Part shown: positions 1 to 31,092 of the stretch, in pieces
Numbering within the stretch: position 1 is the first letter of the stretch
How the letters are laid out: each line of letters begins with the position of its first letter
DNA from: a virus
Virus genome (UHGV): UHGV-0204578
DNA: 31,092 bases
Reading direction: 5' to 3' (one strand)
Made by a program: the position numbers and the translations under genes
Notes under the pieces: generated by a model
Databases searched by the model: none
What the model was told of the DNA's origin: nothing
Seen by the model: only the letters and a program-made list of their open reading frames with translations

Positions 1-1144
1 TTTTTACTCCTGCAATTAGCACGGGGACGGTGAAAAATCCGTTGTCAGAAGCTACGCCTTTACCTACCCCTGCTTTGGCTATATCGCCCAAACCAAGGTA
101 TGCGAGAAGACCAGCTACATCCTTTCCACTCAAATTAGTAAGCGTATTGTCCAGCGGTTGTTTGCCTGCCAGTGCATTAAGCACTGTTGTTGAAAAGTTA
201 GGGTCATTCCCCAGCGCCGCCGCCAGTTCATTCAGTGTATCCAGTGCCGCAGGGGCAGAACCCACCATTCCTGCAATCGCCGATTTCACAAAAGCCGTAG
301 TGGCAATCTGTGTATTGTTGACCGACTGCGCCGCCGTGGGGGCTGTTGGCGTTCCGGTGAGTGCCGGACTCGACAACGGTGCTTTAAGTGCCAGCGCATT
401 GTTAATGGTGGTACTGAAATTCGGATCATTGTTAATGGCTGCGGCTATTTCTTTCAGCGTGTCCAGCGTGGCTGGCGCACCATTAATAAGGGCCGTCAGT
501 GCCGCCTGTACAAACGCAGTGGTCGCAACCTGCGTGGTATTATTCCCCGCCGCTGGCGTTGGCGCTTTGGGGGTTCCGGTAAATGTCGGGCTGGCTTTTG
601 GCGCGTACTGTGAATGCGGGTCCGGTGCGGCAAGATGTTTTGCCATCTGATCATCCGCGTACACCTTCAGCTCCAGTGCCTTGTCATCCACATACTTGCG
701 GGTTGCCAGCACTACAGCAGGGTCGATTTTCAGGGTGATATTGTCCGTGCTGCTGGTAATCAGCACCATGCGCACGGTCTGAGTGCGCCCGCTACCTTCA
801 GCCAGTTGCGGCTTATAGCTTTCCGGGCAGTTGCCCACGGCAATCAATGCCCCGGACTCATCAAACAAGCCCACTTCACGTATCCACCAACCGCCCTCGT
901 TTTCAGGGATCACCTGTTCGGCAATAATCTGGCTGCTGTTCTGCGGGTCGATATAAAGCATATTCAGCGCAGCCCGGCGTTTCTCATTTACCAGTGCCGT
1001 CTGCTTTGCGTCCGGCGTTGGCAATACTCCACCGCCATCGCCCACCGCCATATGGGTAATTTTTAGCGGCACACCGAGCGCGGCGGCGCTGGCAAGTTTC
1101 GCCGCGCCAATATCCGTCAGCAGGGTATAAAATTTTGTGCTCAT
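1..1144 (-). CDS. H: Tail fibre protein gpH, N-terminal ~381 codons; 3' part of gene lies beyond window start
   Basis: My own minus-strand translation from ATG at 1144..1142 (ATGA overlap with gpI stop) gives MSTKFYTLLTDIGAAKLASAAALGVPLKITHMAVGDGGG..., open to position 1. Matches the P2 gpH N-terminus from memory. Absent from the ORF track because no stop lies in the window. Confidence 0.8.
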   Translation of the reverse strand, partial: MSTKFYTLLTDIGAAKLASAAALGVPLKITHMAVGDGGGVLPTPDAKQTALVNEKRRAALNMLYIDPQNSSQIIAEQVIPENEGGWWIREVGLFDESGALIAVGNCPESYKPQLAEGSGRTQTVRMVLITSSTDNITLKIDPAVVLATRKYVDDKALELKVYADDQMAKHLAAPDPHSQYAPKASPTFTGTPKAPTPAAGNNTTQVATTAFVQAALTALINGAPATLDTLKEIAAAINNDPNFSTTINNALALKAPLSSPALTGTPTAPTAAQSVNNTQIATTAFVKSAIAGMVGSAPAALDTLNELAAALGNDPNFSTTVLNALAGKQPLDNTLTNLSGKDVAGLLAYLGLGDIAKAGVGKGVASDNGFFTVPVLIAGVK

Positions 1145-1746
1145 GGATTCAATCTCATTGTGTCAATAACATGGACCGCCCCGCCTTCATGCGCGGTGCC
1201 ACCGGAAATAATCGTTTCGTTGATATACGGATAGATCGTGATTTCTTCGCCAAGATAGCTGGCGGCTCCCACCCAATGCGGGCCGCTGGTCTGCAGATTG
1301 ATGGACATGCCGATCATGTGGCGGCTACATGGTTTGGCATCGCTTATCAGTCGCTCAAGTTCCAGATAGGTATCTTCAGTGATGCCCTGGTCCTGCACGC
1401 CGATATCCAGGCGAAACGTGCCCGGTGTTTCTCCGGTCTGCCACCACTCAATAATGCGGATCAGGAATCCGAACGGTTCCACCACCCGCCGCACGGCACT
1501 GGTGGTTCCTTTATGCTGATGAATATAAAAAGCATCCTTCACTACCTGGCGTTTGACGCTTTCTGTCCAGCCCTCGTCCCAGCGATCCACAGAGAACGCC
1601 CAGGCGAGATAAGGCAGGAAGCTGACCGGACAGGTAGCCGGATTCCACAAGTCACGCAGCGGCACCTGCAAATCAGAAATCCCGCTACAGGTTTGCGCCA
1701 GTCGGCGCTCCAGTGAAGTTGAACCCGGTGGCAGCAGACTATTCAT
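1141..1746 (-). CDS. I: Baseplate assembly protein gpI
   Basis: 201-aa ORF in P2 gene order between J and H; sequence resembles P2 gpI from memory. Confidence 0.8.
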   Translation of the reverse strand: MNSLLPPGSTSLERRLAQTCSGISDLQVPLRDLWNPATCPVSFLPYLAWAFSVDRWDEGWTESVKRQVVKDAFYIHQHKGTTSAVRRVVEPFGFLIRIIEWWQTGETPGTFRLDIGVQDQGITEDTYLELERLISDAKPCSRHMIGMSINLQTSGPHWVGAASYLGEEITIYPYINETIISGGTAHEGGAVHVIDTMRLNP

Positions 1747-2647
1747 CCGTTCCTCCGTTGGTTACGCTCCACTGCGTACATGATGCCGCCTGTGTTTTGT
1801 TCAGGACCACATCCGCCAGCGGAGAAGCCAGTTCCACACGTTGAACACCCTCAACATGCAGAGCAGCAAAGATGGCGCTACGGCGAATATCCCGACCAAG
1901 CCTCGTCTGGCTGGCAATGTACTTCTGCAGACTGGCTTTTGCCGCTGCCATTACCGGCTCTGCTTCCGGTCCCGGATAGAGAAAAATGGTGGCTTCCACG
2001 CGATACGGGATGATTTCTGCGCTGCGAACCGTCAGACGGTCAGCCACCGGGCGGACGTTCTCACTGTTCAGAGCTTTTTCCACCACGTCCAGCAGGTCTT
2101 TTTCTGCAGTTCCATCGCCTTCGCGGCTAAGGACAGTCAGCACCACCTCTGCAGGTGCCGGGCTGGTTGCACTGGCATCCGCCACCCGACCGTCGGCGCT
2201 TCGGGCATGAAATTCATAAGCTGCAGTTGGCCCCGCAACAGAAAGCCCTTCAAAGGCTGCAGGCACACGCAGGCGTAACGCTTCATCGCTTTCCATCACA
2301 GCTGCAACGGGCGGCACAGCATCATTATCAGCAGGCGTCACCGTCAGGCGTGTCACGTTGTAGTTGGCAGCGAGCTGGTCAAGATCGCCGCCCATCGCGT
2401 AAGCCACCATCACCGCCTGCGCGGCTTCGTTAATGCGCTGGCGCAGAAGCAACTCACGGTAAGCGTTCTCCTGCAACAATTTAGTGACGGGTTCAGATTC
2501 CAGTTCCAGCGTGCGGATCACTGCTTCCTGCTCATCTTTCGGATGAAGCGCCACAAATTCTGCCTTGCGTTCGGCAAGCAGCGTCTCAAAGTCCGGCACA
2601 TCCACAATCTGCGGTGCAGGCAACTGCGAAAGGTCAATCACTGCCAT
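1739..2647 (-). CDS. J: Baseplate assembly protein gpJ (302 aa from internal ATG)
   Basis: ORF 1739..2686; MAVIDLSQLPAP... aligns with the P2 gpJ N-terminus (MPIIDLNQLPAP...). ATG at 2647 is preceded by AGGAGC and gives 302 aa, the P2 gpJ length as I remember it. Confidence 0.85.
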   Translation of the reverse strand: MAVIDLSQLPAPQIVDVPDFETLLAERKAEFVALHPKDEQEAVIRTLELESEPVTKLLQENAYRELLLRQRINEAAQAVMVAYAMGGDLDQLAANYNVTRLTVTPADNDAVPPVAAVMESDEALRLRVPAAFEGLSVAGPTAAYEFHARSADGRVADASATSPAPAEVVLTVLSREGDGTAEKDLLDVVEKALNSENVRPVADRLTVRSAEIIPYRVEATIFLYPGPEAEPVMAAAKASLQKYIASQTRLGRDIRRSAIFAALHVEGVQRVELASPLADVVLNKTQAASCTQWSVTNGGTDE

Positions 2648-2993
2648 TCTCTGCTCCTGTTGATACGGAAAGGGACACAGGCACACCGTTATTCCGCCGC
2701 CCGGTCAGCTCCACCACCATTGAACCGTCAAAATTGCTGTTGATGGTGATGGAATCCAGCGTCAACCGTGGCTCCCAGCGACTCAGCGCCACATACACTG
2801 CCGACATGACCTGCAGGCGTAATGCCGGATTTTGTGGCTGATCTATCAGTGCCGACAGCAGGGAACCATATTCCCGGCGGGCAATACGGCTACCCTGCGG
2901 TGTCAGCAGAATGTCCCGCACCGACTGGCGCAGATGATCAATATCAGTAATGACTTTGCCGCTGGTATTGTTCATCCCGCTATAAAGCGTCAT
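2634..2993 (-). CDS. W: Baseplate assembly protein gpW (GPW/gp25 family)
   Basis: 119-aa ORF; similarity to P2 gpW (..RDYGSLL..IDQPQ.PAL..WEPR..); stop-start overlaps with V and J. Confidence 0.85.
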   Translation of the reverse strand: MTLYSGMNNTSGKVITDIDHLRQSVRDILLTPQGSRIARREYGSLLSALIDQPQNPALRLQVMSAVYVALSRWEPRLTLDSITINSNFDGSMVVELTGRRNNGVPVSLSVSTGAENGSD

Positions 2994-3568
2994 ACCGGGC
3001 CTCCGGTTGTATCGCCGCCTTTCAGGACGCCAGTATGCTGATGCGCATCAACCACGATCCCGTTAGAACTCATCGCTCCGCCGCCCTGGGTAACGCCACC
3101 ATTGATCACCACTTCGCTGTTAATGCGCGTGCGGTCAGCCTCCAGTACAAACTCACTGGTTTTCATGGTGATGTTGTCAGCAGCCTCAATGACCATTGAT
3201 TTGATGCCCCTGACATACCAGCGCCCGGTGGCGGGTTCGTATTCAAACCAGCCACCGTCAGGATGTTCTGTCACGCAGGCGTCCGCCGACGTCGACGGTG
3301 GTGCGAACTGATTCGAATAGACAGCGGGCAGCGCAAAGGCGGTTTCCAGATTGCCGCCCAGACTCAGCAGCACCACCTGCTCACCTTCCGATGGTCGCCA
3401 CCATGTACGGGCATTCCCGGCACGCAGCGTCAGCCAGCTGATCCAGTTGGTTTCAAGCTCGCCCGTTTTCACCCGGCAAAGCCAGTTTTCCCTGTCCACT
3501 TCGGTGACTACCCCTGTGCGGATCAGGTTGGTGATAAGGCGCATGATTTCGGTTAATTGTGCGTTCAT
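2990..3568 (-). CDS. V: Baseplate spike / tail protein gpV
   Basis: 192-aa ORF; N-terminus and overall pattern resemble P2 gpV; first gene downstream of the late-promoter dyad at 3615..3632. Confidence 0.85.
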   Translation of the reverse strand: MNAQLTEIMRLITNLIRTGVVTEVDRENWLCRVKTGELETNWISWLTLRAGNARTWWRPSEGEQVVLLSLGGNLETAFALPAVYSNQFAPPSTSADACVTEHPDGGWFEYEPATGRWYVRGIKSMVIEAADNITMKTSEFVLEADRTRINSEVVINGGVTQGGGAMSSNGIVVDAHQHTGVLKGGDTTGGPV

Positions 3569-3614
3569 AGGGAAAGGTTGCCATCAGGGGAAGAAAGGCG
3601 GCAGTGCTGCAACT

Positions 3615-3632
3615 TGTATCAGTGCTGATACA
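3615..3632 (-). promoter_or_regulatory. Late promoter activator site (TGT-N12-ACA dyad) upstream of the V-W-J-I-H operon
   Basis: tgtatcagtgctgataca lies inside a perfect 20-bp palindrome ttgtatcagtgctgatacaa between S stop and V start. TGT-N12-ACA is the conserved Ogr/B-dependent late-promoter element of P2/186. Confidence 0.55.
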
Positions 3633-3636
3633 AAGA

Positions 3637-4083
3637 TCACCCCGCCAGCCATTGCAGAATCATGTCGCGGGTCATTGCCTCAACATCATCATTTACACCC
3701 AGCAGGCGGCGCTCTGCGTAACGGACCTCCGGTCCTTTGCGACTGACGCGATCACGCAGGCCGTAATGGTGAACACAGGCAATACGCTGCACCTTGCCTT
3801 CAAACTGTACGCTGGCAGAGTCGGCGCTGGCGGCAGTTTTCAGGTATTTTGTGGTGCGCAACTTTGCAAACATCTGACGTTTGATGCGGCCTTTTTTGCT
3901 GCGTGCTGTTACCCTGCGCGGTTCATAACTGCTGCCATCTGGATTGCGCTGCATCCTGATATTCTGCTGCTGTGTCCGGCGCAGTTCCTGCGCCAGCTGG
4001 CGCATCATGCGGCTTCTCGTGGCTGGTTCCAGATTCGCCAGCAAGGCACTCAGCCAGTCGTCCACCTTCTGCAGTTCAGCCAC
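3637..4083 (-). CDS. S: Tail completion protein gpS
   Basis: 148-aa ORF (P2 S is about 150 aa) in the correct position between R and V. Confidence 0.8.
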   Translation of the reverse strand: MAELQKVDDWLSALLANLEPATRSRMMRQLAQELRRTQQQNIRMQRNPDGSSYEPRRVTARSKKGRIKRQMFAKLRTTKYLKTAASADSASVQFEGKVQRIACVHHYGLRDRVSRKGPEVRYAERRLLGVNDDVEAMTRDMILQWLAG

Positions 4084-4507
4084 GTTTCACCGTCCACATT
4101 TCTTCAGGTTCATCGGGTTCTGCTACAGCTTCAACGCTCGACACACTGCCGTCAGTACTGACCAGCACACGTTCCGTCAATTGCAGGTTAAGGCTGATAT
4201 CACAGACATCGTTGCGCAAAATATCCACCTCAAAGGTGAATAGCTTTTCCCGTAACGCCGGGTTATTGATGGCATCGGGCTGGTTATCCCGAAGCCACAG
4301 TAAAACCGGGGCCATCAACAGATTCTGGTCGCCGCTGAAATCCTCAACCACCACGTTCAGGGTGTAACGATACTCCCATGACATGGAGCTGGCCCCTGTA
4401 GCAACCAGCGAACCGTTATCCACAAACAGATGCAGTTTGTCCGGGTTATTGCGGACATAAGGCACCGCTTTATTGAGGGCGTGGCGCAGGGATTGTGGTT
4501 TGTTCAC
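4076..4507 (-). CDS. R: Tail completion protein gpR (start at internal GTG)
   Basis: ORF 4076..4528; GTG at 4507 gives MNKPQSLRHAL..., paralleling P2 gpR MLKPDSLRRAL...; preceded by CAGGAGC. Confidence 0.75.
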   Translation of the reverse strand: MNKPQSLRHALNKAVPYVRNNPDKLHLFVDNGSLVATGASSMSWEYRYTLNVVVEDFSGDQNLLMAPVLLWLRDNQPDAINNPALREKLFTFEVDILRNDVCDISLNLQLTERVLVSTDGSVSSVEAVAEPDEPEEMWTVKRG

Positions 4508-4760
4508 TATTTCGCTCCTGACACGCAATAATCATGTCCACTTTATCTGCACAGACCGCCCAGGCGGCCTCAGTTTCATCCAGCAACGCATTCAGATCAC
4601 CGTTAGTGCGCGGTGCTGCCTGCTCCAGCCGACACGGCGTCACTCGCGGACAACCACTGACGGTAAGCTGCACCTCCGGTGAGTGCCGGACGTTCCCGCA
4701 GCCGGATAATGTCAACAGGCAAAGGAGTATCAGCCCAGTGGCGTAAATCCTCGTTCTCAC
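4470..4760 (-). CDS. lysC: LysC (Rz1-like outer-membrane lipoprotein spanin component), nested out of frame in lysB
   Basis: 96-aa ORF with signal peptide and lipobox (LLTLSGCG), embedded in the 3' part of lysB in another frame as in P2. Confidence 0.7.
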   Translation of the reverse strand: MRTRIYATGLILLCLLTLSGCGNVRHSPEVQLTVSGCPRVTPCRLEQAAPRTNGDLNALLDETEAAWAVCADKVDMIIACQERNSEQTTIPAPRPQ

Positions 4761-5031
4761 GTTTCAGTTCCTCAATCCGGCGTTGTCGTTGTCTCAGCAG
4801 TGCGCTGGTCTGTTCTGCTTCGGCATAGAGCCGCGCCTGCTCCCGGTTATTGGTTTCAGTCAGAATGGACAGGCTGATAAGCTGGCTGTTGCTCTTTGCC
4901 AGTGCCTGGCTTTTGCTCTGCAGCTCGTCCGCCTGCGTGCTGATGGTCCGGCTGGCATCAGCCAGCCGCCACGTCTGCCAGCCCAGCGCCACCAGTAATA
5001 ACGCCAGCACAACCAGCAGCAACCGGTTCAT
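4603..5031 (-). CDS. lysB: LysB (Rz-like inner-membrane spanin component)
   Basis: 142-aa ORF with N-terminal TM segment and coiled-coil-like remainder; position after lysA as in P2. Confidence 0.8.
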   Translation of the reverse strand: MNRLLLVVLALLLVALGWQTWRLADASRTISTQADELQSKSQALAKSNSQLISLSILTETNNREQARLYAEAEQTSALLRQRQRRIEELKRENEDLRHWADTPLPVDIIRLRERPALTGGAAYRQWLSASDAVSAGAGSTAH

Positions 5032-5447
5032 GCTGCTACCTGTTGCGCCATCTGGTTACGGGTGATCCAGAAGGCAATAACGGTCAGCAGATAAAGGACC
5101 AGGGTAATGGTCCACCCCGTCCAGGCGAGACTGACAACAATCAGCAATCGCATCACCCAGCTGATAAATACGTTTTCTTTTCGGGTAATGGTCTTCAGCA
5201 AAGATGCCCTCAACTCCTGCCAGAGCGGGCCGTTCTTAATTAACGCAGCCAGTGCTACCGGAATTGCCACCCATGTCAGCAGACAGGCTACCCAGACACC
5301 GGACGCTGCCAGTACCGGAAAAATCCCCTGCGGATACACCATTGCTGCGATCAACAGCGCCATCCATAACATCAGAAACAGCCCGCTGATTAATTTCTTT
5401 TTCATTTCAGTTTGCTCCCTGTAAGCACCAGGCCATCTCCCGCGCAC
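5028..5447 (-). CDS. lysA: LysA (lysis timing membrane protein)
   Basis: Multi-TM small protein downstream of the endolysin. The ORF-track start at 5447 is GTG; an alternative ATG at 5405 with an upstream GGGAG avoids overlap with K. Confidence 0.65.
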   Translation of the reverse strand: MRGRWPGAYREQTEMKKKLISGLFLMLWMALLIAAMVYPQGIFPVLAASGVWVACLLTWVAIPVALAALIKNGPLWQELRASLLKTITRKENVFISWVMRLLIVVSLAWTGWTITLVLYLLTVIAFWITRNQMAQQVAA

Positions 5448-5919
5448 GGCGGTTATCCAGCCCCTGATTAAAAATACCTTTCACATAAACCCAGCGCGGC
5501 AACTGTCGGCACGCATCCGCCCAGCGCCGCTGGTTGAGTAATTTCACCAGCGTGGAACTGCAGGCATTGCCCGTTCCCACGTTGAAGGCAAACGACACCG
5601 CAGCGTCATACACCTTCTGCGGCGGCTGTTGCTTCACACACCTTTCCAGCGCCCGCTCCACACGCAGCACGTTAGAGATCAGCCCTTCCGCTGCCTGTCG
5701 TTCCGTAATGGTTTTGCCGGGAATGACGCCAGACGTATTACCAATGCCGTCGGTCCAGACACCCGCGCTGCACTGATACGGCTGCAGACGACAGCCTTCG
5801 TAATCGGCAATCAGTTTCAGCCCCTCCACGGAGGTGTGAAGCTGCTGAAAACCCGGCAGCGTGGCAGCAATAGCCAGCACGGCCCCGACAAGGCAGCGTT
5901 TAACGATTGATGGATTCAT
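5407..5919 (-). CDS. K: Endolysin gpK (lysozyme-like with N-terminal signal-anchor)
   Basis: 170-aa ORF with hydrophobic N-terminus and lysozyme-like core, resembling P2 K; strong GGGAGG RBS. Confidence 0.85.
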   Translation of the reverse strand: MNPSIVKRCLVGAVLAIAATLPGFQQLHTSVEGLKLIADYEGCRLQPYQCSAGVWTDGIGNTSGVIPGKTITERQAAEGLISNVLRVERALERCVKQQPPQKVYDAAVSFAFNVGTGNACSSTLVKLLNQRRWADACRQLPRWVYVKGIFNQGLDNRRAREMAWCLQGAN

Positions 5920-6115
5920 AGTCCTCCCGCGAGATCTGCCCGTCGCGCAGAAGCTGGTAGGCTTTGTGTTTGTAGTACCAGTTGATAGCCAGCATCAGCA
6001 CACCGATCATCAGGCCGCCCAGCGTTGAGGCATCCTTGATGGACAAATCGCCCAGCCAGGCCAGCACGACGGCGATGCAATACGTGATAAAGGCGCTGAT
6101 TCGCTCAAGCGTCAT
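5900..6115 (-). CDS. Y: Holin gpY
   Basis: 71-aa protein with two TM segments and a charged C-terminus immediately upstream of the endolysin. Confidence 0.7.
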   Translation of the reverse strand: MTLERISAFITYCIAVVLAWLGDLSIKDASTLGGLMIGVLMLAINWYYKHKAYQLLRDGQISREDYESINR

Positions 6116-6118
6116 AAT

Positions 6119-6322
6119 TCAGTCCCATAGCTGGACGGTCTGCACGGTGGTGGTTGTCGGAATGTCCGGCAGCTCCACCTGCAGCCCGTGAGGTAAAAAG
6201 GGGCCGTATTCGGCAAGCCCCGGATTTGCCTTCAGTACCTGCTCCGTGACACCCTGCGTGCGCCCGTAATGACGCCAGCAAAGTGCGTCCACCGTGTCAT
6301 ACTGATGCGCACGCACTTTCAT
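6119..6322 (-). CDS. X: Tail protein gpX
   Basis: 67-aa ORF (P2 X is 67 aa) between L and the lysis genes. Confidence 0.8.
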   Translation of the reverse strand: MKVRAHQYDTVDALCWRHYGRTQGVTEQVLKANPGLAEYGPFLPHGLQVELPDIPTTTTVQTVQLWD

Positions 6323-6786
6323 CAGATAAGCTCCACTGTGCAGTGCGGCGCATCCTGCACCCGGCTGATGGCCCAGCGGGCGTCACGCCATAAATCACCG
6401 CTTGCTTCCGCCAGTTCCTCGCCTCGCTTCGCACCGGATGCCGTGGCGTCATAGTCCTGGTAACGTTCGTTGAGCATGGCGCGTGCCCAGCAGTAAACCG
6501 CGTTGAAATAGTGCTGAATGCGCTCGCTTTTGCCGTCCAGTTGTTCCGCCGGGACCTCTGCCAGCGAGGCATATCCCAGCATCTGCTGACGTCTGCGAAA
6601 CTCATACAGCTCTGCGTTGACCTCCGAAATTGCCGACAGCGCAACCTGTTTTAAACGCGGCTGCGTCACCGTGCCGTCAGTGCGCATCACGCTGCGAAAC
6701 TCCGACAGGTCCACATCAGGCCAGAACGGCGTATTTCTGATGATTTCCGCCTGTTCCGGTGCCTGTTCTGGCGCAACAAACTTCAT
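6322..6786 (-). CDS. L: Head completion protein gpL
   Basis: Similarity to P2 gpL. The ORF-track start at 6849 is GTG; the ATG at 6786 (MKFVAPEQ...) has a GGAGAAAG RBS, so I place the start there. The alternative is 6849. Confidence 0.7.
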   Translation of the reverse strand: MKFVAPEQAPEQAEIIRNTPFWPDVDLSEFRSVMRTDGTVTQPRLKQVALSAISEVNAELYEFRRRQQMLGYASLAEVPAEQLDGKSERIQHYFNAVYCWARAMLNERYQDYDATASGAKRGEELAEASGDLWRDARWAISRVQDAPHCTVELI

Positions 6787-6881
6787 GCTGCTTTCTCCTG
6801 AAATAAAGGGCGGTGGACGGGGTTTTGATGTGGCAGTGCCTTTCGCCACCCCGTGCCGCCCGTGCGCGGGGGCACGTTCTG

Positions 6882-7532
6882 TCAGCGGCTGTCATTGCGC
6901 AGTCTGCGCTCCAGCTGCTGTTTGTCTTTTTTCACGCCACAGCGGGGATCGAGCTGTAACGCATGGTTGAGATGATTAAGGGCGGAAGCCGGATTACTTT
7001 CACTCAGGACAGCGCCAATCGCTTTATGCAGACGCGCCCGTGACTGGTCCGGCATATCCAGACCGTCTGTCAGCTCCAGCGTCTGCAGCAACAGATCGGC
7101 ATCAAAGCCGGTAGTGGCAAGCATTGCGCTCTGTGCCGCGTCTGCCATTTCCTCTGCCAGCACGGTCTGCACGTTGCGGTTACCCAGCGGCATCACCCAG
7201 CCATGACGCAGGGCATGACGCCCGATCTCCAGCGCCCCGGCATAATCTCCGGCATCAATACGCCACAGCATCACGTACATCAGCACGTCATCCTGTTGAG
7301 CGCCTCCGGCAGCCAGAACACCCTCCGCCCAGGCGGCGTACTTCGGCAGCAGCTCCACTTTGATTTCCGCTTTTTTGACCGTGGACTGAACACCCTTGAG
7401 ACGGCGTCGGTCTTCCGCCAGTTGCAGCAGCATCAGGTCATAGCCCGACGCGTGGCGAACGCTGCCGCCCTCACGGGCGGCCTGTTCAGCCTGAACGCGC
7501 AGGCGATGCTGCCGTGCGGGACTCAGGCTCAT
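6882..7532 (-). CDS. M: Terminase small (endonuclease) subunit gpM
   Basis: 216-aa ORF in P2 position between N and L; sequence resembles P2 gpM. Confidence 0.8.
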   Translation of the reverse strand: MSLSPARQHRLRVQAEQAAREGGSVRHASGYDLMLLQLAEDRRRLKGVQSTVKKAEIKVELLPKYAAWAEGVLAAGGAQQDDVLMYVMLWRIDAGDYAGALEIGRHALRHGWVMPLGNRNVQTVLAEEMADAAQSAMLATTGFDADLLLQTLELTDGLDMPDQSRARLHKAIGAVLSESNPASALNHLNHALQLDPRCGVKKDKQQLERRLRNDSR

Positions 7533-7535
7533 GGA

Positions 7536-8594
7536 TTACGCTCCGGTTTCTGCTGCGGCGGCGCTGAAGTCGCCAATCTGGATGTTTTCCACCAGTGCGG
7601 CGCAGCGGTAGTCCTCAACCACATAGGCTTCGTTAACGGATTCAAAGTTTTCAATCCGGTCACGTTTCGGGTTGTCGATAACTGAACGGCGGCGGGTATC
7701 CTCCTGCCAGTAGATGGACAGGTTATCCAGACGGGTGATCAGCAGCGCATTCGGCGGGAAGAACGGCGCACGCACGGCCTGCAGGCCACCCATGCGTTTC
7801 TGGCTGATGATCATATCTGCAGCCAGTTTTTCACTGTTCTCCTGCTCTTTGTTGACCAGCGGGAAATACTTGTCAGACAACAGTTCACGACCGCAAATCA
7901 CCACCAGATCGTCATCGTCCTGGTAGACCACGTCGATAAGCTCATTAACGGCATCCATCACCACGGCGTCCAGGTTGGCATATTCGCCACCTTTACCGAC
8001 TTTCACCGCGCCCGGTGTGGTTTCACCGCCCGTGGTGGTGCTGCCCATGACGTGATCCGGTGCATCCTCACGGATTTTCTGTAACCAGCCTTTGTTCACA
8101 TCCTGCAGCAGCGGGTTTTCGCTACGGTTGGAGGTTTTCGCACGCTTCACGCCGTTAAAGCCGATCATGATGCGGTCCAGTGCCTGACGTTTCACGATGG
8201 CGTCACGGATACGCACCTGGAAATCCTGAAACTTCGCCCACAGGTCCAGCTTCGCGTAGGTCAGTACCGTGTCAAAGTTGGTCTGCTCGCATTTGTATTC
8301 CACATCGACCATCAGCGTAGGATCGACAGGTTCACGCTCTTTCGCGGTGGTGTCAGTGGTTCCGGCAATGGTGCTGCCAACACCCAACCCCAGCAGCTGA
8401 CCGGACTGCTCAGTCACTGGCGTGACGTTAATCAGCGTCAGGAAAGCGGCGGACTGCTGGATCTGGTCTTCCAGCGTCTGCTGTACAGACGGCTCCACGG
8501 TGAACTTGCTGGACAGTTCTTCAACTGCCACACCGTTCAGACGCGCCAGCTGCTGCAGGTAAGCGTTAAAAGCAAAGCGGGTATTCTTCTTCAT
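7536..8594 (-). CDS. N: Major capsid protein gpN
   Basis: 352-aa ORF; clear resemblance to P2 gpN precursor. Confidence 0.9.
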   Translation of the reverse strand: MKKNTRFAFNAYLQQLARLNGVAVEELSSKFTVEPSVQQTLEDQIQQSAAFLTLINVTPVTEQSGQLLGLGVGSTIAGTTDTTAKEREPVDPTLMVDVEYKCEQTNFDTVLTYAKLDLWAKFQDFQVRIRDAIVKRQALDRIMIGFNGVKRAKTSNRSENPLLQDVNKGWLQKIREDAPDHVMGSTTTGGETTPGAVKVGKGGEYANLDAVVMDAVNELIDVVYQDDDDLVVICGRELLSDKYFPLVNKEQENSEKLAADMIISQKRMGGLQAVRAPFFPPNALLITRLDNLSIYWQEDTRRRSVIDNPKRDRIENFESVNEAYVVEDYRCAALVENIQIGDFSAAAAETGA

Positions 8595-8610
8595 CGGGTT
8601 TTGTGCTCCA

Positions 8611-9444
8611 TCAGCAATTGGTCAGAGTGTCAACGGGGGCGTTACCGCCTGTTGCACGCTGGCGGTAGTCCTGGCGGCTGTCTTCATGACTCAGCTTGTC
8701 CACCAGTTCGTTAAAGGCGGTTTGCTGTACCTGCAGGGCAGTCTCCAGCTCAGACAGGCGTTCTTCCTGCTCAGACAGGGATTTTTCGGTGCGTGCGCTC
8801 AGGTTCTGCTGCTCAGTGGCGACCAGCTCCACGGCCTTATGCACATCAGAGAACCGGGCGTCATCGGACTGCTCTTTTTTGGTAAACAGCGCCGTGACGC
8901 GGGCAAACAGGGACGGTTTGTCGTCCTGGATTTCTTCCAGTTCGATCACCGTTTCCTCTGCAGCGGTAAAGAGATTGGCAGGATTCTGCTTGCGGTTTGC
9001 CAGTGGGTTATGGGCTGCACTGGCGCTGAATGTCAGCATTTCAGTGCCCAGACTGGCAGGGTCATCAGTGGCAGCCAGGCCGACCAGGTAGGCTTTGCCC
9101 GTATCAGCGAACTTCGGGCTGACTTCCATAGAGGTGAATAATTTCTGGCCTTTTTTCACCAGTTCCACCAGGGACTCCGTTGGCTCAACGTCGGCATACA
9201 GCGCCATCTTGCCTGCCAGCGGACCTTCCGTGATTTCTTCAGCAAACAGCGCCGTCACCTTGCCGTAGCGGTTAAAGGTGCTGTCCGGCAGATAAGACTT
9301 GATGTGCTCAAGGTTAATCAGCGCGGTATACACCGCCGGGTTGTAGCTGGCTGCCATCTGTTCCAGCCATTCACGCTGGATTTCGCGTCCGTCGGTGGTG
9401 GCACCTTCCACCCCGATGCGAAAACGCTTTGCTTTCACTGTCAT
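8611..9444 (-). CDS. O: Capsid scaffolding protein gpO
   Basis: 277-aa ORF with acidic coiled-coil C-terminus; P2 gpO-like; first gene of the leftward late operon. Confidence 0.9.
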   Translation of the reverse strand: MTVKAKRFRIGVEGATTDGREIQREWLEQMAASYNPAVYTALINLEHIKSYLPDSTFNRYGKVTALFAEEITEGPLAGKMALYADVEPTESLVELVKKGQKLFTSMEVSPKFADTGKAYLVGLAATDDPASLGTEMLTFSASAAHNPLANRKQNPANLFTAAEETVIELEEIQDDKPSLFARVTALFTKKEQSDDARFSDVHKAVELVATEQQNLSARTEKSLSEQEERLSELETALQVQQTAFNELVDKLSHEDSRQDYRQRATGGNAPVDTLTNC

Positions 9445-9522
9445 GAGCCGTGCTCCGTTAGAAAAAACTTACTGGAGCCTTATGGTTGCGGTGATGGGGG
9501 CAGTGAAACAATGCGCGGTATT

Positions 9523-9540
9523 TGTACCGACAACCACACA
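9523..9540 (-). promoter_or_regulatory. Late promoter activator site (TGT-N12-ACA) for the O-N-M-L... operon
   Basis: tgtaccgacaaccacaca in the O/P divergent intergenic region, centred about 87 bp upstream of the O start codon. Confidence 0.5.
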
Positions 9541-9586
9541 AACCGCAGGCGGGGAAAGCCTTCATTCAAGGCTGTAGGTTTGTGCC

Positions 9587-11353
9587 ATGAACACCACACT
9601 GACACCCGCAGATCTCGATCCCCGTCGGCAGGCCATGCTGCTGTACTTTCAGGGATACCGCGTCGCCCGCATTGCTGAAATGCTGGGCGAGAAAGTTGCA
9701 ACTGTTCACAGCTGGAAAAAACGCGACAAGTGGGGTGACTATGGGCCGCTGGATCAGATGCAGCTCACCACCGCCGCACGCTACTGCCAGCTCATTATGA
9801 AGGAGCACAAAGAAGGGAAAGATTTCAAAGAAATTGACCTGCTGGCGCGCCAGTCGGAGCGCCACGCGCGGATCGGCAAGTTTAACAATGGCGGCAACGA
9901 AGCCGACTTAAACCCTAACGTCGCCAACCGCAACAAAGGCCCACGCCGTCAGCCGGAAAAGAATGTTTTCACCGATGAACAGATTGAGAAGCTGGAAGAA
10001 ATCTTCCATTCCTCCATGTTCAACTACCAGCGCCACTGGTGGGAAGCCGGAAAAACCAACCGCATCCGCAACCTGCTGAAGTCACGCCAGATCGGCGCGA
10101 CCTTCTATTTTGCCCGTGAAGCCCTGATTGACGCCCTGCTTACCGGACGTAACCAGATTTTCCTTTCTGCCAGTAAGGCTCAGGCCCACGTCTTTAAACA
10201 ATACATCATCGACTTCGCCAAAGAAGTCGAGGTGGAGCTGAAAGGCGATCCGATGGTGCTTCCTAACGGAGCCACGCTTTACTTCCTCGGCACCAATGCC
10301 CGCACGGCCCAGAGTTATCACGGCAACCTGTATCTGGATGAATATTTCTGGATACCGAAATTCCAGGAGCTGCGCAAAGTGGCTTCCGGGATGGCTATTC
10401 ACAAAAAATGGCGACAAACCTATTTTTCCACGCCATCCAGCCTGACCCACAGTGCTTATCCGTTCTGGTCCGGTGCGCTGTTCAACCGTGGACGCAACAA
10501 AGCTGACAAGGTGGACATCGACCTGTCCCACAGCAATCTGGCCCCCGGCCTGCTGTGCGCAGACGGGCAATACCGCCAGATAGTCACCGTGGAAGATGCG
10601 GTGCGCGGCGGCTGTAACCTGTTCGACCTCGACCAGCTACGCTTGGAGTACAGCCCGGACGAATACCAGAACCTGCTGATGTGCGAGTTCGTGGACGATC
10701 TCGCGTCCGTGTTCCCGCTCAGCGAACTGCAGGCGTGCATGGTGGACAGCTGGGAAGTCTGGACCGACTTTCATGCACTGGCCCTGCGCCCGTTTGGCTG
10801 GCGCGAAGTGTGGATCGGTTATGACCCGGCAAAAGGTACGCAGAACGGCGACAGCGCCGGATGCGTGGTGGTGGCACCGCCAGCCGTGCCAGGCGGTAAG
10901 TTTCGCATTCTTGAGCGTCACCAGTGGCGCGGGATGGACTTCCGCGCCCAGGCTGACGCCATCAAAAAACTGACCGAACAGTACAACGTGACCTATATCG
11001 GTATCGACTCAACCGGCGTCGGTCACGGGGTTTACGAGAACGTGAAAGCGTTCTTTCCTGCCGTCCGGGAGTTTGTCTACAACCCCAACGTTAAAAACGC
11101 CCTGGTACTCAAGGCCTACGACATTATCAGCCACCGCCGTCTGGAGTTTGACGCCGGACATACCGACATTGCGCAGTCATTCATGGCAATCCGTCGCGCC
11201 ACCACCGCCAGTGGCAACCGCCCGACCTACGAAGCCAGCCGCAGCGAAGAAGCCAGCCATGCCGATCTGGCATGGGCAACCATGCACGCACTGTTTAACG
11301 AACCGCTGCAGGGCGAGTCCGCCAATACCAGCAATATTGTGGAGATTTTTTGA
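9587..11353 (+). CDS. P: Terminase large (ATPase) subunit gpP
   Basis: 588-aa ORF (P2 P is about 590 aa) with strong P2 gpP-like N-terminus (..QAMLLYFQGYRVARIAEMLGEK..TVHSWKKRDKW). Confidence 0.9.
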   Translation: MNTTLTPADLDPRRQAMLLYFQGYRVARIAEMLGEKVATVHSWKKRDKWGDYGPLDQMQLTTAARYCQLIMKEHKEGKDFKEIDLLARQSERHARIGKFNNGGNEADLNPNVANRNKGPRRQPEKNVFTDEQIEKLEEIFHSSMFNYQRHWWEAGKTNRIRNLLKSRQIGATFYFAREALIDALLTGRNQIFLSASKAQAHVFKQYIIDFAKEVEVELKGDPMVLPNGATLYFLGTNARTAQSYHGNLYLDEYFWIPKFQELRKVASGMAIHKKWRQTYFSTPSSLTHSAYPFWSGALFNRGRNKADKVDIDLSHSNLAPGLLCADGQYRQIVTVEDAVRGGCNLFDLDQLRLEYSPDEYQNLLMCEFVDDLASVFPLSELQACMVDSWEVWTDFHALALRPFGWREVWIGYDPAKGTQNGDSAGCVVVAPPAVPGGKFRILERHQWRGMDFRAQADAIKKLTEQYNVTYIGIDSTGVGHGVYENVKAFFPAVREFVYNPNVKNALVLKAYDIISHRRLEFDAGHTDIAQSFMAIRRATTASGNRPTYEASRSEEASHADLAWATMHALFNEPLQGESANTSNIVEIF

Positions 11354-12393
11354 TGAAAGAACATATCGCGCCAGGCGAAACCGTAACTGCAGAAGAAACT
11401 AAAAAACCCGTTGCGGAGGCTTTCAGCTTCGGTGATCCCATTCCTGTACTGGACCGCCGCGAACTGCTGGACTATGTGGAATGCGTACAGATGGATCGCT
11501 GGTATGAGCCGCCCGTCAGCTTTGACGGACTGGCGCGCACCTTCCGCGCCGCCGTGCACCACAGCTCCCCGATCAGTGTTAAGCGTGACATTATCAGCAG
11601 TACCTATATTCCACATCGCCTTCTCAGCCAGCAGGCATTTACTCGTTTTGTGCAGGACTATCTGGTTTTTGGTAACGCCTACCTGGAGAAACGCACGAAC
11701 CGCTTTGGTGAAGTTATTTCGCTGGAGCCTGCACTGGCAAAATACACCCGACGCGGGCTTGACCTTGAAACATACTGGTTTGTGCAATACAGCCTGACGA
11801 CACAGCCGTATCAGTTCACAAAAGGTAACGTCTTCCACCTGATGGAGCCGGATATCAACCAGGAGATTTATGGTCTGCCGGGTTACCTTTCTGCCATTCC
11901 GTCAGCTCTGCTCAACGAATCCGCCACGCTGTTCCGCCGCAAGTATTACATTAACGGCAGCCACGCAGGCTTCATCATGTACATGACCGACGCCGCACAG
12001 AACCAGGAGGATGTGAACAACATCCGCAAGGCAATGAAAAGTGCTAAAGGACCGGGCAACTTCCGCAACCTGTTTATGTACTCGCCTAACGGCAAAAAAG
12101 ATGGCATTCAGATTATCCCGTTGTCGGAAGTCGCGGCGAAGGATGAATTTCTGAACATCAAGAACGTTAGCCGCGATGACATGATGGCGGCTCACCGCGT
12201 ACCGCCGCAAATGATGGGCATCATTCCCAACAACACTGGCGGCTTTGGGGATGTGGAAAAAGCGAGCCGTGTCTTCGTCCGCAATGAACTGATGCCCCTG
12301 CAAAAGCGACTGCAGGAGCTGAATGACTGGCTGGATGAAGAGGTTATCCGTTTTGAAGCCTATGACTTAGGACTTAAGGGCAAACGAAGCTGA
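11350..12393 (+). CDS. Q: Portal protein gpQ
   Basis: 347-aa ORF; extensive similarity to P2 gpQ (EAFSFGDPIPVLDRR..YVEC..WYEPPVSF...); ATGA overlap with P. Confidence 0.9.
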   Translation: MMKEHIAPGETVTAEETKKPVAEAFSFGDPIPVLDRRELLDYVECVQMDRWYEPPVSFDGLARTFRAAVHHSSPISVKRDIISSTYIPHRLLSQQAFTRFVQDYLVFGNAYLEKRTNRFGEVISLEPALAKYTRRGLDLETYWFVQYSLTTQPYQFTKGNVFHLMEPDINQEIYGLPGYLSAIPSALLNESATLFRRKYYINGSHAGFIMYMTDAAQNQEDVNNIRKAMKSAKGPGNFRNLFMYSPNGKKDGIQIIPLSEVAAKDEFLNIKNVSRDDMMAAHRVPPQMMGIIPNNTGGFGDVEKASRVFVRNELMPLQKRLQELNDWLDEEVIRFEAYDLGLKGKRS

Positions 12394-12430
12394 CATACTC
12401 ATAACATCAATAACCGACCAACTCTCACAA

Positions 12431-12465
12431 CGCCTCAGCAGCATTCTGCGGGGCGTTTCTTTTTG
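12431..12465 (+). terminator. Probable intrinsic terminator of the P-Q operon
   Basis: Imperfect GC-rich hairpin (cgcctcagcagcattctgcggggcg) followed by tttctttttg. Confidence 0.4.
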
Positions 12466-12559
12466 CCCTGACATCCCCCCCCCTCCACTAAATGAGGCCG
12501 CCAGCGGGCCAGAGGCTGTGCCGGATTTTGGCCATTTTACCCCGTTGCGCGCGCTCGTA

Positions 12560-12581
12560 TCCCCGCCACGCCTGCCCGCTT
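12560..12581. other. cos (cohesive-end packaging site) of the P2/186-like phage
   Basis: TCCCCGCCACGCCTGCCCGCTT; its reverse complement contains GGCGTGGCGGGGA, matching the P2-family 19-nt cohesive end (GGCGAGGCGGGGAAAGCAC) from memory. Lies just past Q, where cos sits in P2 and 186. The same 22-mer recurs at 24079..24100. Confidence 0.6.
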
Positions 12582-12611
12582 TATGTAGTGGTTTTCATGC
12601 ACCTGCATGAT

Positions 12612-12642
12612 CTACGCAAAAGCCCGCCAGTTCTGGCGGGCC
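12612..12642 (-). terminator. Intrinsic terminator downstream of the dinI-like operon
   Basis: Hairpin gcccgccag-ttc-ctggcgggc followed on the minus strand by TTTTG. Confidence 0.5.
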
Positions 12643-12776
12643 TTAGCAAAAACGATCCTCAAACGATCATGCGATCTCATGCGGCATAGACATGCACTAC
12701 AGAGCTAACGCCTCGCAAGGGCTCGTTGTTCAACCTTGCTGACGCCAGAAGCAAGTTCAGACGCCAGCAACGTTTC

Positions 12777-13010
12777 TTAATGCAGCCAGCTGTCGTCTTC
12801 CCACACCTTCTGCATAATTTTCATCACTTGTTTTCTTTCTTCGTCCAGTTGCAGTCCGGTTAGTTCCACACCGTTAGAGCTACCTTTGCGAATGCGAATT
12901 ACCGTTTTGGGATACAGGGGGCGCAGATTGCGGTAAAGCTCGGATTCAAGGGCGTCCAGGGTAGACTGGCTAATCTTCTGCTCTTTATCGATCATTATTT
13001 CAATGCGCAT
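12777..13010 (-). CDS. dinI: DinI-like protein (77 aa)
   Basis: MRIEIMIDK...DALESEL...KVWEDDSWLH resembles E. coli DinI (MRIEVTIAK...ETWESADDWF). ATG at 13010 is preceded by GAGGTGA. The longer track ORF 12777..13082 is an upstream extension. Confidence 0.8.
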   Translation of the reverse strand: MRIEIMIDKEQKISQSTLDALESELYRNLRPLYPKTVIRIRKGSSNGVELTGLQLDEERKQVMKIMQKVWEDDSWLH

Positions 13011-13020
13011 AAAAGTCACC

Positions 13021-13209
13021 TCAGCTGATGACATCCATTGAGCGGTTGTATTCGTGGGTTCTGATTTTTGCCATGAGTTCATCAGTCAATTCAGAAACCC
13101 ACTGCAGAGCCAGCCCCTTCTCTTCATCACTACACTCACTAGCCGCTACAAGCTTAAGAAAAAAATCAATGCGCTGGAGCTTCAAAGACTCCAAAAAATA
13201 GTCCTGCAT
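13021..13209 (-). CDS. Small SOS-regulated protein (62 aa), possibly a 186 Tum-type antirepressor analogue
   Basis: ATG at 13209 with strong RBS (TAGGAGGAAAG-ATG), directly downstream of the LexA box and co-oriented with dinI. The 96-aa track ORF would contain the promoter and LexA box, so the 5' extension is rejected. The Tum analogy is positional only. Confidence 0.5.
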   Translation of the reverse strand: MQDYFLESLKLQRIDFFLKLVAASECSDEEKGLALQWVSELTDELMAKIRTHEYNRSMDVIS

Positions 13210-13252
13210 CTTTCCTCCTATGACACCACACGCAACACTGTATGTATAACCA

Positions 13253-13268
13253 CTGTTTATATTTACAG
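13253..13268 (-). promoter_or_regulatory. LexA operator (SOS box) CTGT-N8-ACAG, with a weaker adjacent half-matching copy at 13238..13253
   Basis: ctgtttatatttacag is a perfect CTG-N10-CAG LexA consensus, about 45 nt upstream of the small-ORF start and overlapping -10-like TATA-rich hexamers. Confidence 0.75.
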
Positions 13269-13283
13269 TATATAATAATCTTA

Positions 13284-13314
13284 CTGATGTAAAACGTTTT
13301 TTTACGTTCATCAG
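13284..13314 (-). terminator. Inverted repeat / possible terminator after gene A
   Basis: ctgatgtaaaacgtttttttacgttcatcag: 6-bp outer and AACGT/ACGTT inner pairing between A stop (13363) and the LexA promoter. Not a canonical terminator (no clean T-run). Confidence 0.3.
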
Positions 13315-13362
13315 CCTGATATGCCTGGTATTATTAAGAGCACGAATTGTTAATCCGCGTAA

Positions 13363-15777
13363 TTAATACAGGTTCCGCCACTGATCATCTTCCTGCAAAC
13401 GCTGGTTCCGATAGAAGATACGCAGGCCTGCTCCTGACGGAATACTGCCTCCGCGAAGGAGTAAATCGACCTCTTTCTCGCTGCCATCAAATCCTCTGGA
13501 CTTCAGCTCATACACGAGCTGCAGTCGCTGATGGTCTGTAATTCGCTGTTTGTAGTCTTTACGCCGTTTCGGTTTCACCAGGCGTAACCTTGCTGCCAGT
13601 TCCCGGCGCTCTTTTTTGCTCATACTGTGCAGGTAATCGTGCAACTCCTTGTCATCCATGCTGGTAATGTCCGTTCTGGGGTCCCCATTAGCTGATTTAT
13701 CTTTCTCCTGTTGGTTCAAATTTTCAGCAAGGGGACAGTTATTGCCACGAGTCCAAGGGGCGCAAGCGCCCTGGTCGGCTGCCGCCTCCTGAACGTCAAC
13801 GGCTTTACGAACCATTTTCCACTTCACTGCATGAGTGCAGATCTTGCCCTCTGCAATGGGTGACCAGATGCCATAAATACGAATGCCGTGATCGCCATAG
13901 GCGGTCGGCTCTTCGTTGATTTCATAAGCGGTTCTGATGAGGTGATATTTACGGGGAACCAGTACGCCGCCCTGCTTCATGATGTAGGTGGCAAAACAAC
14001 CAGCATCAGCAGCAGCCAGGATGGCATCAAGGCGCGGGTTATCCAGTACCGGCGCACCTGCTTTTTTGTCCCCCTGTTGCCTTGCCGCCTGACCAGCCAG
14101 CAATCGCAGTTCACGGTAAGCCTGACGCCCCGGAATGCCAAAGAAGCGGAATTGCTGAACACGATGCAAAGACGCCCAGGCATTCACGTATTCAGCGTTA
14201 TCACGCAGAGATTTACCCGTTTCCTTGCTGATCTCGCCAGCCAGACCACGCCCGTCAATGTTCTTACTGATGTATTTCGCTATGTAGCTTGTCGGCGTTC
14301 CTTTGCGCGGGTTAATCAGCTCAGACTTAAAGCGCGGCCCCGTGTTATTGCCCAGCTCCTCGCGGTCTTCACGGATAGCAAACTTACGCAACAATGCAGT
14401 AATGGCGCGGCGGTCTTTTTTGCGCATGAAACACAACAGGTGCCAGTGAACTGTGCCGTCGTGATGCGGCTCAGCCACCCGCACGCCATACCAGCGCAAC
14501 CCGGCTTTGTGCATCGCCTTACGAAATGCAGCAAACATACCGACCAGATAATCGCTGCTTTGTCTTACCGTCGCATTTGTCCAGGTCGGGTTGGGCCTGC
14601 CGTTATTTAGCGTGGAATGGAAACGTGACGGACAGGTGATGGTGTAGAAAACGGCGCAGTCACCGCGCATTTCCGCGATAAGCTCCAGACCTTTAACACA
14701 GGCCATCATCTCATTGCGGCGATGCGCAGGGTTGCTGCTGCTGGCGTTTACCACATCCTCCATGTCCAGCGTGTCGCCGTCTTCGTTCACCAGTTCATGA
14801 GAACGGAAAAACTCCAGCGACTTACGGCGCTGCTCACGTTTATGCAACACGGCTTCATAGCTGACATAGGGAGATGCTTTTTTGCTGACAAGGCAGACAG
14901 CACGCAACTGCTCTTCCCGCCATTCGCAACGCATCTTCCATAATTTCCGGTACCACCAGTCGGCGCACAACATACGCGCCAGCGAACCCGGAATGAGTTC
15001 ATAGGGCACGGGTTTGCGGCGGTTTCTTTTCCGGCGGAGTTGCTCAAACGCAGGCGGGATAACATCCAGTCGCAGGGTTTCTGCTGCCACCTTTTCCCAT
15101 GTCTTGCGGATTTCTTCCGGCTTAACATCATCGGAGGCGTACAAATCACCACAAGCGGCATCAAGACACATGCTCATATGCGCAGCGACAAGGGTGGACA
15201 GGCGTTTCACCTGATCCTGACTCATTTCAGGCAGGATAAGCAGGCCGTCCAGCCCTTCATGGCTTGCCATAAAACGAAAAGATGCAGATAGCTGGCTGTC
15301 GCGTACATGCTCCAGTCGTTCCAGACATGGCTTAATCGTCTCACGTAAATAGCGGGAATAAGCCTTTGGCTTGCCCAGGCTGCTGAAGTATTCAATACGT
15401 TGCATCAGCGGCTTGCTGATATGGGAAGGCTGGGCGTTGACGTCCGCCAGAATGACCATATCCGGATTAAAACGCTGCTGCTCATGCGCCAGCTTTGCCC
15501 GACTAATGAGCTTATCCTGCTCCATTTCGCGCTGGACAGGATCACGGGATTCATTAAAGAAATAACGCTCCCAGACCTGATCACTCAGTGCCTCTCGGCG
15601 CAGCTGTTCCTGCTCGTTATCGGCAGCGTACAGAGTGATCAGGTTTGAAAGCGTAGAAACCGGCGCAACTTCCGCCGGGTCCAGATAAGGGTTAATGGCC
15701 TTTTTCGGGCTGTTCCATGAGAACGATGCGGCAGCCTCGTTAAAGCCGCAGCAGTTGTTCATATCGGCATGGCTCAT
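13363..15777 (-). CDS. A: Replication initiation protein A (rolling-circle HUH endonuclease, P2 gpA family)
   Basis: 804-aa ORF with HUH-like motif ([12 protein letters not shown]) and a paired-tyrosine motif (YIAKYISK) typical of P2 gpA/phiX174-type initiators. Confidence 0.85.
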
Positions 15778-16631
15778 GCACGTACTCCGTACACGGCAGA
15801 ACTATCCACGCCACGCGAATAATCAAATCCCACCCAGCAGCGCGGCCCGGAAACAGCAATGATTTCTGTTGCTGATTTACCCTCGCCAGCTGCCACACCG
15901 ATGCTGCGTTTTACCTTGATATAGTGGTGAGTAAAATTGCGATACAGCGAACGGATCAGGGATGTGTCACTGTTAGAAACAATGACCGGATGTCCTTCTG
16001 ATGACCGATGTTCAAGAACGGATGCCAGGTGATACTGGTCATCTTCAGTGAAGCCGTCAGCGTGATAGCCGGAAAACGTACCGTCATAAGGCGGATCGCA
16101 ATACACCACATCCCCCGCCTTCAACACCGCCAACGTTTCATCAAAGCTGGCGCAGATAAACGTTGCTCGCTGGGCCTTTTCTGCAAATGCGCGAATTTCT
16201 TTTTCAGGGAAATACGGATTTTTATAATTACCGTAGGGAATGTTGAAATGCCCGCTCTTGTTATAGCGACATAACCCACGGTAACCGTGACGATTGAGAT
16301 ACAGGAAATATACCGCTTTCATGAAATCAGTAATTTCAGTGGAGTAATTAAACTCCTGCCTTATGTTGTAATAAGCCACCTCCCTGTTTGCTTCCTCAAA
16401 TAAAACTCTGGCGCGAGATATAAACGATTCACAATCAGCGGCAACCTTTTTATAGAGGTTGATTAAATCAGGATTAATATCCGCAACCAGATAGCTGGGG
16501 TAATCCGTCTCCATCATCACAGCACAGGAACCCGCGAAAGGTTCAACCAGTCGCGGGCCAGCAGGAAGGTGTTTTTTCAGTTCGGACATAATGGCGGTTT
16601 TATTTCCCGCCCATTTCAGGATGGTGCTCAT
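15774..16631 (-). CDS. dam: DNA adenine methyltransferase (Dam family)
   Basis: Motifs ILKWAGNK (AdoMet binding) and DPPY (catalytic). ATG at 16631 is preceded by CAGGAGGTG; stop overlaps the A start (ATGA). The track ORF to 16703 is an upstream extension. Confidence 0.85.
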
Positions 16632-16930
16632 ACAGCACCTCCTGCAATAACATATCCTAAAGCTTCTAATGGGGTTAATGGGCGAATTGATAGCATCACC
16701 CATTGTTCTGAAACTGACATGACGTCATTAACCGGAAGCACATGAGAGATAACAGCGGCCCATTCCCTACCCGTAAATACGCCATGCTTCCATTCGCAAA
16801 GAGAAAGAACATCACCAACTTTATAGCCACGATCGTCTTTACGAAGTTCAGCCGTCTTTTGACCTGCAACCACAGCGTTGAAATACTTAGGTGCAATTTT
16901 TAATTGATGGATACGCACTGCCCTTGTCAT
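16628..16930 (-). CDS. Small ASCH/PUA-like (DUF3850-type) protein
   Basis: 100-aa product from ATG at 16930 (CGGAGGTGCTGT-ATG); family assignment from memory of P2-like early-region proteins, not verified. ATGA-coupled to dam. Confidence 0.55.
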
Positions 16931-17154
16931 ACAGCACCTCCGTTGTAGTGCTTGCCTTTCAGCTCTGCGATTTCCTGACAGGTAATGCAAAGCTGCACAC
17001 CCGGAATGGCGCGGCGTCGTGCTGGCGGAATTGGTGCTTCACATTCAATGCAAAGTACGCGGGATACGCCCGGCGTTTTGGTACGGGCAGCACAGATATG
17101 GCGCTGGCGTTCTTCTTCAACGCGCTGCTGTACGAGATCCATTGCATCAGCCAT
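16927..17154 (-). CDS. TraR/DksA-family C4 zinc-finger protein
   Basis: 75-aa ORF with C-x2-C-x17-C-x2-C ([26 protein letters not shown]); AGGAGGT RBS. Confidence 0.75.
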
Positions 17155-17387
17155 TAGTGGACCTCCTGCGCTTCGTTCTGGATTGCTTCAGCGGTCACAC
17201 GCAGCAGTTCTGCTGCTTCGACGTGGTTTAGCTGGCGGGATGTAATATGACACGCAAGGCTATCAAGGCGGGCAGCCATTGCCTCAGCCCTTGCCCGACG
17301 TTCTTCCAGACGAGCCTCTGTCAGTAAAATATTAAGTCCTGCGTCATCCGGTCCGGTTTTAGTCGAGAGGGTTTCAATATTACGCAT
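17154..17387 (-). CDS. Hypothetical early protein (77 aa)
   Basis: ATG at 17387 with CAGGAGAA RBS; stop overlaps the TraR start. Confidence 0.55.
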   Translation of the reverse strand: MRNIETLSTKTGPDDAGLNILLTEARLEERRARAEAMAARLDSLACHITSRQLNHVEAAELLRVTAEAIQNEAQEVH

Positions 17388-17454
17388 AATCAATTCTCCT
17401 GAATTTAGATAAAGGAATGCCCGGCGGGTTTACGCCATGAATTTCATTAATTGG

Positions 17455-17796
17455 TTAATTCGGCATGGCTAGCCGTCTGGGAAATAAGCTCACCACTGCA
17501 CGAAGATGATTCATTACTTTAATCAACTCCCGCTTTTCGTCAGTGGTCAGCTCATTAATGCTGATGCTATGACGTTCAGCTGGAATTTTTGCTATAAAGA
17601 ATATAGCAGCCAGTGCCCGTTTATTTCTTTCATAATTAACATCCCGTGGATCACGTATATCTTTAATAAACCGCTCAAGCTCTGGCTCAATATTCAGGCC
17701 AAATACTTTCGCCCTTAATTCCGCAATATGATTAAGTCCATTCAGGCGTTCACCTGGGCTTAATGGAACAGTCGCCGCAGCGCCATTAATTGCCAT
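17455..17796 (-). CDS. Hypothetical early protein (113 aa)
   Basis: Intact ORF co-oriented with the early operon; no recognisable motif. Confidence 0.5.
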   Translation of the reverse strand: MAINGAAATVPLSPGERLNGLNHIAELRAKVFGLNIEPELERFIKDIRDPRDVNYERNKRALAAIFFIAKIPAERHSISINELTTDEKRELIKVMNHLRAVVSLFPRRLAMPN

Positions 17797-17818
17797 AATT
17801 CATATCCCCAAAACGCAA

Positions 17819-18043
17819 CTATCGCTCTTTGTTCTTACGGTAACGCTCAAGAGGAGATATATTTTTTCGTATCATCTCTTTAACCTGCTCTCCCCGTAAA
17901 AACGTCCCATCCTTTAGCGTGAAAAAGTAACTGCCATCGCCCGACAACGACGGATAACAACAGAGCAAATCATCTTCAGGTACTGAATAACTCTCCCCTC
18001 TGTAACGAAACTGATAAACCACTTCACTTTCCGCTGCATACAT
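17819..18043 (-). CDS. Hypothetical early protein (74 aa)
   Basis: ATG at 18043 preceded by GGAGAAAG; protein-like composition. Confidence 0.5.
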   Translation of the reverse strand: MYAAESEVVYQFRYRGESYSVPEDDLLCCYPSLSGDGSYFFTLKDGTFLRGEQVKEMIRKNISPLERYRKNKER

Positions 18044-18210
18044 TTTGACTTTCTCCGTTTCCCCGTGGTCAATTCAGACAGCAATTCATCTTGTGAACGG
18101 CACGGATGCCAGCGTTTACCATCCTCACCCATGATCCAGCCGTGACCGTAGTGCATTGCCGGGCTTTGTTTTACCAGCAGCGATGCAAATGATGGTTCTT
18201 TCGTCAGCAT
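17914..18210 (-). CDS. Possible small early ORF overlapping the 74-aa gene in another frame (or frameshifted remnant)
   Basis: ATG at 18210 with the same GAGGTGCT start context as dam and the DUF3850-like gene. The N-terminal ~55 residues look protein-like; the C-terminal part is the out-of-frame shadow of the 74-aa gene. Confidence 0.3.
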   Translation of the reverse strand: MLTKEPSFASLLVKQSPAMHYGHGWIMGEDGKRWHPCRSQDELLSELTTGKRRKSKCMQRKVKWFISFVTEGRVIQYLKMICSVVIRRCRAMAVTFSR

Positions 18211-18217
18211 AAGCACC

Positions 18218-18727
18218 TCACAGCAAACCGAATGAAGCACCGAGGCCAGTCACGGTATCAACTGCACTCGCCATCGCAGGATTAGCCTGTAAACGGGCCT
18301 GCAATGAAACAGCCGCCAGCGCCATCAGTCGTGTTACAGAGTTAATGCTGCTGATAGCATCACGACGACCTGCACTGGTTTTTACATCGCCAGATACCGC
18401 ACCTGCAGCAACACGCCCGATCTCTGCGGTTGCACTCATGACGTAATGTGGCAGTTTCTCTTTTGCCACCTCATTAATCGGTACGCATGGCAGGCAGTGA
18501 ATCTGAGCCAGAAAACCATCTACCAGCGTTGAATCTTCAGTCAGATCGGTGAGTAACCAGATTTCTGGCGCTGTGAGCTGATGCGGTTGATCTGGGTTGA
18601 GTTTGTTTCGCAGTGTCTGAACATTCATTCCTGCACGTTCTGCCAGCTTCGCCATATTGTGGCGTAGTGCAAAAGCTCTACAGGCTTCATCAAAATGCGG
18701 ATGTTTGGAAATCTTGTAATCAAACAT
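18218..18727 (-). CDS. cII: 186 CII-like lysogeny-establishment activator
   Basis: 169-aa ORF, second gene of the rightward early operon after apl; length and sequence recalled as matching 186 CII (memory only). Confidence 0.65.
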   Translation of the reverse strand: MFDYKISKHPHFDEACRAFALRHNMAKLAERAGMNVQTLRNKLNPDQPHQLTAPEIWLLTDLTEDSTLVDGFLAQIHCLPCVPINEVAKEKLPHYVMSATAEIGRVAAGAVSGDVKTSAGRRDAISSINSVTRLMALAAVSLQARLQANPAMASAVDTVTGLGASFGLL

Positions 18728-18759
18728 GCTGCCCCCTTAGAAAGTTCTCATAATTGAAC

Positions 18760-19008
18760 TTAGCCACCAACGATGACATTAAAATTGAAATTGGATTGGC
18801 CCATGTTTTTCCTGACTTGTTCCTTTTTGTACTCAAGGTAACGTATACATACTCTGTCTTTCGGTTTTTCCTTTTTTTCCAAGAATTTAGCGAGCTTACC
18901 ATTATGAATCATTTGATATACCGAACCGCGAGAGCGGCCTTCCCATTCCGCGAACTCTGCAGGTGTCGCCATCACTTTTGGTACACGAATTGAAATGTCG
19001 TTGCTCAT
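18760..19008 (-). CDS. apl: Apl/Cox-like excisionase and early-promoter repressor
   Basis: 82-aa HTH protein, first gene transcribed divergently from cI, as 186 apl and P2 cox. Confidence 0.7.
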   Translation of the reverse strand: MSNDISIRVPKVMATPAEFAEWEGRSRGSVYQMIHNGKLAKFLEKKEKPKDRVCIRYLEYKKEQVRKNMGQSNFNFNVIVGG

Positions 19009-19127
19009 AGTGCAGTATCTCTCGATTAAGGTTTGGTTTATGTCGTTTTATCTTGTTTTATTAGATTCAATATTTGATACATCGAGATACTACGATCCAA
19101 TATTTGATACGTCAATAGGATTAAGAA
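19009..19127. promoter_or_regulatory. Immunity switch region: lytic promoter pR (minus strand) with candidate CI operators; lysogenic promoter pL not located
   Basis: Minus-strand -35 TTGACG (19115..19110), 17-bp spacer, -10 TAGTAT (19092..19087). Two 13-bp direct repeats caatatttgatac at 19068..19080 and 19098..19110 overlap -35 and +1. Confidence 0.55.
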
Positions 19128-19760
19128 ATGATACAGGTAAAAGCTGGCGAGAATACAGGGGGAAGAGAGGCTATCCATAGACTAATGGCAGCCTATGATT
19201 TCAAGTCCAGACAGCAACTTTGCGATCACTTAGGCGCATCAAAAAGCACTATGGCAAACAGATACTTAAGAGATAGCTTTCCCGCAGAGTGGGTGATTCA
19301 GTGCGCCTTGGAAACAGGAGTTTCTTTACTGTGGCTAACCACCGGACAAGGCGAACCAGGTTCAAACATTGACCCTAAAAAAAATATCAATTCTGTGAAC
19401 TCCAGCAGGGTTAAACCTCTTTCTGAGCTTGTATCTCCTGAAATTGACAAGGCAACTCTCAACGGTGGTTTATTGGTCGATGCTGGAAAAGCAATCATTG
19501 ATAGCAGCATACTCCCCTCAGACTCAAGCAACCTGCTGCTGGTGAGTACTTCTGGTGATTCTTATTTAATAGATCGCAACCAAACACCACCAGTAAATGG
19601 TACGTGGTTAGTGGACATCGACGGGATAAAAAGCATTGTAAAATTGACACGACTCCCGGGAAACAGATTAGTAGTGCATCAGGATGATTCATCGTTTGAG
19701 TGCGAACTGGATGACATTGAGGTAATAGGTCGCGCACTGAAAATCATTAAGAGCCTTTGA
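19128..19760 (+). CDS. cI: CI-type immunity repressor (186 CI-like)
   Basis: 210-aa ORF with N-terminal HTH-like segment, divergent from apl and immediately upstream of int, the 186 cI-int arrangement. Confidence 0.7.
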   Translation: MIQVKAGENTGGREAIHRLMAAYDFKSRQQLCDHLGASKSTMANRYLRDSFPAEWVIQCALETGVSLLWLTTGQGEPGSNIDPKKNINSVNSSRVKPLSELVSPEIDKATLNGGLLVDAGKAIIDSSILPSDSSNLLLVSTSGDSYLIDRNQTPPVNGTWLVDIDGIKSIVKLTRLPGNRLVVHQDDSSFECELDDIEVIGRALKIIKSL

Positions 19761-19761
19761 T

Positions 19762-20787
19762 ATGACCATCAGAAAACAGCCGAACGGAAAGTGGTTATGT
19801 GAATGCTACCCAAACGGGAGAGATGGCAAACGCGTACGCAAACAATTTGCGACGAAAGGCGAAGCCATTGCGTTTGAGAATTTCACCATGGATGAGGTAA
19901 ACAAGAAACCTTGGCTGGGAGAAAAGGAAGATCGGCGACAACTGTCAGAAGTGATTGAGCAATGGTATTCCCTGTACGGTCAGACACTCGCTGACCCTAA
20001 GCGATTAATGGCTAAGTTAAAAATCATTTGTAATGGACTTGGCGATCCCATCGCTTCTGAATTGACAGCAGGTGATTTCACAAAGTACCGGGAAGCCAGA
20101 TTAAAAGGTGAGGTCAAAAACGAAGATGGCGTGCTCATGTCACCGGTTAAGCCCAGAACGGTGAACCTTGAACAGCGTAACCTATCCTCAGTTTTTGGCA
20201 CACTGAAAAAGCTGGGACATTGGTCTGCACCCAACCCCCTCGCCGGTCTGCCAACTTTCAAAATTGCAGAAGGTGAACTGGCGTTCCTTGCTGCTGATGA
20301 AATCAAACGCCTGCTTGACGCATGTGCTGAATCTCAAAGTCCCAGTCTGCTAATGATTGCCAAGATTTGCCTGGCTACCGGGGCAAGATGGAGCGAAGCC
20401 GAAAACCTGCAAGGTAACCAGATATCAAAGTATCGAATTACCTATACCAAAACAAAAGGAAAGAAAAACCGAACTGTTCCTATTTCTCAGGAACTGTATG
20501 AAGAATTACCCAAAAACAGAGGAAAGTTATTCACACCATGCCGAAAGGCTTTTGAGCGTGCGGTAAAACGAGCTGGAATTGAACTACCTGAAGGTCAATG
20601 TACCCACGTTCTGCGCCACACTTTCGCCAGCCACTTTATGATGAACGGCGGAAACATTTTGGTATTGAGGGATATTTTAGGACACGCTGATATTAAAATG
20701 ACCATGATTTATGCCCATTTTGCACCTGATCATCTGGAAGATGCCGTTACCAAAAATCCACTTCATAACCTCAACTGGCATCGCTAA
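19762..20787 (+). CDS. int: Tyrosine integrase (P2/186 Int family)
   Basis: 341-aa ORF with C-terminal catalytic region HVLRHTFASHFMMNGGNILVLRDILGHADIKMTMIYAH (R..H..R..Y signature); reads toward the att core. Confidence 0.9.
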   Translation: MTIRKQPNGKWLCECYPNGRDGKRVRKQFATKGEAIAFENFTMDEVNKKPWLGEKEDRRQLSEVIEQWYSLYGQTLADPKRLMAKLKIICNGLGDPIASELTAGDFTKYREARLKGEVKNEDGVLMSPVKPRTVNLEQRNLSSVFGTLKKLGHWSAPNPLAGLPTFKIAEGELAFLAADEIKRLLDACAESQSPSLLMIAKICLATGARWSEAENLQGNQISKYRITYTKTKGKKNRTVPISQELYEELPKNRGKLFTPCRKAFERAVKRAGIELPEGQCTHVLRHTFASHFMMNGGNILVLRDILGHADIKMTMIYAHFAPDHLEDAVTKNPLHNLNWHR

Positions 20788-20904
20788 TAAATGGCGGCAT
20801 TTTGGCGGCAGAACACTAAAAACAAGTAAAACAAGCAAATACAGACTAACACTAACATCATGATTTAAAATAAAAAAATATGATTTTGTTAGTATAAAAA
20901 TGGT

Positions 20905-20949
20905 ATGTAGGAATTTCGGACGCGGGTTCAACTCCCGCCAGCTCCACCA
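20905..20949 (+). other. ssrA: att core: 45-nt copy of the 3' end of the tmRNA gene ssrA (fragment only)
   Basis: ATGTAGGAATTTCGGACGCGGGTTCAACTCCCGCCAGCTCCACCA matches the E. coli ssrA 3' terminus from memory. Sequence upstream is integrase coding/AT-rich arm DNA, so the full gene is not here. Confidence 0.75.
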
Positions 20950-20982
20950 AATGATGATCCGGATACGTCCGGTGAAGTACAG

Positions 20983-21017
20983 AAAGCCCGCATGGCACAA
21001 GCCCTGCGGGCTTTTTT
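20983..21017 (+). terminator. Intrinsic terminator downstream of the ssrA 3' end
   Basis: GC hairpin gcccgca...tgcgggc followed by TTTTTT. Confidence 0.55.
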
Positions 21018-21060
21018 GTGTCTGACGTTGTCCGAGAACATCCGGCTAAATCCGGTGATT

Positions 21061-21114
21061 ATTGGTATACGTTTAGGTATACGGTAGGATGTATACCTAA
21101 AAACGTATACCAAT
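21061..21114. promoter_or_regulatory. Inverted repeat of a 22-bp motif (ATTGGTATACGTTTAGGTATAC) upstream of the satellite integrase; candidate Int arm sites or int operator
   Basis: Arms at 21061..21082 and 21091..21114 are near-perfect reverse complements; a third copy (one mismatch) lies at 30515..30536. Confidence 0.5.
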
Positions 21115-21133
21115 TCATGAAGGAGCGGCCACA

Positions 21134-22327
21134 GTGGCACGGACAACACGCCCCCTTACCAACACCGAAGTTCTGCGCGCTAAGGCGTTAGAGAAGGATC
21201 TAACGCTGCACGATGGCGACGGGCTTTTCCTGATAGTGAAAACTAGTGGCAAAAAGCTCTGGCGCTTTCGCTATCAACGTCCGGTAACAAAGCAGCGGAC
21301 AATGATGGGGCTCGGTGCCTTCCCCGCCCTATCGCTTGCTGATGCCCGAGGATTAAGAGCGGATTACCTTGCCTTATTAGCCAACGGACTCGACCCGCAA
21401 ATTCAAACTGAAGTTGCAGAGGAACAGCAGCAAATAGCACTGGACAGTATTTTTTCAACGGTCGCCGCTAACTGGTTCCAGCTCAAAAGCAAAAGCGTTA
21501 CCCCTGATTACGCAAAAGACATTTGGCGCTCACTGGAGAAAGATGTATTCCCTGCCATCGGTGAGATCCCCGTTCAGCAAATCAAAGCACGGACACTGGT
21601 TGAAGCTCTTGAGCCAATCAAAGCTCGTGGGGCGCTTGAGACTGTACGTCGACTGGTGCAGCGCATTAACGAGATAATGATTTATGCCGTAAACACTGGC
21701 CTGATTGATGCTAATCCAGCATCAGGTGTTGGGATGGCCTTTGAGAAGCCCAAAAAACAAAACATGCCGACGCTTCGGCCAGAAGAGTTACCAAAACTCA
21801 TGCGTTCTTTGGTGATGTCAAATCTCTCTGTTTCGACTCGCTGTTTAATTGAATGGCAACTCCTGACGCTTGTGCGCCCTTCTGAGGCCTCCGGTGCTCG
21901 TTGGGCAGAAATCGATCTCGATGCAAAGCTTTGGACTATTCCAGCCGAACGGATGAAGGCGAAACGTGAGCACATAGTTCCTCTCTCAACTCAGGCATTA
22001 GAGATTCTCGAAGTGATGAAACCAATCAGCGCTCACCGTGAACATGTTTTTCCCAGTAGGAATGATCCAAAACAATCCATGAATAGCCAAACAGCTAATG
22101 CAGCTTTGAAGCGTATAGGATATGGAGGAAAATTAGTTGCACACGGTTTACGATCTATTGCAAGTACTACATTGAATGAAGCGGGCTTTAATTCAGATGT
22201 GATAGAAGCGGCATTAGCTCATACAGATAAAAATGAGGTAAGAAGAGCATATAACCGCTCTATCTATTTAAAGCAAAGAATAGGCATGATGGAATGGTGG
22301 GGTGAAAAAGTTTATAATAAAAACTGA
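21134..22327 (+). CDS. int: P4-family integrase (IntA-like tyrosine recombinase)
   Basis: 397-aa ORF, GTG start with AAGGAG 8 nt upstream; N-terminus MARTTRPLTNTEV...DGDGLFLIVKTSGKKLWRFRY typical of P4/CP4-57 integrases; sits about 185 bp after the ssrA 3' end as intA does in E. coli K-12. Confidence 0.9.
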   Translation: MARTTRPLTNTEVLRAKALEKDLTLHDGDGLFLIVKTSGKKLWRFRYQRPVTKQRTMMGLGAFPALSLADARGLRADYLALLANGLDPQIQTEVAEEQQQIALDSIFSTVAANWFQLKSKSVTPDYAKDIWRSLEKDVFPAIGEIPVQQIKARTLVEALEPIKARGALETVRRLVQRINEIMIYAVNTGLIDANPASGVGMAFEKPKKQNMPTLRPEELPKLMRSLVMSNLSVSTRCLIEWQLLTLVRPSEASGARWAEIDLDAKLWTIPAERMKAKREHIVPLSTQALEILEVMKPISAHREHVFPSRNDPKQSMNSQTANAALKRIGYGGKLVAHGLRSIASTTLNEAGFNSDVIEAALAHTDKNEVRRAYNRSIYLKQRIGMMEWWGEKVYNKN

Positions 22328-22366
22328 AAAAAAAATAAAAGCTCATTCTTATGAGCTTTTATTTTC
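22328..22366. terminator. Bidirectional intrinsic terminator between int and the cargo operon
   Basis: Hairpin aaaagctcat-tctt-atgagctttt flanked by an A-run on one side and a T-run on the other. Confidence 0.65.
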
Positions 22367-22964
22367 CTGCATTACCTTTCGAATTATCAGCATCCTGTTT
22401 ATTTTGAAAAGTCATAAAGGTATTATACCAACTAGAAACACGGAATATAGCAAGAACAGCTGCTAATGCAGAGAATACTGAGTAAATAAATATAAAGTAA
22501 GCAAAAAAACTAAATATTAATAACGCATACTTATAGAAAACACCTAAATAATAATACATAAAAGCATTATTTATGAGAATACTACTATAGGCCTTGGTAA
22601 CCAAGGCCGTAATAATAGTTAGTAATTGCAACAATATAAAATGGACAAAAGTTGCATTGACTGACATATAAGGAGAATATTCTACTTCCCCACTTTCACT
22701 TTTTTCATCACCAGTTATTATTTTTTTAAAGGCCTCATCACCAATAGCTATCCACATAGCAAAACCACCTAATGAAAAGCCCAGAAGGTTCGGCATCAAT
22801 GACAGGATATCATTCCACCACCCCTGATGAGACCAAGATGGATAAAGAATCACTGTCATTAAAAAAGCACACCAAAAATAGCGACTTTTAAACACAGCCC
22901 CAGCGCCACCATAGATTTTCCAGTATCTAGCCAATGCACTGGTTGATTCTTTTTCTTCACTCAT
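22359..22964 (-). CDS. Uncharacterised integral membrane protein (201 aa, about 4 TM helices); downstream gene of cargo cassette
   Basis: Hydrophobic segments YFWCAFLMTVILYPSW, ILSLMPNLLGFSLGGFAMWIAIG, VHFILLQLLTIITALV, YALLIFSFFAYFIFIYSVFSALAAVLAIF; start overlaps the upstream gene stop (TAATG); AT-rich. Confidence 0.7.
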   Translation of the reverse strand: MSEEKESTSALARYWKIYGGAGAVFKSRYFWCAFLMTVILYPSWSHQGWWNDILSLMPNLLGFSLGGFAMWIAIGDEAFKKIITGDEKSESGEVEYSPYMSVNATFVHFILLQLLTIITALVTKAYSSILINNAFMYYYLGVFYKYALLIFSFFAYFIFIYSVFSALAAVLAIFRVSSWYNTFMTFQNKQDADNSKGNAGK

Positions 22965-23893
22965 TACTTTCTCAGAAGCCTCTTAAATTCATCTGCTAAT
23001 GATTTTGCCCTTAATAACAATAGCTCAGAAACCGATGTTACGTCAGAATCATATGGTTCGACCCTTTGAAGTGGTACGTCACTTGAGGCATGAACCTCTA
23101 CTAATCCCGCCTCATTAATCCTGCGTATACTAACTTCACCATTTCTCGAAGCAATAAGAGCATCCTGTTTTAACTCACCATCAGGTTTAATTTCCTGACC
23201 TCGCTCAGATTTATATGTTTTATCCTCTTCAATAACCCCAATACGCTTGAAGCGCTTTTGCATAACATTTTCTGCAGAAGCGAGATCATCCGGATTAGGA
23301 CGTCGAGTGACCATATTTATACACGTAATACCTTTTAAAGAAAGCATACGTTCTACACTATCTGGCTCAGTCAATATTGTAACATTAACCTTTCCAAATT
23401 TCTCTATAATTCTCTCGTGAGAAAATATCCCATTCAGAAAGCTTTCTATTTGTCTTGGTGTAAGATGCCGGCTCTTGTCCTGCATTTCGTAAACTAAAAG
23501 ATGACTTGCGGGTAGAAAAACAAAAGAGAATCTAGCTACATTTGGTTTTAAATTATCAGGTATATTTATTCTTTCCTTTTCCTCATCTGAAGCTATATCT
23601 TTCTTTACGATATCGAACCAGTCGCCATTAACGTCAATATCTGTATACTTTAGAATTTCCCCCTCAAAAGGTTCACTAATTACCTGACCTTTCTTATAAG
23701 GATAAAAATATGATAAAGTTGCGAATGAGTCTCCTCTTAAATTAACATTGCTCGCATTTTTTCTTGCCATCCTGAATAACTCGACATACTTTTCTGGCGA
23801 GTGGGGGTGCATGGATATATTCACAGCCCCGTAAGTTAATTTTTTTGCCCTTGCCATTTTTATCTTTGTTCCCTTATTTCGTGAAAGAATCAT
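22964..23893 (-). CDS. Uncharacterised soluble protein (309 aa; 297 aa if start is ATG at 23857); upstream gene of cargo cassette
   Basis: Intact AT-rich ORF with no TM segments and no catalytic motif I recognise (no Walker A, no GS..DxD nucleotidyltransferase motif, no HxH); translationally coupled to the membrane protein gene. Confidence 0.7.
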   Translation of the reverse strand: MILSRNKGTKIKMARAKKLTYGAVNISMHPHSPEKYVELFRMARKNASNVNLRGDSFATLSYFYPYKKGQVISEPFEGEILKYTDIDVNGDWFDIVKKDIASDEEKERINIPDNLKPNVARFSFVFLPASHLLVYEMQDKSRHLTPRQIESFLNGIFSHERIIEKFGKVNVTILTEPDSVERMLSLKGITCINMVTRRPNPDDLASAENVMQKRFKRIGVIEEDKTYKSERGQEIKPDGELKQDALIASRNGEVSIRRINEAGLVEVHASSDVPLQRVEPYDSDVTSVSELLLLRAKSLADEFKRLLRK

Positions 23894-24078
23894 ATATACA
23901 TGAAAGGCTTAGGGAAAACTATGTCTTAACGCACACCATCTAATAGCCAAAGGAAATAAAAATACAATTCATTATTCAAAATGGGAATATTATTTCCTCC
24001 ACGGATAATGCTCATTGGTTCCACTACCAGATTCGTAAAAATTAAAAAAACAACATCCAAGAACAGCGCGCAATGCTC

Positions 24079-24100
24079 TCCCCGCCACGCCTGCCCGCTT
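24079..24100. other. cos site of the P4-type satellite, identical 22-mer to the helper cos
   Basis: TCCCCGCCACGCCTGCCCGCTT identical to 12560..12581; flanks also similar (ttttaatgcaggtgcatga versus ttttcatgcacctgcatga). Located between cargo and psu, where P4 cos lies. Confidence 0.6.
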
Positions 24101-24264
24101 CTTGGGGCGCTTTTAATGCAGGTGCATGAAGTGGCTCAGGCCGCGCCGCGACTGGCGCTGGTCGGGAGTACAGGAGCGGGAAAACGCATGCAAAACCATG
24201 CACCCTTTGGATGCATGGCTTAATTCGGGAAAAATGGCGGGAATTACGAGGATTTTTTGACAGG

Positions 24265-24831
24265 TTACGGCGCGGCCAGTTCGGCGCGTCGACGGGTGTA
24301 AATCATGCTCTGTGCAGGGGTGAATTTTTCACGATTATCATCCCGCGAAGGCGCGTCAGGCCTGTATCCGATGGCCGTTAAAATATCGCTATCCTGTGCC
24401 GAATAATTAATTTCATTTCCTGCGGCCAGCCAGACGGAAAGAGCTTCTCGCAGGTATGCTACTGAACGGTCAAGCGCACGGTTTTTTATCATCGTGGGCT
24501 GGTTCTTAATTCCCATCAGCTCGGGTGCCAGTGCGGCGGCCAGCTCCGCGCCGTTCTGCTGCATAAAATCGTACAGCCGGTTACGGATGCTGATGCGCTG
24601 CACCTCCTCATGCGAGGAAATGTAGCGACCGGCGGCCTGATTAATCTCCCATTTTTTTACGTCAATAATATCTCGCAGCGTCTGTAATCTGCGGGAACCT
24701 GATGCGTTGTCATCCAGCAATAATTCCTGATATTCCTGTTCTGCGGCGGTCAGTTCGGCTTTACAGTTCAGCCACGCCGTTTTGTTCGTCTGACAGGCAT
24801 CGAACGCCTGCTGTAAGGTCAGGGTGGTCAC
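24265..24831 (-). CDS. psu: Psu (polarity suppression / capsid decoration protein)
   Basis: 188-aa ORF (GTG start) with strong similarity to P4 Psu (..LQQAFD.CQ.NK.AWL..K.EL.AAEQEY..NQAAGRYI.SHE.VQ.ISIR.RL.DFMQQ..). Confidence 0.85.
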   Translation of the reverse strand: MTTLTLQQAFDACQTNKTAWLNCKAELTAAEQEYQELLLDDNASGSRRLQTLRDIIDVKKWEINQAAGRYISSHEEVQRISIRNRLYDFMQQNGAELAAALAPELMGIKNQPTMIKNRALDRSVAYLREALSVWLAAGNEINYSAQDSDILTAIGYRPDAPSRDDNREKFTPAQSMIYTRRRAELAAP

Positions 24832-24847
24832 GGGTTGTCTCTCCTGA

Positions 24848-25093
24848 TTAATGGTGGAACGGTGAGCTGTAGCAGCTTTTTACCCGGCGGGGTGTAACGG
24901 GTACTGTCGGCACCGGTGCGGGTTTCTCATCGACGACCGGGGAACGGATCACCTCAAAGATGGACTCATGCGTTTTGAATGTCGCCGAGCAGTGCACATT
25001 CTGGCACTGGAGGTAACTCTCTTTGACGCTGTCAGACATATAGCGGCTGGTGCGAACGTGGGCCGCTGTGCGACAGAAAGGGCAGCGCATCAT
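24848..25093 (-). CDS. delta: Delta/Ogr-family zinc-finger late-gene activator
   Basis: MMRCPFCRTAAHVRTSRYMSD...YLQCQNVHCSATF mirrors P2 Ogr (CPLCQHAAHARTSRY...HQCQNVNCSATF). Confidence 0.85.
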   Translation of the reverse strand: MMRCPFCRTAAHVRTSRYMSDSVKESYLQCQNVHCSATFKTHESIFEVIRSPVVDEKPAPVPTVPVTPRRVKSCYSSPFHH

Positions 25094-25827
25094 GACAGTA
25101 ACCCTCGTGCTTTCAGATCGGCTTCACGTTCCTGCATTTTTTCCTGCCAGACTTTTCGCTGACCGGGCGTGGCCGCAACGTCATGCTCCATATGTGGCAG
25201 CGTGGAGGCCGCCAGCCCTGTTTTAAAAAGCACTGGTTCATCAGTCAGACGGATATTGCAGTCCTTCACCGCCTGCTCAAGCCATGATTTCACCTTATGC
25301 ATAACGGCATGCTCTGGTTCGACATAGCCCTGATGCCCGATGGTGTTGGCAAGCGGATTTTCTTTAACCAATATGCTGAGTTTCATTGCTCTAACGAGTG
25401 CGCCGCAGGTTTCACGTAGGGCGGCATCGAGTTCATGCTCTGCATACTGGCTGAGTACGCCGTGATGCGCCTGACGGTATGTTCTGGCCGTGCTGTCACA
25501 GGCTCCCCGAAGGCTGTCCAGCTCGAAAGACAGCACCTCAGCCATGTTGTCACATTCCAGTGCCAGCTCCCGCCGTGCCACGCGCGCAATATGGCGTTGT
25601 TTCAGCTCGTCGGTAATGACAGCACCACCGGCACGAAAGGCGGTGCGCCATGCACCGGAATCATTGCCGTTTTCCTGCTCCAGTTCAGTTTTTTGCGTTT
25701 TCACCTGGCTGATGGCCGTCGTGGTTTCGTCCATGCGTCGGGCATTGGTCAGATGTGCTTCTCTGGCCGTCTCAAGACTTTCTATTGCGGGTTTAAGGTA
25801 GTCGGGAATAACAGCGGTCTGAGTCAT
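25090..25827 (-). CDS. sid: Sid (capsid size determination external scaffold)
   Basis: 245 aa from ATG at 25827 (GAGGAGA RBS); position and length as P4 sid, upstream of delta and psu; helical, Gln/Glu-rich. The track ORF start at 25893 is an upstream extension. Confidence 0.75.
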   Translation of the reverse strand: MTQTAVIPDYLKPAIESLETAREAHLTNARRMDETTTAISQVKTQKTELEQENGNDSGAWRTAFRAGGAVITDELKQRHIARVARRELALECDNMAEVLSFELDSLRGACDSTARTYRQAHHGVLSQYAEHELDAALRETCGALVRAMKLSILVKENPLANTIGHQGYVEPEHAVMHKVKSWLEQAVKDCNIRLTDEPVLFKTGLAASTLPHMEHDVAATPGQRKVWQEKMQEREADLKARGLLS

Positions 25828-25899
25828 GTCGGGTCTCCTCTTCGTTTCAATCTGAGGAGATTCTGCCGCGCCGGACACAACAACACGATTCATTGCCGT

Positions 25900-25917
25900 T
25901 GTGGCAAAAATGGCACA
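25900..25917 (-). promoter_or_regulatory. Psid late promoter activator site (TGT-N12-ACA)
   Basis: tgtggcaaaaatggcaca centred about 81 bp upstream of the sid ATG; same dyad type as the helper late promoters. Confidence 0.6.
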
Positions 25918-26004
25918 AACAGACCTTAAAACCCGGCTGGCCAGAGAAAGGTCTCATGAAAACATTACTCACCGTTTGTTTTTTTACTTATAACTATTCA
26001 CTAC

Positions 26005-26114
26005 TGTTCACTGAAAAGAAAAAGATAAGTAATACAGTAAGTTAAAGGGTGAACAGTTGAAGGTCTGACTGTTCACCGTCTGTTCACCACTGTTCACCTT
26101 TCAGTTTGTTCAGC
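26005..26114. repeat. Iteron cluster (TGTTCACC type), candidate alpha-binding ori/crr element
   Basis: Exact TGTTCACC at 26070, 26081 and 26091 (10 to 11 bp spacing), inverted GGTGAACA at 26048, degenerate copies at 26005 and 26107. TGTTCACC is the P4 type I iteron. Confidence 0.65.
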
Positions 26115-26367
26115 CAGTCAGCCACTTAGACTTTTTGGCGATTAAAAAACAGAAGTATATAAACAAAAGTAATCAGCAATGGGCCACCGGTTTGCCAACG
26201 TTTGCCAAAAAACGGCCAACGTTTGCCACTGTATAAAAATCGCTCTGTTGTGTGGTGGAGTACTACAAAATGACTTGTTGCCCTGAGGGAAAATATTCAC
26301 AAAATAGAGAGCTACCCGAAGCCGGACGGACACGACCGGCACTGTATGGACTTTGTGAGGTAGCCCG

Positions 26368-26634
26368 ATGCACACCGTTTTTTCTTCCCCGTCTTCTGCC
26401 CCTGCCGCGCCGCTGATGCCGGTTTCTGATACCGTTCACGAACGCTTTATCCGTCTGCCCGAAGTGATGCATCTGTGCGGCCTGTCCCGCTCGACCATTT
26501 ACGACCTCATCAGCCGGGAAGCCTTCCCGAAACAAATCTCCCTCGGCGGAAAAAATGTGGCGTGGGCGCAGTCTGAAATCACTGCATGGATGGCGGATCG
26601 CATTGCCGAACGTAACCGGGGCTATGACGCATGA
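26368..26634 (+). CDS. alpA: AlpA/Vis-family small DNA-binding regulator
   Basis: 88-aa ORF with the AlpA-type HTH segment [49 protein letters not shown]. Confidence 0.75.
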
Positions 26635-26761
26635 TGATGATCGCTCAGCAAACAGCCCCTTTTTCTGGCTTGCTTCTTTTCGCCATTTCCAGGTATAGTT
26701 TTCCCGCTGTCGCAAAATCGACAGCCGGGCGTGGAAACCCGAGCAACTCGAAGGCGACACC

Positions 26762-26785
26762 AGACGCGCCATGCGTCTTTTTTTG
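26762..26785 (+). terminator. Intrinsic terminator inside an untranslated leader
   Basis: agacgc-gccat-gcgtct hairpin followed by TTTTTTT, in the roughly 400-bp gap between alpA and the next RBS-bearing start. Confidence 0.55.
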
Positions 26786-27032
26786 TGTCGCAACTAACGC
26801 CACAGAGCGCCAGATAATGGCGTGGTGTGCGGATCGTCGTGCAGACGTCACTTTGTGTCTCCTGTCCGCAATCGCATATCATGCTGTCATGTCAATGGTA
26901 GCTCAGGCGGGGCAGCCCTCGGGCTGGCCGGTATTCTTCGAGGCCGGTATTTCCACCCCCGTCTGGGCTATCGCCACTGAGCGTGGAAACTCCGGCGATA
27001 GCAATAATTTGCTACTCGAAGGAGGTTGCCTT

Positions 27033-27227
27033 ATGGCTACGACCCTCACCCCGTCACAGCCTCAGTTTGTCTTTGTGTTTGCCGCCGTCCGTCGTGCAGA
27101 CCGTAAGCCCCGTATCTGTATGCTCCGCACCGTTGCCGGTGACGAGCACGCCGCACGTCTTTCCCTCGTTCGCGATTACGTCCTCTCGTTCGCTGGCCGT
27201 CTGCCGGTTGCGGAGGTGCGCGCATGA
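27033..27227 (+). CDS. Hypothetical small protein (64 aa)
   Basis: ATG at 27033 preceded by AAGGAGG (7-nt spacing). The upstream in-frame 134 codons of track ORF 26631..27227 contain the terminator, look non-protein-like and are rejected. Confidence 0.5.
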
Positions 27228-27451
27228 GACACACCACCATTACCGCCCGTGACCTCGAATGCCTTGAGCACATGCGCAACGTCGGCCAGCTCGTCAATGA
27301 GCTGATGCAGGTGCAGGACTGTACGGCCGTTCGTCGTGACCCTGCTCAGCAGTCACAGCTCACCTCCGTGATTTACCTTATGACCGCCCAGCTCGACGGC
27401 GTGGTTGAGCGCTGCAATCAGCACTGGCTGACCGGGGAGGGCAACGTATGA
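27224..27451 (+). CDS. Hypothetical small protein (75 aa)
   Basis: ATGA-coupled to the previous ORF, GGAGGTG RBS. Confidence 0.55.
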
Positions 27452-27768
27452 AACAGCCATTACCGCCCGTATTACGCGCCGCGCTGTATCGTCGCGCCGT
27501 GGCCTGTGCATGGCTGACGGTGTGCGAATGCCAGCACCGCTACCCGCACCTCACCCTCGACGCGCTGGAAAGCGCCATTGCCGCCGAGCTGGAGGGCTTC
27601 TATCTGCGCCAGCACGGCGAGGAAAAGGGCCGTCAGATTGCCTGTGCATTACTGGAAGATTTAATGGAAGCCGGGCCACTGAAAGCCGCGCCGTCACTGT
27701 CCTTTCTCGGGCTCGCGGTGATGGATGAACTTTGCGCCCGTCACATCACATCGCCTGTACTGCACTGA
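27448..27768 (+). CDS. Hypothetical protein (106 aa)
   Basis: ATGA-coupled to the previous ORF, directly upstream of alpha. Confidence 0.55.
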
Positions 27769-27782
27769 GGGAGAAAATAACA

Positions 27783-30116
27783 ATGAAAATGAATGTAACG
27801 GAAACCGTAAAACAGGCCTGCGGCCACTGGCCGCGCATTCTCCCGGCGCTGGGTGTGAAGGTCATTAAAAACCGCCATCAGGCCTGCCCGGTATGCGGCG
27901 GCTCTGACCGCTTTCGCTTTGACGATAAAGAGGGGCGCGGCACGTGGTTCTGTAACCAGTGCGGCGCGGGTGACGGCCTTAAACTGATTGAGAGGGTATT
28001 CGATGTATCTGCCTCAGAGGCCGCCCAAAAGGTGAATGCTGTCACCGGCAACCTGCCGCTGGTTGCCCCGGAGGTGATTGCGGCCGCAGAGGCTGAAACC
28101 GATGCCGACCGCAAAGCGGCGGCCGAGCTGGCCGTAAAACTCATGGAGAAGACCCGCACGGCTGCCGGCAATGCCTACCTGACCCGCAAGGGCTTCCCCG
28201 ATAGTGAATGTGTGATGCTGACGGCCACACATAAAACCGGCGGTGTGACGTACAGTGCCGGGGATTTGGTTGTTCCGCTGCATGACCATTCCGGCGCGCT
28301 GGTTAATCTTCAGCTTATCAATGCTGAGGGTCTCAAACGCACCCTGAAAGGCGGCGCGGTGAAAGGGGCATGCCATATCATCGAAGGGCAGAAACAGGCA
28401 GGAAAACGCCTGTGGATAGCAGAGGGCTATGCAACAGCACTCACCGTGCATCACCTGACTGGCGAAACCGTCATGGTGGCGCTGTCGTCCGTGAACCTTC
28501 TTTCTCTGGCGAGCCTTACCCGACAAAAGCACCCGGCCTGTCAGATTGTCCTCGCCGCCGACCGCGACCTCAGCGGGAACGGCCAGACCAAAGCCGCAGC
28601 GGCTGCACTGGCTTGTGAGGGCGTTGTTGCCCTGCCGCCGGTATTTGGTGACTGGAATGATGCGTTTATGCAGCAGGGTGAGGACGCCACACGCAAAGCT
28701 GTCTATGGTGCCGTCCAGCCAGCCACACAAAGCCCGTTCGACACCATGAGCGAAGCCGAATTTACCGCCATGAGCGCCAGCGACAAGGCTTTGCGGGTAC
28801 ATGAGCATTACGGCGAAGCGCTGGCGGTGGATGCGAACGGCCAGCTCCTGTCCCGCTATGAAAACGGCATCTGGAAAAATATCCCTGCCGCCACTTTTTC
28901 ACGGAATGTGGCTGATTTATTCCAGCGCTTACGCGCCCCGTTCTCATCCGGGAAAATCGCCTCGGTGGTGGAGACCCTGAAACTGATTATTCCGCAGCAG
29001 GATACACCTGCGCGCCGTCTGATTGGTTTTCGTAACGGGGTGCTGGATACCCAAAGCGGGATATTCAGCCCACACAGCAAATCGCACTGGCTGCGCACCC
29101 TGTGCGATGTGGATTTTACCCCGCCGGTGGACGGGGAAACGCTGGAGACGCACGCGCCGAACTTCTGGCGCTGGCTCGACCGTGCGGCCGGTAAAAATCC
29201 ACAAAAACGCGACGTGATTCTGGCCGCGCTGTTTATGGTGCTGGCGAACCGTTACGACTGGCAGCTCTTTCTCGAAGTCACCGGTCCCGGTGGAAGCGGT
29301 AAAAGTATTCTGGCCGAAATTGCGACCCTGCTCGCCGGGGAAGATAACGCCACGTCAGCCGATATCGACACACTGGAAGACCCGCGCAAGCGTGCCTCCC
29401 TGATTGGCTTCTCGCTTATCCGTCTGCCAGACCAGGAAAAATGGAGCGGTGACGGCGCAGGACTTAAGGCCATCACCGGCGGCGATGCGGTCTCAGTTGA
29501 CCCGAAATACCAGAACCCATACTCAACACATATTCCGGCGGTGATTCTGGCCGTGAACAACAACCCCATGCGCTTCACCGACCGCAGCGGCGGTGTGTCG
29601 CGCCGCCGGGTGATTATCCACTTCCCGGAGCAGATTGCGCCGGAGGAACGCGACCCGCAGCTCAGGGATAAAATTGCGCGCGAGCTGGCCGTGATTGTGC
29701 GCCAGCTTATGCAGAAATTCAGCGACCCGATGACTGCACGCGCACTGCTCCAGTCGCAGCAGAACTCCGACGAGGCACTCAGCATCAAGCGCGATGCTGA
29801 CCCGACGTTTGATTTTTGCGGCTATCTGGAAATGCTCCCGCAGACCAACGGGATGTTTATGGGGAATGCCAGCATCATCCCGCGTAATTATCGTAAATAT
29901 CTCTATCATGCGTATCTGGCCTATATGGAGGCCAACGGATACAGAAACGTGCTCAGCCTGAAAATGTTCGGGCTGGGGCTGCCCATGATGCTGAAAGAGT
30001 ACGGCCTGAATTATGAGAAGCGGCACACCAAGCAGGGGATACAGACTAACCTGTCGCTGAAAGAGGAAAGCTACGGCGACTGGCTGCCTAAGTGCGACGA
30101 ACCCACAGCGATATAA
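27783..30116 (+). CDS. alpha: Alpha primase-helicase (P4 alpha family)
   Basis: Starts MKMNVTETVKQ... (GAGGGAG RBS), giving 777 aa, the P4 alpha length as I remember it. N-terminal zinc-binding primase motif CPVCGGSDRFRFDDKEGRGTWFCNQCGAGDG; Walker A GPGGSGKS in the helicase domain. Confidence 0.9.
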   Translation: MKMNVTETVKQACGHWPRILPALGVKVIKNRHQACPVCGGSDRFRFDDKEGRGTWFCNQCGAGDGLKLIERVFDVSASEAAQKVNAVTGNLPLVAPEVIAAAEAETDADRKAAAELAVKLMEKTRTAAGNAYLTRKGFPDSECVMLTATHKTGGVTYSAGDLVVPLHDHSGALVNLQLINAEGLKRTLKGGAVKGACHIIEGQKQAGKRLWIAEGYATALTVHHLTGETVMVALSSVNLLSLASLTRQKHPACQIVLAADRDLSGNGQTKAAAAALACEGVVALPPVFGDWNDAFMQQGEDATRKAVYGAVQPATQSPFDTMSEAEFTAMSASDKALRVHEHYGEALAVDANGQLLSRYENGIWKNIPAATFSRNVADLFQRLRAPFSSGKIASVVETLKLIIPQQDTPARRLIGFRNGVLDTQSGIFSPHSKSHWLRTLCDVDFTPPVDGETLETHAPNFWRWLDRAAGKNPQKRDVILAALFMVLANRYDWQLFLEVTGPGGSGKSILAEIATLLAGEDNATSADIDTLEDPRKRASLIGFSLIRLPDQEKWSGDGAGLKAITGGDAVSVDPKYQNPYSTHIPAVILAVNNNPMRFTDRSGGVSRRRVIIHFPEQIAPEERDPQLRDKIARELAVIVRQLMQKFSDPMTARALLQSQQNSDEALSIKRDADPTFDFCGYLEMLPQTNGMFMGNASIIPRNYRKYLYHAYLAYMEANGYRNVLSLKMFGLGLPMMLKEYGLNYEKRHTKQGIQTNLSLKEESYGDWLPKCDEPTAI

Positions 30117-30125
30117 CCTACCTCA

Positions 30126-30149
30126 GACCGGCAACAGCCGGTCTTTTCC
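30126..30149 (+). terminator. Intrinsic terminator after alpha
   Basis: agaccggc-aaca-gccggtct followed by TTTTCC. Confidence 0.6.
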
Positions 30150-30168
30150 TTTCTGGCCATTGCCACAG

Positions 30169-30455
30169 GGTGAACAATCCACTGCTCACCCTTCACCGTA
30201 TATTCACCCTGTATCACCATGAAATTATTGATAAAAAACCAGAGGTGAACAGTGTGAACAGTAAAACCTGAAAAAACTTTTTATCACCCCTCACATCGCC
30301 TGAGCGGACGGTTCCAGAACGAGCACAAATCACAAAGGTGAAGAGTCGACTGTTCACTCTTCACCAACCATTCACCACTTATCATTATGATATTAAAAAG
30401 AAAAAAAGAGAGGTGAACAGTGTGAACAGTTAAATGCAAAAAAACTTTTTTTTAA
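30169..30455. repeat. Two tandem ~168-bp repeats, each carrying TGTTCACC-type iterons (crr-like cis replication region)
   Basis: Units starting near 30169 and 30337 are clearly homologous; GAGGTGAACAGTGTGAACAGT occurs in both (30242 and 30410), with several TTCACC/GGTGAA half-iterons. Confidence 0.65.
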
Positions 30456-30514
30456 TGCGTTCCATTCAAAAAAACAGGTTTGCAAAACCAAAGTAAACAC
30501 TACAGCAAATCGCC

Positions 30515-30536
30515 ATTGGTATACGCTTAGGTATAC
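30515..30536. repeat. Third copy of the 22-bp GGTATAC-containing arm motif near the satellite right end
   Basis: ATTGGTATACGCTTAGGTATAC; one mismatch to 21061..21082. Confidence 0.5.
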
Positions 30537-30735
30537 AACTGAAAGTTGAATTGATAAATATTCAATAAAATCAAAATATTGAGAAAAATTTTCAGACTCC
30601 GCCAGCCCAATCATGATTGGACGGTGTAAGGACAACACCAACAAAAACAGGAAGTTAGAAGTCTCAGCAAAACACCGACCAGACGGTGAGGAGACATAAA
30701 AGGATACGCAAAGGAGCCGCGGCTCCTGGTAACAT

Positions 30736-30760
30736 GAAAGCCCACAGATGTGGGCTTTTT
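30736..30760. terminator. Intrinsic terminator between satellite end and flanking gene
   Basis: aaagcccaca-gat-gtgggcttttt; 10 bp downstream of the stop of the minus-strand flanking gene. Confidence 0.6.
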
Positions 30761-30769
30761 CGTTGATGG

Positions 30770-31092
30770 TCAGAACGACCAGTTCACACCAGCTACCGCG
30801 TTCCACGGGGATTCCACACCGGCACTATGGCTATACCCCACCCCAAGATGCCCGCTTAACGTACTGCTGAATGAGGCTTTAATACCTGCCTGGTATATTC
30901 CACGTCTGCCCGACAAATAATTGACGAAATTACCGTCACTATTCACTTTCACCCGGTTATCATCGACAAATTCTTTGCGCACAGCCGCCTTCAGCCACGG
31001 CTCAACTTCCATGCCGTTCCCCAGACGCATGTTGTAACTCAGCGTTGCGCCCAGTTCACGATATATACTGCGGGTATCGACTGATTTCGATT
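30770..31092 (-). CDS. 3' end of a probable outer-membrane beta-barrel / autotransporter gene (5' part beyond window end)
   Basis: Frame stays open upstream of the track M to the window edge (my translation ...SVDTRSIYRELGATLSYNMRLGNG...). C-terminus ...VGYSHSAGVESPWNAVAGVNWSF ends in an aromatic-x-F beta-barrel signature. Confidence 0.45.
   Translation of the reverse strand, partial: SKSVDTRSIYRELGATLSYNMRLGNGMEVEPWLKAAVRKEFVDDNRVKVNSDGNFVNYLSGRRGIYQAGIKASFSSTLSGHLGVGYSHSAGVESPWNAVAGVNWSF

Follow-up and report, generated by a model that had tools for sequence, protein, structure and literature searches.

Tail Fibre Gene and Its Genomic Context

The left end of the window (the whole stretch of viral DNA that was analysed, 31,092 nt) is occupied on the minus strand by the 5′ part of a tail fibre gene of the P2 gpH type (positions 1–1144, 381 codons). 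The gene is open from an ATG at 1144–1142, its translation over positions 1–1144 yields 381 residues with zero stops, and it runs off the left end of the window. In a Pfam scan of this 381-aa fragment, residues 1–150, which form the baseplate-attachment domain encoded at 695–1144 (minus strand), match PF12571 (“Phage tail-collar fibre protein, N-terminal”) over positions 1–150 of 150, with an E value of 8.7e-65 and a score of 217.7 bits versus a cutoff of 23. The top PHROG families for the fragment are all tail fibre or tail proteins.

The fibre ATG and the stop codon of the preceding gene overlap (ATGA). This upstream gene encodes a gpI-like baseplate protein of 201 aa (1141–1746, minus strand, taken from the ORF list); the equivalent 201-aa gene on L004, a metagenomic contig that carries a 100% identical fibre, has the PF09684 (Tail_P2_I) domain. 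The same-strand ORFs upstream of the fibre gene, of 201, 302–315, 119 and 192 aa, are the equivalents of P2 genes I, J, W and V, so that the window displays the V-W-J-I-H gene order of a P2-type late operon, in agreement with the P2 map. The same arrangement is found on L004, where these genes carry PF04717, PF04965, Baseplate_J and PF09684. The PF12571 domain on residues 1–150, together with the location directly downstream of V-W-J-I-type genes, bears out the initial annotation of the gene as a tail fibre (gpH) and supports its assignment, at the sequence level, to the gpH-type fibres of P2-like prophages (Peduoviridae, Wadgaonvirus-like).

The full-length version of the protein, P0007, is encoded on L004, consists of 462 aa, is 100% identical to the window protein over all 381 aa, and has a gp53-like C-terminal domain (PF21882) at its C-terminal end. 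Downstream of the 462-aa fibre gene, L004 contains a 140-aa ORF without a Pfam match, and the loci L005–L007 contain Caudo_TAP; the 140-aa ORF falls within the invertible segment of L004 (7398–9304), where a tail-fibre assembly chaperone would be expected. Closely related genes are found in Escherichia phage 500465-1 (Wadgaonvirus, Peduoviridae; YP_009949230), with 98–100% DNA identity over window positions 87–1144, and in the prophages of 1272 of the 5426 complete Escherichia coli genomes (98–100% DNA identity). This phage and the E. coli prophages share with the window gene the layout of two shaft units at aa 184–331 as well as an invertible distal segment and a DNA invertase adjoining the fibre genes, but the distal segment itself differs, giving fibres of 503 or 551 aa versus the 462 aa found here.

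Two Adjacent 74-Residue Units in the Fibre Shaft

Two tandem units follow the attachment domain. Unit 1 (“A-type,” aa 184–257, ASPTFTGTPKAPTPAAGNNTTQVATTAFVQAALTALINGAPATLDTLKEIAAAINNDPNFSTTINNALALKAPL) is encoded at 374–595 and unit 2 (“B-type,” aa 258–331, SSPALTGTPTAPTAAQSVNNTQIATTAFVKSAIAGMVGSAPAALDTLNELAAALGNDPNFSTTVLNALAGKQPL) at 152–373, both on the minus strand; both were delineated by self-alignment, with shuffling as a control, and by the unit HMM in homologues. The B-type is the type that is found as the single copy in P2 gpH. In the self-alignment, the two units are directly adjacent, align without gaps and share 46 of the 74 residues. The BLOSUM62 local score of A versus B is 234, compared with 37.8 ± 6.9 for 1000 composition-preserving shuffles (maximum 72), i.e., approximately 28 standard deviations above expectation. 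The tandem internal repeat that had been reported in the shaft is accordingly real. It had been placed at 154–589, which is within 6 nt of the true limits (152–595), and had been described as two consecutive units of about 70 aa; the two units stand, whereas their length is 74 aa and their strand is minus. Both peptides quoted in that description are present, at aa 201–257 (window 374–544) and aa 276–331 (window 152–319).

At the DNA level, A and B are 60.8% identical, with identities of 65% at the first, 82% at the second, and 35% at the third codon position. Of the 46 conserved residues, 16 share their codon between A and B, and no exact in-register match is longer than 8 nt. Neither Tandem Repeats Finder nor the finders of direct and inverted DNA repeats reported anything relevant at the repeat, because the units are only about 61% identical in DNA. 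The identities by codon position indicate that the minus frame, and only this frame, is under purifying selection. Furthermore, the low DNA identity, with only 35% at third codon positions, indicates that A and B are either ancient or of separate origin and are not the product of a recent duplication.

A Widespread Module of Tail Fibres

When a set of 1.84 billion representative proteins was searched with a profile built from A and B, the number of matching proteins was 41,607 at E ≤ 1e-3, 13,983 at E ≤ 1e-10, and 1,682 at E ≤ 1e-30; a single protein contained as many as 23 matched stretches. Among the best 150 profile-matched proteins, 74 residues is the commonest spacing between full units (52 pairs), and one protein carries 11 full units. 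In the same set of 150, the N-terminal half of the unit (profile positions ~1–35) is also found alone, in arrays of up to 22, and the unit is therefore composite. Comparison of 175 distinct units yields the signature SP-x-[LF]-TG-x-P-x-APT … N-x-TQ-[IL]-ATTAFV for the first half and AP-x-x-LDTL-x-E-[LI]-A-x-A-[LI]-x-NDPNF … L-x-x-KAPL for the second half. Both A and B carry every position that is near-invariant among these units and score 139–142 bits with the unit HMM.

The module was detected in 315 of the 50,697 isolated-phage records at E ≤ 1e-8. It is present in P2 gpH, Wphi H, Fels-2, P1 S (in two places) and lambda Stf/orf-314, and also in the jumbo phage Goslar and in many minor tail proteins of mycobacteriophages and Gordonia phages (actinophages). 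The closest comparison is with P2 gpH (NP_046775; NC_001895, 12734–14743), which has the PF12571 N-terminal domain, occupies the same place after V-W-J-I, and contains the 74-aa module at aa 256–327 (108.7 bits, B-like), followed by the ..YLGL.. segment. Unlike the fibre analysed here, P2 gpH has a single unit, and the position of unit A is taken by two copies of a different repeat of ~45 aa (..QLSSATNSTSETLAATPKAVK.., PF03406 type) at aa ~170–250. P2 also differs in that it has no invertase and has a different distal domain.

Pfam and NCBIfam scans of the units found no covering model, so that a fibre module present in more than 40,000 proteins is without a Pfam or NCBIfam model. The motif string LDTLNELA of the unit was not found in the literature. 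PF03406 (Phage_fiber_2) has no match, even at E ≤ 10, in the 381-aa fragment, in either unit or in P0007; it is present in other fibres with the same N-terminus (P0315–P0327). The matches of the units to Acyl-CoA_ox_N, HTH_3, DprA_N and Kre9_KNH are below threshold and were rejected as spurious. The precomputed labels PF14749 (Acyl-CoA_ox_N) and PF10342 (Kre9_KNH) on homologues sit on the repeat units. In the four-unit protein P0001, both pass their thresholds (Kre9_KNH, 32.4 bits versus 24.6; Acyl-CoA_ox_N, 27.4 versus 25), because weak matches are summed over the repeats; the repeat accounts in this way for these spurious Pfam annotations.

The two halves of the unit differ in character. The first half is rich in Pro, Thr, and Gly and non-helical, and the second half is helical, with hydrophobic residues at every third or fourth position. 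Large hydrophobic residues occupy unit positions 29, 33, 36/37, 44, 47, 50, 54, 60, 64, and 68, and a spacing of 3–4 is typical of packed helices. An AlphaFold2 monomer model of both units, made from a 20-row alignment of diverse unit pairs, is unreliable (mean pLDDT 45.9, pTM 0.20) and too poor for a fold search; this unreliable model places helices at unit residues 27–55 and 58–69 and shows no regular structure at 1–26. Partial matches to the unit were found in the PDB chains 9D93 (Bxb1 tail tip), 9K09 (cyanophage A4 gp24), and 6V8I (80alpha FibU). The FibU chain is not modelled beyond residue 123, and its unit-matching region is unresolved in the map.

Crossover Site and Variable Distal Segment

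A crossover site of the Gin/Cin/Hin-type DNA invertases (88–108, minus strand, TTCTCGCATACCTTGGTTTGG), which encodes AYLGLG (aa 348–353), starts ~17–20 residues after unit 2 and constitutes the constant/variable boundary of the fibre. The adjoining positions 1–87 (minus strand) hold the first 29 codons of the variable (invertible) distal segment, which continues into the PF21882 domain in P0007. On L004, the site (7037–7057, equivalent to window 88–108) has an inverted partner at 9284–9304 (21 nt, 76% complementary, 2226 nt apart) that ends 56 nt upstream of a resolvase/invertase gene (188 aa, PF00239 and PF02796). The 326-aa ORF of L004 that lies inverted between the two arms matches NHL repeats only faintly and presumably encodes the alternative distal part of the fibre. 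Of the paired inverted sites, one is located within the fibre gene, and it is the only one that lies inside the window; the invertase gene and the opposite-strand alternative segment are found in the related loci (L004, phage 500465-1, and E. coli TUM9754), and a DNA invertase or recombinase is annotated in the latter two.

Wherever phages or E. coli genomes match this DNA with near-identity, the match ends at window 81–90. Megablast matched positions 1–87 to none of the phages or complete E. coli genomes, although the adjoining DNA is 98–100% identical. At the protein level, the same N-terminus and units are combined with different C-terminal domains, namely PF21882 (gp53-like), PF07484 (Collar), or neither. 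Taken from the sequence, the fibre appears to consist of a constant part joined to alternative distal parts, as in Mu and P1, and inversion is predicted. Mu (S/S′, Gin) and P1 (S, Cin) likewise combine a constant 5′ part with alternative 3′ parts at a crossover site within the gene, and the S protein in P1-type records also contains the 74-aa module, in two places. The present gene differs in that its repeat falls entirely within the constant part and inversion leaves it in place, and in that the invertase and the second site are outside the window. The shuffling of tail-fibre motifs and the combination of constant with alternative distal parts are described in general terms in the account of Sandmeier (1994) that is given in PMC8986868. 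The initial annotation considered the repeat a route to host-range change. This proposal is not supported, given that the repeat is confined to the constant shaft and the receptor-binding part begins only at window 88–108. In the literature, a search that combined duplication, unequal recombination, and host range gave no specific result.

Many database copies of the gene are labelled “partial” and end with ..GLLTY or ..AYLGL (P0272, P0276, P0279, P0292). These ends suggest that the coexistence of both orientations causes breaks in short-read assemblies at the invertible segment; the repeat may add to the “partial” entries, although those that were examined end at the invertible segment.

Gain and Loss of Units Among Relatives

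The comparison of repeat number among related prophages, which the initial annotation had put forward as a check, gives 1–4 units: relatives with a 92–99% identical N-terminal domain carry one, two, three, or four. Of the 120 top-ranked homologues of the window protein, two units are found in 105, three in 14, and four in one, counts that come from score-ranked lists favouring proteins with more units and are not frequencies. A search with the N-terminal domain only returned mostly shorter, partial proteins and likewise gave single-unit examples, not frequencies. The three-unit fibres include the layouts A-A-B (P0004–P0006 from E. coli and P0016 from Citrobacter, with A copies 95–99% identical) and A-[B/A chimera]-B (P0002, P0003, and P0015), and the layout A-A-A-B is found in P0001 from Enterobacter. 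In the single-unit fibres with N-termini 93–99% identical, the unit is an A/B chimera (e.g., P0272 and P0274–P0276). Products of out-of-phase recombination are also found (P0281, P0289/90, and P0356).

In a further layout, A-B is accompanied by a third, divergent unit in the variable part of the protein (P0008–P0014). In these 543-aa E. coli homologues, the third unit occupies aa 360–433 and is 51–55% identical to A and B. This location, beyond the crossover site and within the variable distal segment, means that exchangeable parts of fibres use the module too.

Each variant unit was scored at the 85–88 nucleotides at which A and B differ. In L006, a complete E. coli chromosome, a single B-to-A switch accounts for 85 of the 86 sites of the middle unit, with the junction in the shared octamer ACACTGAA, and the gained unit of L007 fits one B-to-A switch at 88 of 88 sites, with the junction in AGTCCG at the unit start; the two A copies of L007 are 97.7% identical in DNA. 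For the gained unit of L005, the fit is 69 of 85 sites, with a switch near nt 78–81, as for an older event. Conversely, the single unit of L008, whose N-terminal DNA is 99.3% identical to the window, shows one A-to-B switch (86 of 87 sites, junction in CTGGCA), and the single unit of L009 an A-to-B switch at 67 of 87 sites. The junctions lie in only 2–8 shared bases.

Unequal crossing-over between A and B is expected to give two reciprocal products, and these are the B-then-A order of the three-unit genes and the A-then-B order of the one-unit genes. Because the chimeras show both of these products, they demonstrate at least five independent in-register events, each a gain or loss of exactly 222 nt (one unit). 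The description of the repeat as a recombination substrate thus agrees with the unit-number series and the single-switch chimeras, with the qualification that the events proceed through microhomology rather than long homology. With 61% identity, a longest run of 8 nt and junctions of 2–8 bases, recombination between A and B is of the microhomology type and rare, and the A and B of the window gene are too diverged for ordinary homologous recombination. A long, near-identical substrate exists only after A-A duplication.

Positions 545–548 of the window, inside unit 1, read CCCC on the plus strand (GGGG in the gene). Loss of one G at this site reproduces the 215-aa proteins P0271 (139 member sequences), P0278, and P0336, which end with ..APTPAAGIIPRRLRPLRLYRRH. 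The truncation may reflect either genuine pseudogenes of prophages in decay or a sequencing error that recurs.

Alternative Explanations

The window contains, on the plus strand, an ORF at 30–650 (206 aa, from the program-made ORF list) that was initially dismissed as a shadow of the repeat. The third codon positions of this ORF coincide with those of the minus-strand fibre gene, which is the classic configuration of a shadow frame, and the Pfam scan gives it no family match; both findings sustain its reading as an antisense shadow and not a gene. An opposite view, in which this ORF is the coding frame or the similarity of the units is a low-complexity artefact, could appeal to the ORF staying open over 206 codons, to the Ala/Thr-rich composition of the region, and to the BLAST low-complexity filter, which masks the first 15 residues of the unit. 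We give it next to no credence: the 46 identities are position-specific and ungapped, the shuffles never score above 72 versus 234, which also rejects a compositional artefact of an Ala/Thr/Pro-rich low-complexity fibre, and the unit profile pulls in thousands of tail-fibre proteins. The codon-position pattern suits the minus frame only and, along with the absent family match, rejects a plus-strand gene. The repeat explains this long antisense ORF, a matter of annotation hygiene. A different question concerns how the two units came together. That A and B were assembled by horizontal exchange from two different fibre genes, rather than duplicated in place, is possible but on the whole somewhat unlikely. 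They are as different as units of different phages (61% DNA identity, saturated third positions), P2 has only a B-like unit placed after another kind of repeat, and unrelated proteins commonly contain arrays of diverged units. However, the head-to-tail phasing at 74 aa is exact and without a linker, the same 74-residue phasing is the commonest spacing family-wide, and in-place gain is documented by A-A-B with 97.7% identical A copies, so that local duplication does operate. An assembled origin would, in any case, leave the nature and role of the repeat unchanged. Some of the variants might similarly represent horizontal replacement of whole repeat regions rather than crossing-over in situ, although such replacement is a poor account of the sharp single switches.

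The units might, furthermore, serve as homologous “handles” for swapping distal receptor-binding segments, which would make the repeat directly a host-range device. Such a function is compatible with the occurrence of the module, at the protein level, in the otherwise unrelated P2, P1, lambda and actinophages, with the combination of the same N-terminus and units with differing C-terminal domains, and with the exchange of segments between tail-fibre genes of unrelated phages (Sandmeier, 1994, as presented in PMC8986868). Nevertheless, near-identical DNA runs across both units and stops at the invertase site (81–90), not in or at the repeat; the units are kept as protein while their synonymous sites diverge, and would offer poor DNA homology between phages; and every junction found alters unit number within the constant region. 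We consider this function improbable.

Proposed Role of the Repeat

Our preferred interpretation, in which we have good confidence, is that the repeat consists of tandem copies of a generic length module of the shaft in a P2-like gene H and that unit number is labile by microhomology recombination. The shaft-module role follows from the position within the fibre, the phased arrays across thousands of fibre proteins, and the hydrophobic pattern compatible with helices. The fibre would be laid out as the attachment domain (aa 1–150), a short linker, A, B, ~17 residues with the crossover site, and an exchangeable tip, such that the units would be generic 74-residue length modules of a trimeric shaft in its constant proximal part. 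Judging from the sequence pattern, each unit probably makes one rigid segment: three chains would pack the unit halves into one rigid trimeric segment of the shaft, each unit would add a fixed increment of length, and unit number would set the length of the shaft. The copies are likely to be old, with saturated synonymous sites and the protein held by purifying selection. Out-of-register but unit-phased recombination between A and B at microhomologies of 2–8 nt would add or remove exactly 222 nt, and once two near-identical A copies (97.7%) are present, ordinary homologous recombination could expand the array further (A-A-A-B).

Unit number could also tune the reach of the fibre to the thickness of the O-antigen or capsule of the host, with variants that have the same tip differing in adsorption or host range. 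We regard this idea as a long shot; if true, unit number would be a second, tip-independent axis of host adaptation. In the T4 gp37 gene, as Tetart and colleagues are said to have reported in 1996, “His-box” duplications occur in the receptor-binding tip, and an experiment reportedly showed an extended host range. The similarity to the present gene is that recombination at short homologies within a tail-fibre gene duplicates a small domain; the difference is that the duplicated unit here belongs to the proximal shaft, whereas that of T4 belongs to the receptor-binding tip.

Since databases contain entries identical to this gene and the fibres of P2, P1, and lambda have the module as well, the repeat is an ordinary feature of an already known kind. 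Mildly useful by-products are a clean 1–4-unit series with mapped junctions and an abundant module without a curated family. With respect to phage engineering, the series suggests that the P2-type shaft can be changed in length by steps of 74 residues, with the attachment and receptor-binding ends untouched, and the junction at the invertase site after unit B would be a natural point for tip swapping.

Remainder of the Window

There is no tRNA gene in the window. Phage-like DNA matches end near 20.8 kb, just after a 341-aa ORF (19762–20787, plus strand), whose location at the edge of the phage-like DNA leads us to regard it as a putative integrase. The remaining ~10 kb, up to position 31092, looks like host chromosome.

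Follow-up and report, generated by a model that had tools for sequence, protein, structure and literature searches.

A LexA-controlled operon of the split tumA/tumB type as the probable SOS induction switch of a 186/Fels-2-type P2-like prophage

The stretch of viral DNA analysed here, 31,092 nucleotides in length and hereafter called the window, is a prophage of the P2-like type (Peduoviridae) in the orientation reverse to the standard P2 map. The genes for terminase P (9587-11353) and portal Q (11350-12393) are located on the plus strand, and replication gene A (13363-15777; Pfam Phage_GPA, E=1.5e-127) is the upstream neighbour, on the minus strand, of the locus considered here. Along the minus strand, gene A is followed by an intergenic region of 150 nt, an ORF of 62 aa, a gap of 10 nt, an ORF of 77 aa and a terminator. 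A cos-like cohesive-end site, GGCGTGGCGGGGATACGAG (12554-12572, minus strand), shares 15 of 19 positions with the annotated cos of phage 186, GGCGTGGCGGGGAAAGCAT. [quoted passage not shown] An earlier reading, made from the sequence only, had described the module as cos-proximal and had stated that the tum operon follows gene A in 186 and that old/tin occupy this locus in P2. All three statements hold: gene A and the cos-like site flank the module, the LexA-controlled p95-tum operon is found in the equivalent place in 186, and P2 carries orf91-tin-old there. The intrinsic terminator of the operon (12618-12644, minus strand) was found by RNA folding between the stop codon of the second ORF and cos; it consists of GGCCCGCCAG-AACT-CTGGCGGGC and then TTTT, forming an 11-bp GC-rich stem with a U run. 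The terminator scan overlooked it and instead marked a hairpin across the stop codon of the 62-aa ORF.

The first gene of the operon, of the tumA type, encodes a putative antirepressor of 62 aa (13021-13209, minus strand). The Shine-Dalgarno sequence AGGAGG (13214-13219, minus strand) is placed 4 nt ahead of the ATG, in line with the strong ribosome-binding site described in the sequence-only reading. Some annotation pipelines extend this gene to a 96-aa ORF starting from 13311, which crosses the promoter and the operator. The Shine-Dalgarno sequence and the ATG are invariant across relatives, and indels of lengths not divisible by three occur farther upstream and break the frame of the extension, indicating that the 96-aa form is a start-site artefact. 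The dN/dS ratio of the 62-aa gene is 0.06-0.12, at a dS near 1, when the window is compared with SopEPhi, MLG42 or ST437phi4.1, showing strong purifying selection.

The sequence-only reading had considered the small protein to be a possible antirepressor and had asked for its comparison with 186 Tum. Pairwise BLASTP between the two proteins gave no alignment, and hence the homology rests on profiles, which do relate the two. The PHROG matches of the 62-aa protein are phrog_698 (3.6e-38), phrog_8554 (2.4e-8) and phrog_1993 (2.2e-3), and those of the N-terminal half of 186 Tum are the same three families, phrog_1993 (1.4e-22), phrog_8554 (1.4e-11) and phrog_698 (2.7e-5). The match is in register, with Tum residues 7-44 aligned to positions 7-44 of phrog_698, and phrog_1993 is the family defined by TumA of PSP3 (2.7e-32). 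The TumA/Tum alignment has a shared core, C-x5-(L/I)A(L/I)-x-(W/L)(V/I)(S/A)E(L/I). By profile comparison, the 62-aa protein and the N-terminal half of Tum from 186 are thus distant homologues. An AlphaFold2 model of TumA is a two-helix hairpin (helices 2-23 and 28-61) with a mean pLDDT of 90, and a Foldseek search of the PDB with this model returned generic helical hairpins only, the best at E=1.2, with no significant neighbour. A role in defence or as a toxin-antitoxin component, a reading prompted by the presence of old/tin at this locus in P2, was rejected on the basis of the clear Tum homology and the absence of PADLOC hits.

The second gene, of the tumB type, encodes a DinI-family protein of 77 aa (12777-13010, minus strand), as the sequence-only reading had recognised. 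Its match to Pfam DinI (PF06183) has E=6.6e-23 and scores 81.3 bits against a cutoff of 24.2. It is 41% identical to residues 71-145 of 186 Tum (E=3e-24), a protein of 146 aa, and phrog_189 supports the relationship at positions 71-148. When scored against the equivalog model of chromosomal E. coli DinI (NCBIfam NF007893), the protein reaches 42.7 bits and stays below the cutoff of 111. By these scores it is a phage paralogue of the TumB type, distinct from host dinI. In all 80 loci compared, this gene begins 10 nt past the stop codon of tumA, and its dN/dS of 0.03-0.10 also indicates strong purifying selection. The acidic C-terminal helix of TumB, VWEDDSW, is conserved, and the protein probably acts on RecA filaments, thereby tuning the SOS signal.

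These two genes could be explained in another way, in which the operon is an SOS-regulated accessory 'moron' that modulates RecA through the DinI-like protein, the small ORF encodes an unrelated or functionless leader peptide, and induction takes another route. Such an explanation draws on the annotation, because the DinI-like ORF is the only one of the two with a Pfam hit. The 62-aa protein has no family in Pfam, NCBIfam or PADLOC, a PDB sequence search with it gave no match at E<=10, RefSeq names its gene 'hypothetical protein' in every record listed, and its PHROG families are of 'unknown function'. However, the small ORF is homologous to the N-terminal domain of Tum and is under the purifying selection described above, and its distribution among relatives separates it from the DinI gene. 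A survey of 322 loci distinguished four Tum types, those of the window, 186, PSP3 and ESSI. Split tumA and dinI genes are present in 81 of 81 loci of the window type, and a fused gene in 77 of 78 loci of the 186 type. The PSP3 type has 49 split loci and 30 with tumA alone, and the ESSI type has tumA alone; in such loci tumA persists without any DinI gene. Moreover, a truncated dinI-like gene stands beside an intact tumA in 2 of 80 loci. The module as such is found in 1144 of 5426 complete E. coli genomes.

Further evidence against the accessory-gene explanation comes from a deletion made in E. coli HS. In the Phollow study (Nat Microbiol 2025, PMC12055606), an in-frame Δtum mutation was introduced into the P2-like prophage DuoHS. 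Among the primers used (PMC12055606, supplement file 3), the reverse complement of NHR24 reads GTGGTGTCATAGGAGGAAAGATG and then TGA, and NHR28 reads ATG-TGA-GGTGACTTTTATGCGCATTG. The two primers match the window at 13207-13229 and 13001-13023, respectively, without any mismatch. Therefore, the 'tum' gene of DuoHS is precisely the 62-aa ORF, from ATG to TGA, and the deletion leaves the dinI-like gene untouched. The protein encoded in E. coli HS (ECHS_RS04495) is identical to the window TumA in 61 of 62 residues, the difference being T52S, and DuoHS has the same ribosome-binding site, start codon, stop codon and downstream dinI-like gene as the window. Extra cargo genes are present between dinI and portal only in DuoHS, and its CI is 44% identical to the window CI, with the N-terminal domain far more similar than the C-terminal one. 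Both Δtum and lexA(Ind-) abolish mitomycin C lysis and the appearance of virion foci in DuoHS, and an SOS reporter remains responsive in the Δtum strain (PMC12055606). Because the DuoHS copy is identical in 61 of 62 residues and the primers match exactly, the experiments that the sequence-only reading had proposed, on the role of the small ORF in induction and on the LexA dependence of the operon, have in essence been done. The precise loss of the small ORF abolishes induction even with the dinI-like gene intact, which makes it very unlikely that the operon is an accessory RecA modulator with an idle small ORF. The assignment of the small protein as an antirepressor gains from both its Tum homology and the need for its near-identical copy in induction.

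The intergenic region between gene A and tumA contains the operator. LexA box 1, CTGTAAATATAAACAG (13253-13268, minus strand), is a perfect CTGT-N8-ACAG site found by pattern search at exactly the position given in the sequence-only reading. In the whole 31,092-nt stretch, CTGTTTATATTTACAG at 13253-13268 is the sole match to this pattern. The bare pattern is not significant alone, as its chance expectation is 0.45 and at least one occurrence was obtained in 37 of 100 shuffles. The 20-mer consensus TACTGTATATATATACAGTA, with up to 3 mismatches allowed, also has a single match in the window, which lies here (13251-13270; 17 of 20 positions), where 0.00 are expected. The weaker adjacent copy seen earlier corresponds to LexA box 2, GTGGTTATACATACAG (13238-13253, minus strand), in which the right half-site is perfect and the left one is degenerate (GTGG), and which has 1 bp in common with box 1. 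Together the boxes form a composite double operator of 31 bp, CTGTAAATATAAACAGTGGTTATACATACAG, running on the minus strand from 13268 to 13238, which occurs once in the window against an expectation of 0.00.

The same arrangement is known from colicin genes. The pattern CTGT-N9-CAGTGG-N8-ACAG, in which two 16-bp boxes overlap by one bp, matches both the window at 13238-13268 and ColE1 at 5063-5093. The operator of the ColE1 cea gene, CTGTATATAAAACCAGTGGTTATATGTACAG, is identical to that of the window at 26 of 31 positions, and in both the two 16-bp boxes share 1 bp and have the same CAGTGG junction. Double overlapping SOS boxes of colicin genes were described by Lu and Chak (1996, as cited in PMC2994835), and both boxes of colicin operators are occupied by LexA dimers (PMC2994835). 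By its sequence pattern the operator of the window is a colicin-type double LexA box, which is a small addition to the known system. By analogy with ColE1, LexA may also occupy box 2 in spite of its degenerate left half-site GTGG, so that both boxes would be bound. The two operators differ in setting. The ColE1 operator immediately precedes the colicin E1 start codon and drives a colicin, whereas that of the window drives a prophage antirepressor, and the flanking sequences are unrelated. Both ColE1 boxes are downstream of a TTGACA-17 nt-TAGCTT promoter, whereas box 1 of the window overlaps the presumed -10 hexamer.

A strict scan for sigma-70 consensus promoters gave 0 sites, and the tumA promoter was therefore placed by analogy with p95 of 186, which is annotated as TTCACA-18 nt-TACTGT and has its -10 hexamer TACTGT within the LexA site. 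Read in this way from the sequence, the putative -35 hexamer is TTTACA (13288-13293, minus strand), 17 nt upstream of a putative -10 hexamer TACTGT (13265-13270, minus strand) that overlaps LexA box 1, giving a candidate promoter TTTACA-17 nt-TACTGT. An alternative -10 candidate, TATACT, lies 2 nt upstream of TACTGT. With the promoter placed by the p95 analogy, the overlap of operator and promoter claimed in the sequence-only reading stands.

The chance expectation of the bare pattern and the lack of a consensus promoter in the scan would both fit an explanation in which an AT-rich palindrome resembles a LexA box by chance and control of the operon rests with CI, with Apl or with read-through from gene A. 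However, the 20-mer and the 31-mer composite are each expected 0.00 times, and the boxes are conserved. Box 1 is kept in Fels-2, SopEPhi, MLG42, ST437phi4.1 and DuoHS, and the double box in Fels-2, SopEPhi, MLG42, ST437phi4.1 and 813R9. Among 80 IMG/VR loci with identical TumA, 73 have the exact double-box pattern, and 6 of the remaining 7 differ from it by a single point change. In the relatives, conserved half-sites flank a variable 8-nt spacer in box 2. Across the 322 surveyed loci, a LexA box is present within 130 nt upstream of nearly every Tum-type gene, and such boxes precede all four Tum types even though the flanks are unalignable; no other comparative result argues as strongly for a functional box. 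The double box is present in 74 of 81 IMG/VR loci of the window type, whereas the 186, PSP3 and ESSI types have a single LexA box. The double operator thus belongs to the Fels-2-type lineage and is absent from the sampled 186, PSP3 and ESSI-2 types. Consistently with control by LexA, the lexA(Ind-) allele blocks mitomycin C induction in the near-identical DuoHS, so that the probability of a chance palindrome is almost negligible.

The immunity region of the window is complete and of the 186 type, consisting of a Cox/Apl-like gene (19008-18760), CII (18727-18218), the CI immunity repressor (19128-19760, plus strand) and the integrase gene (19762-20787). CI, the presumed target of TumA, contains the Pfam domains Phage_CI_repr (PF07022) and Phage_CI_C (PF16452). 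The textbook default for SOS-inducible prophages is a lambda-like mechanism, in which RecA stimulates autocleavage of the repressor and the LexA-controlled operon merely fine-tunes the response, and the presence in the operon of a homologue of the RecA-binding DinI would suit it. However, the architecture of the window CI is that of 186, in which a helix-turn-helix N-terminal domain is joined to a wheel-forming C-terminal domain. A Pfam search gave no match to the autocleavage domain Peptidase_S24, the C-terminal domain being Phage_CI_C, and the protein matches the crystal structure of 186 CI (PDB 2fjr) over its full length with E=1.3e-25. Because CI is without S24 and matches 2fjr over its full length, lambda-like autocleavage is not supported. 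In addition, Δtum alone blocks the induction of DuoHS while the SOS reporter still responds. Induction by repressor autocleavage is therefore extremely unlikely here.

Tum of 186 binds CI and reversibly prevents it from binding to its operator (Shearwin 1998, as cited in PMC3121763). Homology and the co-association of Tum with CI suggest that TumA likewise binds CI directly. In the literature searched, no account was found of the CI domain to which Tum binds. The diversity of CI was compared among 80 IMG/VR loci with a TumA identical in 62 of 62 residues. CI N-terminal domains were extracted by motif anchoring, as a global MAFFT alignment of all CIs was scrambled by variants with long C-terminal domains. 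These loci encode 42 distinct CIs, with 16 clusters of C-terminal domains at 70% identity. The C-terminal domains beside the identical TumA are as little as 21% identical and range in length from 117 to 230 residues. The N-terminal domains are at least 50% identical, and the signature GG..I.R..AY.F...L..S.ST.A.R..RD.FP..W..C..ETG..WL..G is invariant. An invariant TumA beside divergent C-terminal domains and a constant N-terminal signature suggests that the target is the DNA-binding domain.

The Tum type also follows the signature between helix 3 and helix 4 of the CI N-terminal domain, with 1 exception in 279 loci. The window and ESSI types are associated with SKST..RD.FPA(D/E)W, the 186 type with A(A/S)S(S/T)L..RG..SYDF, and the PSP3 type with a third pattern. 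The exception is one natural recombinant, in which a PSP3-type TumA is combined with a 186-type CI. In a Mantel test, Tum correlates with the N-terminal domain of CI at r of 0.73 and with the C-terminal domain at 0.65 (partial 0.53 and 0.35), but shared ancestry raises both values, so that this test does not sharply distinguish the two domains. These observations favour, but do not prove, the N-terminal helix-turn-helix DNA-binding domain of CI as the contact site of TumA.

The locus can now be compared with known systems. The p95-tum operon of 186 is under SOS control (Lamont 1989, Brumby 1996 and Shearwin 1998, as cited in PMC3121763 and PMC7708051). It resembles the operon of the window in its position after gene A and before cos, in a LexA box over the -10 hexamer, in homologous N-terminal antirepressor and C-terminal DinI domains, and in the uncleaved 186-type CI as the target. 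However, 186 has one fused Tum of 146 aa with internal starts that give DinI-like products and a single LexA box, whereas the window has two separate ORFs and a double box. In addition, the downstream gene orf97 is present only in 186, and the TumA domains of the two are about 18% identical. In Fels-2 and PSP3, tum is split in two by a stop codon, and the upstream gene of PSP3 has antirepressor activity (Lemire 2011, PMC3121763); these phages are also covered by Bunny, Liu and Roth (2002, as cited in PMC3121763). Fels-2 has essentially the same module as the window. Its STM2728 is 98% identical to the window TumA, its STM2726.1, annotated as a DinI-family protein similar to PSP3 TumB, is 100% identical to the window TumB, and its double operator is that of the window. 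PSP3 carries a tumA annotated as 'similar to 5' end 186 tum; UV induction of prophage' and a tumB annotated as 'similar to dinI and 3' end of 186 tum'. The TumB of PSP3 is close to that of the window, whereas its TumA belongs to another sequence class (phrog_1993) and is 14% identical to that of the window; PSP3 also has a single LexA box and another class of CI N-terminal domain. [quoted passage not shown] Both systems combine a DinI homologue and a small antirepressor in a LexA-repressed operon. However, the Gifsy phages are lambdoid, place dinI first and the antirepressor second and have another repressor family, whereas the window is P2-like and has the antirepressor followed by dinI.

Every testable defining feature of the Tum module at the level of sequence is present in the window, and the locus very probably serves a P2-like prophage of the 186/Fels-2 type as its SOS induction operon, with tum split into tumA and tumB. 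In the lysogen, LexA of the host bound to the double operator would cover the -10 hexamer and the region of the transcription start, keeping the operon silent. Upon DNA damage, RecA would become active and stimulate self-cleavage of LexA, allowing transcription of the operon. The helical-hairpin TumA would then bind the 186-type CI, most likely at its conserved N-terminal helix-turn-helix domain, and stop CI from binding DNA without any autocleavage of CI itself. As a result, the early lytic promoter would be released and the prophage induced. The co-transcribed TumB probably acts on RecA filaments and would be insufficient for induction. The sequence-only reading was accurate throughout in what it observed, and its interpretation holds; the analysis adds only that tum is split into tumA and tumB here, as in PSP3 and Fels-2, rather than fused as in 186, and that the operator is a double box.

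This switch is already known as the DNA-damage switch of 186/Fels-2-type P2-like prophages, and it is real but ordinary. Because the biology has already been established, the finding adds little that is new. Its practical value lies in annotation, since the 62-aa gene can be named as encoding a TumA-type antirepressor. The module sets the timing of lytic development after DNA damage, including that caused by antibiotics, in very common prophages of E. coli, Salmonella and Klebsiella. Specific hypotheses on induction thresholds and on cross-talk between prophages follow from the double operator and from a TumA that does not vary beside divergent CIs. Tentatively, and with somewhat less than even confidence, one invariant TumA may serve as a 'universal' antirepressor for an entire class among the 186-type CI repressors by binding to their conserved N-terminal DNA-binding domain, and, separately, the double operator, confined to this lineage among the loci sampled, may raise the SOS threshold for induction or delay its crossing in comparison with the single box of 186. 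If TumA is universal in this sense, co-resident Fels-2-type prophages that differ in their CI C-terminal domains, and possibly in their immunities, would be cross-induced in trans.

The class of CI, the 186-type immunity repressor presumed to be the target of the 62-aa antirepressor-type protein TumA, matches the class of Tum in all but one of the 279 loci surveyed. The sole mismatch is a natural recombinant, one of the IMG/VR loci L100-L179, in which a 186-type CI lies beside a PSP3-type TumA (MVGEHFRRTQQKW...). The N-terminal domain of its CI is identical to those found with 186-type Tum. This recombinant may be a non-inducible prophage, or it may be a sign of looser specificity. The CI of the window (19128-19760) and that of the DuoHS prophage of E. 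coli HS (L012 18701-19270) share 44% identity overall, their N-terminal HTH domains being far closer to each other than their C-terminal domains, and the TumA proteins of the two are 98% identical. Identical TumA is also adjoined by CI variants of about 310 aa, in which the C-terminal region is much longer.

A P4-like satellite (21134-30806) directly adjoins the prophage integrase, and therefore the sequence-only reading referred to the prophage as "the helper". The satellite encodes a P4-type integrase (21134-22327), Psu (24265-24831), an Ash-family protein (26631-27227) and a primase-helicase (27732-30116). A DUF4747 protein and a 201-aa ORF (22359-23893) occupy its cargo position, and a PADLOC search found no match for this pair. 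A D12-class Dam methyltransferase gene (15774-16703, minus strand) is the immediate upstream neighbour of gene A, with which it overlaps. Fels-2 and DuoHS likewise carry a Dam methyltransferase gene upstream of gene A, whereas in P2 and 186 this site is occupied by different genes.

Between the stop codon of gene A and the tumA promoter lies an imperfect palindrome, CTGATGAACGTAAAAAAACGTTTTACATCAG (13285-13316, minus strand), and the putative -35 element, TTTACA, is located within its 3' arm. The palindrome is kept in Fels-2, whereas SopEPhi and MLG42 have a different sequence in its place. Terminator-like palindromes also precede the LexA boxes of Gifsy (PMC3121763). Upstream of the -35 element of p95, the tum promoter of 186, lies CATGTACATACAGTG in 186 (L001 4486-4510) and CATGAACATACAGC in PSP3 (L004 5041-5060). 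Both are similar to the right half of box 2, the weaker LexA box upstream of tumA in the window (TTATACATACAGTG, 13238-13250), and such resemblance may reflect a relic half-site or coincidence.

At the junction of tumA and the dinI-like gene, the hairpin GTCATCAGCTGAGGTGAC, followed by TTTTATG (13015-13032, minus strand), extends over the stop codon of tumA as well as the Shine-Dalgarno sequence of the dinI-like gene (GAGGTG). This hairpin, which was picked up by a terminator scan and has no counterpart in PSP3, could couple translation of the dinI-like gene to that of tumA or attenuate it. Among the 80 IMG/VR loci with TumA identical to that of the window (L013-L092), two have the dinI-like gene shortened to 17 and 36 aa, respectively, and tumA is intact and identical there. 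The occurrence of truncated copies beside intact tumA suggests that the DinI-like partner is dispensable.

Follow-up and report, generated by a model that had tools for sequence, protein, structure and literature searches.

The gap at positions 19009-19127 of the phage genome UHGV-0204578 (119 bp) is the entire space between two divergent open reading frames, one of 82 amino acids on the minus strand and one of 210 amino acids on the plus strand. It raises two questions: what kind of switch it holds, and which protein is served by a pair of direct repeats within it. Here the window means the whole stretch of DNA analysed, 31,092 nucleotides. A sequence-only reading had taken the gap for the immunity switch of a 186-like prophage. 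Gene identities, the positions of elements, their conservation and their covariation lead us to give a probability of roughly 80% to the following answer: the gap houses the switch between lysis and lysogeny of a 186-type temperate phage with Felsduovirus/SopEPhi-type immunity, integrated at ssrA, and this switch works like that of 186. The genes on its two sides are the following.

19128..19760, plus strand: cI, encoding a 186-type repressor of 210 amino acids (Pfam PF07022 Phage_CI_repr, 4.8e-31; PF16452 Phage_CI_C, 4.3e-28)
18760..19008, minus strand: apl-like gene (Cox-like excisionase and repressor) of 82 amino acids, heading the lytic operon

The product of the plus-strand gene matches the solved structure of 186 CI (PDB 2fjr) with an E-value of 1.3e-25 over residues 14-206, which takes in both domains, and no peptidase S24 domain was found in it by Pfam. 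The Apl-like protein is 29% identical to 186 Apl (E 3e-10) and matches PHROG 575, 'Cox-like excisionase and repressor', at 3e-24. Beyond apl, also on the minus strand, lies cII, whose product is 71% identical to 186 CII and belongs to Pfam PF06892. Downstream of cI there follow int, repeats resembling Int arm-type sites and then the 3' end of ssrA (attR). No whole tmRNA gene was found by ARAGORN, and none is to be expected, since attR bears just a displaced ssrA fragment. Taken together, the 186-type domains of CI, the Apl-like and CII proteins and the int/attR context bear out the earlier identification of the gap as the switch of a 186-like prophage, and the start positions that it had implied for cI (19128) and apl (19008) hold as well. 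Over the 1.6 kb round the gap, Klebsiella phages of the Kp4845-2 series show 96.6% identity, and Salmonella SEN8 and SopEPhi and Yersinia MLG42, in which both of the repeats treated below as operators are present, show 80-83%. Relatives of this CI number 447 in IMG/VR, and the 80 fetched are 90-100% identical to the CI of the window. Judged from the gene identities, the nucleotide identity to named phages and these IMG/VR relatives, the phage is a very common 186-like prophage of the Felsduovirus type. A search of the switch region against Rfam matched no RNA family.

A consensus scan predicts the lytic promoter pR on the minus strand of the gap, next to the start of cI.

19110..19115, minus strand: predicted -35 hexamer of pR, TTGACG (consensus scan), 12 nt from the cI ATG
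19087..19092, minus strand: predicted -10 hexamer of pR, TAGTAT (consensus scan), with a predicted start near 19080

The two hexamers (minus strand, 19115-19087) are separated by a 17-bp spacer and agree with the consensus at 9 of 12 positions. A minus-strand TTGACG-17-TAGTAT is therefore present as the earlier reading had it, but to call it near-consensus was generous, the score being the same as that of 186 pR (TTTACT-17-TATATT, likewise 9/12). Two promoter matches of this quality were found by the consensus scan in 900 bp against 1.9 expected; since such matches occur at chance frequency, the motif alone is not evidence for pR, and it is its position and its conservation that carry weight. 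As to the position, 12 nt separate the -35 hexamer from the cI ATG; in 186 the distance is 14 nt. As to the conservation, the -10 hexamer is invariant and the -35 hexamer nearly invariant among 63 distinct relatives of the same immunity type. Among loci that are more distant and have other CI and Apl types, nearly all keep CGTCAA or TGTCAA (TTGACG or TTGACA on the minus strand), locus L018 with CGTAAA (TTTACG on the minus strand) being an exception, and in other operator types the -10 register is occupied by TAATAT, TATATT or TAGTAT. The nearly 186-like register and the conservation of the hexamers in the 63 relatives thus uphold the placing of pR on the minus strand, adjoining the cI start.

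The promoter of the opposite strand had been declared not convincingly locatable. We can now propose a candidate for it.

18990..18995, plus strand: candidate -35 hexamer of pL, TTGAAA, inside apl codons 5-7, in the register of the annotated 186 pL -35
19013..19018, plus strand: candidate -10 hexamer of pL, CAGTAT (3/6 consensus positions), with a predicted start near 19025

This sequence, TTGAAA-17-CAGTAT, agrees with the consensus at 5 + 3 = 8 of 12 positions and is probably the lysogenic promoter pL; being weak by consensus, it was missed by the earlier reader. It occupies (18990-19018) exactly the register of 186 pL: 10 nt separate its -35 hexamer from the complement of the apl ATG, and on the other side of this complement the -10 hexamer follows after 4 nt; both distances are identical in 186, whose pL reads TTGCGA-17-CATGAT in the orientation of the window. 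In the 186 record cI starts at 23011, the pR -35 and -10 hexamers lie at 23026-31 and 23049-54, the pL -10 hexamer at 23131-36 and the pL -35 hexamer at 23154-59, inside apl, the ATG of which is at 23141. TTGAAA-17-CAGTAT, or the same -35 and spacer with CAATAT or CAACAT, is found in 22/22 related loci compared, including six with a quite different Apl; the -35 hexamer is encoded by the Ile-Ser-Ile of apl, residues kept by both Apl families. The weak consensus fits 186, where pL is also the weaker promoter; 186 pL was reported to be weaker than pR and to be suppressed by it (PMC3675496).

Between the -10 hexamers of pR and pL the distance is 68 bp, as against 76 bp in 186; by our own arithmetic, with starts assumed 7 nt downstream of each -10, the predicted start-to-start distances are ~54 bp and 62 bp, respectively. 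The two candidate promoters, placed as in 186, would therefore face each other and give overlapping transcripts. The face-to-face geometry that had been proposed by analogy with both 186 and P2 is thus retained, but the resemblance, judged by the two 186 CI domains of the repressor and by the quasi-palindromic form of each repeat (see below), is to 186 and not to P2. A P2-type C/Cox switch was rejected on the grounds that the repressor has 210 amino acids and the domains of 186 CI, and that cII is present.

A quite different arrangement would be a lambda-like one, in which cI is expressed from the plus-strand TTGATA-17-AATGAT (19104-19132), back to back with pR. This sequence scores 9/12 in the consensus scan, yet we regard such a switch as most improbable: the -10 hexamer overlaps the cI ATG, and the start would fall ~10 nt inside cI, so that CI could not be expressed from it; the TTGATA is the right half of the spacer operator described below; and in the homologous 186 system the mapped pL converges on pR, in a register that is kept in the window. 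As this is the sole plus-strand candidate by pR, and as Pfam finds no peptidase S24 domain in CI, the lambda-type PR/PRM switch was discarded in favour of the 186-type one.

We turn to the repeats. Of the 13-bp sequence CAATATTTGATAC, the 31-kb window contains just two exact copies, one at 19068-80 and the other at 19098-110. The statement of the sequence-only reading that a 13-bp motif is present twice, 30 bp apart, overlapping the -35 hexamer and the start region, proved correct (copies at 19068 and 19098). A 13-bp exact direct repeat in a gap of 119 bp was reached in 1 of 5000 shuffles, which places the repeat beyond chance. The two copies extend to GATyCAATATTTGATACrTC (20 nt, 90% identity, 30-bp spacing), from which two candidate sites of 17 bp were delimited.

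19094..19110, no strand assigned: spacer operator GATCCAATATTTGATAC, candidate CI site; repeat copy 2, centred at ~19102, between the pR -10 and -35 hexamers
19064..19080, no strand assigned: downstream operator GATTCAATATTTGATAC, candidate CI site; repeat copy 1, centred at ~19072, at about +1 to +17 of pR

Copy 2 ends on the last base of the pR -35 hexamer and fills the spacer, and in the 186 record the central CI operator lies within the pR spacer too. Each 17-bp copy is a quasi-palindrome round AATATT; dyad-symmetric units of this kind are what is expected of 186-type operators. In the 84 loci with the same CI type, the spacer copy reads GATCCAAT[A/T]TTTGATAC in 82, its variation being confined to the centre, while the downstream copy has nine variants, in which the centre and the right flank change and GATTCAA...TTGA is kept (GAACA, GGACA and GATAT are tolerated there in relatives). 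The alignment of the gap in these loci is without indels, so the 30-bp operator spacing is fixed. The 17-bp repeats are best read as CI operators, a reading that the comparison of loci presented below supports.

Neither the number nor the spacing of these sites is that of 186. Instead of three CI operators two helical turns apart we found two sites, 30 bp centre to centre; no conserved dyad could be recognised at +/-21 or +/-30 bp from the copies that would make a third operator, and beyond cI there are no further operator copies in the 31-kb window. In the comparison with the 186 operators that had been called for, the pL register and the position of the spacer operator match and the pR register nearly does, but the operator sequences are unrelated. 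As to the pentamer GATAC, the three occurrences that had been counted do exist on the plus strand (19076, 19086 and 19106), and additional ones were seen, a fourth at 19130 in cI and an inverted one at 19015, but it is not an independent motif. We rejected it as such because two of the three copies lie inside the repeats and one in the pR -10 region, and because the downstream operator of relatives varies at this place.

The operators were typed in 18 species-level genome loci and in phage records (25 loci typed), and they fall into three types.

Type I: downstream operator GATTCAATATTTGATAC, spacer operator GATCCAATATTTGATAC; this window, SopEPhi, SEN8
Type II: downstream operator GGTTT(T)G-N5-CAAACC, spacer operator GATCACwTTTTmTATAC; Fels-2, L008-L013
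Type III: downstream operator ATTCCC-N5-GGGAAT, spacer operator GATCACTTTAAGTGGTC; L014

Across the 25 typed loci each of the three operator types is found, without exception, with its own one of three versions of CI residues 1-37. No such dependence exists on the type of the CI C-terminal domain or on that of Apl: operator types I and II occur with one Apl type, and all three operator types occur with the other. This pairing with the CI N-terminus, together with the independence from Apl, favours CI over Apl as the protein that would bind the repeats. Covariation with the CI N-terminus may in part be linkage within one mosaic block, because the operators adjoin the 5' end of cI. Of the earlier suggestion that the repeats are sites for CI and/or Apl, the part that concerns CI is therefore kept, since the operator type follows the CI N-terminal type, and the part that concerns Apl finds no support.

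The assignment to Apl deserves to be weighed in its own right. The repeats might be Apl (Cox-like) sites bound by head-to-tail monomers that repress pR, in line with their direct, same-strand orientation and with the recognition of direct repeats by the Cox/Apl family (PMC7498355); besides, the left end of copy 1, GATTCA, continues a series of hexamers with a 10-bp period that is described below. Even so, we find this very unlikely. The spacing of the copies is 30 bp and not ~10 bp, and 186 Apl requires a minimum of three adjacent sites (PMC7498355); type I and type II repeats occur with one and the same Apl type, and type I occurs with both Apl types; the attR arm, at which Apl has to act, does not contain the repeat motif; and each copy has an internal dyad symmetry.

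Alternatively, the repeat could have arisen by local duplication and be neutral, or could simply reflect the AT-richness of the promoter; in neither case would it serve a particular protein, and CI would bind elsewhere. For such a case, other targets that are conserved in all types can be pointed out, for example the left edge with its GATC or the palindrome at 18743-60. The predicted recognition helix of CI, SKSTMANRYLR, is identical in the CIs beside operator types I and II (one residue differs in type III), which would fit binding to sequences shared by the types, and linkage could account for the covariation with the CI N-terminus. We hold this explanation to be improbable nevertheless, considering that both copies keep GAT(T/C)CAA...TTGA in the 84 loci while the bases just outside them, 19060-63 and 19081-84, vary freely, and that the motif recurs 265 bp away in cI, where in type II loci it switches type together with the operators (see below).

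With CI as the preferred binder, the identity of the helix beside types I and II, the spacer operators of which share 12 of 17 bases, counts against the preferred reading, for the helix would not account for the specificity. In the clade of CIs with a long linker (SopEPhi, Fels-2), the choice of operator might depend on parts of CI other than this helix, candidates being the N-terminal arm, helix 1 and the turn, and the repressor-DNA assembly might be unlike the 14-mer wheel of 186 with its 21-bp register. We put this forward tentatively, as something rather unlikely. The argument for a different assembly is that the operators of the SopEPhi/Fels-2 clade are three helical turns (30-32 bp) apart rather than two as in 186; the oligomer might be of a different size, or DNA-binding domains on longer tethers might span non-adjacent positions.

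For Apl, two arrays of short blocks are candidate sites.

19024..19069, plus strand: five 6-bp blocks of the GTTTTA type with a period of 9-11 bp, candidate Apl operators between pL and pR (GATTAA at 19024, GGTTTA at 19035, GTTTTA at 19045, GTTTTA at 19055, GATTCA at 19064)
20809..20842, minus strand: attR-arm hexamers GTATTT, GTTTTA, GTTTTT and GTTCTG with a spacing of 9-10 bp, candidate Apl sites for excision

In the comparison of 63 sequences those positions of the array that vary, 19041, 19054 and 19061-63, lie between the hexamer blocks, and the array is retained in loci with different CI operators. The two places are tied together by CTTGTTTTA, of which the window has just two exact copies, one in the hexamer array and the other, a minus-strand copy at 20827-35, in the arm that separates int from the ssrA core. 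GTTTTAC-N3-GTTTTTA-like sequences stand beside the Int arm-type repeats in the att arms of MLG42, SEN8, Fels-2 and L012 and are only partly kept in that of L007. In 186 the sites of Apl are 6-bp direct repeats spaced at 10-11 bp, of which seven lie between the two promoters and five at attP (PMC7498355); according to our own reading of the 186 sequence, these repeats are close to GTTTGC and have the same orientation. The 186-type pattern of repeats both between pR and pL and at att thus has a counterpart in the sequence of the window, with five blocks in the first place and three to four in attR. Hence the GTTTTA-type hexamers are more likely to be the Apl sites than the 17-bp repeats are.

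The 186 switch also includes single distal operators about 300 bp away, FL lying 277 bp into cI (186 record; PMC3675496) and FR at the apl-cII junction. Two elements in the surroundings of the gap lie at comparable places.

19359..19375, no strand assigned: GGTTCAAACATTGACCC, candidate distal FL-like operator in cI, 265 bp from the spacer operator
18743..18760, no strand assigned: palindrome AGTTC-N8-GAACT over CATAAT (18749-54), the probable pE -10 region, at the position of 186 FR

Over the whole window, the motif GNTYCAANNNTTGA, which was built from both repeats, has just three matches, at 19064, 19094 and 19359, with 0.095 expected per strand. A site of this kind is present at the fixed offset of +239, with 0-1 mismatch, in eight diverse type I loci, and also in SEN8; in the type II loci L008, L009 and L011, it is the type II motif that recurs in cI, at +269 with 1-2 mismatches. 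We therefore consider 19359-19375 a candidate FL-like operator and grade it no higher. The caveat of linkage does not extend to this recurrence; the region coding for the N-terminal domain of CI separates the site from the operators. A CI site at the promoter of the late activator (ogr/B) was considered too, but the window does not contain that gene. In SEN8, TCAATATTGA is found upstream of it; its spacing is 1 bp shorter, and it is not a strict match to the motif.

As for the other flank, the 18743-18760 palindrome is kept in the 13 closest genome loci (L003-L014) with any operator type, and being conserved whatever the operator type, it is not assignable to CI by covariation. In 186 FR overlaps pE at the homologous place (186 record); no type I motif was found at the FR position here. 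An FL/FR pair formed by 18743-57 and 19387-401 (13/15 complementary) was considered and rejected: by our own estimate, ~0.3 such pairs are expected in 750 bp, and the 18743 element is conserved regardless of the CI type. The element was kept as a palindrome at the pE/FR position.

Two further candidate parts of a 186-type circuit can be recognised in the window. At the start of cII there is a CII-type site, ATGTTTG-N13-CAAACAT (18701-27), followed by CATAAT (18749-54), at the position of pE and the CII site in 186. A LexA box, CTGTTTATATTTACAG, lies at 13253-68 and is followed on the minus strand by a 62-aa open reading frame and a DinI-like one. The DinI-like product is 41% identical to the C-terminal half of 186 Tum, while the 62-aa product behind the LexA box has no detectable similarity to the N-terminal, antirepressor half of Tum; a split tum was reported for Fels-2 and PSP3 (PMC3121763). 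Since CI is without an S24 domain, an antirepressor is the likely route of induction.

The proposed work of the switch can be summarised as follows, each binding event and each transcription start in it being a prediction. The minus-strand pR would drive apl, cII and the early lytic genes, and the weaker plus-strand pL would drive cI and int; as the two would fire against each other over ~54 bp, an active pR should interfere with pL. In a lysogen, CI bound to both 17-bp operators would shut pR and so relieve pL from interference, sustaining the expression of cI and int. The third operator-like site, 265 bp off inside cI, may assist by looping, like FL of 186. After infection, CII acting at ATGTTTG-N13-CAAACAT and CATAAT (pE) would yield transcripts of cI and int. 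Upon induction, CI is predicted to be inactivated by an antirepressor module under LexA control (12.8-13.3 kb). Apl made from pR would then occupy the GTTTTA-type hexamers, both those that lie between pL and pR and those of the attR arm, and would thus damp pL and direct excision.

Taken alone, this locus is of little import. What the analysis offers is a sequence-level map of the switch for a prophage type that is common in Klebsiella, Salmonella, Citrobacter, Enterobacter and Yersinia and includes the toxin-carrying SopEPhi; the map spans the predicted pR and pL, two CI operators, a possible distal operator, the Apl sites and pE, and would aid the prediction of superinfection immunity groups among these prophages. 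No published mapping of operators or promoters for the relatives SopEPhi, SEN8, MLG42 and Kp4845-2, and no transcription-start data for SopEPhi, were found in the literature searched.

The nearest relatives, SopEPhi, SEN8, MLG42 and the Klebsiella Kp4845-2 group (Felsduovirus-like), have the same switch sequence and the same immunity type, and differ from the window by point differences only, mainly in the centres of the operators and in the right flank of the downstream one. Fels-2 shares the architecture, the Apl type, pL, the positions of the pR hexamers, the GTTTTA hexamers, the ssrA att arm and the CI recognition helix. Its operators, in contrast, are GGTTTTG-N5-CAAACC downstream and GATCACTTTTTATATGC in the spacer, and the N-terminal 37 residues and the C-terminal domain of its CI differ; judging from these sequences, Fels-2 is presumably heteroimmune to this phage type.

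The P2 Pe-Pc switch, like the one predicted here, has promoters that face each other over 40-60 bp and a gene for a Cox-like protein at the head of its lytic genes (PMC7498355, PMC3448106), and the operators of P2 C are direct repeats as well (PMC1904268). However, CI is roughly twice as large as P2 C, and the two repressors do not align (PMC3448106); P2 is without cII, and the repeats here are dyad-symmetric units and not simple half-sites.

The closest characterised parallel is 186 itself. The likeness extends to the gene order int-cI / apl-cII, both CI domains and, as elements predicted here, a pR that adjoins the cI start, a pL -35 hexamer inside apl in identical register and a CI operator in the pR spacer. 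Both phages have T-rich 6-bp direct repeats (about GTTTGC in 186, GTTTTA here) between the promoters and at att, a CII inverted repeat at the start of cII with pE reading back through apl, an operator-like site ~250-300 bp into cI and a LexA-controlled module (putative here) with a DinI-like part. On the other hand, the operator sequences are unrelated, and 186 has three dissimilar operators two turns (~20 bp) apart within 57 bp (PMC3675496) as against two near-identical ones 30 bp apart here; there are five hexamers here and seven in 186. The linker of CI is 16 residues longer in the alignment, the protein being 18 residues longer overall, and a longer linker was already noted for SopEPhi and Fels-2 (PMC3448106). 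The present phage is further set apart from 186 by having no type-matched FR site, by a putative antirepressor unrelated to the N-terminal half of Tum, and by its attB, which is ssrA here and a tRNA-Ile gene in 186. The 30-bp operator spacing, together with the shared recognition helix, makes these phages a natural comparison for the wheel model of 186 CI, and the switch as a whole, although uncharacterised, is very common and belongs to a kind that is well understood.

The predicted recognition helix of CI (residues 38-48, 19238-19273) is identical in repressors that adjoin different operator types, in a comparison of the window with loci L008-L014 and L023, and all the differences fall within residues 1-37. 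The spacer operator (a candidate CI site) has a GATC at its left end (19094-19097), immediately upstream of the -10 element of pR, the predicted lytic promoter. This GATC is present in all of the 18 genome loci fetched, with every operator type represented; in SopEPhi it is lost. The prophage itself encodes a D12-class (Dam-type) adenine methylase:
15777-16634, adenine methylase gene

As for pL, the predicted lysogenic promoter, its candidate -35 hexamer TTGAAA is encoded by the Ile-Ser-Ile codons of apl (codons 5-7, 18990-18998). The divergent Apl family of loci L015-L020 (MRPNISITL...) retains both tripeptide and hexamer too, which suggests that these codons are under dual constraint. Further into the lytic side, two elements lie next to each other:
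within 18701-18760, CII-type inverted repeat ATGTTTG-N13-CAAACAT, overlapping the cII start
within 18701-18760, after this repeat, CATAAT inside the palindrome AGTTC-N8-GAACT
The segment is likely to be the pE promoter, directed back through apl toward cI, and its elements are conserved across loci L003-L014 regardless of operator type.

The attR junction of the prophage corresponds to 20788-21010 and is followed by a second integrase:
20791-99, Int arm-type-like repeat ATGGCGGCA
20803-11, Int arm-type-like repeat TTGGCGGCA
20809-42, minus strand, phased GTTTTA-type hexamers
about 20896-20949, att core together with the final ~50 nt of ssrA
within 20788-21010, ssrA terminator
21134-22327, P4-type integrase (domains Arm-DNA-bind_3, Phage_int_M and Phage_integrase)
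No complete tmRNA gene was found in the window by ARAGORN. The P4-type integrase starts ~185 bp past the ssrA fragment; therefore, two integrative elements stand in tandem at ssrA. The second island also contains, at 26693-26978, a C4 antisense RNA (76 bits), isrK (74 bits) and an a1/b1 target element, all recognized by Rfam, and this region is an antisense immunity module of the P1/P7 style.

SEN8 (locus L105) has a palindrome that resembles the operators but whose spacer is shorter by one base:
within 25470-25535 of SEN8, TCAATATTGA, upstream of an Ogr/B-like zinc-finger ORF that lacks an annotation
The palindrome may correspond to the CI sites at pB of 186; the Ogr/B-like gene is absent from the window.

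The window also carries an SOS module:
12777-13311, SOS module
13253-68, perfect LexA box CTGTTTATATTTACAG
Next after the box, on the minus strand, come a 62-aa ORF belonging to PHROG 698 (unknown function) and a DinI-family ORF. The former has no similarity to the N-terminal half of 186 Tum; the latter is 41% identical to the C-terminal half. The arrangement looks like a split tum, as reported in Fels-2 and PSP3 (PMC3121763).

Follow-up and report, generated by a model that had tools for sequence, protein, structure and literature searches.

Tandem insertion of a Fels-2-like prophage and a P4-like satellite at the Escherichia coli tmRNA gene

The DNA analysed here, a stretch of 31,092 nt from UHGV-0204578 (hereafter the window), carries two mobile elements side by side: the right-hand part of a Fels-2-like prophage and a P4-like satellite, separated by a displaced copy of the 3′ end of ssrA, the gene encoding tmRNA (Table 1). 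We consider it highly probable that they constitute a two-member tandem array at the Escherichia coli tmRNA gene, generated by two successive and independent site-specific integrations. The array features are all on the plus strand, namely the two integrase genes, the 45-mer at the inner junction and a damaged core at 30593-30609. A first-pass annotation had proposed tandem integration at the ssrA 3′ end by elements that each possess their own integrase, with a 45-nt copy of the gene's end between the two integrase genes; this was borne out, and its coordinates were all correct. The integrase reading frames lie at 19762-20787 (plus strand, toward the fragment) and at 21134-22327 (plus strand, away from it). 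The locus is a real but ordinary instance of the long-known accumulation of mobile elements at ssrA.

Table 1. Features of the tandem array, in window coordinates.
Feature	Position	Strand	Basis or remark
Fels-2-like P2-family prophage, right ~21 kb (~two-thirds)	1..20904		Window edge cuts tail-fibre gene H
Prophage cos-like site	12547..12610		Just past portal gene
apl/cox-like excisionase-repressor	18760..19008	-	PHROG 6912 and 575, excisionase / Cox-like
CI repressor, 186/Fels-2 type	19128..19760	+	Pfam Phage_CI_repr; annotated CI in near-identical prophages
Fels-2-type tyrosine integrase, ssrA-specific	19762..20787	+	Pfam Int_N and Phage_integrase
Phage P arm of attR	20788..20904	+	From int stop codon to core
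Displaced ssrA 3′ fragment	20905..20951	+	45 nt of ssrA (20905-20949) plus AA
T-arm	20922-20938		Within ssrA fragment
Acceptor 3′ strand and ACCA	20939-20949		Within ssrA fragment
Complete P4-like satellite, 9.7 kb	20950-30609		Core genes int, psu, delta, sid, alpA, alpha in P4 order (Pfam, PHROG)
Satellite attL (P′) arm	20952..21133	+	Identical arm in other loci; terminator scan; repeats
Candidate 21-nt arm-type repeat, TTGGTATACGTTTAGGTATAC	21061-21082		In satellite attL arm; inverted copy at ~21088-21111
P4-type (CP4-57/IntA-like) integrase	21134..22327	+	Pfam Arm-DNA-bind_3, Phage_int_M and Phage_integrase
Hotspot cargo: DUF4747 (RexA-like) protein and 201-aa partner	22359..23893	-	GC ~35%
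Satellite cos-like site	24066..24129		Between cargo and psu
psu - delta - sid operon	24265..25893	-	Capsid-size redirection, late-gene transactivation
Early/immunity region	26368..27768	+	alpA, C4/CI-type RNA, isrK-like RNA, Ash/Icd-like ORF, two small ORFs
a1b1 target of C4/CI-type RNA	26693-26745
isrK-like RNA	26706-26783
C4/CI-type antisense RNA	26891-26978
alpha primase-helicase, 777 aa	27783..30116	+	Pfam Zn_Ribbon_Prim, Toprim_3, D5_N, DUF5906, Pox_D5
Satellite right end	30117..30592	+	ori/crr-type GGTGAACAG repeats (cf. P4 ori/crr annotations) and P arm
Candidate arm-type repeat, TTGGTATACGCTTAGGTATAC	30515-30536		In satellite attR (P) arm
Satellite attR core, damaged	30593-30609	+	CAGACTCCGCCAGCCCA; followed by ATCATGATTGGACGG from 30610
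Native E. coli chromosome downstream of ssrA	30610..31092		ATCATGATTGGACGG...; 3′ end of ypjA on minus strand

The fragment at 20905-20949 (ATGTAGGAATTTCGGACGCGGGTTCAACTCCCGCCAGCTCCACCA) is an exact match to the last 45 nt of ssrA when aligned with the annotated 363-nt gene of E. coli NCTC10973, and the likeness ends sharply at 20904, with none further upstream in the same alignment. When a 26-mer of the ssrA end was sought with up to three mismatches, a single match was found in the window and none in 100 shuffles. Only the terminal fragment is present, as the first-pass annotation had stated, because neither ARAGORN nor Rfam calls a tmRNA gene in the window; nor does the window hold a second long ssrA copy that could represent the satellite attR. 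On the phage side, the P arm is conserved with the right ends of L003, L006 and Fels-2. On the satellite side, the attL arm is constant across the loci compared, the distance from CCA to the start of int being always 184 nt, and the identical arm is found behind intact ssrA in L001, L015 and L019 as well as behind other elements. What varies is the stretch of ssrA to the left of this arm: 363 nt where the neighbour is the gene itself, 45 nt behind a Fels-2-like phage and 27 nt behind a lambdoid prophage, which has a third integrase type. The upstream element thus sets the length of the ssrA fragment, and the 45-mer is therefore the phage attR core, sized by the block of identity with the phage attP. 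The segment 20905..20951 is at once this core and the B-side and core of the satellite attL. A terminator scan also detected a terminator-like hairpin (20999-21013) followed by a T run in the satellite arm, at a site where it would act as the ssrA terminator in a chromosome with the satellite directly behind the intact gene.

The prophage is collinear over its right ~21 kb with Fels-2 and with annotated prophages in L003 and L006, its ogr/tail end lying outside the window. Its genes run in the order gpI/J/W/V, lysis, capsid, terminase, portal, cos, DinI-like, gpA, Dam, cII, apl, cI and int, and its nucleotide identity to E. coli P2-like prophages and Klebsiella phages is 95-98%. The integrase is 95.3% identical to that of Fels-2 (341 aa), 55.8% identical to that of 186 and ~37-40% identical to Peduovirus (P2-type) integrases. 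The first-pass annotation had described a helper-type prophage with a 186/P2-type integrase; membership of the P2 family stands, and the integrase label gives way to Fels-2-type. A 186-type or P2-type integrase was rejected on the identities given and on the different target gene, the resemblance being confined to the broad subfamily and the geometry of the att site. With the Felsduovirus members Fels-2 and SopE-phi, by comparison, the prophage shares a closely related integrase, the gene order of its right ~21 kb, a right end in which cI and int read toward the core, an identical 47-nt core and, as seen in its relatives L003 and L006, a mode of integration that keeps the 3′ end of ssrA intact. 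[quoted passage not shown] In the Fels-2 record the attP is split into 24 and 23 nt (33670-33693 joined to 1-23), which together equal the 47 nt of window 20905-20951. Those two are Salmonella phages, whereas the prophage described here resides in E. coli, as indicated by the ypjA flank, and its nearest nucleotide relatives are E. coli and Klebsiella prophages. The exact Int protein is very widespread, occurring at ssrA in E. coli and also adjoining fljAB-hin-iroB, a neighbourhood that we take to be the Salmonella region downstream of ssrA.

Some parts of the prophage vary among its relatives. Between int and the att core, TOK-001 has GapS1 and PSS-08-2 a hypothetical gene; in the window this gap is empty (117 nt). 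Since its content differs in this way, the gap behaves as a cargo hotspot. The region of the DinI/Tum-like gene between the portal gene and gpA (12394-13360) contains extra genes or an IS26 insertion in relatives. The prophage further encodes an orphan Dam-type methyltransferase (15774-16703, minus strand; PADLOC oMTase, E = 2e-111).

The right element had been read as a P4-type satellite in the first-pass annotation, and Pfam, PHROG, Rfam and the cos-like site confirm that it is genuine and complete. The psu-delta-sid assignment is based on Pfam matches to Psu (E = 2e-89) and Ogr_Delta, a 267-aa reading frame belonging to PHROG 6165, and nucleotide homology to the sid-containing segment of P4. 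That of the early/immunity region draws on Pfam Phage_AlpA and Phage_ASH, PHROGs and Rfam, in which the C4 (76 bits), c4-a1b1 (48.5 bits) and isrK (74 bits) matches are all above the gathering score. These three RNA matches fall within 290 nt (26693-26978, plus strand), inside or overlapping a putative 198-aa Ash/Icd-like reading frame (26631-27227), and the segment they span looks like the RNA immunity module of P1 immI and P4 CI. Nucleotide identity to P4 is ~79% over the region from sid to ori and ~80% in alpha, and an element that immediately follows intact ssrA in NCTC10973 matches the satellite at 93-99.9% identity. Its exact 397-aa integrase adjoins intact tmRNA genes in several hosts. 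Beyond the satellite, the native flank is the same as that found after the phage attR in L003 and after a satellite attR in L001. A cryptic island resembling CP4-57 was ruled out as an identity for the element by the full set of psu-delta-sid, alpha, CI-RNA and cos.

In common with satellite phage P4, the element possesses int, a hotspot with cos, psu-delta-sid, a CI/C4-type RNA, alpA, alpha and ori/crr repeats. It differs from P4 in that it targets ssrA and carries a RexAB-like cargo pair, and in that no homologue of the epsilon antirepressor was recognised in the satellite, the Ash/Icd-like reading frame and two small reading frames taking that position. P4 itself integrates at leuX. One cargo protein is assigned to DUF4747 by Pfam (E = 5e-99), and its 201-aa partner has ~4 hydrophobic helices, as does RexB. 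PADLOC (2023), which has no model for either gene, returned no match for the satellite cargo; in the literature, DUF4747 has been linked to lambda RexA, Sbash gp30 and ‘DUF4747/CarolAnn’ defence.

The satellite attR was located through the native flank, as ATCATGATTGGACGG follows the ssrA-derived CCA in a satellite-free strain. It corresponds to the ssrA 3′ end with deletion of T357 and loss of one CCA, which makes it 4 nt shorter than ssrA, and it belongs to the class CGCCAGC----CCA (Table 1 of PMC10107115). Deletion of T357 has been recorded in CP4-57 and in further ssrA elements that have a P4 integrase (PMC10107115). In independent contexts, namely E. coli, hosts in which a bapA-type operon precedes ssrA and suggests Salmonella, and another host, every copy of the satellite attR carries CAGACTCC-GCCAGC-CCACCA, that is, the T357 deletion. 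Since no context or host lacks the deletion or the CAGACTCC variant, both appear either to move with the element or to arise systematically; loss of one CCA is an additional change in the satellite lineage of the window. The erosion states observed comprise GCCAGC-CCACCA (T357 deletion only), GCCAGCCCCA, GCCAGCCCAC and GCCAGCCCA, seen at 30593-30609 of the window, at ~19420 in L015, L016/L017/L020 and L021, and at ~20565 in L018. A 21-nt repeat with the consensus TTGGTATACG[T/C]TTAGGTATAC occurs twice in the attL arm, once inverted, and once in the attR arm, and is a candidate arm-type integrase site.

Comparison with coliphage 186 and CP4-57 suggests where each integrase exchanges strands. 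Coliphage 186 shares with the prophage the Pfam architecture of its integrase, an int gene that reads toward the truncated 45-46-nt 3′ end of an RNA gene, and the octamer TGTAGGAA on the crossover side; it differs in an Int that is only 55.8% identical and in its target, tRNA-Ile (ileY) rather than ssrA. In the 186 record the annotated crossover is 7 nt long and falls in the anticodon loop, where the 46-nt truncated tRNA has its 5′ edge; the tRNA runs in the same direction as int, as in the window, and TGTAGGAA directly precedes the crossover. The octamer is found within 1024-1043 in 186 (L035), 20905-20913 in the window and 33670-33678 in Fels-2 despite the different target RNA genes, and is a candidate core-type binding half-site for Int. 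Because it is kept at the 5′ edge of the 45-47-nt block of Fels-2 and the window, the phage crossover is predicted at ~20914-20920, by analogy with a 186 integrase that is only 56% identical to the prophage enzyme. The satellite matches ssrA imperfectly, from the T-loop onward and over no more than the final ~23 nt of the gene. Excision of CP4-57 moves the T357 deletion into ssrA, so that its crossover lies 5′ of T357, around CGCCAGC (PMC10107115); the corresponding position for the satellite would be ~20935-20942.

The two integrases thus probably cross over ~20 nt apart and not at one shared core, each being expected, given separate crossover positions, to excise its element independently. 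The satellite attR is, however, 4 nt short relative to ssrA, and precise excision of the satellite, or even any excision, may have been lost. Two statements of the first-pass annotation need to be narrowed here. Use of the same core does not hold in a strict sense, given a phage block of 45-47 nt as against ~23 nt for the satellite and separate predicted crossovers. Nor are the integrases unrelated: both are tyrosine recombinases of different subfamilies that share a catalytic domain (25% identity over 131 aa) and differ in their N-terminal DNA-binding domains.

The components of the array, and the array itself, are found in other genomes. The complete genome of EC23HZZ201 has smpB, the 363-nt ssrA, the same prophage, int, the 45-mer and ypjA, with no satellite, while that of NCTC10973 has smpB-ssrA-satellite-ypjA and no phage. 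In E. coli 2824 the full double array is present, with an ARAGORN-confirmed tmRNA gene at the ogr end of the prophage. The first-pass annotation expected an intact ssrA beyond the helper prophage, and one is present there in the related genomes E. coli 2824 and EC23HZZ201; in the case of the window, collinearity with these relatives would place the end of the intact gene ~10.4 kb to the left of the window start. Among 5,426 complete E. coli genomes, a junction search found phage int, fragment and P4-type int in at least 10, the partner P4-type int genes being 77-89% identical in nucleotide sequence to that of the window and some of them decayed. The same arrangement occurs in Klebsiella and at locus L031, which has a fljAB-hin-iroB flank and is taken here to be Salmonella. 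Scans of genome, metagenome and viral collections gave no match to the exact 82-nt junction. Proteins identical to gpI, the phage Int and the satellite Int occur in many other genomes, and a look-up with the rarer Ash-like protein retrieved two metagenome contigs of 13-20 kb that end before ssrA and are 99.99% identical to the window across the junction.

The sequences show how the locus is built, to which families its parts belong, where att is copied, that such arrays recur and that a cos site is shared; the order of arrival, the crossover positions and the capacity for excision are inferred, as follows. The P4-like satellite would have entered first, directly behind ssrA, bringing its own copy of the gene's last bases together with the terminator. 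The Fels-2-like phage would then have entered by recombination between the 47-nt core of its attP and the intact ssrA that had been regenerated, so placing its left (ogr) arm behind the intact gene, outside the window, and leaving the displaced 45-nt end, still joined to the satellite attL arm, behind the phage int. That continued linkage to the satellite arm is why the 45-mer serves as phage attR and satellite attL simultaneously. The opposite sequence of events, in which the phage came first and the satellite later entered the displaced 45-nt fragment in the phage attR, is in our view distinctly the less probable. The junction sequence is equally compatible with both orders. Moreover, about 23 nt from the end of ssrA are all that the satellite requires, and in L021 this satellite follows a fragment of 27 nt, so a fragment would in principle suffice as a target. 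A satellite able to choose between equivalent cores should, however, have produced some arrays in the order ssrA-satellite-phage, and a synthetic query composed of satellite right arm, core and phage left arm found none in the 5,426 genomes, as against at least 10 forward junctions with the phage always proximal. Moreover, when stacked with another P4-type element this satellite adjoins the intact gene and the other element is distal, and the satellite, its damaged attR and its flank are common to phage-free strains. The positional data fit a rule that the newest element is proximal, with the phage as the later arrival. That the junction is instead an assembly chimera, in which two strains, one with the phage alone and one with the satellite alone, were joined at the 45-nt repeat they share, is scarcely credible. 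A metagenome may be the source of the window, and both types of junction contain the repeat, but two independent assemblies give the same junction at 99.99% identity, the name of one of their contigs (k119_127845) points to 119-base assembly words that are longer than the repeat, and complete genomes have the same architecture.

Whether juxtaposition of the two elements has a function is a separate matter from whether they are helper and satellite. Their cos-like sites, 64 nt with 78% identity and an identical 22/22 core (TCCCCGCCACGCCTGCCCGCTT), represent the sole significant DNA similarity between phage and satellite, and both are situated where P2 and P4 keep cos; the P4 cos has been placed in the int-psu hotspot (PMC8628076), with which the satellite site agrees. 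The shared core makes a helper relationship plausible, and the cos-like match taken with psu-delta-sid and alpha supports a real one, as far as sequence comparison can indicate. In such a relationship the helper acts in trans, and the two elements need not be neighbours. The proposal that adjacency is nevertheless functional and selected, either because a linked unit is co-inherited or co-mobilised or because the helper regulates the satellite in cis, could appeal to the shared cos-like site, to the direction of the phage cI-int operon, which faces the satellite int across a single predicted terminator, and to occurrence of the same pair in two further samples. We judge it very unlikely. With the phage type in 137 genomes and a close P4-type int at ssrA in at least 405 of the 5,426 complete E. 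coli genomes, independent occupancy predicts ~10 arrays (137 x ≥405 / 5,426) and 10-14 were observed, on counts that are rough, uncorrected for phylogeny and derived from searches of differing sensitivity; the agreement gives no sign of selected adjacency. P4-type partners elsewhere are diverse (77-89% nucleotide identity) and often decayed, and the satellite also occurs alone or behind unrelated elements. Further, a composite of ~43 kb would exceed the capacity of a P2-size head, and neither integrase, presumably, would have its own arm sites at both outer ends of the composite.

Stacking of this kind has clear precedents. Williams (2003), as cited in PMC7192596, reported tandem arrays at the tmRNA gene of enterobacteria that involve several integrase subfamilies, and ssrA of S. 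Typhimurium LT2 holds Fels-2, with a P2 integrase, together with Stm27X, an island with a P4 integrase (Table 1 of PMC10107115). Known ssrA arrays resemble that in the window in having stacked elements of different integrase subfamilies and displaced gene fragments at their junctions. They differ in that the P4-integrase partner in the window is a complete and, judging from its gene content, apparently functional satellite with a cos-like site matching that of its neighbour. Surveys of P4-like satellites mention neighbouring elements with their own integrases and not adjacency to a helper, and in the literature searched we found no description of a P2-family prophage adjacent to a complete P4-like satellite with matching cos.

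CP4-57 of E. coli K-12 has several features in common with the satellite: its integrase is of the P4 type and targets ssrA, AlpA is encoded, and the T357 deletion is found in attR. It is cryptic, whereas the element in the window is a complete satellite whose attR has lost a further CCA and whose attL is a displaced fragment, so that the functional ssrA would not be directly affected when the satellite excises. Excision of CP4-57 is known to switch ribosome rescue from tmRNA to ArfA. On this basis it might be speculated, with considerable doubt, that a prophage lodged between ssrA and the satellite alters the outcome of excision, giving a two-step, order-dependent tmRNA switch in which the helper shields trans-translation. 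In strains with only the satellite, excision would write the T357 deletion and the CCA loss into the functional ssrA and shift rescue from tmRNA to ArfA; in the array the lesion would go to the displaced 45-mer and would reach ssrA only if the Fels-2-like phage excised afterwards, because the phage crossover lies upstream of the lesion. The uncoupling by a prophage of satellite excision from a CP4-57-type tmRNA lesion, inferential as it is, represents an only mildly new angle.

The array therefore adds little new biology, ssrA being the best-documented hotspot for stacked elements and both Fels-2-type and P4-type integrases known users of it. It has value as a worked example in several respects: the length of a displaced target fragment tells which element made a junction, two integrase subfamilies operate on one 45-nt stretch with probably different crossover points, and arrays appear to grow with the newest element beside the gene. 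For studies of P4-like satellites, it also supplies a natural pair of potential helper and satellite with matching cos-like sites and a RexAB-like cargo. The identical 397-aa integrase was further observed in an array of two P4-type elements, in the order tmRNA, satellite and second P4-type int, at two loci where, as in Salmonella, a bapA-type operon precedes tmRNA (L016 and L020; 9453-20827), and behind a lambdoid prophage with a 27-nt ssrA fragment (L021; 5774-11194), the integrase of which contains Arm-DNA-bind_2. From these additional arrays, at least three integrase types share the ssrA locus around one satellite lineage.

Arrays of this type are merged or mislabelled by prophage predictors and annotation pipelines, whether as a Klebsiella ‘complete phage genome’ or as fragments called ssrA. 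The record titled ‘Klebsiella phage Kp4865-2, complete genome’ (L036; OK490418.1, UNVERIFIED; 46.7 kb) comprises a P2-like prophage, a 45-nt ssrA fragment and an element with a P4-type integrase, and is therefore an undivided tandem array and not one phage. At the displaced fragment in E. coli PSS-08-2 and GPEC673, RefSeq lists a 177-nt ‘ssrA tmRNA’ (L004 and L005; 3001-3177) that overlaps the 3′ end of a 343-aa hypothetical cargo gene between the phage int and the att core, and this looks like an annotation artefact. In the 186 record, the truncated tRNA-Ile is annotated on the plus strand, yet the minus strand is the one on which its sequence reads as the 3′ end of a tRNA.

Follow-up and report, generated by a model that had tools for sequence, protein, structure and literature searches.

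The 31,092-nt stretch of virus genome UHGV-0204578 analysed here (the window) carries a P2-like prophage in its left part (positions 1 to ~20,900) and, directly downstream, a compact P4-like satellite for which this prophage is a potential helper. The prophage integrase (19762-20787), consisting of Int_N and Phage_integrase domains, reads toward a 45-bp 3′ fragment of the tmRNA gene ssrA (20905..20949, plus strand; identical to the ssrA 3′ end in L001 and L003), which marks the attL side of the satellite. Prophage and satellite both use the ssrA 3′ end, and this fragment alone lies between them; the same fragment is carried by the P2-like phages RE2010, SEN8 and SopEPhi. ARAGORN detected no intact tmRNA gene over the whole window, so the intact gene must sit beyond its left edge. 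The satellite begins right after the ssrA fragment, and its right end adjoins the chromosomal gene ypjA. A 94%-identical satellite, whose annotation lists the gene set given below, is located directly between intact ssrA and ypjA in E. coli NCTC10973, and in empty-site strains ssrA runs straight into the ypjA flank. The element integrated at the tmRNA gene comprises the integrase gene int (21134..22327, plus strand; GTG start, Shine-Dalgarno AAGGAG at 21120-21125), two cargo genes, psu, delta, sid, a Vis/AlpA-type excisionase gene (26368..26634, plus strand; Pfam Phage_AlpA, 72% identical to P4 Vis) and the alpha primase-helicase gene (27732-30116), together with a C4/isrK immunity RNA (26693-26978; Rfam C4, c4-a1b1 and isrK). 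The combination of int, psu/delta/sid, Vis/AlpA, alpha primase-helicase and a C4-type RNA constitutes a P4-like gene set.

Several further features of the satellite are worth recording. The two minus-strand cargo genes (22359-23893), located between int and psu and annotated in NCTC10973 as encoding a DUF4747 family protein and a hypothetical protein, fill the slot where P4-like satellites usually hold variable accessory or defence genes. A terminator hairpin followed by a T-run lies just after the end of ssrA (20983..21017, plus strand; stem 20999-21013), inside the int-side arm, which we designate P′, and the same hairpin is present in CP4-57 of E. coli K-12 and in the attP of contig L187 described below. 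The rho-independent terminator of ssrA is therefore borne by the satellite, as it is by CP4-57 in K-12, and transcription termination of the tmRNA gene depends on the integrated element. Between alpha and the far end, a 114-nt direct repeat (30169-30282 and 30337-30450; 77% identical, 168 nt apart) is rich in GGTGAACAG/TGTTCACC iterons, more of which are found near 26040-26107 (region 26038-26107); the layout of these iteron repeats matches crr and ori of P4.

Just inside both ends of the satellite, at 21061-21114 and 30515-30538, lie two clusters of a GGTATAC-containing repeat, so that the element is indeed bracketed by the motif as the first-pass annotation had noticed. The 22-mer ATTGGTATACGYTTAGGTATAC occurs exactly at 21061-21082 and at 30515-30536, both on the plus strand, where the chance expectation for the window is 0.01 matches even with 3 mismatches allowed. 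The same annotation had counted three copies, of which these two are exact and the third (21093-21114, minus strand; ATTGGTATACGTTTTTAGGTATAC) matches only with a gap, carrying TTTTT instead of TTT, and was missed by an ungapped search because of this 2-nt insertion. The window contains 7 copies of the heptamer GGTATAC, where 1.3 would be expected, and all but one fall inside the two clusters (21064, 21076, 21091 on the minus strand, 21105 on the minus strand, 30518 and 30530), the exception being a lone copy at 9325. The motif is thus better described as six ~12-bp units of the form WTWGGTATACR than as three 22-mers. Beside int, the direct units P′1 (ATTGGTATACGT, 21061-21072) and P′2 (TTAGGTATACGG, 21073-21084) are 12 bp apart and are followed by two inverted, minus-strand units, P′3 (21089-21100) and P′4 (21103-21114), whose heptamers are 14 bp apart; P′3 is often degenerate in relatives and P′4 is invariant. 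The far arm consists of two direct units, P1 (ATTGGTATACGC, 30515-30526) and P2 (TTAGGTATACAA, 30527-30538), on the plus strand and again 12 bp apart. The repeats therefore flank the core on both sides and are split in the prophage, with four units beside attL and two beside attR. The int-side cluster was detected in 391 of 5426 complete E. coli genomes, one copy in each except for a single genome with two, and this essentially once-per-genome occurrence indicates that it belongs to the element rather than to the host background; wide occurrence in the host, named at the outset as an observation that would speak against an attachment role, was not seen for this cluster.

Comparison with the empty site defined the junctions. 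The empty site ends ssrA with TTCAACTCCCGCCAGCTCCACCA and continues directly into ATCATGATTGG, and the right junction of the window reads TTCAGACTCCGCCAGC-CCA followed by the same ATCATGATTGG. The attR core, TTCAGACTCCGCCAGC plus CCA, occupies 30591..30609 on the plus strand, and its first 16 nt (30591-30606) are element-borne, since TTCAGACTCCGCCAGC recurs in relatives of many genera, where it is followed by unrelated host flanks. A core-like sequence at the far side, as initially proposed, exists in the form of TTCAGACTCCGCCAGC, and the part of it held in common with attL is limited to the 8-bp block CCGCCAGC, found at 20935-20942 within the ssrA fragment and at 30599-30606 in attR. The attR departs from ssrA right after GCCAGC, where the window lacks the four bases TCCA (region 30599-30612); L001 and L006 show the same loss, and at the same position K-12 and many other genera lack a T. 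This loss is larger in some relatives, and changes at exactly this position recur across genera (for example L005, 1200-1235). The missing T in the attR of CP4-57 is the known reason why excision of this element deletes T357 of ssrA and inactivates tmRNA, a ‘regulatory switch’ (PMC10107115), and a loss of the same T357 type holds for CP4So of Shewanella (PMC5148205). With TCCA absent from the attR of the window, excision of this copy may be rare or may carry a cost. A candidate reading in which attL and attR share just CCAA, implying an immobile element, was ruled out by the empty site, K-12, the L187 attP and the T357 literature, which place the common block CCGCCAGC immediately left of the missing bases.

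The distances between core and repeats were found to be constrained. The P2-to-TTCAG (core) spacing was 61 nt in all 31 elements whose right end fell within the sequence examined, and the AT-rich spacer sequence itself had almost wholly diverged. On the int side, the distance from the core/ssrA end to P′1 fell into classes of 114–115, 122–125 and 134–136 nt in relatives, that is, steps of approximately one helical turn, showing that the unit positions are conserved and phased. The sequence AATCAAAATATTG (30569..30581, plus strand), located between the far arm and the core, matches the IHF consensus WATCAANNNNTTR exactly, as no other sequence of the 31-kb window does; it is a tentative IHF site, because the strict consensus is kept in just 3 of 29 relatives, in which an AACA-N4-GTTG-like element recurs at that place. 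A conserved AAAGTTGAATT adjoins the far-arm units in relatives.

Searching viral contigs for the 22-mer gave 106 loci, one of which, L187 (IMGVR_UViG_2600255186_000010), is a 10,182-bp whole contig from an isolate genome. L187 is a complete related satellite in circularly permuted form, and its ends abut at positions equivalent to 27910 and 27912 of the window. The circular permutation indicates that the culture contained the satellite in excised or plasmid form, or else a tandem that was collapsed. In L187 both clusters are contiguous around one core and form an intact attP, which reads ATTGGTATACGCTTAGGTATACC, 54 nt, TTCAGACTCCGCCAGCTCCACCA and ~114 nt including the terminator hairpin, and continues with ATTGGTATACGTTTAGGTATAC, ggtaagat, GTATACC-N7-GTATACCAAT, the Shine-Dalgarno sequence and the GTG start of int. 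The attP that the first-pass annotation had proposed to reconstruct by joining the two ends thus occurs naturally, in the same arrangement.

Arm sequence repeats of the P4 attP were reportedly described by Pierson & Kahn in 1987. The P4 record (NC_001609) annotates 12-bp ‘attP arm sequence repeats’, and its feature table, read in the direction of int, showed the same layout as the satellite at similar distances; comparison with the Int-binding repeats of P4 had been put forward as a check. Two tandem far-arm units (4174-4151) are followed in P4 by the 20-bp core (4097-4078), two tandem units at the start of int (3965-3942) and one inverted unit (3926-3915); likewise, the satellite has 12-bp units, two in tandem in the far arm, a core at the 3′ end of a tRNA-like gene, and two tandem plus inverted units at the start of int. 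The arm-core distances are ~58 and ~116 nt in P4 versus 61 and 114 nt in the satellite. Both elements also have a TCCG triplet upstream of the int-side units, and both carry psu, delta, sid, alpha, Vis and the C4/CI RNA. P4 differs in its target, which is the leuX tRNA gene instead of the tmRNA gene, in its single inverted unit, whereas the second inverted unit of the satellite completes a full palindrome, and in the unit sequence itself (TTGGGGGCAT in P4, TTGGTATACG in the satellite), a difference to be expected from integrases that are only 36% identical.

CP4-57 of E. coli K-12 (IntA/AlpA), a 22-kb decayed island as opposed to the compact satellite, integrates at the same ssrA site and has the same element-borne core TTCAGACTCCGCCAGC, and its attR likewise differs from ssrA right after GCCAGC, lacking the T only rather than TCCA. 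Its int-side units are TAGGCCCA, two direct and one inverted before intA and ~22 nt farther from the core than those of the satellite, and its far end contains two GGACCAA units 12 bp apart, the second of which is located exactly 61 nt before TTCAG, as in the satellite. The arm units thus differ (GGCCCA/GGACCA in CP4-57, GGTATAC in the satellite). More distant systems show the same principle. Lambda Int is heterobivalent, and its N-terminal domain reads approximately five arm sites (P1, P2 and P′1–P′3) located to either side of the core, with the intervening DNA bent by IHF (established knowledge and PMC2951348); however, both the sequences and the family of the arm-binding domain are unrelated to those of the satellite, and, in contrast to what is proposed below for Pint, the promoter that drives lambda int does not lie within the arm sites. 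A closer parallel in this respect is KplE1 (CPS-53; IntS/TorI), in which the integrase promoter in attL overlaps arm-type and excisionase sites and the integrase negatively regulates itself (PMC2951348). KplE1 belongs to another integrase lineage, targets argW and has another repeat, and its regulation was established experimentally, whereas that of the satellite is predicted.

The satellite Int contains Arm-DNA-bind_3 (residues 8–91; E = 3.7e-21), Phage_int_M and Phage_integrase domains in Pfam, matches the solved N-terminal domains 3ju0 and 3jtz, and is 62% identical to K-12 IntA and 36% identical to P4 Int. Scanning one genome per species identified 79 loci with Ints 71–93% identical to that of the satellite, and the regions upstream of the related int genes fell into two main classes of identical geometry, carrying either GGTATAC or GGTACAC. 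We compared 114 distinct Ints, 86 of the GGTATAC type and 28 of the GGTACAC type. Five alignment columns alone separated the two types perfectly, all of them within residues 1–95, the N-terminal arm-binding domain: T4 versus I, L, M or V, T11 versus N, V13 versus I, M57 versus N, and A76 versus D (GGTATAC versus GGTACAC). By our own arithmetic, the chance that five random columns all fall in the first 95 of 397 residues is ~0.001. Over residues 1–95 the between-type identity was 0.66 compared to 0.83–0.88 within types, while in the central and catalytic domains the between-type identity (0.81–0.82) equalled the within-type identity. GGTATAC was kept by Ints down to 72% overall identity, indicating that the repeat type follows the N-terminal domain rather than overall divergence. 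Because the GGTACAC group may descend from one ancestral switch, the covariation may rest on few independent events. Far arm and int side changed together, as the far-arm type equalled the int-side type in 30 of the 31 elements with an examined right end (24 GGTATAC, 6 GGTACAC); the one mismatch, L042, which has GGTACAC beside int and GGTATAC at its far end (9932-9973; 17487-17584), is probably a hybrid or recombinant in a decayed array. More distant Ints come with other repeat types (GGCCCA, GGGACCC, GGCACCA and GGGGGCA).

The excisionase showed no such relationship: identical Vis proteins are found in GGTATAC and GGTACAC elements, with no discriminating column. The excisionase as reader of the motif was rejected, given that Vis does not covary with repeat type. 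Three TCCG motifs spaced exactly 10 bp apart (21031..21054, plus strand) closely precede the int-side units. This triplet occurs once in the window and once in P4, at the homologous place in each (L002 3973-3996 in P4), and is a better candidate for the Vis/AlpA sites than the GGTATAC units. Two more TCCGG motifs, 10 bp apart, adjoin the core (20958-20972) and are also candidate Vis/AlpA sites.

The int-side units coincide with a putative int promoter, Pint. A −35-like TTGGTA (21062-21067) within P′1 is followed 17 nt later by the −10-like hexamer TAGGAT (21085..21090, plus strand), situated between the direct and inverted units. In relatives TTGGTA was invariant (97 of 97 distinct upstream regions), and a TAnnAT-like hexamer stood exactly 17 nt after it in 94 of the 97, in the form TATAAT or TATACT in the GGTACAC class. 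A consensus promoter scan around int called nothing in the window, where TTGGTA-17-TAGGAT scores 8/12, so the proposal rests on the conservation in relatives; in the homologous region of L048, TTGGTA-17-TATAAT (10/12) was the only promoter-like site called by the scan. The predicted start, ~7 nt past the −10 hexamer, falls in the first inverted unit, and Int bound to the units would therefore occlude RNA polymerase. Piazzolla et al. reportedly found in 2006 that the N-terminal part of P4 Int is sufficient for Pint repression. According to PMC7286903, which cites Piazzolla et al. 2006, P4 Int and Vis both repress Pint, and for KplE1 IntS arm sites overlapping the integrase promoter are established (PMC2951348). 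These comparisons, together with the conserved TTGGTA-17-TAnnAT enclosed by the units, favour the suggestion made in the first-pass annotation, there as an alternative to attachment, that the inverted pair acts as an operator of int: the int-side units likely double as operator for Int autorepression, and the two roles do not exclude each other.

Taken together, the data argue strongly that the GGTATAC units are arm-type sites of the heterobivalent, P4-family Int of the satellite, the int-side set probably serving also as int operator. The P4 layout, the joined clusters of L187 and the covariation with the Int N-terminal domain only all support the original proposal that split arm sites of an attP were left by integration. 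In the free circle, the far side would consist of P1–P2, the 54-nt AT-rich spacer with the IHF-like site and the core TTCAGACT-CCGCCAGC-TCCACCA; the int side would continue through ~114 nt (TCCGG repeats, ssrA terminator and three TCCG motifs) to P′1–P′2, the −10 hexamer, P′3–P′4 and int. We infer that the N-terminal domain of Int would dock on the units and the catalytic domain would work on the core. The resulting arm-core bridges would build the intasome that inserts the satellite at the 3′ end of the tmRNA gene and, together with Vis, excises it. On insertion the set would be split into the four units at attL beside int and the two at attR. At the putative promoter, P′1 would cover the −35 element, P′2 would fill the spacer, and P′3 and P′4 would cover the start region; since the units overlap the promoter, bound Int should repress its own synthesis, as is reported for P4.

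Three other readings of the repeats were weighed. The inverted pair might be the operator of a regulator other than Int, such as Vis/AlpA or another satellite repressor, the far copy being a second operator or incidental. The position of the palindromic cluster on the int promoter region and the reported repression of P4 Pint by Vis noted above would fit such a regulator, but Vis occurs in identical form with both repeat types, every discriminating residue lies in the Int N-terminal domain, and the TCCG triplet, common to P4 with its 72%-identical Vis, is the better Vis-site candidate, which makes this reading quite improbable. We give equally little credence to the view that the 54-bp palindrome works through its fold, as a cruciform in DNA or a hairpin in RNA that might for instance block read-through from ssrA, rather than as a set of protein sites. 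The predicted single-stranded DNA fold is stable (−19.2 kcal/mol, z = −7.4), and 30 relatives keep 88% of cells paired, with 6 pairs showing two-sided changes. However, a hairpin leaves unexplained the direct far-end copy, whose changes parallel those of the int-side units, as well as the 12-bp tandem periodicity and the single inverted unit of P4; the inner inverted unit P′3 is the least conserved part; the ssrA terminator is already present upstream, and a U-tract is absent after the hairpin. In addition, the predicted transcription start lies inside the palindrome, so that the int mRNA would lack its left arm. It is the far-arm copy and the N-terminal-domain covariation, and not the pairing statistics, that lead us to reject the hairpin as the main explanation. 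Finally, chance matches or a functionless duplication relic, for which nothing speaks beyond the short unit length, are next to impossible to reconcile with the expectation of 0.01 matches and with heptamers that never vary and hold their positions across dozens of genera, even as the spacers beside them have diverged.

Reading the units as arm sites of Int places them in an ordinary class of features, attP arm sites of the P4 family, and the accepted picture of heterobivalent integrases is unchanged; the modest novelty lies in the one-base switch tied to five residues and in the unlike types of tandem neighbours. In the literature searched, in which the primary work on P4 att and Pint (Pierson & Kahn 1987, Cali 2004 and Piazzolla 2006) was represented by PMC7286903 and the feature table of NC_001609, no description of GGTATAC arm sites was found. 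For annotation, the repeats fix the true ends and the attP of widespread P4-like satellites of the tmRNA gene, present in ~7% of complete E. coli genomes, and they explain the conspicuous palindrome before int.

At least five arm-repeat types (GGTATAC, GGTACAC, GGCCCA, GGGACCC and GGCACCA) were found on the same ssrA core and architecture. Of 59 distinct right ends, 10 led into the int-side arm of a further element, and each of these 10 junctions joined different types, in a sample that is small and biased by the search pattern. These tandem arrays of ssrA-targeting elements are L012 (from Kluyvera sichuanensis 090646), L078, L095, L096, L104, L128, L153, L167, L183 and L189; the sole case in which a right end and an int arm of the same type meet is the L187 circle. 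This pattern suggests that arm-site divergence may keep co-resident elements independent. A tentative extension, to which we incline slightly less than to its opposite, is that elements on the ssrA core diversified their arm sites and Int N-terminal domains into orthogonal sets, so that each would be excised by its own Int only, with GGTATAC/GGTACAC as the minimal switch. If so, one base per unit against five residues (4, 11, 13, 57 and 76) would amount to a readable recognition code of Arm-DNA-bind_3. Independently of this extension, the two classes, in which one base change per unit is tied to five residues, offer a clean natural test case for DNA recognition by the arm-binding domain of the P4 family, which could guide the design of orthogonal integrase/attP pairs, and they suggest how several elements sharing a chromosomal site might excise without affecting one another.

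Symmetric changes were also seen in relatives in the sequences bordering the two inner units, direct and inverted, with TTAGG...CCTAA alternating with ATTGG...CCAAT (columns 24/47 and 29/42 of alignment A1, corresponding to window positions 21075/21098 and 21080/21093), which could reflect either homogenisation of the palindrome or symmetric protein contact.

Follow-up and report, generated by a model that had tools for sequence, protein, structure and literature searches.

The window, by which we mean the whole stretch of DNA analysed (31,092 nucleotides of UHGV virus genome UHGV-0204578), contains the hotspot of a P4-like satellite, and two adjacent AT-rich genes lie in it. A preliminary description regarded these genes as an unclassified cargo cassette and a candidate novel anti-phage system. 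Here, we ask which protein families the two genes belong to, whether they make up a new kind of system, and what they are likely to do for the element that carries them.

A two-gene cargo of the P4 hotspot

The ORF call placed both genes on the minus strand, where they had been described, and the composition of the cassette sets it apart from its surroundings as proposed earlier. The GC content is 0.295-0.405 over 22200-23999, against 0.48-0.52 at 21000-21999 (upstream) and 0.52-0.58 at 24000-25799 (downstream). The cassette is compact (1.5 kb). The features of the locus are the following:

21134..22327, plus strand: P4-type tyrosine integrase, left boundary of the hotspot (Pfam, and RefSeq annotation of a 99.6% identical locus)
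22329..22368, both strands: hairpin terminator shared by int and gene B, which are convergent (terminator scan and folding)
22359..22964, minus strand: gene B, integral membrane protein of 201 aa with about four predicted transmembrane (TM) helices
22962..22966, minus strand: TAATG stop/start overlap of genes A and B, with one base common to both (read from the sequence)
22964..23857, minus strand: gene A, soluble DUF4747 protein of 297 aa from its likely start (longest ORF 22964..23893, 309 aa)
23858..24072, minus strand: AT-rich region upstream of gene A, presumed promoter site, inferred from composition
24073..24091, minus strand: cos-like 19-mer GGCGTGGCGGGGAGAGCAT, right boundary of the hotspot (likeness to P4 cos)
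24265..24831, minus strand: psu, polarity suppression protein, a conserved P4 backbone gene beyond cos (Pfam Psu, E=2e-89; RefSeq)

The integrase has the Pfam domains Arm-DNA-bind_3, Phage_int_M, and Phage_integrase. On the other side, the 19-mer GGCGTGGCGGGGAGAGCAT is unique within the window, where chance predicts 0 copies. It is similar to GGCGAGGCGGGGAAAGCAC, the P4 cos as given in the constructs of Rousset et al. The positions 24093-24257 align with 11459-11623 of P4, the right end of this genome of 11624 nucleotides, and the neighbouring genes encode a P4-type integrase, Psu, Delta, an AlpA-like protein, and the alpha primase. The cassette is therefore variable cargo between the P4 integrase and cos/psu, and the hotspot assignment and the cos bracket of the preliminary description both stand. 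The same is true of the bidirectional terminator, since the hairpin at 22329-22368 folds on the two strands with -16.5 and -18.4 kcal/mol (z of -6.8 and -4.8) and none of 200 shuffles reached equal folding. The pair has no adjoining repressor gene in the window and sits far from the P4 cI.

A copy of the locus in RefSeq (NCTC10973) is 99.6% identical and its A protein is WP_023196287, named 'DUF4747 family protein'. Within the P4 element, the cassette is conserved at 99.6% whereas the backbone is conserved at 93-96%, which suggests that the cassette acts as swapped cargo. The same pair, WP_023196287 (DUF4747) and WP_089520072 (hypothetical), is tabulated for the P4 hotspots of E. coli in the supplement of Rousset et al. 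2022 (PMC9122126). Hence, the cassette has already been catalogued at this hotspot and is not unclassified. The slot between int and cos/psu houses defence systems in other P4-like satellites (PMC9122126), and the preprint of Rousset et al. reported that 11 of the 16 P4-hotspot cargos tested were able to defend, one of them being a 'distant analog of RexAB'.

The TAATG overlap at 22962-22966 indicates that A and B are translationally coupled, as previously thought. The likely start of gene A is the second ATG, at 23857, which gives a protein of 297 aa, because all 16 aligned homologues and the RefSeq protein begin with MAR. Upstream of A we found no consensus promoter: none had 9 of 12 matches, and the sigma-70-like matches are weak (8 of 12 only). 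The best -10 element, also a weak match, is TATGAT at 23894-23889, and its use would rule out the ATG at 23893 as the start of A. In the comparison with a variant of 89% nucleotide identity, we counted 59 synonymous against 23 non-synonymous codon changes in gene A and 44 against 18 in gene B, a pattern which points to purifying selection on both genes.

Families, folds, and pairing of the two proteins

The soluble protein was initially described as having no assignable family. This is not the case, as A is a full-length member of PF15931 (DUF4747), matching positions 1-257 of the 257 of the profile with E=5e-99 and 331.3 bits (cut-off of 27), in line with its RefSeq name. The family is large, with at least 1,118 clusters at 50% identity that range from Enterobacteria to Vibrio, Shewanella, and Acinetobacter. 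PHROGs contains both the A and the B families, yet a tblastn search of A against 50,697 phage records gave no match, which suggests a family of prophages, satellites, and islands rather than of sequenced virions.

The nearest solved fold to A is that of lambda RexA (PDB 8TWQ), which was the top structural match. The matches ranked second to fifth are CHL4, CENP-N, IML3, and RdgC, i.e., the fold class published for RexA (PMC11077077). The order of the secondary structure elements fits a globular domain split by the insertion of a middle domain, with a long helix at the C-terminus, and A thereby has the split two-domain fold of RexA/RdgC that is expected of the cytoplasmic partner in a Rex-like system. 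The phmmer search of A against PDB sequences gave no relevant match, and the NCBIfam search was negative. In the deep family of A, the residues H119 and P187-N188 are invariant and H19 and D190 are near-invariant, with HPH, H119, and RPNPDD as the conserved motifs. A model in which A is purely a DNA clamp leaves this pattern of His/His/Asn-Asp conservation unexplained.

The hydropathy of B and the helices of its AF2 model point to three strong TM segments and a weaker one at the N-terminus. The positive-inside counts suggest an N-in/C-in topology with a cytoplasmic central loop, which is conserved (75-102). The model is all-helical (pLDDT of 84.9). The initial picture of a soluble protein with a partner of about four TM helices is thus retained, and the pair has the other component of Rex-like systems, a small gene with approximately 4 TM segments (by hydropathy and AF2) adjacent and downstream in the same operon. 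B has no match in NCBIfam, and phmmer against PDB sequences retrieved nothing relevant. It does match phrog_20580 (E=6e-36), and its 174 homologues have the motifs RYWxxYGG, MPNLLGFSLGG, SPYMxVNAxFVHFILLQ, and FRVSSWYD in common. With these strong private motifs and no structural relative found, B forms a family of its own. Among the checks proposed in the preliminary description, Pfam assigned A to DUF4747 but did not match B, PADLOC matched neither, and the structure search led from A to RexA whereas Foldseek of the B model against BFVD did not recover RexB. By analogy, A is the presumed sensor and B the presumed effector.

The association between the two families is strict. In each of the 17 checkable loci, which represent about 10 lineages with identities of A down to 25%, the gene directly after the DUF4747 gene belongs to the B family and has the same orientation, and the junction is tight in all of them (overlap of 1-8 nt or gap of at most ~13 nt). 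The related-locus search with closer alignment gave 11 viral loci. In two contigs of lambdoid prophages (L030 and L031), cro and cII are divergent from a run of three genes encoding CI (HTH_3 and S24), DUF4747, and B, in this order, and the pair fills the slot of lambda cI-rexA-rexB. An HTH_3 gene overlaps the start of the DUF4747 gene in a P2-like prophage of Shewanella, and the cassette adjoins int in a Vibrio prophage. A different E. coli island has the cassette at 89% identity, and among the island contexts are one with AAA_15/21 and WYL genes, one with a DUF927 primase, and a chromosomal one in which it is beside a T6SS toxin. Finally, small plasmids of Acinetobacter lacking phage genes have it beside the toxin-antitoxin pairs RelE/ParE and BrnT/BrnA. 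The contexts of the examined loci are exclusively mobile elements, with no sign of the conserved chromosomal settings that had been named as an argument against defence, and the Pfam and NCBIfam searches gave no match to a transporter or enzyme family.

Comparison with Rex-type systems and other hotspot cargos

The order of the genes, soluble and then membrane, was taken as odd in the preliminary description, but it is that of lambda RexA/RexB (PF15969/PF15968). The pair A-B copies lambda rex in gene order, sizes, TM count and, in L030, in the slot adjacent to cI. RexB and Sbash gp31 have the N-in/C-in topology with a central cytoplasmic loop seen in B (PMC6426596). There are also differences: RexB has 144 aa and B has 201 aa, rexA and rexB are separated by 15 nt whereas A and B overlap at TAATG, and lambda rex is beside the repressor whereas the pair of the window is in the P4 int-cos hotspot with no repressor adjacent.

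Previous works have linked DUF4747 to RexA and to the validated two-gene systems of Sbash, CarolAnn, and Butters (PMC6426596, PMC6426606, PMC7542560). For these actinobacteriophage systems, the authors connected the cytoplasmic protein with RexA and DUF4747 through HHpred matches, which were weak (same references). Sbash gp30/gp31, CarolAnn gp44/gp43, and Butters gp30/gp31 have been validated as defence pairs of prophages, and each joins a cytoplasmic protein to a 4-TM one, an architecture similar to that of A-B. Their hosts are Actinobacteria. CarolAnn gp44 is longer than A (370 vs 297 aa) and has no match to the DUF4747 HMM at E<=10, whereas A is a core member of this family. Among the RexA-like proteins, RexA, gp30, gp44, gp42, and RexApp are known to dimerise and to bind DNA non-specifically. 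Considering the DUF4747 membership, the nearest fold, these published links, and the listing in PMC9122126, we do not retain the earlier view of the pair as an unclassified, candidate novel system.

The relation with the Rex proteins is not visible at the level of sequence similarity. The models of the RexA family (Pfam PF15969 and PADLOC RexA) had no match in A at E<=1, while both detect lambda RexA, and those of the RexB family (Pfam PF15968 and PADLOC RexB) had none in B. Neither BLASTP nor hmmsearch nor hhalign linked the A family to lambda RexA or to an alignment of 32 RexA members (hhalign probability of 0.3%). The searches with the B family against RexB were also negative, and hhalign to an alignment of six RexB members gave a probability of 0.1%. 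The comparisons of A with CarolAnn gp44 and of B with gp43, using the HMMs of the A and B families and hhalign, were negative, and a Pfam search of gp44 and gp43 that included the DUF4747 HMM gave nothing at E<=10. Yet, control comparisons between accepted Rex-like proteins (RexA family with gp44, RexB family with gp43) were likewise negative. Since these proteins fail the same tests, the negative results for A and B do not discriminate, and local hhalign, with negative controls and shallow alignments devoid of secondary structure, cannot decide on homology. The PADLOC models of RexA and RexB are narrow and also miss gp44 and gp43, so their negative result for A and B says little.

Two other systems invite comparison. 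RexABpp of Pseudomonas putida (PP_5643/PP_5644), compared by its description, is prophage-borne instead of satellite-borne and is apparently not annotated as DUF4747. The 'DUF4747/CarolAnn' operons found downstream of capK-capS (EMBO J 2026) have the same Pfam family name. They are treated as immune operons, and 17 of them lie in Acinetobacter under the immune regulators CapK-CapS (PMC13373217). We confirmed pairs of DUF4747 and B-family genes in plasmids of Acinetobacter, the host genus of these operons. The capK-capS operons are under a dedicated DNA-damage kinase/repressor pair (PMC13373217), whereas the window has no such regulator. The DUF4747 operon is classed there as immune by association, and the available sections describe no phage assay of it (PMC13373217). 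Our search of the literature found no published phenotype for any member of PF15931.

The int-cos/psu locus is shared with the cargos gop-beta-cII, Kiwa, 'RexA + 4TM' pFR81, 'HP + 4TMs' pFR87, and Hailong, and several P4-hotspot cargos couple a cytoplasmic protein with a TM effector, as A-B does. The pair is not homologous to pFR81 or pFR87, the Rex-like/4-TM constructs tested by Rousset et al., whose proteins are unrelated to A and B. Other candidates were rejected because their defining domains are absent: there is no PADLOC or Pfam match to KwaA, KwaB, or DUF4868 for Kiwa, and A has no NTase or cyclase domain, which excludes CBASS, Pycsar, and Hailong. In this respect we concur with the preliminary description, which had set aside Kiwa, CBASS, and Pycsar. 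None of the systems in a 2026 preprint on P4 hotspots (Crouga, Bandua, Aernus, Toga, Reve, Hailong) is DUF4747.

Candidate functions of the pair

The cassette is probably a two-component module for abortive infection (phage exclusion) of the Rex type, which the P4-like satellite carries in its hotspot as exchangeable cargo. An abortive-infection defence module had been suggested at the outset, and by analogy it remains the most plausible reading. It builds on what we observed, namely the gene structure, locus, family membership, fold, strict pairing of A and B, mobility, and a relative whose pair sits in the cI-rexA-rexB slot. A defence phenotype, binding to DNA, dimerisation, contact between A and B, and pore formation would be as in the characterised Rex-like systems, from which we extrapolate by analogy only. 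A would probably be a dimer binding DNA or a phage-made DNA-protein intermediate, like RexA, Sbash gp30, CarolAnn gp44, and RexApp. The translational coupling of B to A would fix their ratio, and oligomers of B may constitute a pore or channel, like RexB, gp31, and RexBpp. Upon infection by a sensitive phage, A would be switched and act on the conserved cytoplasmic loop of B, whose action would depolarise or permeabilise the membrane, leading to a drop in ATP and growth arrest. The infection would thus be aborted, protecting the lysogen population and the satellite.

A rather unlikely variant of this scenario is that DUF4747 and the B family form a large Rex-like immunity branch, sequence-independent of the others, in which H119, P187-N188, H19, and D190 would be a catalytic or ligand site and the effector would differ from RexB. 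If this were true, a mechanistically new abortive-infection system would be hidden under a DUF label. It is also unlikely, in our opinion, that the pair is a mechanistically distinct, unnamed defence system, as the preliminary description had it, where A is an enzyme or another type of sensor that has no more than an ancient fold in common with RexA, B is unrelated to RexB, and the trigger and the membrane damage or signalling differ. The undetectable sequence relation of A and B to RexA, RexB, gp44, and gp43, the private motifs of B in a family without structural relative, and the failure of PADLOC v2 to recognise the pair are consistent with this, and the invariant and near-invariant residues of A resemble an active or binding site more than a non-specific DNA clamp. 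Yet RexA is the top structural match of A and the next ones are all of its fold class, while lambda rex is matched in gene order, in sizes, in the number of TM segments, and, for L030, in the slot next to cI. Furthermore, accepted Rex-like systems are equally unlike each other in sequence, so that being dissimilar is not in itself enough to define a new kind of system.

Lambda Rex itself raises the question of whether such pairs serve the element rather than defence. RexA stabilises the lytic state, with RexB as the antagonist, and the authors of that work doubt that exclusion is the true function, cautioning that it may be a by-product of the role of RexA in the lysis-lysogeny switch (PMC11077077). 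A could accordingly be a RexA-like DNA-binding protein, opposed by B, that tunes the choice between lysogeny and lysis or the derepression switch, and some relatives are indeed directly downstream of CI-type repressors. We find this improbable, since the cassette is in unrelated elements with different regulatory circuits (P4 hotspot, islands, plasmids), is better conserved than the P4 backbone, as swapped cargo would be, and occupies a slot used by defence systems in other P4-like satellites (PMC9122126). Less probable still is an addiction or stabilisation module, with B as a membrane toxin and A as its regulator or antidote, selected for stabilising the element rather than for blocking phages. 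In its favour are the small size and tight coupling of the operon, the potential toxicity of its membrane protein, the plasmid copies beside toxin-antitoxin pairs in Acinetobacter, and the growth suppression by RexBpp once stimulated (PMC12894663). But the order and sizes are unlike those of classical type II toxin-antitoxins. A is much larger than B and has neither antitoxin-type HTH nor degradation-tag features. The strong association with the hotspot and prophages favours anti-phage selection, and the toxin-antitoxin and abortive-infection roles are not exclusive. Ordinary non-defence cargo (transporter, metabolic accessory) or decaying ORFs, already disfavoured, are very improbable: B has no annotated function and A no consensus promoter upstream, but the purifying selection on both genes, their strict pairing, the size of the A family, the lack of matches to transporter or enzyme families, and the exclusively mobile contexts all argue against them.

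As a finding on this window, a Rex-type module is modest, since the kind of system and the hotspot are both known and the pair had been catalogued there before. To our knowledge, the Rex mechanism is among the oldest unsolved problems in phage biology, which concerns both what triggers RexA and what the RexB "channel" is. Compared with lambda RexAB, the module of DUF4747 and B is much more diverse and widely distributed, and it is a compact, strictly paired module that current defence-annotation models (PADLOC v2) miss. If its defence function were shown, it would provide annotation tools with a common system and offer a conserved pair, rich in motifs in A and with the cytoplasmic loop in B, for dissecting Rex-type signalling.

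The cassette and its P4-like carrier

Genes A and B of the cassette have the following surroundings (strand where assigned):

19128-19760, CI repressor of a P2-like prophage
19762-20787, integrase of the P2-like prophage, whose structural genes lie further left
21134-22327, P4-type integrase
22329-22368, both strands, hairpin found by folding between the convergent integrase and gene B
22359..22964, minus strand, gene B, 201 aa
22964..23893, minus strand, longest open reading frame of gene A, 309 aa
23857, minus strand, second ATG of gene A, giving a protein of 297 aa ('MAR...')
24073-24091, minus strand, cos-like 19-mer GGCGTGGCGGGGAGAGCAT, resembling P4 cos GGCGAGGCGGGGAAAGCAC
24265-24831, Psu

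Other neighbours encode an Ogr/Delta zinc finger protein, an AlpA-like regulator, and an alpha primase-helicase. The P4 cos sequence was taken from the constructs of Rousset et al., and the 165 bases after the cos-like 19-mer align with the extreme right end of P4 (11459-11623 of 11624). Given the integrase, the 19-mer, this alignment, and psu, the cassette lies in the int-cos/psu hotspot, which is occupied by gop-beta-cII in P4, as the preliminary description had proposed. The element is flanked by a 22-bp direct repeat (21/22 identical, at 21061-21082 and 30515-30536); the two copies are probably attL and attR, which would make it about 9.5 kb long. The P2-like prophage, seen in 1-20787, terminates directly upstream, and positions 20905-20949 match the final ~45 nt of ssrA, although ARAGORN detected no complete tmRNA gene anywhere in the window. 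A helper-type prophage and a satellite therefore lie one after the other at the attachment region of ssrA.

Both open reading frames were found where they had been described, as were the overlap by one common base (TAATG at 22962-22966), the low GC content (0.295-0.405 over 22200-23999, vs 0.48-0.52 before and 0.52-0.58 after), and the bidirectional terminator, whose hairpin folds well on the two strands (-16.5 and -18.4 kcal/mol, z of -6.8 and -4.8). The frame of A stands, but its likely start is the second ATG, which is used in 16 of 16 aligned homologues and in RefSeq. The first ATG is overlapped by a weak -10-like TATGAT. Relative to a copy with 89% nucleotide identity, most differences fall in third codon positions, with 59 synonymous vs 23 non-synonymous codon changes in A and 44 vs 18 in B: both genes are under purifying selection. 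A 44-codon TTG-start frame in the AT-rich stretch between cos and A (23926-24060, minus strand), overlapping the presumed promoter region, showed no sign of being a gene.

Escherichia coli NCTC10973 has the cassette (22300-23950) at 99.6% identity inside a P4-like element at ssrA. Identity is 95.6% over the wider block 20905-24876 and about 93% over the backbone beyond (25846-31092), and the cargo looks younger than its carrier, or exchanged at a later time. In that strain the open reading frame at the place of P4 sid, with delta on one side and the AlpA-like gene on the other, has a capsid protein annotation. The 89%-identity copy occurs in twelve E. coli genomes in a different island, beside paoABCD/yagU, with DUF927 primase, Icd-like, PerC, and ProQ/FinO genes (E. 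coli ARS-C301, NZ_CP132983.1, positions 9974-11466 of the locus). It follows that the cassette has passed from one kind of mobile island to another. Its close cluster is rare in E. coli (13/5,426 complete genomes). It is frequent in Salmonella enterica, where a single member was found on at least 1,000 contigs, and Enterobacter, Citrobacter, and Edwardsiella have it as well.

A DUF4747 protein and its obligate partner

The preliminary description could assign no family to A, yet Pfam matches it to DUF4747 (PF15931) over its full length (E=5e-99, profile 1-257 of 257). It also belongs to phrog_10040. An exhaustive profile search (E<=1e-3) gave 1,118 clusters at 50% identity; among the best 150, nearly all proteins have about 275-310 residues, with the match spanning almost the entire protein. 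Confidence is high for an AlphaFold2 model based on 17 homologues (pLDDT 86.4, pTM 0.84), and A is predicted to have the RexA fold. Among 70 sequences of 25-85% identity (297-aa numbering), only Y24, W80, H119, P187, N188, and G240 are invariant, and H19 (HPHSP motif), D190 (RPNPDD), and N239 are nearly so. The His/His/Asn-Asp pattern is unexplained, since RexA is not, to our knowledge, an enzyme.

All 17 loci with sequence available beyond the DUF4747 gene have a B-family gene immediately after it and in the same orientation; they represent about ten lineages, the most distant A sharing 25% identity. The two genes overlap by 1-8 nt or leave a gap of at most ~13 nt. Hence, the pair is a unit. 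It occurs in the following contexts:

E. coli P4-like elements and the different E. coli island (89% identity)
Citrobacter rodentium, adjoining a T6SS PAAR toxin cluster
an island bearing AAA_15/21 and WYL genes
a Shewanella P2-like prophage, where the DUF4747 gene begins inside an HTH_3 gene
a Vibrio parahaemolyticus prophage, adjoining int
IMG/VR prophage contigs
small Acinetobacter plasmids

The most telling contexts are those linked to repressors, i.e., the Shewanella locus and two lambdoid IMG/VR contigs (L030/L031, 4450-7438). In the latter, the pair (DUF4747 protein 36% identical to A) directly follows CI (HTH_3 and Peptidase_S24), divergent from cro and cII, which is the cI-rexA-rexB arrangement of lambda. 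Such neighbours would fit a function in controlling lysis and lysogeny of the element itself, like that proposed for lambda RexA, but the plasmid, island, and P4-hotspot copies do not, and we regard this function as improbable. On the 11-kb Acinetobacter plasmids (NZ_CP118966.1, NZ_CP135156.1), pairs 25-30% identical to A directly follow RelE/ParE-NadS and BrnT-BrnA toxin-antitoxin pairs. We consider it a little less probable still that the cassette is itself an addiction module. The pittii B homologue has 265 aa, with a long additional coiled-coil-like C-terminal tail.

Relation to Rex systems

PADLOC v2 did not recognise the pair, which the preliminary description had been unable to place in a named system. 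A matched neither the Pfam nor the PADLOC RexA models, lambda RexA was not scored by an HMM of the A family (154 sequences), and hhalign gave a probability of 0.3% against a 32-member RexA alignment. The same tests are negative between the RexA family and CarolAnn gp44, both accepted as Rex-like. The broad class thus rests on fold and architecture, and the sequence tests used here do not decide whether A belongs to it. The sole local likeness (A 241-251, EVSIRRINEAG, window ~23105-23137, minus strand; RexA 215-225, DISLRAKDEAG) is not significant; it was found by BLASTP in a region also covered by the hhalign alignment. On the RexA strand at this place lie D215 together with R219 and K221, which bind DNA.

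Two prophage defence systems of two genes each, Sbash 30/31 and CarolAnn 44/43, were likened to RexAB by their authors for a common DUF4747 match and a 4-TM partner (Gentile et al., Montgomery et al. 2019; PMC6426596, PMC6426606), as were Butters 30/31 by Mageeney et al. (PMC7542560). Dimerisation and DNA binding were shown for RexA, gp30, gp44, and Toast gp42 (Adams et al. 2024), and the membrane partner of a Pseudomonas putida RexAB-type system permeabilises the membrane (Rosendahl et al. 2026; PMC12894663). In Acinetobacter, a further study lists 17 operons of the 'DUF4747/CarolAnn prophage system', which lie downstream of CapK-CapS, regulators of immunity (EMBO J 2026, PMC13373217). We found no experiments on a true PF15931 member in the literature, and a 2026 screen of P4 cargos without known function included none.

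The entry 'DUF4747 + hypothetical, WP_023196287 + WP_089520072' appears two times in a supplementary listing of what E. coli P4 hotspots contain (Rousset et al. 2022, PMC9122126), and WP_023196287 is the NCTC10973 cassette protein. The cassette is a putative member of a known, Rex-type kind and is already catalogued at this locus. Its reading as hotspot cargo and likely abortive-infection defence holds, whereas 'unclassified, candidate novel' does not. Other Rex-like cargos were tested there ('RexAB-like', 'RexA + 4TM', 'HP + 4TMs'), and a distant RexAB analogue protects moderately against P1vir (Rousset et al. preprint); those retrieved are not homologous to A or B.

A proposed mechanism

We have little doubt that the cassette is mobile hotspot cargo encoding a DUF4747 protein of RexA fold and a 4-TM partner dedicated to it. 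On the best-supported reading, which we hold to be fairly likely, it is an abortive-infection module of the Rex type with two components. The private family of B and the conserved H119, P187-N188, H19, and D190 would suit a mechanistically distinct system that merely has an old fold in common, which we think unlikely; ordinary non-defence cargo is very improbable. By analogy with known Rex systems, A would serve as the sensor in the cytoplasm, probably as a dimer that binds DNA, and B as an oligomeric membrane effector, their ratio being fixed by the overlapping stop and start. When a sensitive phage infects, A would switch and engage the conserved cytoplasmic loop of B, which may then depolarise or permeabilise the membrane, possibly as a pore, so that ATP drops, growth halts, and infection is aborted. 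For depolarisation specifically, we hold the chances to be about even. The cassette would represent a compact, widespread, and strictly paired Rex-type module missed by PADLOC v2, and could help with a long-standing problem, the way in which Rex systems detect phages and harm the membrane.

Follow-up and report, generated by a model that had tools for sequence, protein, structure and literature searches.

Sequence comparison of putative P2-family cos sites in a prophage and an adjacent P4-like satellite points to generic packaging compatibility

The cos site of the satellite described here very probably expresses generic compatibility with P2-family packaging and not adaptation to the lineage of the neighbouring prophage, because the private signature of that helper lineage is absent from the satellite and the 22-bp sequence common to both elements is family-wide. 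Both sites in the window (the whole stretch of 31,092 nucleotides that was analysed) are in all likelihood bona fide P2-family cos, a known kind of feature, given their ungapped match to the annotated cos of P2, 186, and P4 and the presence of the 55-bp core. The satellite carries the cos of the family whose terminase must be borrowed. An earlier note had proposed that it is adapted to the terminase of the helper lineage; the P2-family nature of the site stood, but the lineage-specific fit did not, the helper's private class being absent.

Two cos sites in the window

The 22-mer TCCCCGCCACGCCTGCCCGCTT is present in exactly two copies in the window, both on the plus strand, one in the prophage (12560-12581) and one in the satellite (24079-24100, corresponding to cos positions -9 to +13), and the identical core described in the earlier note is thus an exact match. 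No further match with up to 3 mismatches was found in the window, and none appeared in 100 dinucleotide-preserving shuffles, where the chance expectation is 0. The flanks are also related over about 70 bp, as had been claimed: 51 of 71 positions are identical from -45 to +26 around the predicted nick, and 29 of the 49 flank positions outside the 22-mer agree between satellite and prophage. On the minus strand of the window, which corresponds to the orientation of P2, the shared 22-mer reads AAGCGGGCA/GGCGTGGCGGGGA, the slash marking the predicted nick.

The 55-bp core of the satellite cos spans 24073-24127. It consists of a cohesive-end segment (24073-24091, minus strand, read as 5'-GGCGTGGCGGGGAGAGCAT-3') and a conserved arm of 36 bp (24092-24127, minus strand), in which we located the dyad ATGCA-CC-TGCAT (24116-24127), the A-tract TAAAA (24111-24115), and AAGCGGGCA (24092-24100). 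Nicks are predicted by homology between 24092 and 24091 on the minus strand and between 24072 and 24073 on the plus strand. A GCGCGCA block (24066-24072, plus strand) lies directly 5' of the predicted plus-strand nick and mirrors the GCGGGCA located 5' of the minus-strand nick. The span to which the earlier note had drawn attention, 24060-24135, covers this entire site. The core of the prophage cos spans 12554-12608, with a cohesive-end segment (12554-12572, minus strand, read as 5'-GGCGTGGCGGGGATACGAG-3'), a 36-bp arm (12573-12608, minus strand; ATGCAGGTGCATGAAAACCACTACATAAAGCGGGCA), and a GCGCGCG block (12547-12553, plus strand) directly 5' of the predicted plus-strand nick; here homology places the nicks between 12553 and 12554 and between 12572 and 12573. 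At both sites we infer nick positions by homology to annotated cos.

Correspondence to the cos sites of P2, 186, and P4

Cohesive ends of 19 nt are annotated for P2 and for 186, and the sequence recorded for P4 opens with the 19 nt of P2. Both sites of the window align without gaps to the annotated cos of the three reference elements, the correspondence that the earlier note had anticipated, with the start of the overhang in the same register, and the ungapped alignment runs 36 bp leftward through the dyad ATGCA-N2-TGCAT and the A-tract. The 55-bp P2-family cos core goes back to Ziermann and Calendar 1990, as cited in PMC5694545, and a core cos signal common to P2 and P4 is textbook knowledge (PMC9122126).

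The resemblance of the reverse complement to a P2-family cohesive end, to which the earlier note had pointed, was borne out. The reverse complement of the 22-mer holds GGCGTGGCGGGGA, which equals the first 13 nt of the 19-nt cohesive end of 186 (GGCGTGGCGGGGAAAGCAT) and differs by one base from the cohesive end of P2 and P4 (GGCGAGGCGGGGAAAGCAC). Over 19 nt, the ungapped satellite segment agrees with 186 at 18 positions and with P2/P4 at 16, and the prophage segment agrees with 186 at 14, the first 13 being identical. Written with slashes at the segment boundaries, the junctions read AAGCGGGCG/GGCGAGGCGGGGAAAGCAC/CGCGCGC in P4, AAGCGGGCG/GGCGAGGCGGGGAAAGCAC/TGCGCGC in P2, AAGTGGGCA/GGCGTGGCGGGGAAAGCAT/TGCGCGC in 186, AAGCGGGCA/GGCGTGGCGGGGATACGAG/CGCGCGC in the prophage, and AAGCGGGCA/GGCGTGGCGGGGAGAGCAT/TGCGCGC in the satellite.

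Both sites have a 19-nt cohesive end that is homologous to the P2-family pattern GGCG(A/T)GGCGGGGAAAGCA(C/T), together with an arm of 36 bp that contains (A)TGCA-N2-TGCAT, an A-tract, and AAGCGGGCA; the prophage cos adjoins portal gene Q and the satellite cos adjoins psu. Architecture and register are those of P2, 186, and P4, in which a 36-bp arm with TGCAT-AAAA and AAGCGGGC(A/G) is combined with a 19-nt 5' overhang that opens with GGCG(A/T)GGCGGGGA and is followed by GCGCGC, and in which phages have cos past portal gene Q and the satellite has it past psu. Helper and satellite have no homologous region other than cos, as is also true of P2 and P4. There are also differences. The satellite overhang has G at +14 (GAGCAT) whereas 186 and P2/P4 have A, and the prophage departs from all three in its overhang tail, TACGAG, and in its arm, which reads GAAAACCACTACA.

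The prophage and the satellite

The right part of a P2-family prophage occupies positions 1-20787. Before cos it encodes, in order, the small terminase subunit (gpM homologue; 6882-7532, minus strand; Pfam Phage_term_smal, E = 1.4e-40), capsid (7536-8594, minus strand), scaffold (8611-9444, minus strand), the large terminase subunit (gpP homologue; 9587-11353, plus strand; Pfam Terminase_6N, Terminase_6C, and Terminase_5), and the portal protein (gpQ homologue; 11350-12393, plus strand; Pfam Phage_portal). The cos site lies about 160 bp past the portal stop codon, between gene Q and the early genes, and is followed by a DinI/Tum-like gene (12777-13082, minus strand) and gpA (13363-15777, minus strand). 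A 186-type CI repressor (19128-19760, plus strand) and the prophage integrase (19762-20787, plus strand) complete the element.

The prophage shares about 95% sequence identity with members of the Fels-2/SopEPhi/RE2010 group found in Klebsiella and E. coli. Around cos, identity to Fels-2, RE2010, and SopEPhi reaches 96%, and the CI repressor, the DinI/Tum-like gene, and integration at an ssrA fragment are further points of likeness to the Fels-2/SopEPhi group. Its gpM shares 49% identity with both P2 gpM and 186 R, and its gpP shares 63% with the corresponding proteins of P2 and 186, while the P2 and 186 terminases are 70% (gpM) and 88% (gpP) identical to each other. Judged by these identities, the terminase of the prophage lineage is diverged from those of P2 and 186. 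Many phages resemble the prophage only from about 12545 rightwards, the similarity starting abruptly at cos.

A complete P4-like satellite extends from 21134 onward. Its genes follow the order int, cargo, cos, psu, delta, sid, and alpha primase, with ash and DUF5375 also present; genes for capsid, tail, and terminase are absent. The P4-type integrase (21134-22327, plus strand) adjoins an ssrA 3' fragment (20861-20949). Beyond cos lie psu (24265-24831, minus strand; Pfam Psu, E = 2.3e-89), delta (24848-25093, minus strand; Pfam Ogr_Delta), and a sid homologue (25090-25893, minus strand) that is 62% identical to P4 Sid by tblastn; identity to P4 is 63% for Psu and 83% for alpha. The cos site is found about 175-180 bp past the psu stop codon, and the same spacing was recovered in 77 other satellites among the matches listed. 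A P4-type immunity RNA (26693-26978) was recognized by three Rfam matches (c4-a1b1 targets, isrK-like element, and C4 antisense RNA), all above gathering thresholds, and two direct repeats of 114 nt, 77% identical and 168 nt apart (30169-30450), resemble the crr of P4. A search for the satellite attR gave no clear repeat of at least 16 nt inside the window; each end of the satellite has a nearby copy of an 11-nt arm-type repeat, ATTGGTATACG (at 21061 and 30515), and a degenerate stretch resembling ssrA lies near 30640.

The element shares int, psu, delta, sid, alpA-region genes, alpha, and a defence-type hotspot between int and cos with the P4-like family (Moura de Sousa and Rocha 2021; Rousset et al. 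2022). It differs from P4 in its delta, a single Ogr-like domain of 81 aa where P4 delta has 166 aa, and from the known family in its cargo. The latter (22359-23893, minus strand) is of low GC content (about 35%) and comprises a DUF4747 protein of 309 aa and a 201-aa protein without a Pfam match, a pair that we regard as candidate anti-phage cargo. The same pair accompanies the identical integrase in many genomes, and an essentially identical satellite occupies ssrA in E. coli NCTC10973.

Proposed mechanism of packaging

In the mechanism that we propose, a P2-type terminase (gpM and gpP) would nick a 19-nt segment on both strands and leave 5' cohesive ends. The satellite has neither terminase nor capsid genes; once replicated, its circular DNA would depend on the terminase of a helper for cleavage at the satellite cos and would then be packaged into capsids made small by Sid. 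The dyad and the A-tract, from their conservation, form the likely binding region of the terminase.

The sequence GCG(G/C)GC(A/G) stands directly 5' of each predicted nick, on its own strand, in P2, P4, 186, and both sites of the window (12547-12553 and 12573-12579 in the prophage, 24066-24072 and 24092-24098 in the satellite). The first nick is preceded by GCGGGC(A/G) and the second, on the other strand, by GCGCGC(A/G), so that the two half-sites are 19 nt apart and related by two-fold symmetry. Such a pair would fit a dimeric nuclease, a role suggested by the symmetry of the sequence. Cutting of the satellite cos by the neighbour's terminase is plausible, since half-sites and dyad are intact in both elements. 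The predicted cut sites, together with the confirmed packaging signals, are useful for annotation and for predicting the ends of packaged genomes.

Dyads of the Ogr/Delta activator type (TGT-N12-ACA) were also detected, in late-promoter regions of the helper (9523 and 3615) and upstream of sid (25900); about 0.2 such dyads would be expected by chance in the regions inspected.

Conservation of the 22-mer in the family

We surveyed cos sites in loci from IMG/VR, which are phylogenetically non-independent, with up to 120 or 80 loci covered per scan. An open-pattern sample, in which variable positions were left free, provided 107 phage and 13 satellite sites; a Psu-anchored sample provided 77 satellites; and a portal-anchored sample, consisting entirely of the helper lineage (portal identity of at least 85%), provided 77 phages, in each case among the matches listed. 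The pooled profile reads TGCA.cTGCAT.AAAA.Cg...cat.AAGCGGGCAGGCGtGGCGGGGA.AgcA.tGCGCGC, and both sites of the window agree with it at every position that is at least 90% conserved. The terminal GCGCGC (+21 to +26) is conserved in both protein-anchored samples.

Among the matches listed, the exact 22-mer is carried by 68 of 77 helper-lineage phages, 48 of 76 satellites, and 27 of 71 phages of other lineages; because cos in the protein-anchored samples was located through approximate copies of the 22-mer, with up to 4-5 mismatches allowed, its apparent conservation is somewhat inflated. The positions common to the two sites of the window are essentially the conserved positions of the family. From these alignments, the 22-mer is the conserved centre of the 55-bp family core and spans the predicted first nick. 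Because it is widespread in the family, its identity in a satellite and a phage is the rule and not the signature of a pair. Consequently, the earlier use of the 22-bp identity as evidence of lineage adaptation fails, the same centre being common to many unrelated P2-family phages and satellites. Sharing of the cos core marks membership in the P2/P4 packaging system and not pairing with the neighbouring prophage.

Classes of cos in phages and satellites

Outside the conserved centre, the helper lineage has a cos of its own. Its overhang, GGCGTGGCGGGGATACGAG, was found in 74 of the 77 portal-anchored relatives and a TACGAG-type tail in 76 (among the matches listed), and its arm carries the signature ATGCAGGTGCATGAAAACCACTACA. 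The arm of the prophage is the commonest in the lineage, being present in 22 of 77 relatives and one base off in 19 more among the matches listed. The satellite lacks this signature, with overhang GGCGTGGCGGGGAGAGCAT and arm ATGCACCTGCATTAAAAGCGCCCC: where the helper class has TACGAG followed by C and the arm TGCATGAAAACCACTACA, the satellite has GAGCAT followed by T and the arm TGCATTAAAAGCGCCCCA.

Over the 55-bp core, the satellite is identical to the adjacent prophage at 42 positions, to 186 at 48, and to phages of the L486 type, another P2-family lineage, at 52; for comparison, the established pairs P4-P2 and P4-186 agree at 48 and 47 positions. When the 107 phage cos listed were ordered by similarity to that of the satellite, the adjacent prophage came 83rd, and its class was the least similar of those represented there. 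Satellite and prophage differ at the class-specific positions (-19 to -11 of the arm and +14 to +20 of the overhang), where the satellite matches a different P2-family lineage. Helper specificity, if it resides in cos at all, would sit at these positions and not in the conserved core.

Distribution among satellites revealed the same separation. A pattern search of IMG/VR for the satellite-type arm joined to a TACGA tail gave no match, while the satellite-type arm part alone was present in 57 of 80 satellites among the matches listed. The TACGAG class was not found among the 77 Psu-anchored satellites listed, the majority class being the overhang GGCGTGGCGGGGAGAGCAT of our satellite (G at +14 in 60 of 77 among the matches listed). 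Five satellites (L291, L296, L307, L308, and L059) combine the GAGCAT overhang with an arm that resembles the Fels-2-like one (TGCATGAAAACTACCCTATAAAGCGGGCA), which could reflect partial convergence on, or recombination with, the Fels-2-like lineage.

Phages with a cos close to that of the satellite also exist. A minority of 186/ENT4-like phages have its exact overhang and a near-identical arm, and phages with this overhang carry a packaging module of the 186/SEN1/ENT4 type. Such loci in IMG/VR include L429, L437, L438, L486, L508, L511, L516, and L521. Several phages with the GAGCAT overhang have a gpA 83% identical to that of the window prophage and a different packaging module. A candidate rule, under which only satellites would have G at position 14 of the overhang (8 of 13 satellites and 0 of 107 phages), was refuted by at least 19 phage-borne sites with the same overhang.

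A more speculative reading, which we hold to be rather doubtful, is that P2-family cos form discrete classes that track terminase lineages. On this reading, and if the class-specific positions matter for recognition, the Fels-2/SopEPhi-like lineage may escape P4-type piracy during packaging despite its frequent position beside satellites at ssrA, and the class of cos could become a predictor, readable from sequence, of which helper can be exploited.

Tandem arrangement at ssrA and alternative explanations

The 3' fragment of the tmRNA gene (ssrA; 20861-20949) lies between the two integrase genes, which together delimit 19762-22327, and the best explanation for the adjacency of the elements is that ssrA is the target of both integrases. 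In S. Typhimurium 4/74, SopEPhi is documented with a P4-like element at its side (PMC7999457); unlike that remnant, the satellite studied here looks complete, with int, cos, psu, delta, sid, CI RNA, and alpha all intact. Tandem arrays of prophage and P4-like satellite at ssrA were recovered in at least seven complete E. coli genomes and at least three IMG/VR contigs. In the 11 arrays examined, the window included, the phage always had the TACGAG class and the satellite either GAGCAT (seven arrays) or the P4-type AAGCAC (four arrays); none of the 11 satellites adjoining the helper lineage had a TACGAG-class cos. In the four AAGCAC arrays the 22-mer is not identical between neighbours. The satellite of locus L538, which likewise adjoins a phage of the helper lineage, shows a pair of cos-like sites separated by 312 bp (near 14166 and 14478), one intact and of the GAGCAT class, the other degenerate (GGCGAGGCGGGGAAAGCTC, then TGTACGC).

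Judged by identity of the integrase protein, the same satellite recurs in 183 indexed blocks of the collection. Of the 10 places listed among these 183, nine adjoin smpB or bapABCD and one an unrelated prophage, and a P2-like prophage was found beside none of the 10. Comparison of IMG/VR genome identifiers between satellite and phage loci gave no overlap among the matches listed, and a scan of genome contigs with GGCGNGGCGGGGANNNNNNNGCGCGC for co-resident pairs returned at least 120 matches, most of them chance occurrences in high-GC genomes.

These patterns leave room for a possible, though less probable, reading in which adjacency is a by-product of the common use of ssrA by both integrases, the satellite cos is unusable for the Fels-2-like terminase, and help in fact comes from a different P2-family phage, of the GAGCAT or 186-like class, that is resident elsewhere or superinfecting. 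The tmRNA fragment between the elements agrees with it, as do the occurrence of the same satellite alone at smpB-ssrA or beside bapABCD in other genomes, the phages with identical overhang and near-identical arm, the low identity of the helper gpM to P2 gpM and 186 R relative to that between those two, and the lack of the TACGAG class in every surveyed satellite among the matches listed. However, the conserved positions, both half-sites, and the dyad are all present in both sites, and arrays that join the helper lineage to P4-like satellites are found repeatedly in E. coli and IMG/VR. Divergence in the core is moreover tolerated: P4 is packaged by both P2 and 186, from which its core departs at seven and eight of 55 positions.

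Generic compatibility with the family, our preferred reading, must also be weighed against the proposal that the satellite cos was shaped for the terminase of the adjacent lineage, with the 22-bp identity as its signature. We consider this unlikely. The two elements are adjacent, have dyads of the activator type at the late promoters of both, share all family-invariant positions, and agree in T at +5 and A at -1, in contrast to the A and G of P2 and P4; but both bases occur at these positions also in 186 and in most other classes. The positions private to the helper have not been copied, the helper ranks low among the listed phage cos, other phages match the satellite core at 52 of 55 positions against 42 for the helper, and the satellite arm with a TACGA tail is absent from IMG/VR. 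Furthermore, the same satellite is mostly without a P2-like neighbour in the places listed, and satellites that do adjoin the helper lineage carry two differing classes of cos.

A recent exchange at cos between the neighbours, by recombination or gene conversion, is a highly improbable source of the 22-bp identity. In its favour, int-cargo modules that are identical and have the int-side flank TGCGCGCTGTT in common are joined to differing psu-side arms, and the similarity of many phages to the prophage begins at cos. Against it, the 22-mer is present in most unrelated satellites and phages whatever their neighbourhood, and identity stops at the edges of the family-conserved block and not at an arbitrary tract boundary.

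On these alignments, cos itself behaves as a recombination junction between satellite modules, and recombination at cos has been proposed by Rousset et al. A case of such a module junction is offered by loci L525-L534, with cos near locus position 12956, when compared with 24060-24130 of the window.

Follow-up and report, generated by a model that had tools for sequence, protein, structure and literature searches.

A predicted Ogr/Delta activator-binding site at the Psid late promoter of a P4-like satellite adjoining a P2-like helper prophage

Results

The stretch of DNA analysed here (the window) is the whole 31,092-nt sequence of the viral genome UHGV-0204578. Positions 1 to ~20800 hold most of a P2-like prophage, reversed with respect to the P2 map, and positions ~20950 to 30600 hold a P4-like satellite. 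In the P2-like part, referred to here as the helper, the genes I/J/W/V (V ATG at 3568) and S through O (O ATG at 9444) lie on the minus strand, P and Q run from 9587 on the plus strand, and the A replicase gene is followed by a repressor-like ORF and then by int (19762..20787). The closest relatives of the helper are Escherichia phage 500465-1 (Wadgaonvirus) and Klebsiella phage 4LV2017; Fels-2 is more distant, and P2 is not close. The satellite has its own int (21134..22327), followed by two cargo genes, a cos-like site, psu/delta/sid on the minus strand, ori-like iterons, one alpA-like and one Ash-family ORF, and the gene of the alpha primase. The core set of a P4-like satellite is present, namely int, psu, delta, sid, the alpA-like and Ash-family ORFs, the alpha primase, the cos-like site and a C4-type RNA, and the region 24200..27800 shares 75.8% DNA identity with P4 over 81% of its length. 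Matches to the immunity RNAs (c4-a1b1 targets, isrK and the C4 antisense RNA) at 26693..26978 scored above the Rfam gathering thresholds.

Between the int genes of the helper and the satellite lies a piece of ssrA, the tmRNA gene, from its 3' end (...GGGTTCAACTCCCGCCAGCTCCACCA, 20861..20949), which was recognised by eye and by an Rfam match below the gathering score. Helper and satellite are thus arranged in tandem at the ssrA attachment site. ARAGORN found no tRNA or tmRNA in the window. A degenerate copy of the ssrA end (ACTCCGCCAGCCC) is present at the far end of the satellite (30597..30612), and the ATTGGTATACGYTTAGGTATAC repeats that flank the satellite (21061..21111 and 30515..30536) look like integrase arm sites. 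The junction of helper int, ssrA and satellite int was contiguous in none of 5426 complete E. coli genomes. The cos-like site of the satellite contains a 19-mer at 24073..24091, and the cos regions of the satellite (24066..24129) and of the helper (12547..12610, just beyond Q) are 78% identical over 64 nt and have the exact 22-mer CCCCGCCACGCCTGCCCGCTT in common. Such a match is what packaging by the helper terminase would require, and suggests that the two elements are a cognate pair.

Iterons of the GTGAACAG type (25995..26110) adjoin Psid, the promoter upstream of sid, and lie where P4 has its ori type 1 repeats. Iterons of the same type are contained in two direct repeats of 114 nt, separated by 168 nt, that follow alpha (30169..30450) and that we take to resemble the cis replication region of P4. 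The two cargo genes between the satellite int and cos (22359..23893, minus strand) encode a 309-aa DUF4747 protein and a 201-aa protein that is RexB-like in having about four hydrophobic segments. PADLOC gave no match for either of them. DUF4747 is on record for lambda RexA and for defence proteins of actinophages (PMC6426606). The pair, which lies in the variable hotspot of the satellite, is a candidate for a RexAB-like exclusion module.

The late operon of the satellite is made up of three genes on the minus strand. The gene sid (25090..25827, with its ATG at 25827..25825) encodes the 245-aa capsid size determination protein, for which full-length comparison with P4 Sid gave 66% identity (239 aa, E = 3e-116). 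It is followed by delta (24848..25093) and by psu (24265..24831; PF07455, E = 2e-89), the polarity suppression and capsid decoration gene that comes last in the operon. Upstream of sid, the initial annotation had placed an activator dyad of the same type as two helper elements, and inspection of the window sequence confirmed an 18-bp inverted repeat, TGTGGCAAAAATGGCACA, at 25900..25917. It reads tgtggcaaaaatggcaca on the window strand and TGTGCCATTTTTGCCACA on the sid (minus) strand, matches the hyphenated dyad TGT-N12-ACA perfectly, and has sid, delta and psu directly downstream on the same strand. On the basis of its sequence, its alignment with P4 and its conservation among 32 satellites, we annotate it as the predicted Ogr/Delta activator-binding site of Psid (TGTGCCA-TTTT-TGCCACA on the sid strand).

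The pattern TGT-N12-ACA is a loose one. It occurs 7 times in the window and 7.59 +/- 2.7 times in shuffled sequences, and is thus not enriched; besides the dyads at 25900, 3615 and 9523, it matches at 9581, 9964, 22854 and 25515, all four within coding DNA. Since the pattern occurs at chance frequency, the case for the dyad must rest on position and conservation. The three dyads are found at the offsets of annotated P2/P4 sites, and with ~2.4e-4 per position, three matches within +/-1 nt of a prescribed offset would, by a rough estimate, have a probability of the order of 1e-10. That the regulation is readable directly from sequence, as had been proposed, is therefore true by way of position and homology, but not of the bare pattern, for which 7 matches stand against 7.6 expected.

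The arrangement of the other promoter elements is that of an activator-dependent late promoter. The -10 hexamer, CAGAAT (CACAAT in P4), lies at 25860..25865 on the minus strand, 44-49 nt from the dyad centre, which corresponds to -12..-7 when the centre is taken as -55.5. From the position of the -10 and the 55.5-nt rule annotated for P2 promoters, transcription is predicted to start near 25853, at an A on the minus strand, with the dyad spanning -64..-47 and its centre at about -55.5. The predicted spacing from centre to start, 55.5 nt, is the distance annotated for P2 pO and pP. The mRNA would have a leader of 26 nt, with the Shine-Dalgarno sequence GAGGAG ahead of the sid ATG at 25827. In place of a canonical -35 hexamer there is a conserved block, TCG..TGTTGT (25877..25888, minus strand; -35..-24), and the -35 region itself reads TCGTGT. 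A consensus scan of 25700..26450 found no sigma-70 -35/-10 pair on either strand, which fits a promoter that depends on an activator.

Conservation of Psid was assessed in loci anchored on Psu. Alignment of the Psu protein led to 46 loci, fetched from one-genome-per-species bacterial assemblies, and in 30 of them, all with the order sid-delta-psu and all from other species of Enterobacterales, a perfect TGT-N12-ACA was found in the same place. Together with P4 and the window they gave 32 distinct sequences. TGTG (-64..-61) and ACA (-49..-47) showed no variation among the 32, and the remaining arm positions were nearly fixed, giving the consensus TGTGCCA-N4-TGCCACA. By contrast with the arms, the four central nucleotides held 0.2 to 0.9 bits and comprised 12 different tetramers. 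Among orthologues, arms that are kept around a spacer that is free to vary are the footprint of protein recognition, and this is the pattern observed at Psid. In the -10 hexamer, C, A, A, A and T were invariant and G was found in 30 of the 32 sequences; positions -35..-33 and -29..-24 were likewise invariant.

Invariant columns make up 31% of the 170 non-coding columns of the alignment, and 7 invariant arm positions would arise by random placement with a probability of ~2.5e-4, a figure that is a guide only, since the aligned satellites are related. The invariance of the arms is in part phylogenetic inertia, the whole Psid region being fairly conserved and many of the loci related. The dyad TGTGCCATTTTTGCCACA recurs unchanged in satellites of Enterobacter, Scandinavium, Kluyvera, Citrobacter and Tatumella. 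Related late regions were found in about 1000 of the 5426 complete E. coli genomes, with at least 95% identity in only 4. Between the ori iterons and Psid, a further block, TCTCTGGCCAGCCGG on the sid strand (25933..25947; -94..-80), is mostly invariant in the 32 satellites.

The two helper dyads were compared with annotated sites of P2 and its relatives. The pV-type dyad TGTATCAGCACTGATACA at 3615..3632, on the minus strand like V, is a perfect 8+8 palindrome centred 55.5 nt from the V ATG (3568). In the RefSeq record of P2, the pV activator binding site is annotated at 10239..10266, and transcription is given as starting with the first nucleotide of V, which is ~55.5 nt away from the middle of that span. 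MAFFT alignment of the helper pV with that of P2 failed because the sequences are too diverged, and the comparison was instead anchored on the V ATG and extended to six other P2-like phages. GenBank reference phages were used for footprinting the helper sites; searching IMG/VR with V and O of the helper returned relatives that were 97-100% identical only, and these were of no use for the purpose. A perfect N12 dyad is present at about the same offset from V (within ~1 nt) in Fels-2, ST13-OXA48phi12.1, RE2010, ST11-VIM1phi8.4 and vB_YenM_56.17, and in the last three the flanks are unrelated to those of the helper, yet the position of the dyad is kept. At pV, P2 has an 11-nt spacer, while 186 and BIS20 retain the left half of the dyad only. 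With the geometry of the annotated P2 site and conservation among P2-like relatives, 3615..3632 belongs to the element class to which the initial annotation had assigned it.

The second helper dyad, TGTACCGACAACCACACA at 9523..9540, lies between the divergent O (minus) and P/Q (plus) promoters and, following the P2 and 186 annotation, is common to both. Measured from its centre, the O ATG (9444) is 87.5 nt away and the P ATG (9587) 55.5 nt away. P2 has one annotated activator site for pO and pP, with both starts 55.5 nt from its centre, and 186 has one annotated B-protein site for pV and p12. The window shares with RE2010, ST13-OXA48phi12.1 and vB_YenM_42.18 one perfect dyad at a distance of 85.5 to 94.5 nt from the O ATG, and the site has one mismatch in P2 (95.5 nt from the O ATG) and in 186 (87.5 nt). 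The earlier assignment to the same element class thus stands for 9523..9540 too, but as a single bidirectional site for the O and P operons rather than the site of one operon. In 500465-1 we found a fourth dyad, TGTGTGAATAACGACACA, 85.5 nt ahead of the tail sheath gene, which lies outside the window.

The start codons of V (3568) and P (9587) are each 55.5 nt from the centre of their own dyad, which is the start distance annotated in P2, so that little or no leader is predicted for either mRNA. The N-terminus encoded from 9587 aligns with the P proteins of P2 and 186 (DPRRQA motif), and 9587 is therefore probably the true start. The P genes of P2 and 186 have a leader of ~23 nt. Over the P start codon there is another dyad, TGTGCCATGAACACCACA (9581..9598), with arms like those of Psid. 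It is not kept in RE2010 (TGG...) or ST13-OXA48phi12.1, and we rejected it as a site; it is probably the product of chance and coding constraint.

That the satellite encodes an Ogr-like Delta of its own was borne out by its delta gene, whose 81-aa product is a single-domain zinc-finger activator of the Ogr/Delta family (PF04606, E = 5.4e-21). Against the Pfam Ogr_Delta model it scored 74.7 bits, the curated cut-off being 26.3, and its translation contains the motif CX2CX22CX4C (C4-C7...C30-C35). Pairwise comparison gave identities of 54% with P2 Ogr, 50% with 186 B and 46% with the N-terminal half of P4 Delta. The window holds no second gene of the family. In 500465-1, the nearest sequenced relative of the helper, a 72-aa Ogr homologue that is 56% identical to P2 Ogr is encoded directly after gene D. 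In the orientation of the window the position after D falls beyond the left end, and it is reasonable to place the activator gene of the helper (B/ogr) outside the window, as had been assumed. The satellite Delta shares 45% identity with this helper-type Ogr.

Discussion

TGT-N12-ACA is a feature of the late promoters of P2, whose activity depends on Ogr, a zinc-finger protein (PMC3931495). In the statements of PMC7552001 and PMC8628076 that cite Halling & Calendar 1990, P4 is trans-activated by Ogr, Delta is a homologue of Ogr, and both proteins promote late expression of P2 and P4. Here, we have described a dyad at 25900..25917 that matches the activator site of the P4 late promoter position for position, and which is for that reason real and almost certainly functional. 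It is highly likely that this dyad is the binding site of an Ogr/Delta-family zinc-finger activator at Psid, the promoter that drives sid-delta-psu on the minus strand. The reciprocal transactivation of helper and satellite that the initial annotation had put forward is supported by homology and by the genetics of P2 and P4, from which we infer it.

How the dyad may act is suggested by the elements around it. As Psid has a fair -10 and no -35, unaided RNA polymerase would be unlikely to use it efficiently. We propose that a dimer of a small C4 zinc-finger activator could bind to the half-sites TGTGCCA and TGCCACA near -55.5 and recruit the polymerase. Activation by the Ogr/Delta family needs the C-terminal domain of the alpha subunit of RNA polymerase, and this recruitment route of P2 and P4 may be used here as well. 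When the helper enters lytic growth, its Ogr could act on the satellite dyad and switch on sid-delta-psu; Delta could then sustain expression of the operon and also drive the helper promoters pV and pO/pP (and pF outside the window). Because delta lies inside the operon that the dyad precedes, Delta would boost its own synthesis after the operon has been switched on.

It is conceivable that the dyad is functional but answers only or mainly to the satellite Delta, in which case this pair would show transactivation in one direction or none. With only 45% identity between Delta and the helper-type Ogr, one-way or biased activation is possible for this helper and satellite, and Julien and Calendar are said to have observed in 1996 that activators of the family differ in promoter preference. 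The arms also differ, being TGTGCCA/TGCCACA in the satellite and TGTATCA/TGATACA (pV) or TGTACCG/CCACACA (pO/pP) in the helper, and the satellite consensus keeps its asymmetry, with C at positions 5 and 14. However, the pV arms of Fels-2 (TGTGCCA...TGGCACA) and ST13-OXA48phi12.1 (TGTGTCA...TGACACA) are the same as those of satellite and P4 Psid, so that the element classes of helpers and satellites overlap, and the matching cos cores point to a working pair. In P2 and P4, moreover, the divergence is similar, and yet both sets of promoters respond to Ogr as well as to Delta (PMC8628076, PMC7552001). We therefore consider an exclusive or predominant response to Delta unlikely, and a site that also responds to the helper activator the better reading of Psid.

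The low information of the pattern raises the question of whether the dyad could be a chance occurrence of six specified bases with no function, given that matches in the window are no more frequent than expected and that 4 of the 7 are plainly coding coincidences. The alignment with P4 and the conservation among satellites effectively refute this: by position the dyad is orthologous to the P4 site, its arms are invariant around a free centre in 32 distinct satellites, and its spacing to an invariant -10 is fixed. The prospect of a chance match is accordingly negligible. There is only a very small likelihood that the dyad belongs to another system overlapping Psid, either a replication origin of the P4 type or a second, divergent promoter. 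The ori-type GTGAACAG iterons start ~80 nt away, and the conserved block TCTCTGGCCAGCCGG lies just upstream of the dyad, but the dyad itself is unlike the iterons. As for divergent transcription, the helper pO/pP shows that one dyad can serve two promoters; at Psid, however, the plus strand 44-49 nt from the centre reads TCTCAT, which is not -10-like, the first plus-strand gene starts no earlier than 26368, and neither P4 record annotates a rightward transcript from the position of the dyad. With no -10-like element and no gene on the far side, we rejected a divergent promoter there.

Within the preferred reading of the dyad as an Ogr/Delta-family site, we see a slim chance that satellites with a single-domain Delta have evolved a mode of recognition distinct from that of P4. 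TGTGCCA-N4-TGCCACA can be read as a direct repeat of TGCCA, spaced by 9 bp, inside the inverted TGT/ACA, and a distinct mode is suggested by this asymmetric site together with the lack of a second site near -18 and the 13/11-bp spacer of the PLL-equivalent site. If so, the satellite could rank its own promoters against those of the helper, and transactivation would be hierarchical rather than symmetric, within a pair that lies in tandem at ssrA with matched cos sites.

The dyad is a textbook feature in an uncharacterised satellite and no discovery, and it adds little mechanistic weight, for what we describe is the classic late-gene switch of P2 and P4 re-read in such a satellite and in a helper that is not P2 (Wadgaonvirus / Fels-2 type). 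The comparison does yield a sharper consensus for the family, TGTGCCA-N4-TGCCACA followed by TGTTGT at -29..-24 and CAGAAT at -12..-7, and the dyad with CAGAAT is a reliable marker of Psid for annotating P4-like satellites. The window represents a natural tandem pair of helper and satellite with matched cos sites, suited to testing cross-activation. More unusual than the dyad are the tandem at ssrA, the matched cos sites, the leaderless-looking starts of V and P, the spacing of the PLL-equivalent site and the RexAB-like cargo.

As in the window, the promoters pP, pO, pV and pF of P2 and p12, pV and pJ of 186 have no -35 and a hyphenated dyad, which lies ~55 nt upstream of the start, the spacing predicted in the window. 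As in the helper, P2 and 186 have a single site for the divergent capsid and terminase promoters, and their pV starts at the initiation codon of V, as is predicted for the helper. None of these P2 and 186 sites is a perfect N12 dyad (TGT-N12-CCA at pF and pO/pP, N11 at P2 pV, and a half-site ahead of the V homologue of 186), unlike those of the Wadgaonvirus / Fels-2-type helper studied here. The distance from the P ATG to the dyad centre also differs, being 55.5 nt in the helper and 78.5 nt in P2 and 186.

Comparison of the satellite with P4 shows the same architecture with differences in detail. The P4 dyad TGTGTCAGGGCTGGCACA (X02534) aligns without gaps, column for column, with TGTGCCATTTTTGCCACA of the window, and in each of the two the sid ATG lies 81.5 nt from the centre of the dyad. 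The order sid-delta-psu, the TGTG...CACA arms, the position of the -10, the TGTTGT block and the lack of a -35 are as in P4, while the nucleotide sequences have diverged by ~24% overall and the central spacer is TTTT in the window and GGGC in P4. A site corresponding to PLL, TGTGTGGTGGAGTACTACA, lies upstream of the alpA-like ORF (26249..26267, plus strand) and aligns with P4 TGTAAGACAGCCTGAACA, which suggests an activator role for it. The spacer measures 13 nt, or 11 nt if the TGT at 26251 is taken as the left arm, whereas P4 has a perfect N12 dyad. The form found in the window is common to most satellites, with conserved arms and a variable centre, and a strict search for TGT-N12-ACA misses the PLL site.

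P4 Delta footprints sites centred near -55 and -18. In P4 a second perfect dyad, TGTCCGGTGTACGTCACA, lies 38 nt downstream of the first, near -18, and the corresponding stretch of the window (25862..25880) lacks it. This second dyad was found only alongside the tandem 166-aa Delta, in P4 and in one near-identical locus, L036, and is absent from all the satellites with a single-domain Delta. Its absence suggests that regulation may differ in detail from that of P4. The Delta proteins differ in the same way, that of P4 being a 166-aa tandem duplication and that of the window satellite having 81 aa. The satellite thereby resembles phiR73, whose Delta is likewise 81 aa long, and other single-domain-Delta P4-like satellites, in which Delta consists of one Ogr-like domain.

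Follow-up and report, generated by a model that had tools for sequence, protein, structure and literature searches.

The stretch at positions 26635–27032 of the UHGV virus genome UHGV-0204578 (31,092 nucleotides, analysed in full and called the window here) is very probably the region of a P4-like satellite prophage that provides immunity and early control, with its elements in the P4-like order vis, PLE, seqA, t1, cI, seqC and kil. The RNA immunity switch found here is of a well-known kind and leaves the understanding of the mechanism unchanged; its recognition sequences differ from those of P4. The original prediction had placed a P4-type small-RNA immunity or attenuator module in this region, between alpA and the replication cluster. 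The module is supported by three Rfam matches, by homology to P4 and by covarying pairing between CI and its targets, and the location proved right, with the AlpA-family gene at 26368–26634 on one side and the primase-helicase gene at 27732–30116 beyond the other.

Elements of the RNA switch

Scanning the whole window against Rfam gives exactly three matches above the curated thresholds (E-values 2e-13, 3e-14 and 2e-9), all on the plus strand and all inside this region:

26693–26745, plus strand: c4-a1b1 (RF03163), 48.5 bits against a gathering score of 46.7
26706–26783, plus strand: isrK (RF01394), 73.9 bits against a gathering score of 50, a full-length model match
26891–26978, plus strand: C4 antisense RNA (RF01695), 76.1 bits against a gathering score of 45, covering the full model (1–87)

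Matches to let-7, GcvB and RF_site3 nearby, with E-values of 0.3–10 and scores far under their gathering scores, were set aside as chance. P4's own immunity region gives the identical set of three matches (c4-a1b1, isrK and C4), and in P4-like prophages the IsrK-like element is the seqA RNA and the C4-like element the CI RNA (PMC3632133, PMC4825925). A search by covariance model had been suggested as a check on the presence of a P4-type CI RNA, and the C4 match provides it. The top blastn match in the phage collection is the satellite phage P4 itself, at 81% identity over a span that takes in vis, the intergenic region, kil, ORF106 and the start of alpha. When the immunity regions of the window and P4 are aligned, the mean column identity is 88%, and the P4 record has the same order as the window, running from sid through the ori repeats, ORF88 (vis) and the historical “cI protein” ORF on to alpha. 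As far as can be judged from sequence, every defining feature of P4 immunity is present. The elements of the switch, several of them assigned by homology, are as follows:

26670..26699, plus strand: putative constitutive promoter PLE, with –35 TTGCTT at 26670–26675, an 18-nt spacer and –10 TATAGT at 26694–26699
26706..26783, plus strand: leader RNA (seqA RNA, IsrK-like; Rfam isrK and c4-a1b1), with two hairpins, the a1 and b1 boxes and the terminator
26731..26737, plus strand: a1 box GUGGAAA, in the loop of leader hairpin 2, 7 pairs with a'
26747..26754, plus strand: b1 box CUCGAAGG, 8 pairs with b', one of them G-U
26762..26785, plus strand: intrinsic terminator, with a 7-pair stem at 26762–26778 and a T run to 26784
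26891..26978, plus strand: gene of the CI / C4-type antisense RNA (Rfam C4)
26934..26942, plus strand: b' box UUCUUCGAG, in the loop of CI hairpin 2, one of two specificity determinants
26950..26956, plus strand: a' box UUUCCAC, in the unpaired CI junction after hairpin 2, the second specificity determinant
26967..27002, plus strand: hairpin of 26967–26975 (GCUAUCGCC, the CI 3' end) with 26994–27002 (GGCGAUAGC), a 9-nt complementarity
26983..26989, plus strand: a2 box GUGGAAA, part of seqC, 7 pairs with a'
27015–27023, plus strand: b2 box CUCGAAGGA, 9 pairs with b'

The putative PLE is placed by homology, its –10 aligning with the “consensus –10” of the P4 record X02534. A generic sigma-70 promoter scan of 25800–27400 found no site, and PLE fell below the threshold because its –35 matches the consensus at three of six positions. 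The isrK match downstream of it ends in the terminator that had been pointed out from the sequence at 26762..26785, and this terminator is indeed there: a positional and sequence homolog of P4 t1, nearly identical in P4 in the alignment, its hairpin already present in the minimum-free-energy fold without CI. A Rho-independent terminator between the putative promoter and cI is one of the features that define the P4 type. The name t1, the dependence of the terminator on CI and its role in CI autoregulation reportedly go back to Briani et al. in 2000, a study cited in PMC4825925. In the minimum-free-energy fold of the full 335-nt leader, seqA pairs with CI in cis, a result to which we give no weight because such folds are unreliable for long RNAs.

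The mature CI RNA would span approximately 26897–26976. Its architecture consists of a 17-pair basal stem, two hairpins, an unpaired junction and a tRNA-like GCCA 3' end, the GCCA following directly on the basal stem. The C4 region folds at –48.2 kcal/mol (minimum free energy; z = –5.6 against dinucleotide shuffles) into the structure of the family, and the C4-type fold, with its long basal stem, two hairpins and unpaired junction, is likewise a defining feature of the P4 type. What had been read as a tandem repeat at about 26925..26951 is present as two copies of GGCCGGTATT, at 26926 and 26942, but these are not a functional tandem repeat: since GCCGGU is self-complementary, they are the arms that form the stem of the second CI/C4 hairpin. 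No tRNA or tmRNA genes were found in the window. The CI RNA of P4 is a substrate of RNase P (PMC5499578).

Complementarity among sub-segments of the leader, which had also been put forward as a check, was searched for and found, the CI boxes b' and a' pairing with boxes both upstream and downstream. The unpaired CI sequence (seqB) is thus complementary to seqA upstream and to seqC downstream, again a defining feature of the P4 type, and b2 overlaps the Shine-Dalgarno sequence GGAGG (27021–27025) of kil, upstream of its ATG at 27033. The hairpin at 26967–27002 is an alternative pairing of the 3' end of the CI stem that shows a2 in its loop, and its pairing is maintained in Serratia/Rahnella-type loci by two compensatory double changes (UACCACC with GGUGGUA); the hairpin presumably has a function. 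Equivalents of P4 t4 or timm were not located from sequence; the hairpin, followed by AAUAAUUUG, might be a candidate for the atypical terminator t4 of P4.

Covariation of the target boxes

All six boxes differ from those of P4 and do so in mutually compensating fashion, complementarity being kept at all three sites. In the order upstream, CI and downstream, the a boxes read GUGGAAA/UUUCCAC/GUGGAAA in the window and GUGAGAA/UUCUCAC/GUGAGAA in P4, and the b boxes read CUCGAAGG/UCUUCGAG/CUCGAAGGA in the window and UUCACAGG/CCUGUGAA/UUCACAGGA in P4. For a wider comparison we retrieved 77 related loci with a pattern for the CI scaffold in which both loops were given as N; the sources were 66 IMG/VR contigs and 12 species genomes, including those of Serratia, Rahnella, Hafnia, Ewingella and Klebsiella. 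Among these loci are 12 different b loops and 3 different a boxes, which occur in 18 combinations; that of the window (b UUCUUCGAG with a UUUCCAC) recurs in two loci, L011 and L016.

Full cognate pairing at all four targets is seen in 37 of the 41 distinct haplotypes; the relatives are closely related and many of the covarying loci are not independent, the 12 b and 3 a types still being distinct alleles. When the loops were permuted among the haplotypes (200 trials), 3.7 haplotypes on average, and never more than 9, were fully cognate. The b pairing is 8–10 nt long for cognate partners and 2–8 nt for clearly different loops, and only CUCGAUGGA and UUCGAUGGA, which are one base apart, cross-pair in a cognate-like manner (8–9 nt).

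The targets are mismatched or degenerate in the other four haplotypes (L027, L028, L035 and L063). In L028 and L063 the b1 box of seqA, and in L028 the a1 box too, is of another immunity type than the element's own CI and seqC, while L027 and L035 have degenerate b targets. Recombination or decay is the probable origin of all four.

The boxes appear to reassort by recombination among P4-like satellites. We put at about even the chance that these satellites carry a modular two-box RNA “immunity code”, the window being one allele among many mutually heteroimmune satellites. Competition of satellites for a common host and helper could drive the diversity of alleles. The comparison itself covers covarying alleles, and that these alleles correspond to immunity groups is an extrapolation that may hold, with phiR73 as the sole published precedent. 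This P4-like retronphage was reportedly found by Sabbattini et al. in 1996 (Virology 216:389, cited in PMC7567579) to be heteroimmune to P4 through altered seqA, seqB and seqC.

The reading frame across the RNA module

The RNA module is flanked and crossed by protein-coding frames:

26368..26634, plus strand: vis/alpA, 88 aa (Pfam Phage_AlpA, 3.1e-20), homolog of the equally long P4 ORF88
26631..27227, plus strand: eta-like ORF of 198 codons, the first 134 crossing the RNA module and the last 64 being kil
27033..27227, plus strand: kil / Icd-like, 64 aa (NCBIfam phage_ICD_like, 3.2e-22), with its ATG at 27033–27035

The ATG of the eta-like ORF at 26631 overlaps the stop codon of vis (ATGA, 26631–26634), and kil is approximately 86% identical to P4 kil. 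An ORF that runs from the vis stop across the RNA module and ends as kil is the nested eta/kil arrangement of P4. In the passage of PMC10111431 that summarises Forti et al. 1999, P4 eta is presented as a long reading frame whose translation is coupled to that of the alpA homolog and which contains the constitutive promoter; Kil, the C-terminal part of eta, is translated from PLE transcripts, and translation of eta from late-promoter transcripts prevents termination. By analogy, kil would be the first gene translated from PLE transcripts in the window, and late (PLL) transcripts would enter the region through vis.

The region had been described as having no convincing coding potential. That holds in the sense that variable sites among 57 relatives show no third-position excess over 26637–27032 (47/54/46 by codon position), whereas they do in vis (33/24/71) and in kil read from the ATG at 27033 (19/10/48). 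It does not hold for the frame as such, as 26631–27227 is kept stop-free in relatives: counting back from the kil start, 58 of 67 relatives, distant genera included, have 125 codons or more without a stop in the kil frame, and the other two frames have 2–10 stops over the same leader stretch. A frame open by chance, which the lack of periodicity could suggest, was rejected in view of the stop-free Serratia, Rahnella and Hafnia loci and the published description of eta. An open frame with no amino-acid constraint is the pattern expected of selection on the act of translation itself, and on this reading of the sequence the region seems to serve two uses, as an RNA switch and as a translated frame. 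It had been argued that translation of the 198-codon ORF throughout would refute the RNA model. This does not follow, because the frame fits the P4 eta model, and P4 eta, translated from late-promoter transcripts, coexists with the RNA mechanism.

Several protein families have been assigned to this DNA. The family phrog_6928 (“transcriptional repressor”) covers the whole of ORF 26631–27227, phrogs 995, 821 and 3960 (“transcriptional regulator”) match residues ~79–146, which are the translated C4/CI RNA gene, and in PGAP annotation the homologous stretch of E. coli DNA appears as “Icd-like” or “ash family”.

It could accordingly be supposed that the region is the 5' part of the gene of a 198-aa protein, that the protein carries the function and that the matches to RNA families are incidental, a reading we hold to be extremely improbable. 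It would account for a frame that is open and stop-free in most relatives, for the Icd-like/ash-family protein placed by PGAP and for the match of PHROG 6928 to the entire translation at 1.3e-78. The members of that PHROG, however, are themselves translations of this conserved DNA, and it bears P4's historical “cI protein” label, and the sole curated protein domain (Icd-like) is wholly confined to the last 64 codons of the ORF. The substitution pattern of 26637–27032 is unlike that of vis and kil, two 1-nt indels separate the window from P4 inside the ORF, and compensatory changes at three sites are explicable only at the RNA level. In P4 genetics, nonsense and frameshift mutations that spare the RNA boxes and structures reportedly leave immunity intact.

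The other two alternatives accept an RNA switch and concern how it acts. One holds that a mechanism of the P1/P7 type dominates, CI/C4 covering the ribosome binding site of the Icd-like gene and downstream silencing being Rho-dependent polarity and not factor-independent termination induced by CI. We consider this somewhat unlikely. In its favour, b2 extends into the GGAGG of kil, the operon opens with an Icd-like gene, as does P1 immI, one Rfam clan holds both P1 C4 and the RNA of the window, and the local fold can sequester the Shine-Dalgarno sequence (CUCC at 26990 with GGAG at 27021). Yet a canonical intrinsic terminator, conserved with P4, stands between promoter and CI, and the genes downstream are orf75, DUF5375 and the primase, with no ant among them. 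Both mechanisms are in any case compatible, and P4 is reported to use the two of them. The other alternative makes the IsrK-like leader at 26706–26783 a trans-acting regulator as in Gifsy-1, the ratio of leader to CI setting the switch; in its variants the leader would be a sponge for CI through a1/b1, or would open the structure at the kil ribosome binding site and so activate translation. The terminator in this leader is, however, said to serve CI autoregulation in P4, in the description attributed above to Briani et al., and we judge a trans-acting role quite improbable. No complementarity of the leader to the 5' region of kil was found except through CI, and a target context of the anrP/antQ type is absent. 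Compatible with such a role are the 73.9 bits of the isrK covariance model, the presence of both CI-complementary boxes in the leader, the action of Salmonella IsrK in trans on its own long isoform (PMC4825925) and the requirement for IsrK-like elements of P4-like prophages in S. Typhi TraDIS (PMC3632133).

Mechanism, related systems and setting

We therefore return to the switch of the P4 type, for which the promoter, transcript ends, processing and termination are all modelled here on the homologous P4 elements. PLE, with its –10 at 26694, would be constitutive, and transcription would start near 26706. Transcripts that read through the terminator would be cut by RNase P at the tRNA-like GCCA stem and trimmed at the 3' end leaving a stable CI RNA some 80 nt long. 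By pairing with a1/b1 on the nascent leader, CI would increase termination at the terminator and thereby regulate its own synthesis; by pairing with a2/b2, it would block translation of kil and end transcription prematurely, before the replication genes (orf75, DUF5375 and the alpha primase) are reached. With those genes silenced, the prophage would stay quiet and superinfecting elements of the same type would be excluded. On activation by a helper, late-promoter transcripts from upstream of vis would be translated from vis into the overlapping eta frame, and ribosomes crossing the leader would override the CI-dependent termination.

The nearest known system is the immunity of P4 itself (PLE-seqA-t1-cI-seqC-kil/eta, described by Ghisotti, Deho and co-workers), with which the window shares the gene order, approximately 81% nucleotide identity, the three Rfam matches, the terminator, the CI scaffold, the positions of the target boxes and the nested eta/kil frame coupled to vis. 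It differs at all three sites of each box, with the a box GUGGAAA in place of GUGAGAA and the b box CUCGAAGG in place of UUCACAGG, in a 75-aa ORF (phrog_10110) that replaces epsilon and orf151 downstream, and in the sequence of the ori “type 2” repeat.

A related arrangement is found in the immI region of P1 and P7 (C4, a1 b1 / a2 b2, icd-ant), which has the same RNA family and clan (C4, RF01695, and c4-a1b1, RF03163), the same logic of two boxes upstream and downstream, an Icd-like first gene, and an RNA processed out of the transcript that it controls. Unlike immI, the operon controlled here has satellite replication functions, and a terminator lies between a1b1 and the RNA gene. No antirepressor (ant) family was matched downstream of kil, where the ORFs are phrog_10110, DUF5375 and the primase-helicase.

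The IsrK/STnc1160-orf45-anrP system of Salmonella Gifsy-1 is similar in that the leader in the window matches the isrK model end to end, terminator included, and that a C4-like RNA lies downstream, which in Gifsy-1 is processed from read-through transcripts (PMC4825925). The Gifsy-1 targets are in contrast the antirepressor AnrP and AntQ in a lambdoid prophage, and IsrK trans-activation belongs to Gifsy-1; no orf45-anrP antirepressor operon lies downstream of the module in the window, where the gene content is that of the P4 replication operon. Small processed RNAs of the same family are also known as the anti-immunity CA RNA of the N15-group linear plasmid prophages (N15, phiKO2 and PY54). 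The CI/C4 segment matches phiKO2, PY54 and related Klebsiella phages at 73–79% identity (blastn, phage collection), a similarity confined to ~110–300 nt, and the RNA in that group controls an antirepressor in a temperate phage and not a satellite replication operon.

The location is also that of P4: the order vis, RNA module, kil, orf75, DUF5375, alpha primase is colinear with P4, DUF5375 being P4 ORF106, and on the other side of the module lie the further satellite genes, for Psu, Ogr/Delta, a Sid-like protein and an integrase. The epsilon gene of P4, which acts in helper derepression, and orf151 are absent from 27224–27451, and a 75-aa ORF (phrog_10110, 4e-45) is found instead; given the 186-type CI repressor of the adjacent prophage, we speculate that it may be an alternative derepressor. 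On the minus strand at 22359–23893, at the position of the P4 defence hotspot between integrase and psu, are two genes, for DUF4747 (309 aa) and for a 201-aa protein (phrog_20580). PADLOC models gave no match to either gene, and the two are candidates for an undescribed cargo or defence pair.

Octamers TGTTCACC/GGTGAACA, the “ori type 1” repeat of P4, occur in a cluster upstream of vis at 26048–26098 and in a second cluster just after alpha at 30169–30450, the latter within two 114-nt direct repeats with a spacing of 168 nt; the layout resembles that of P4 ori and crr. The repeats that had been noticed upstream of alpA exist, as three copies of GTTTGCCA at 26190, 26200 and 26221, but they are part of the stretch upstream of vis that holds the replication origin and the late promoter, outside the immunity module. 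The three copies (26190–26228) occupy the position of the three “ori type 2” repeats of P4 (GCTTTAAGTG and variants) and are unrelated to these in sequence, which in a comparison of the two origins reads as an exchange of the repeat unit with its position kept.

A 22-nt direct repeat, ATTGGTATACG(T/C)TTAGGTATAC, is found at 21061–21082 and 30515–30536, 9454 bp apart; it brackets the span from the integrase to crr and is a candidate for attL/attR of the satellite. The DNA from 1 to ~20800 is a P2/186-like prophage that directly adjoins the P4-like satellite (21061–30536). It has genes for baseplate J, a P2-type capsid, the GPO scaffold, terminase, portal and gpA, and also for a Dam methylase, CII/CP76, a CI repressor and an integrase (19762–20787). 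As this prophage lies directly beside the satellite, a potential helper and a satellite are integrated in tandem. The DNA comes from E. coli, its right flank being ypjA of that species at 99.4% identity, and all 5426 E. coli genomes contain a match to part of the 346-nt junction. The insertion site would presumably fit the ssrA/CP4-57 locus.

In annotation, these ~400 bases are usually assigned to a protein named “transcriptional repressor”, “Icd-like” or “ash family”, and a better description is an RNA switch (PLE, seqA leader with terminator, CI RNA and seqC) laid over the eta/kil frame. As both the a and the b boxes differ from those of P4, the element is predicted to be heteroimmune to P4, so that the prophage would be immune to its own type and not to P4. 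The covarying alleles offer a ready and testable series of immunity specificities among P4-like satellites.
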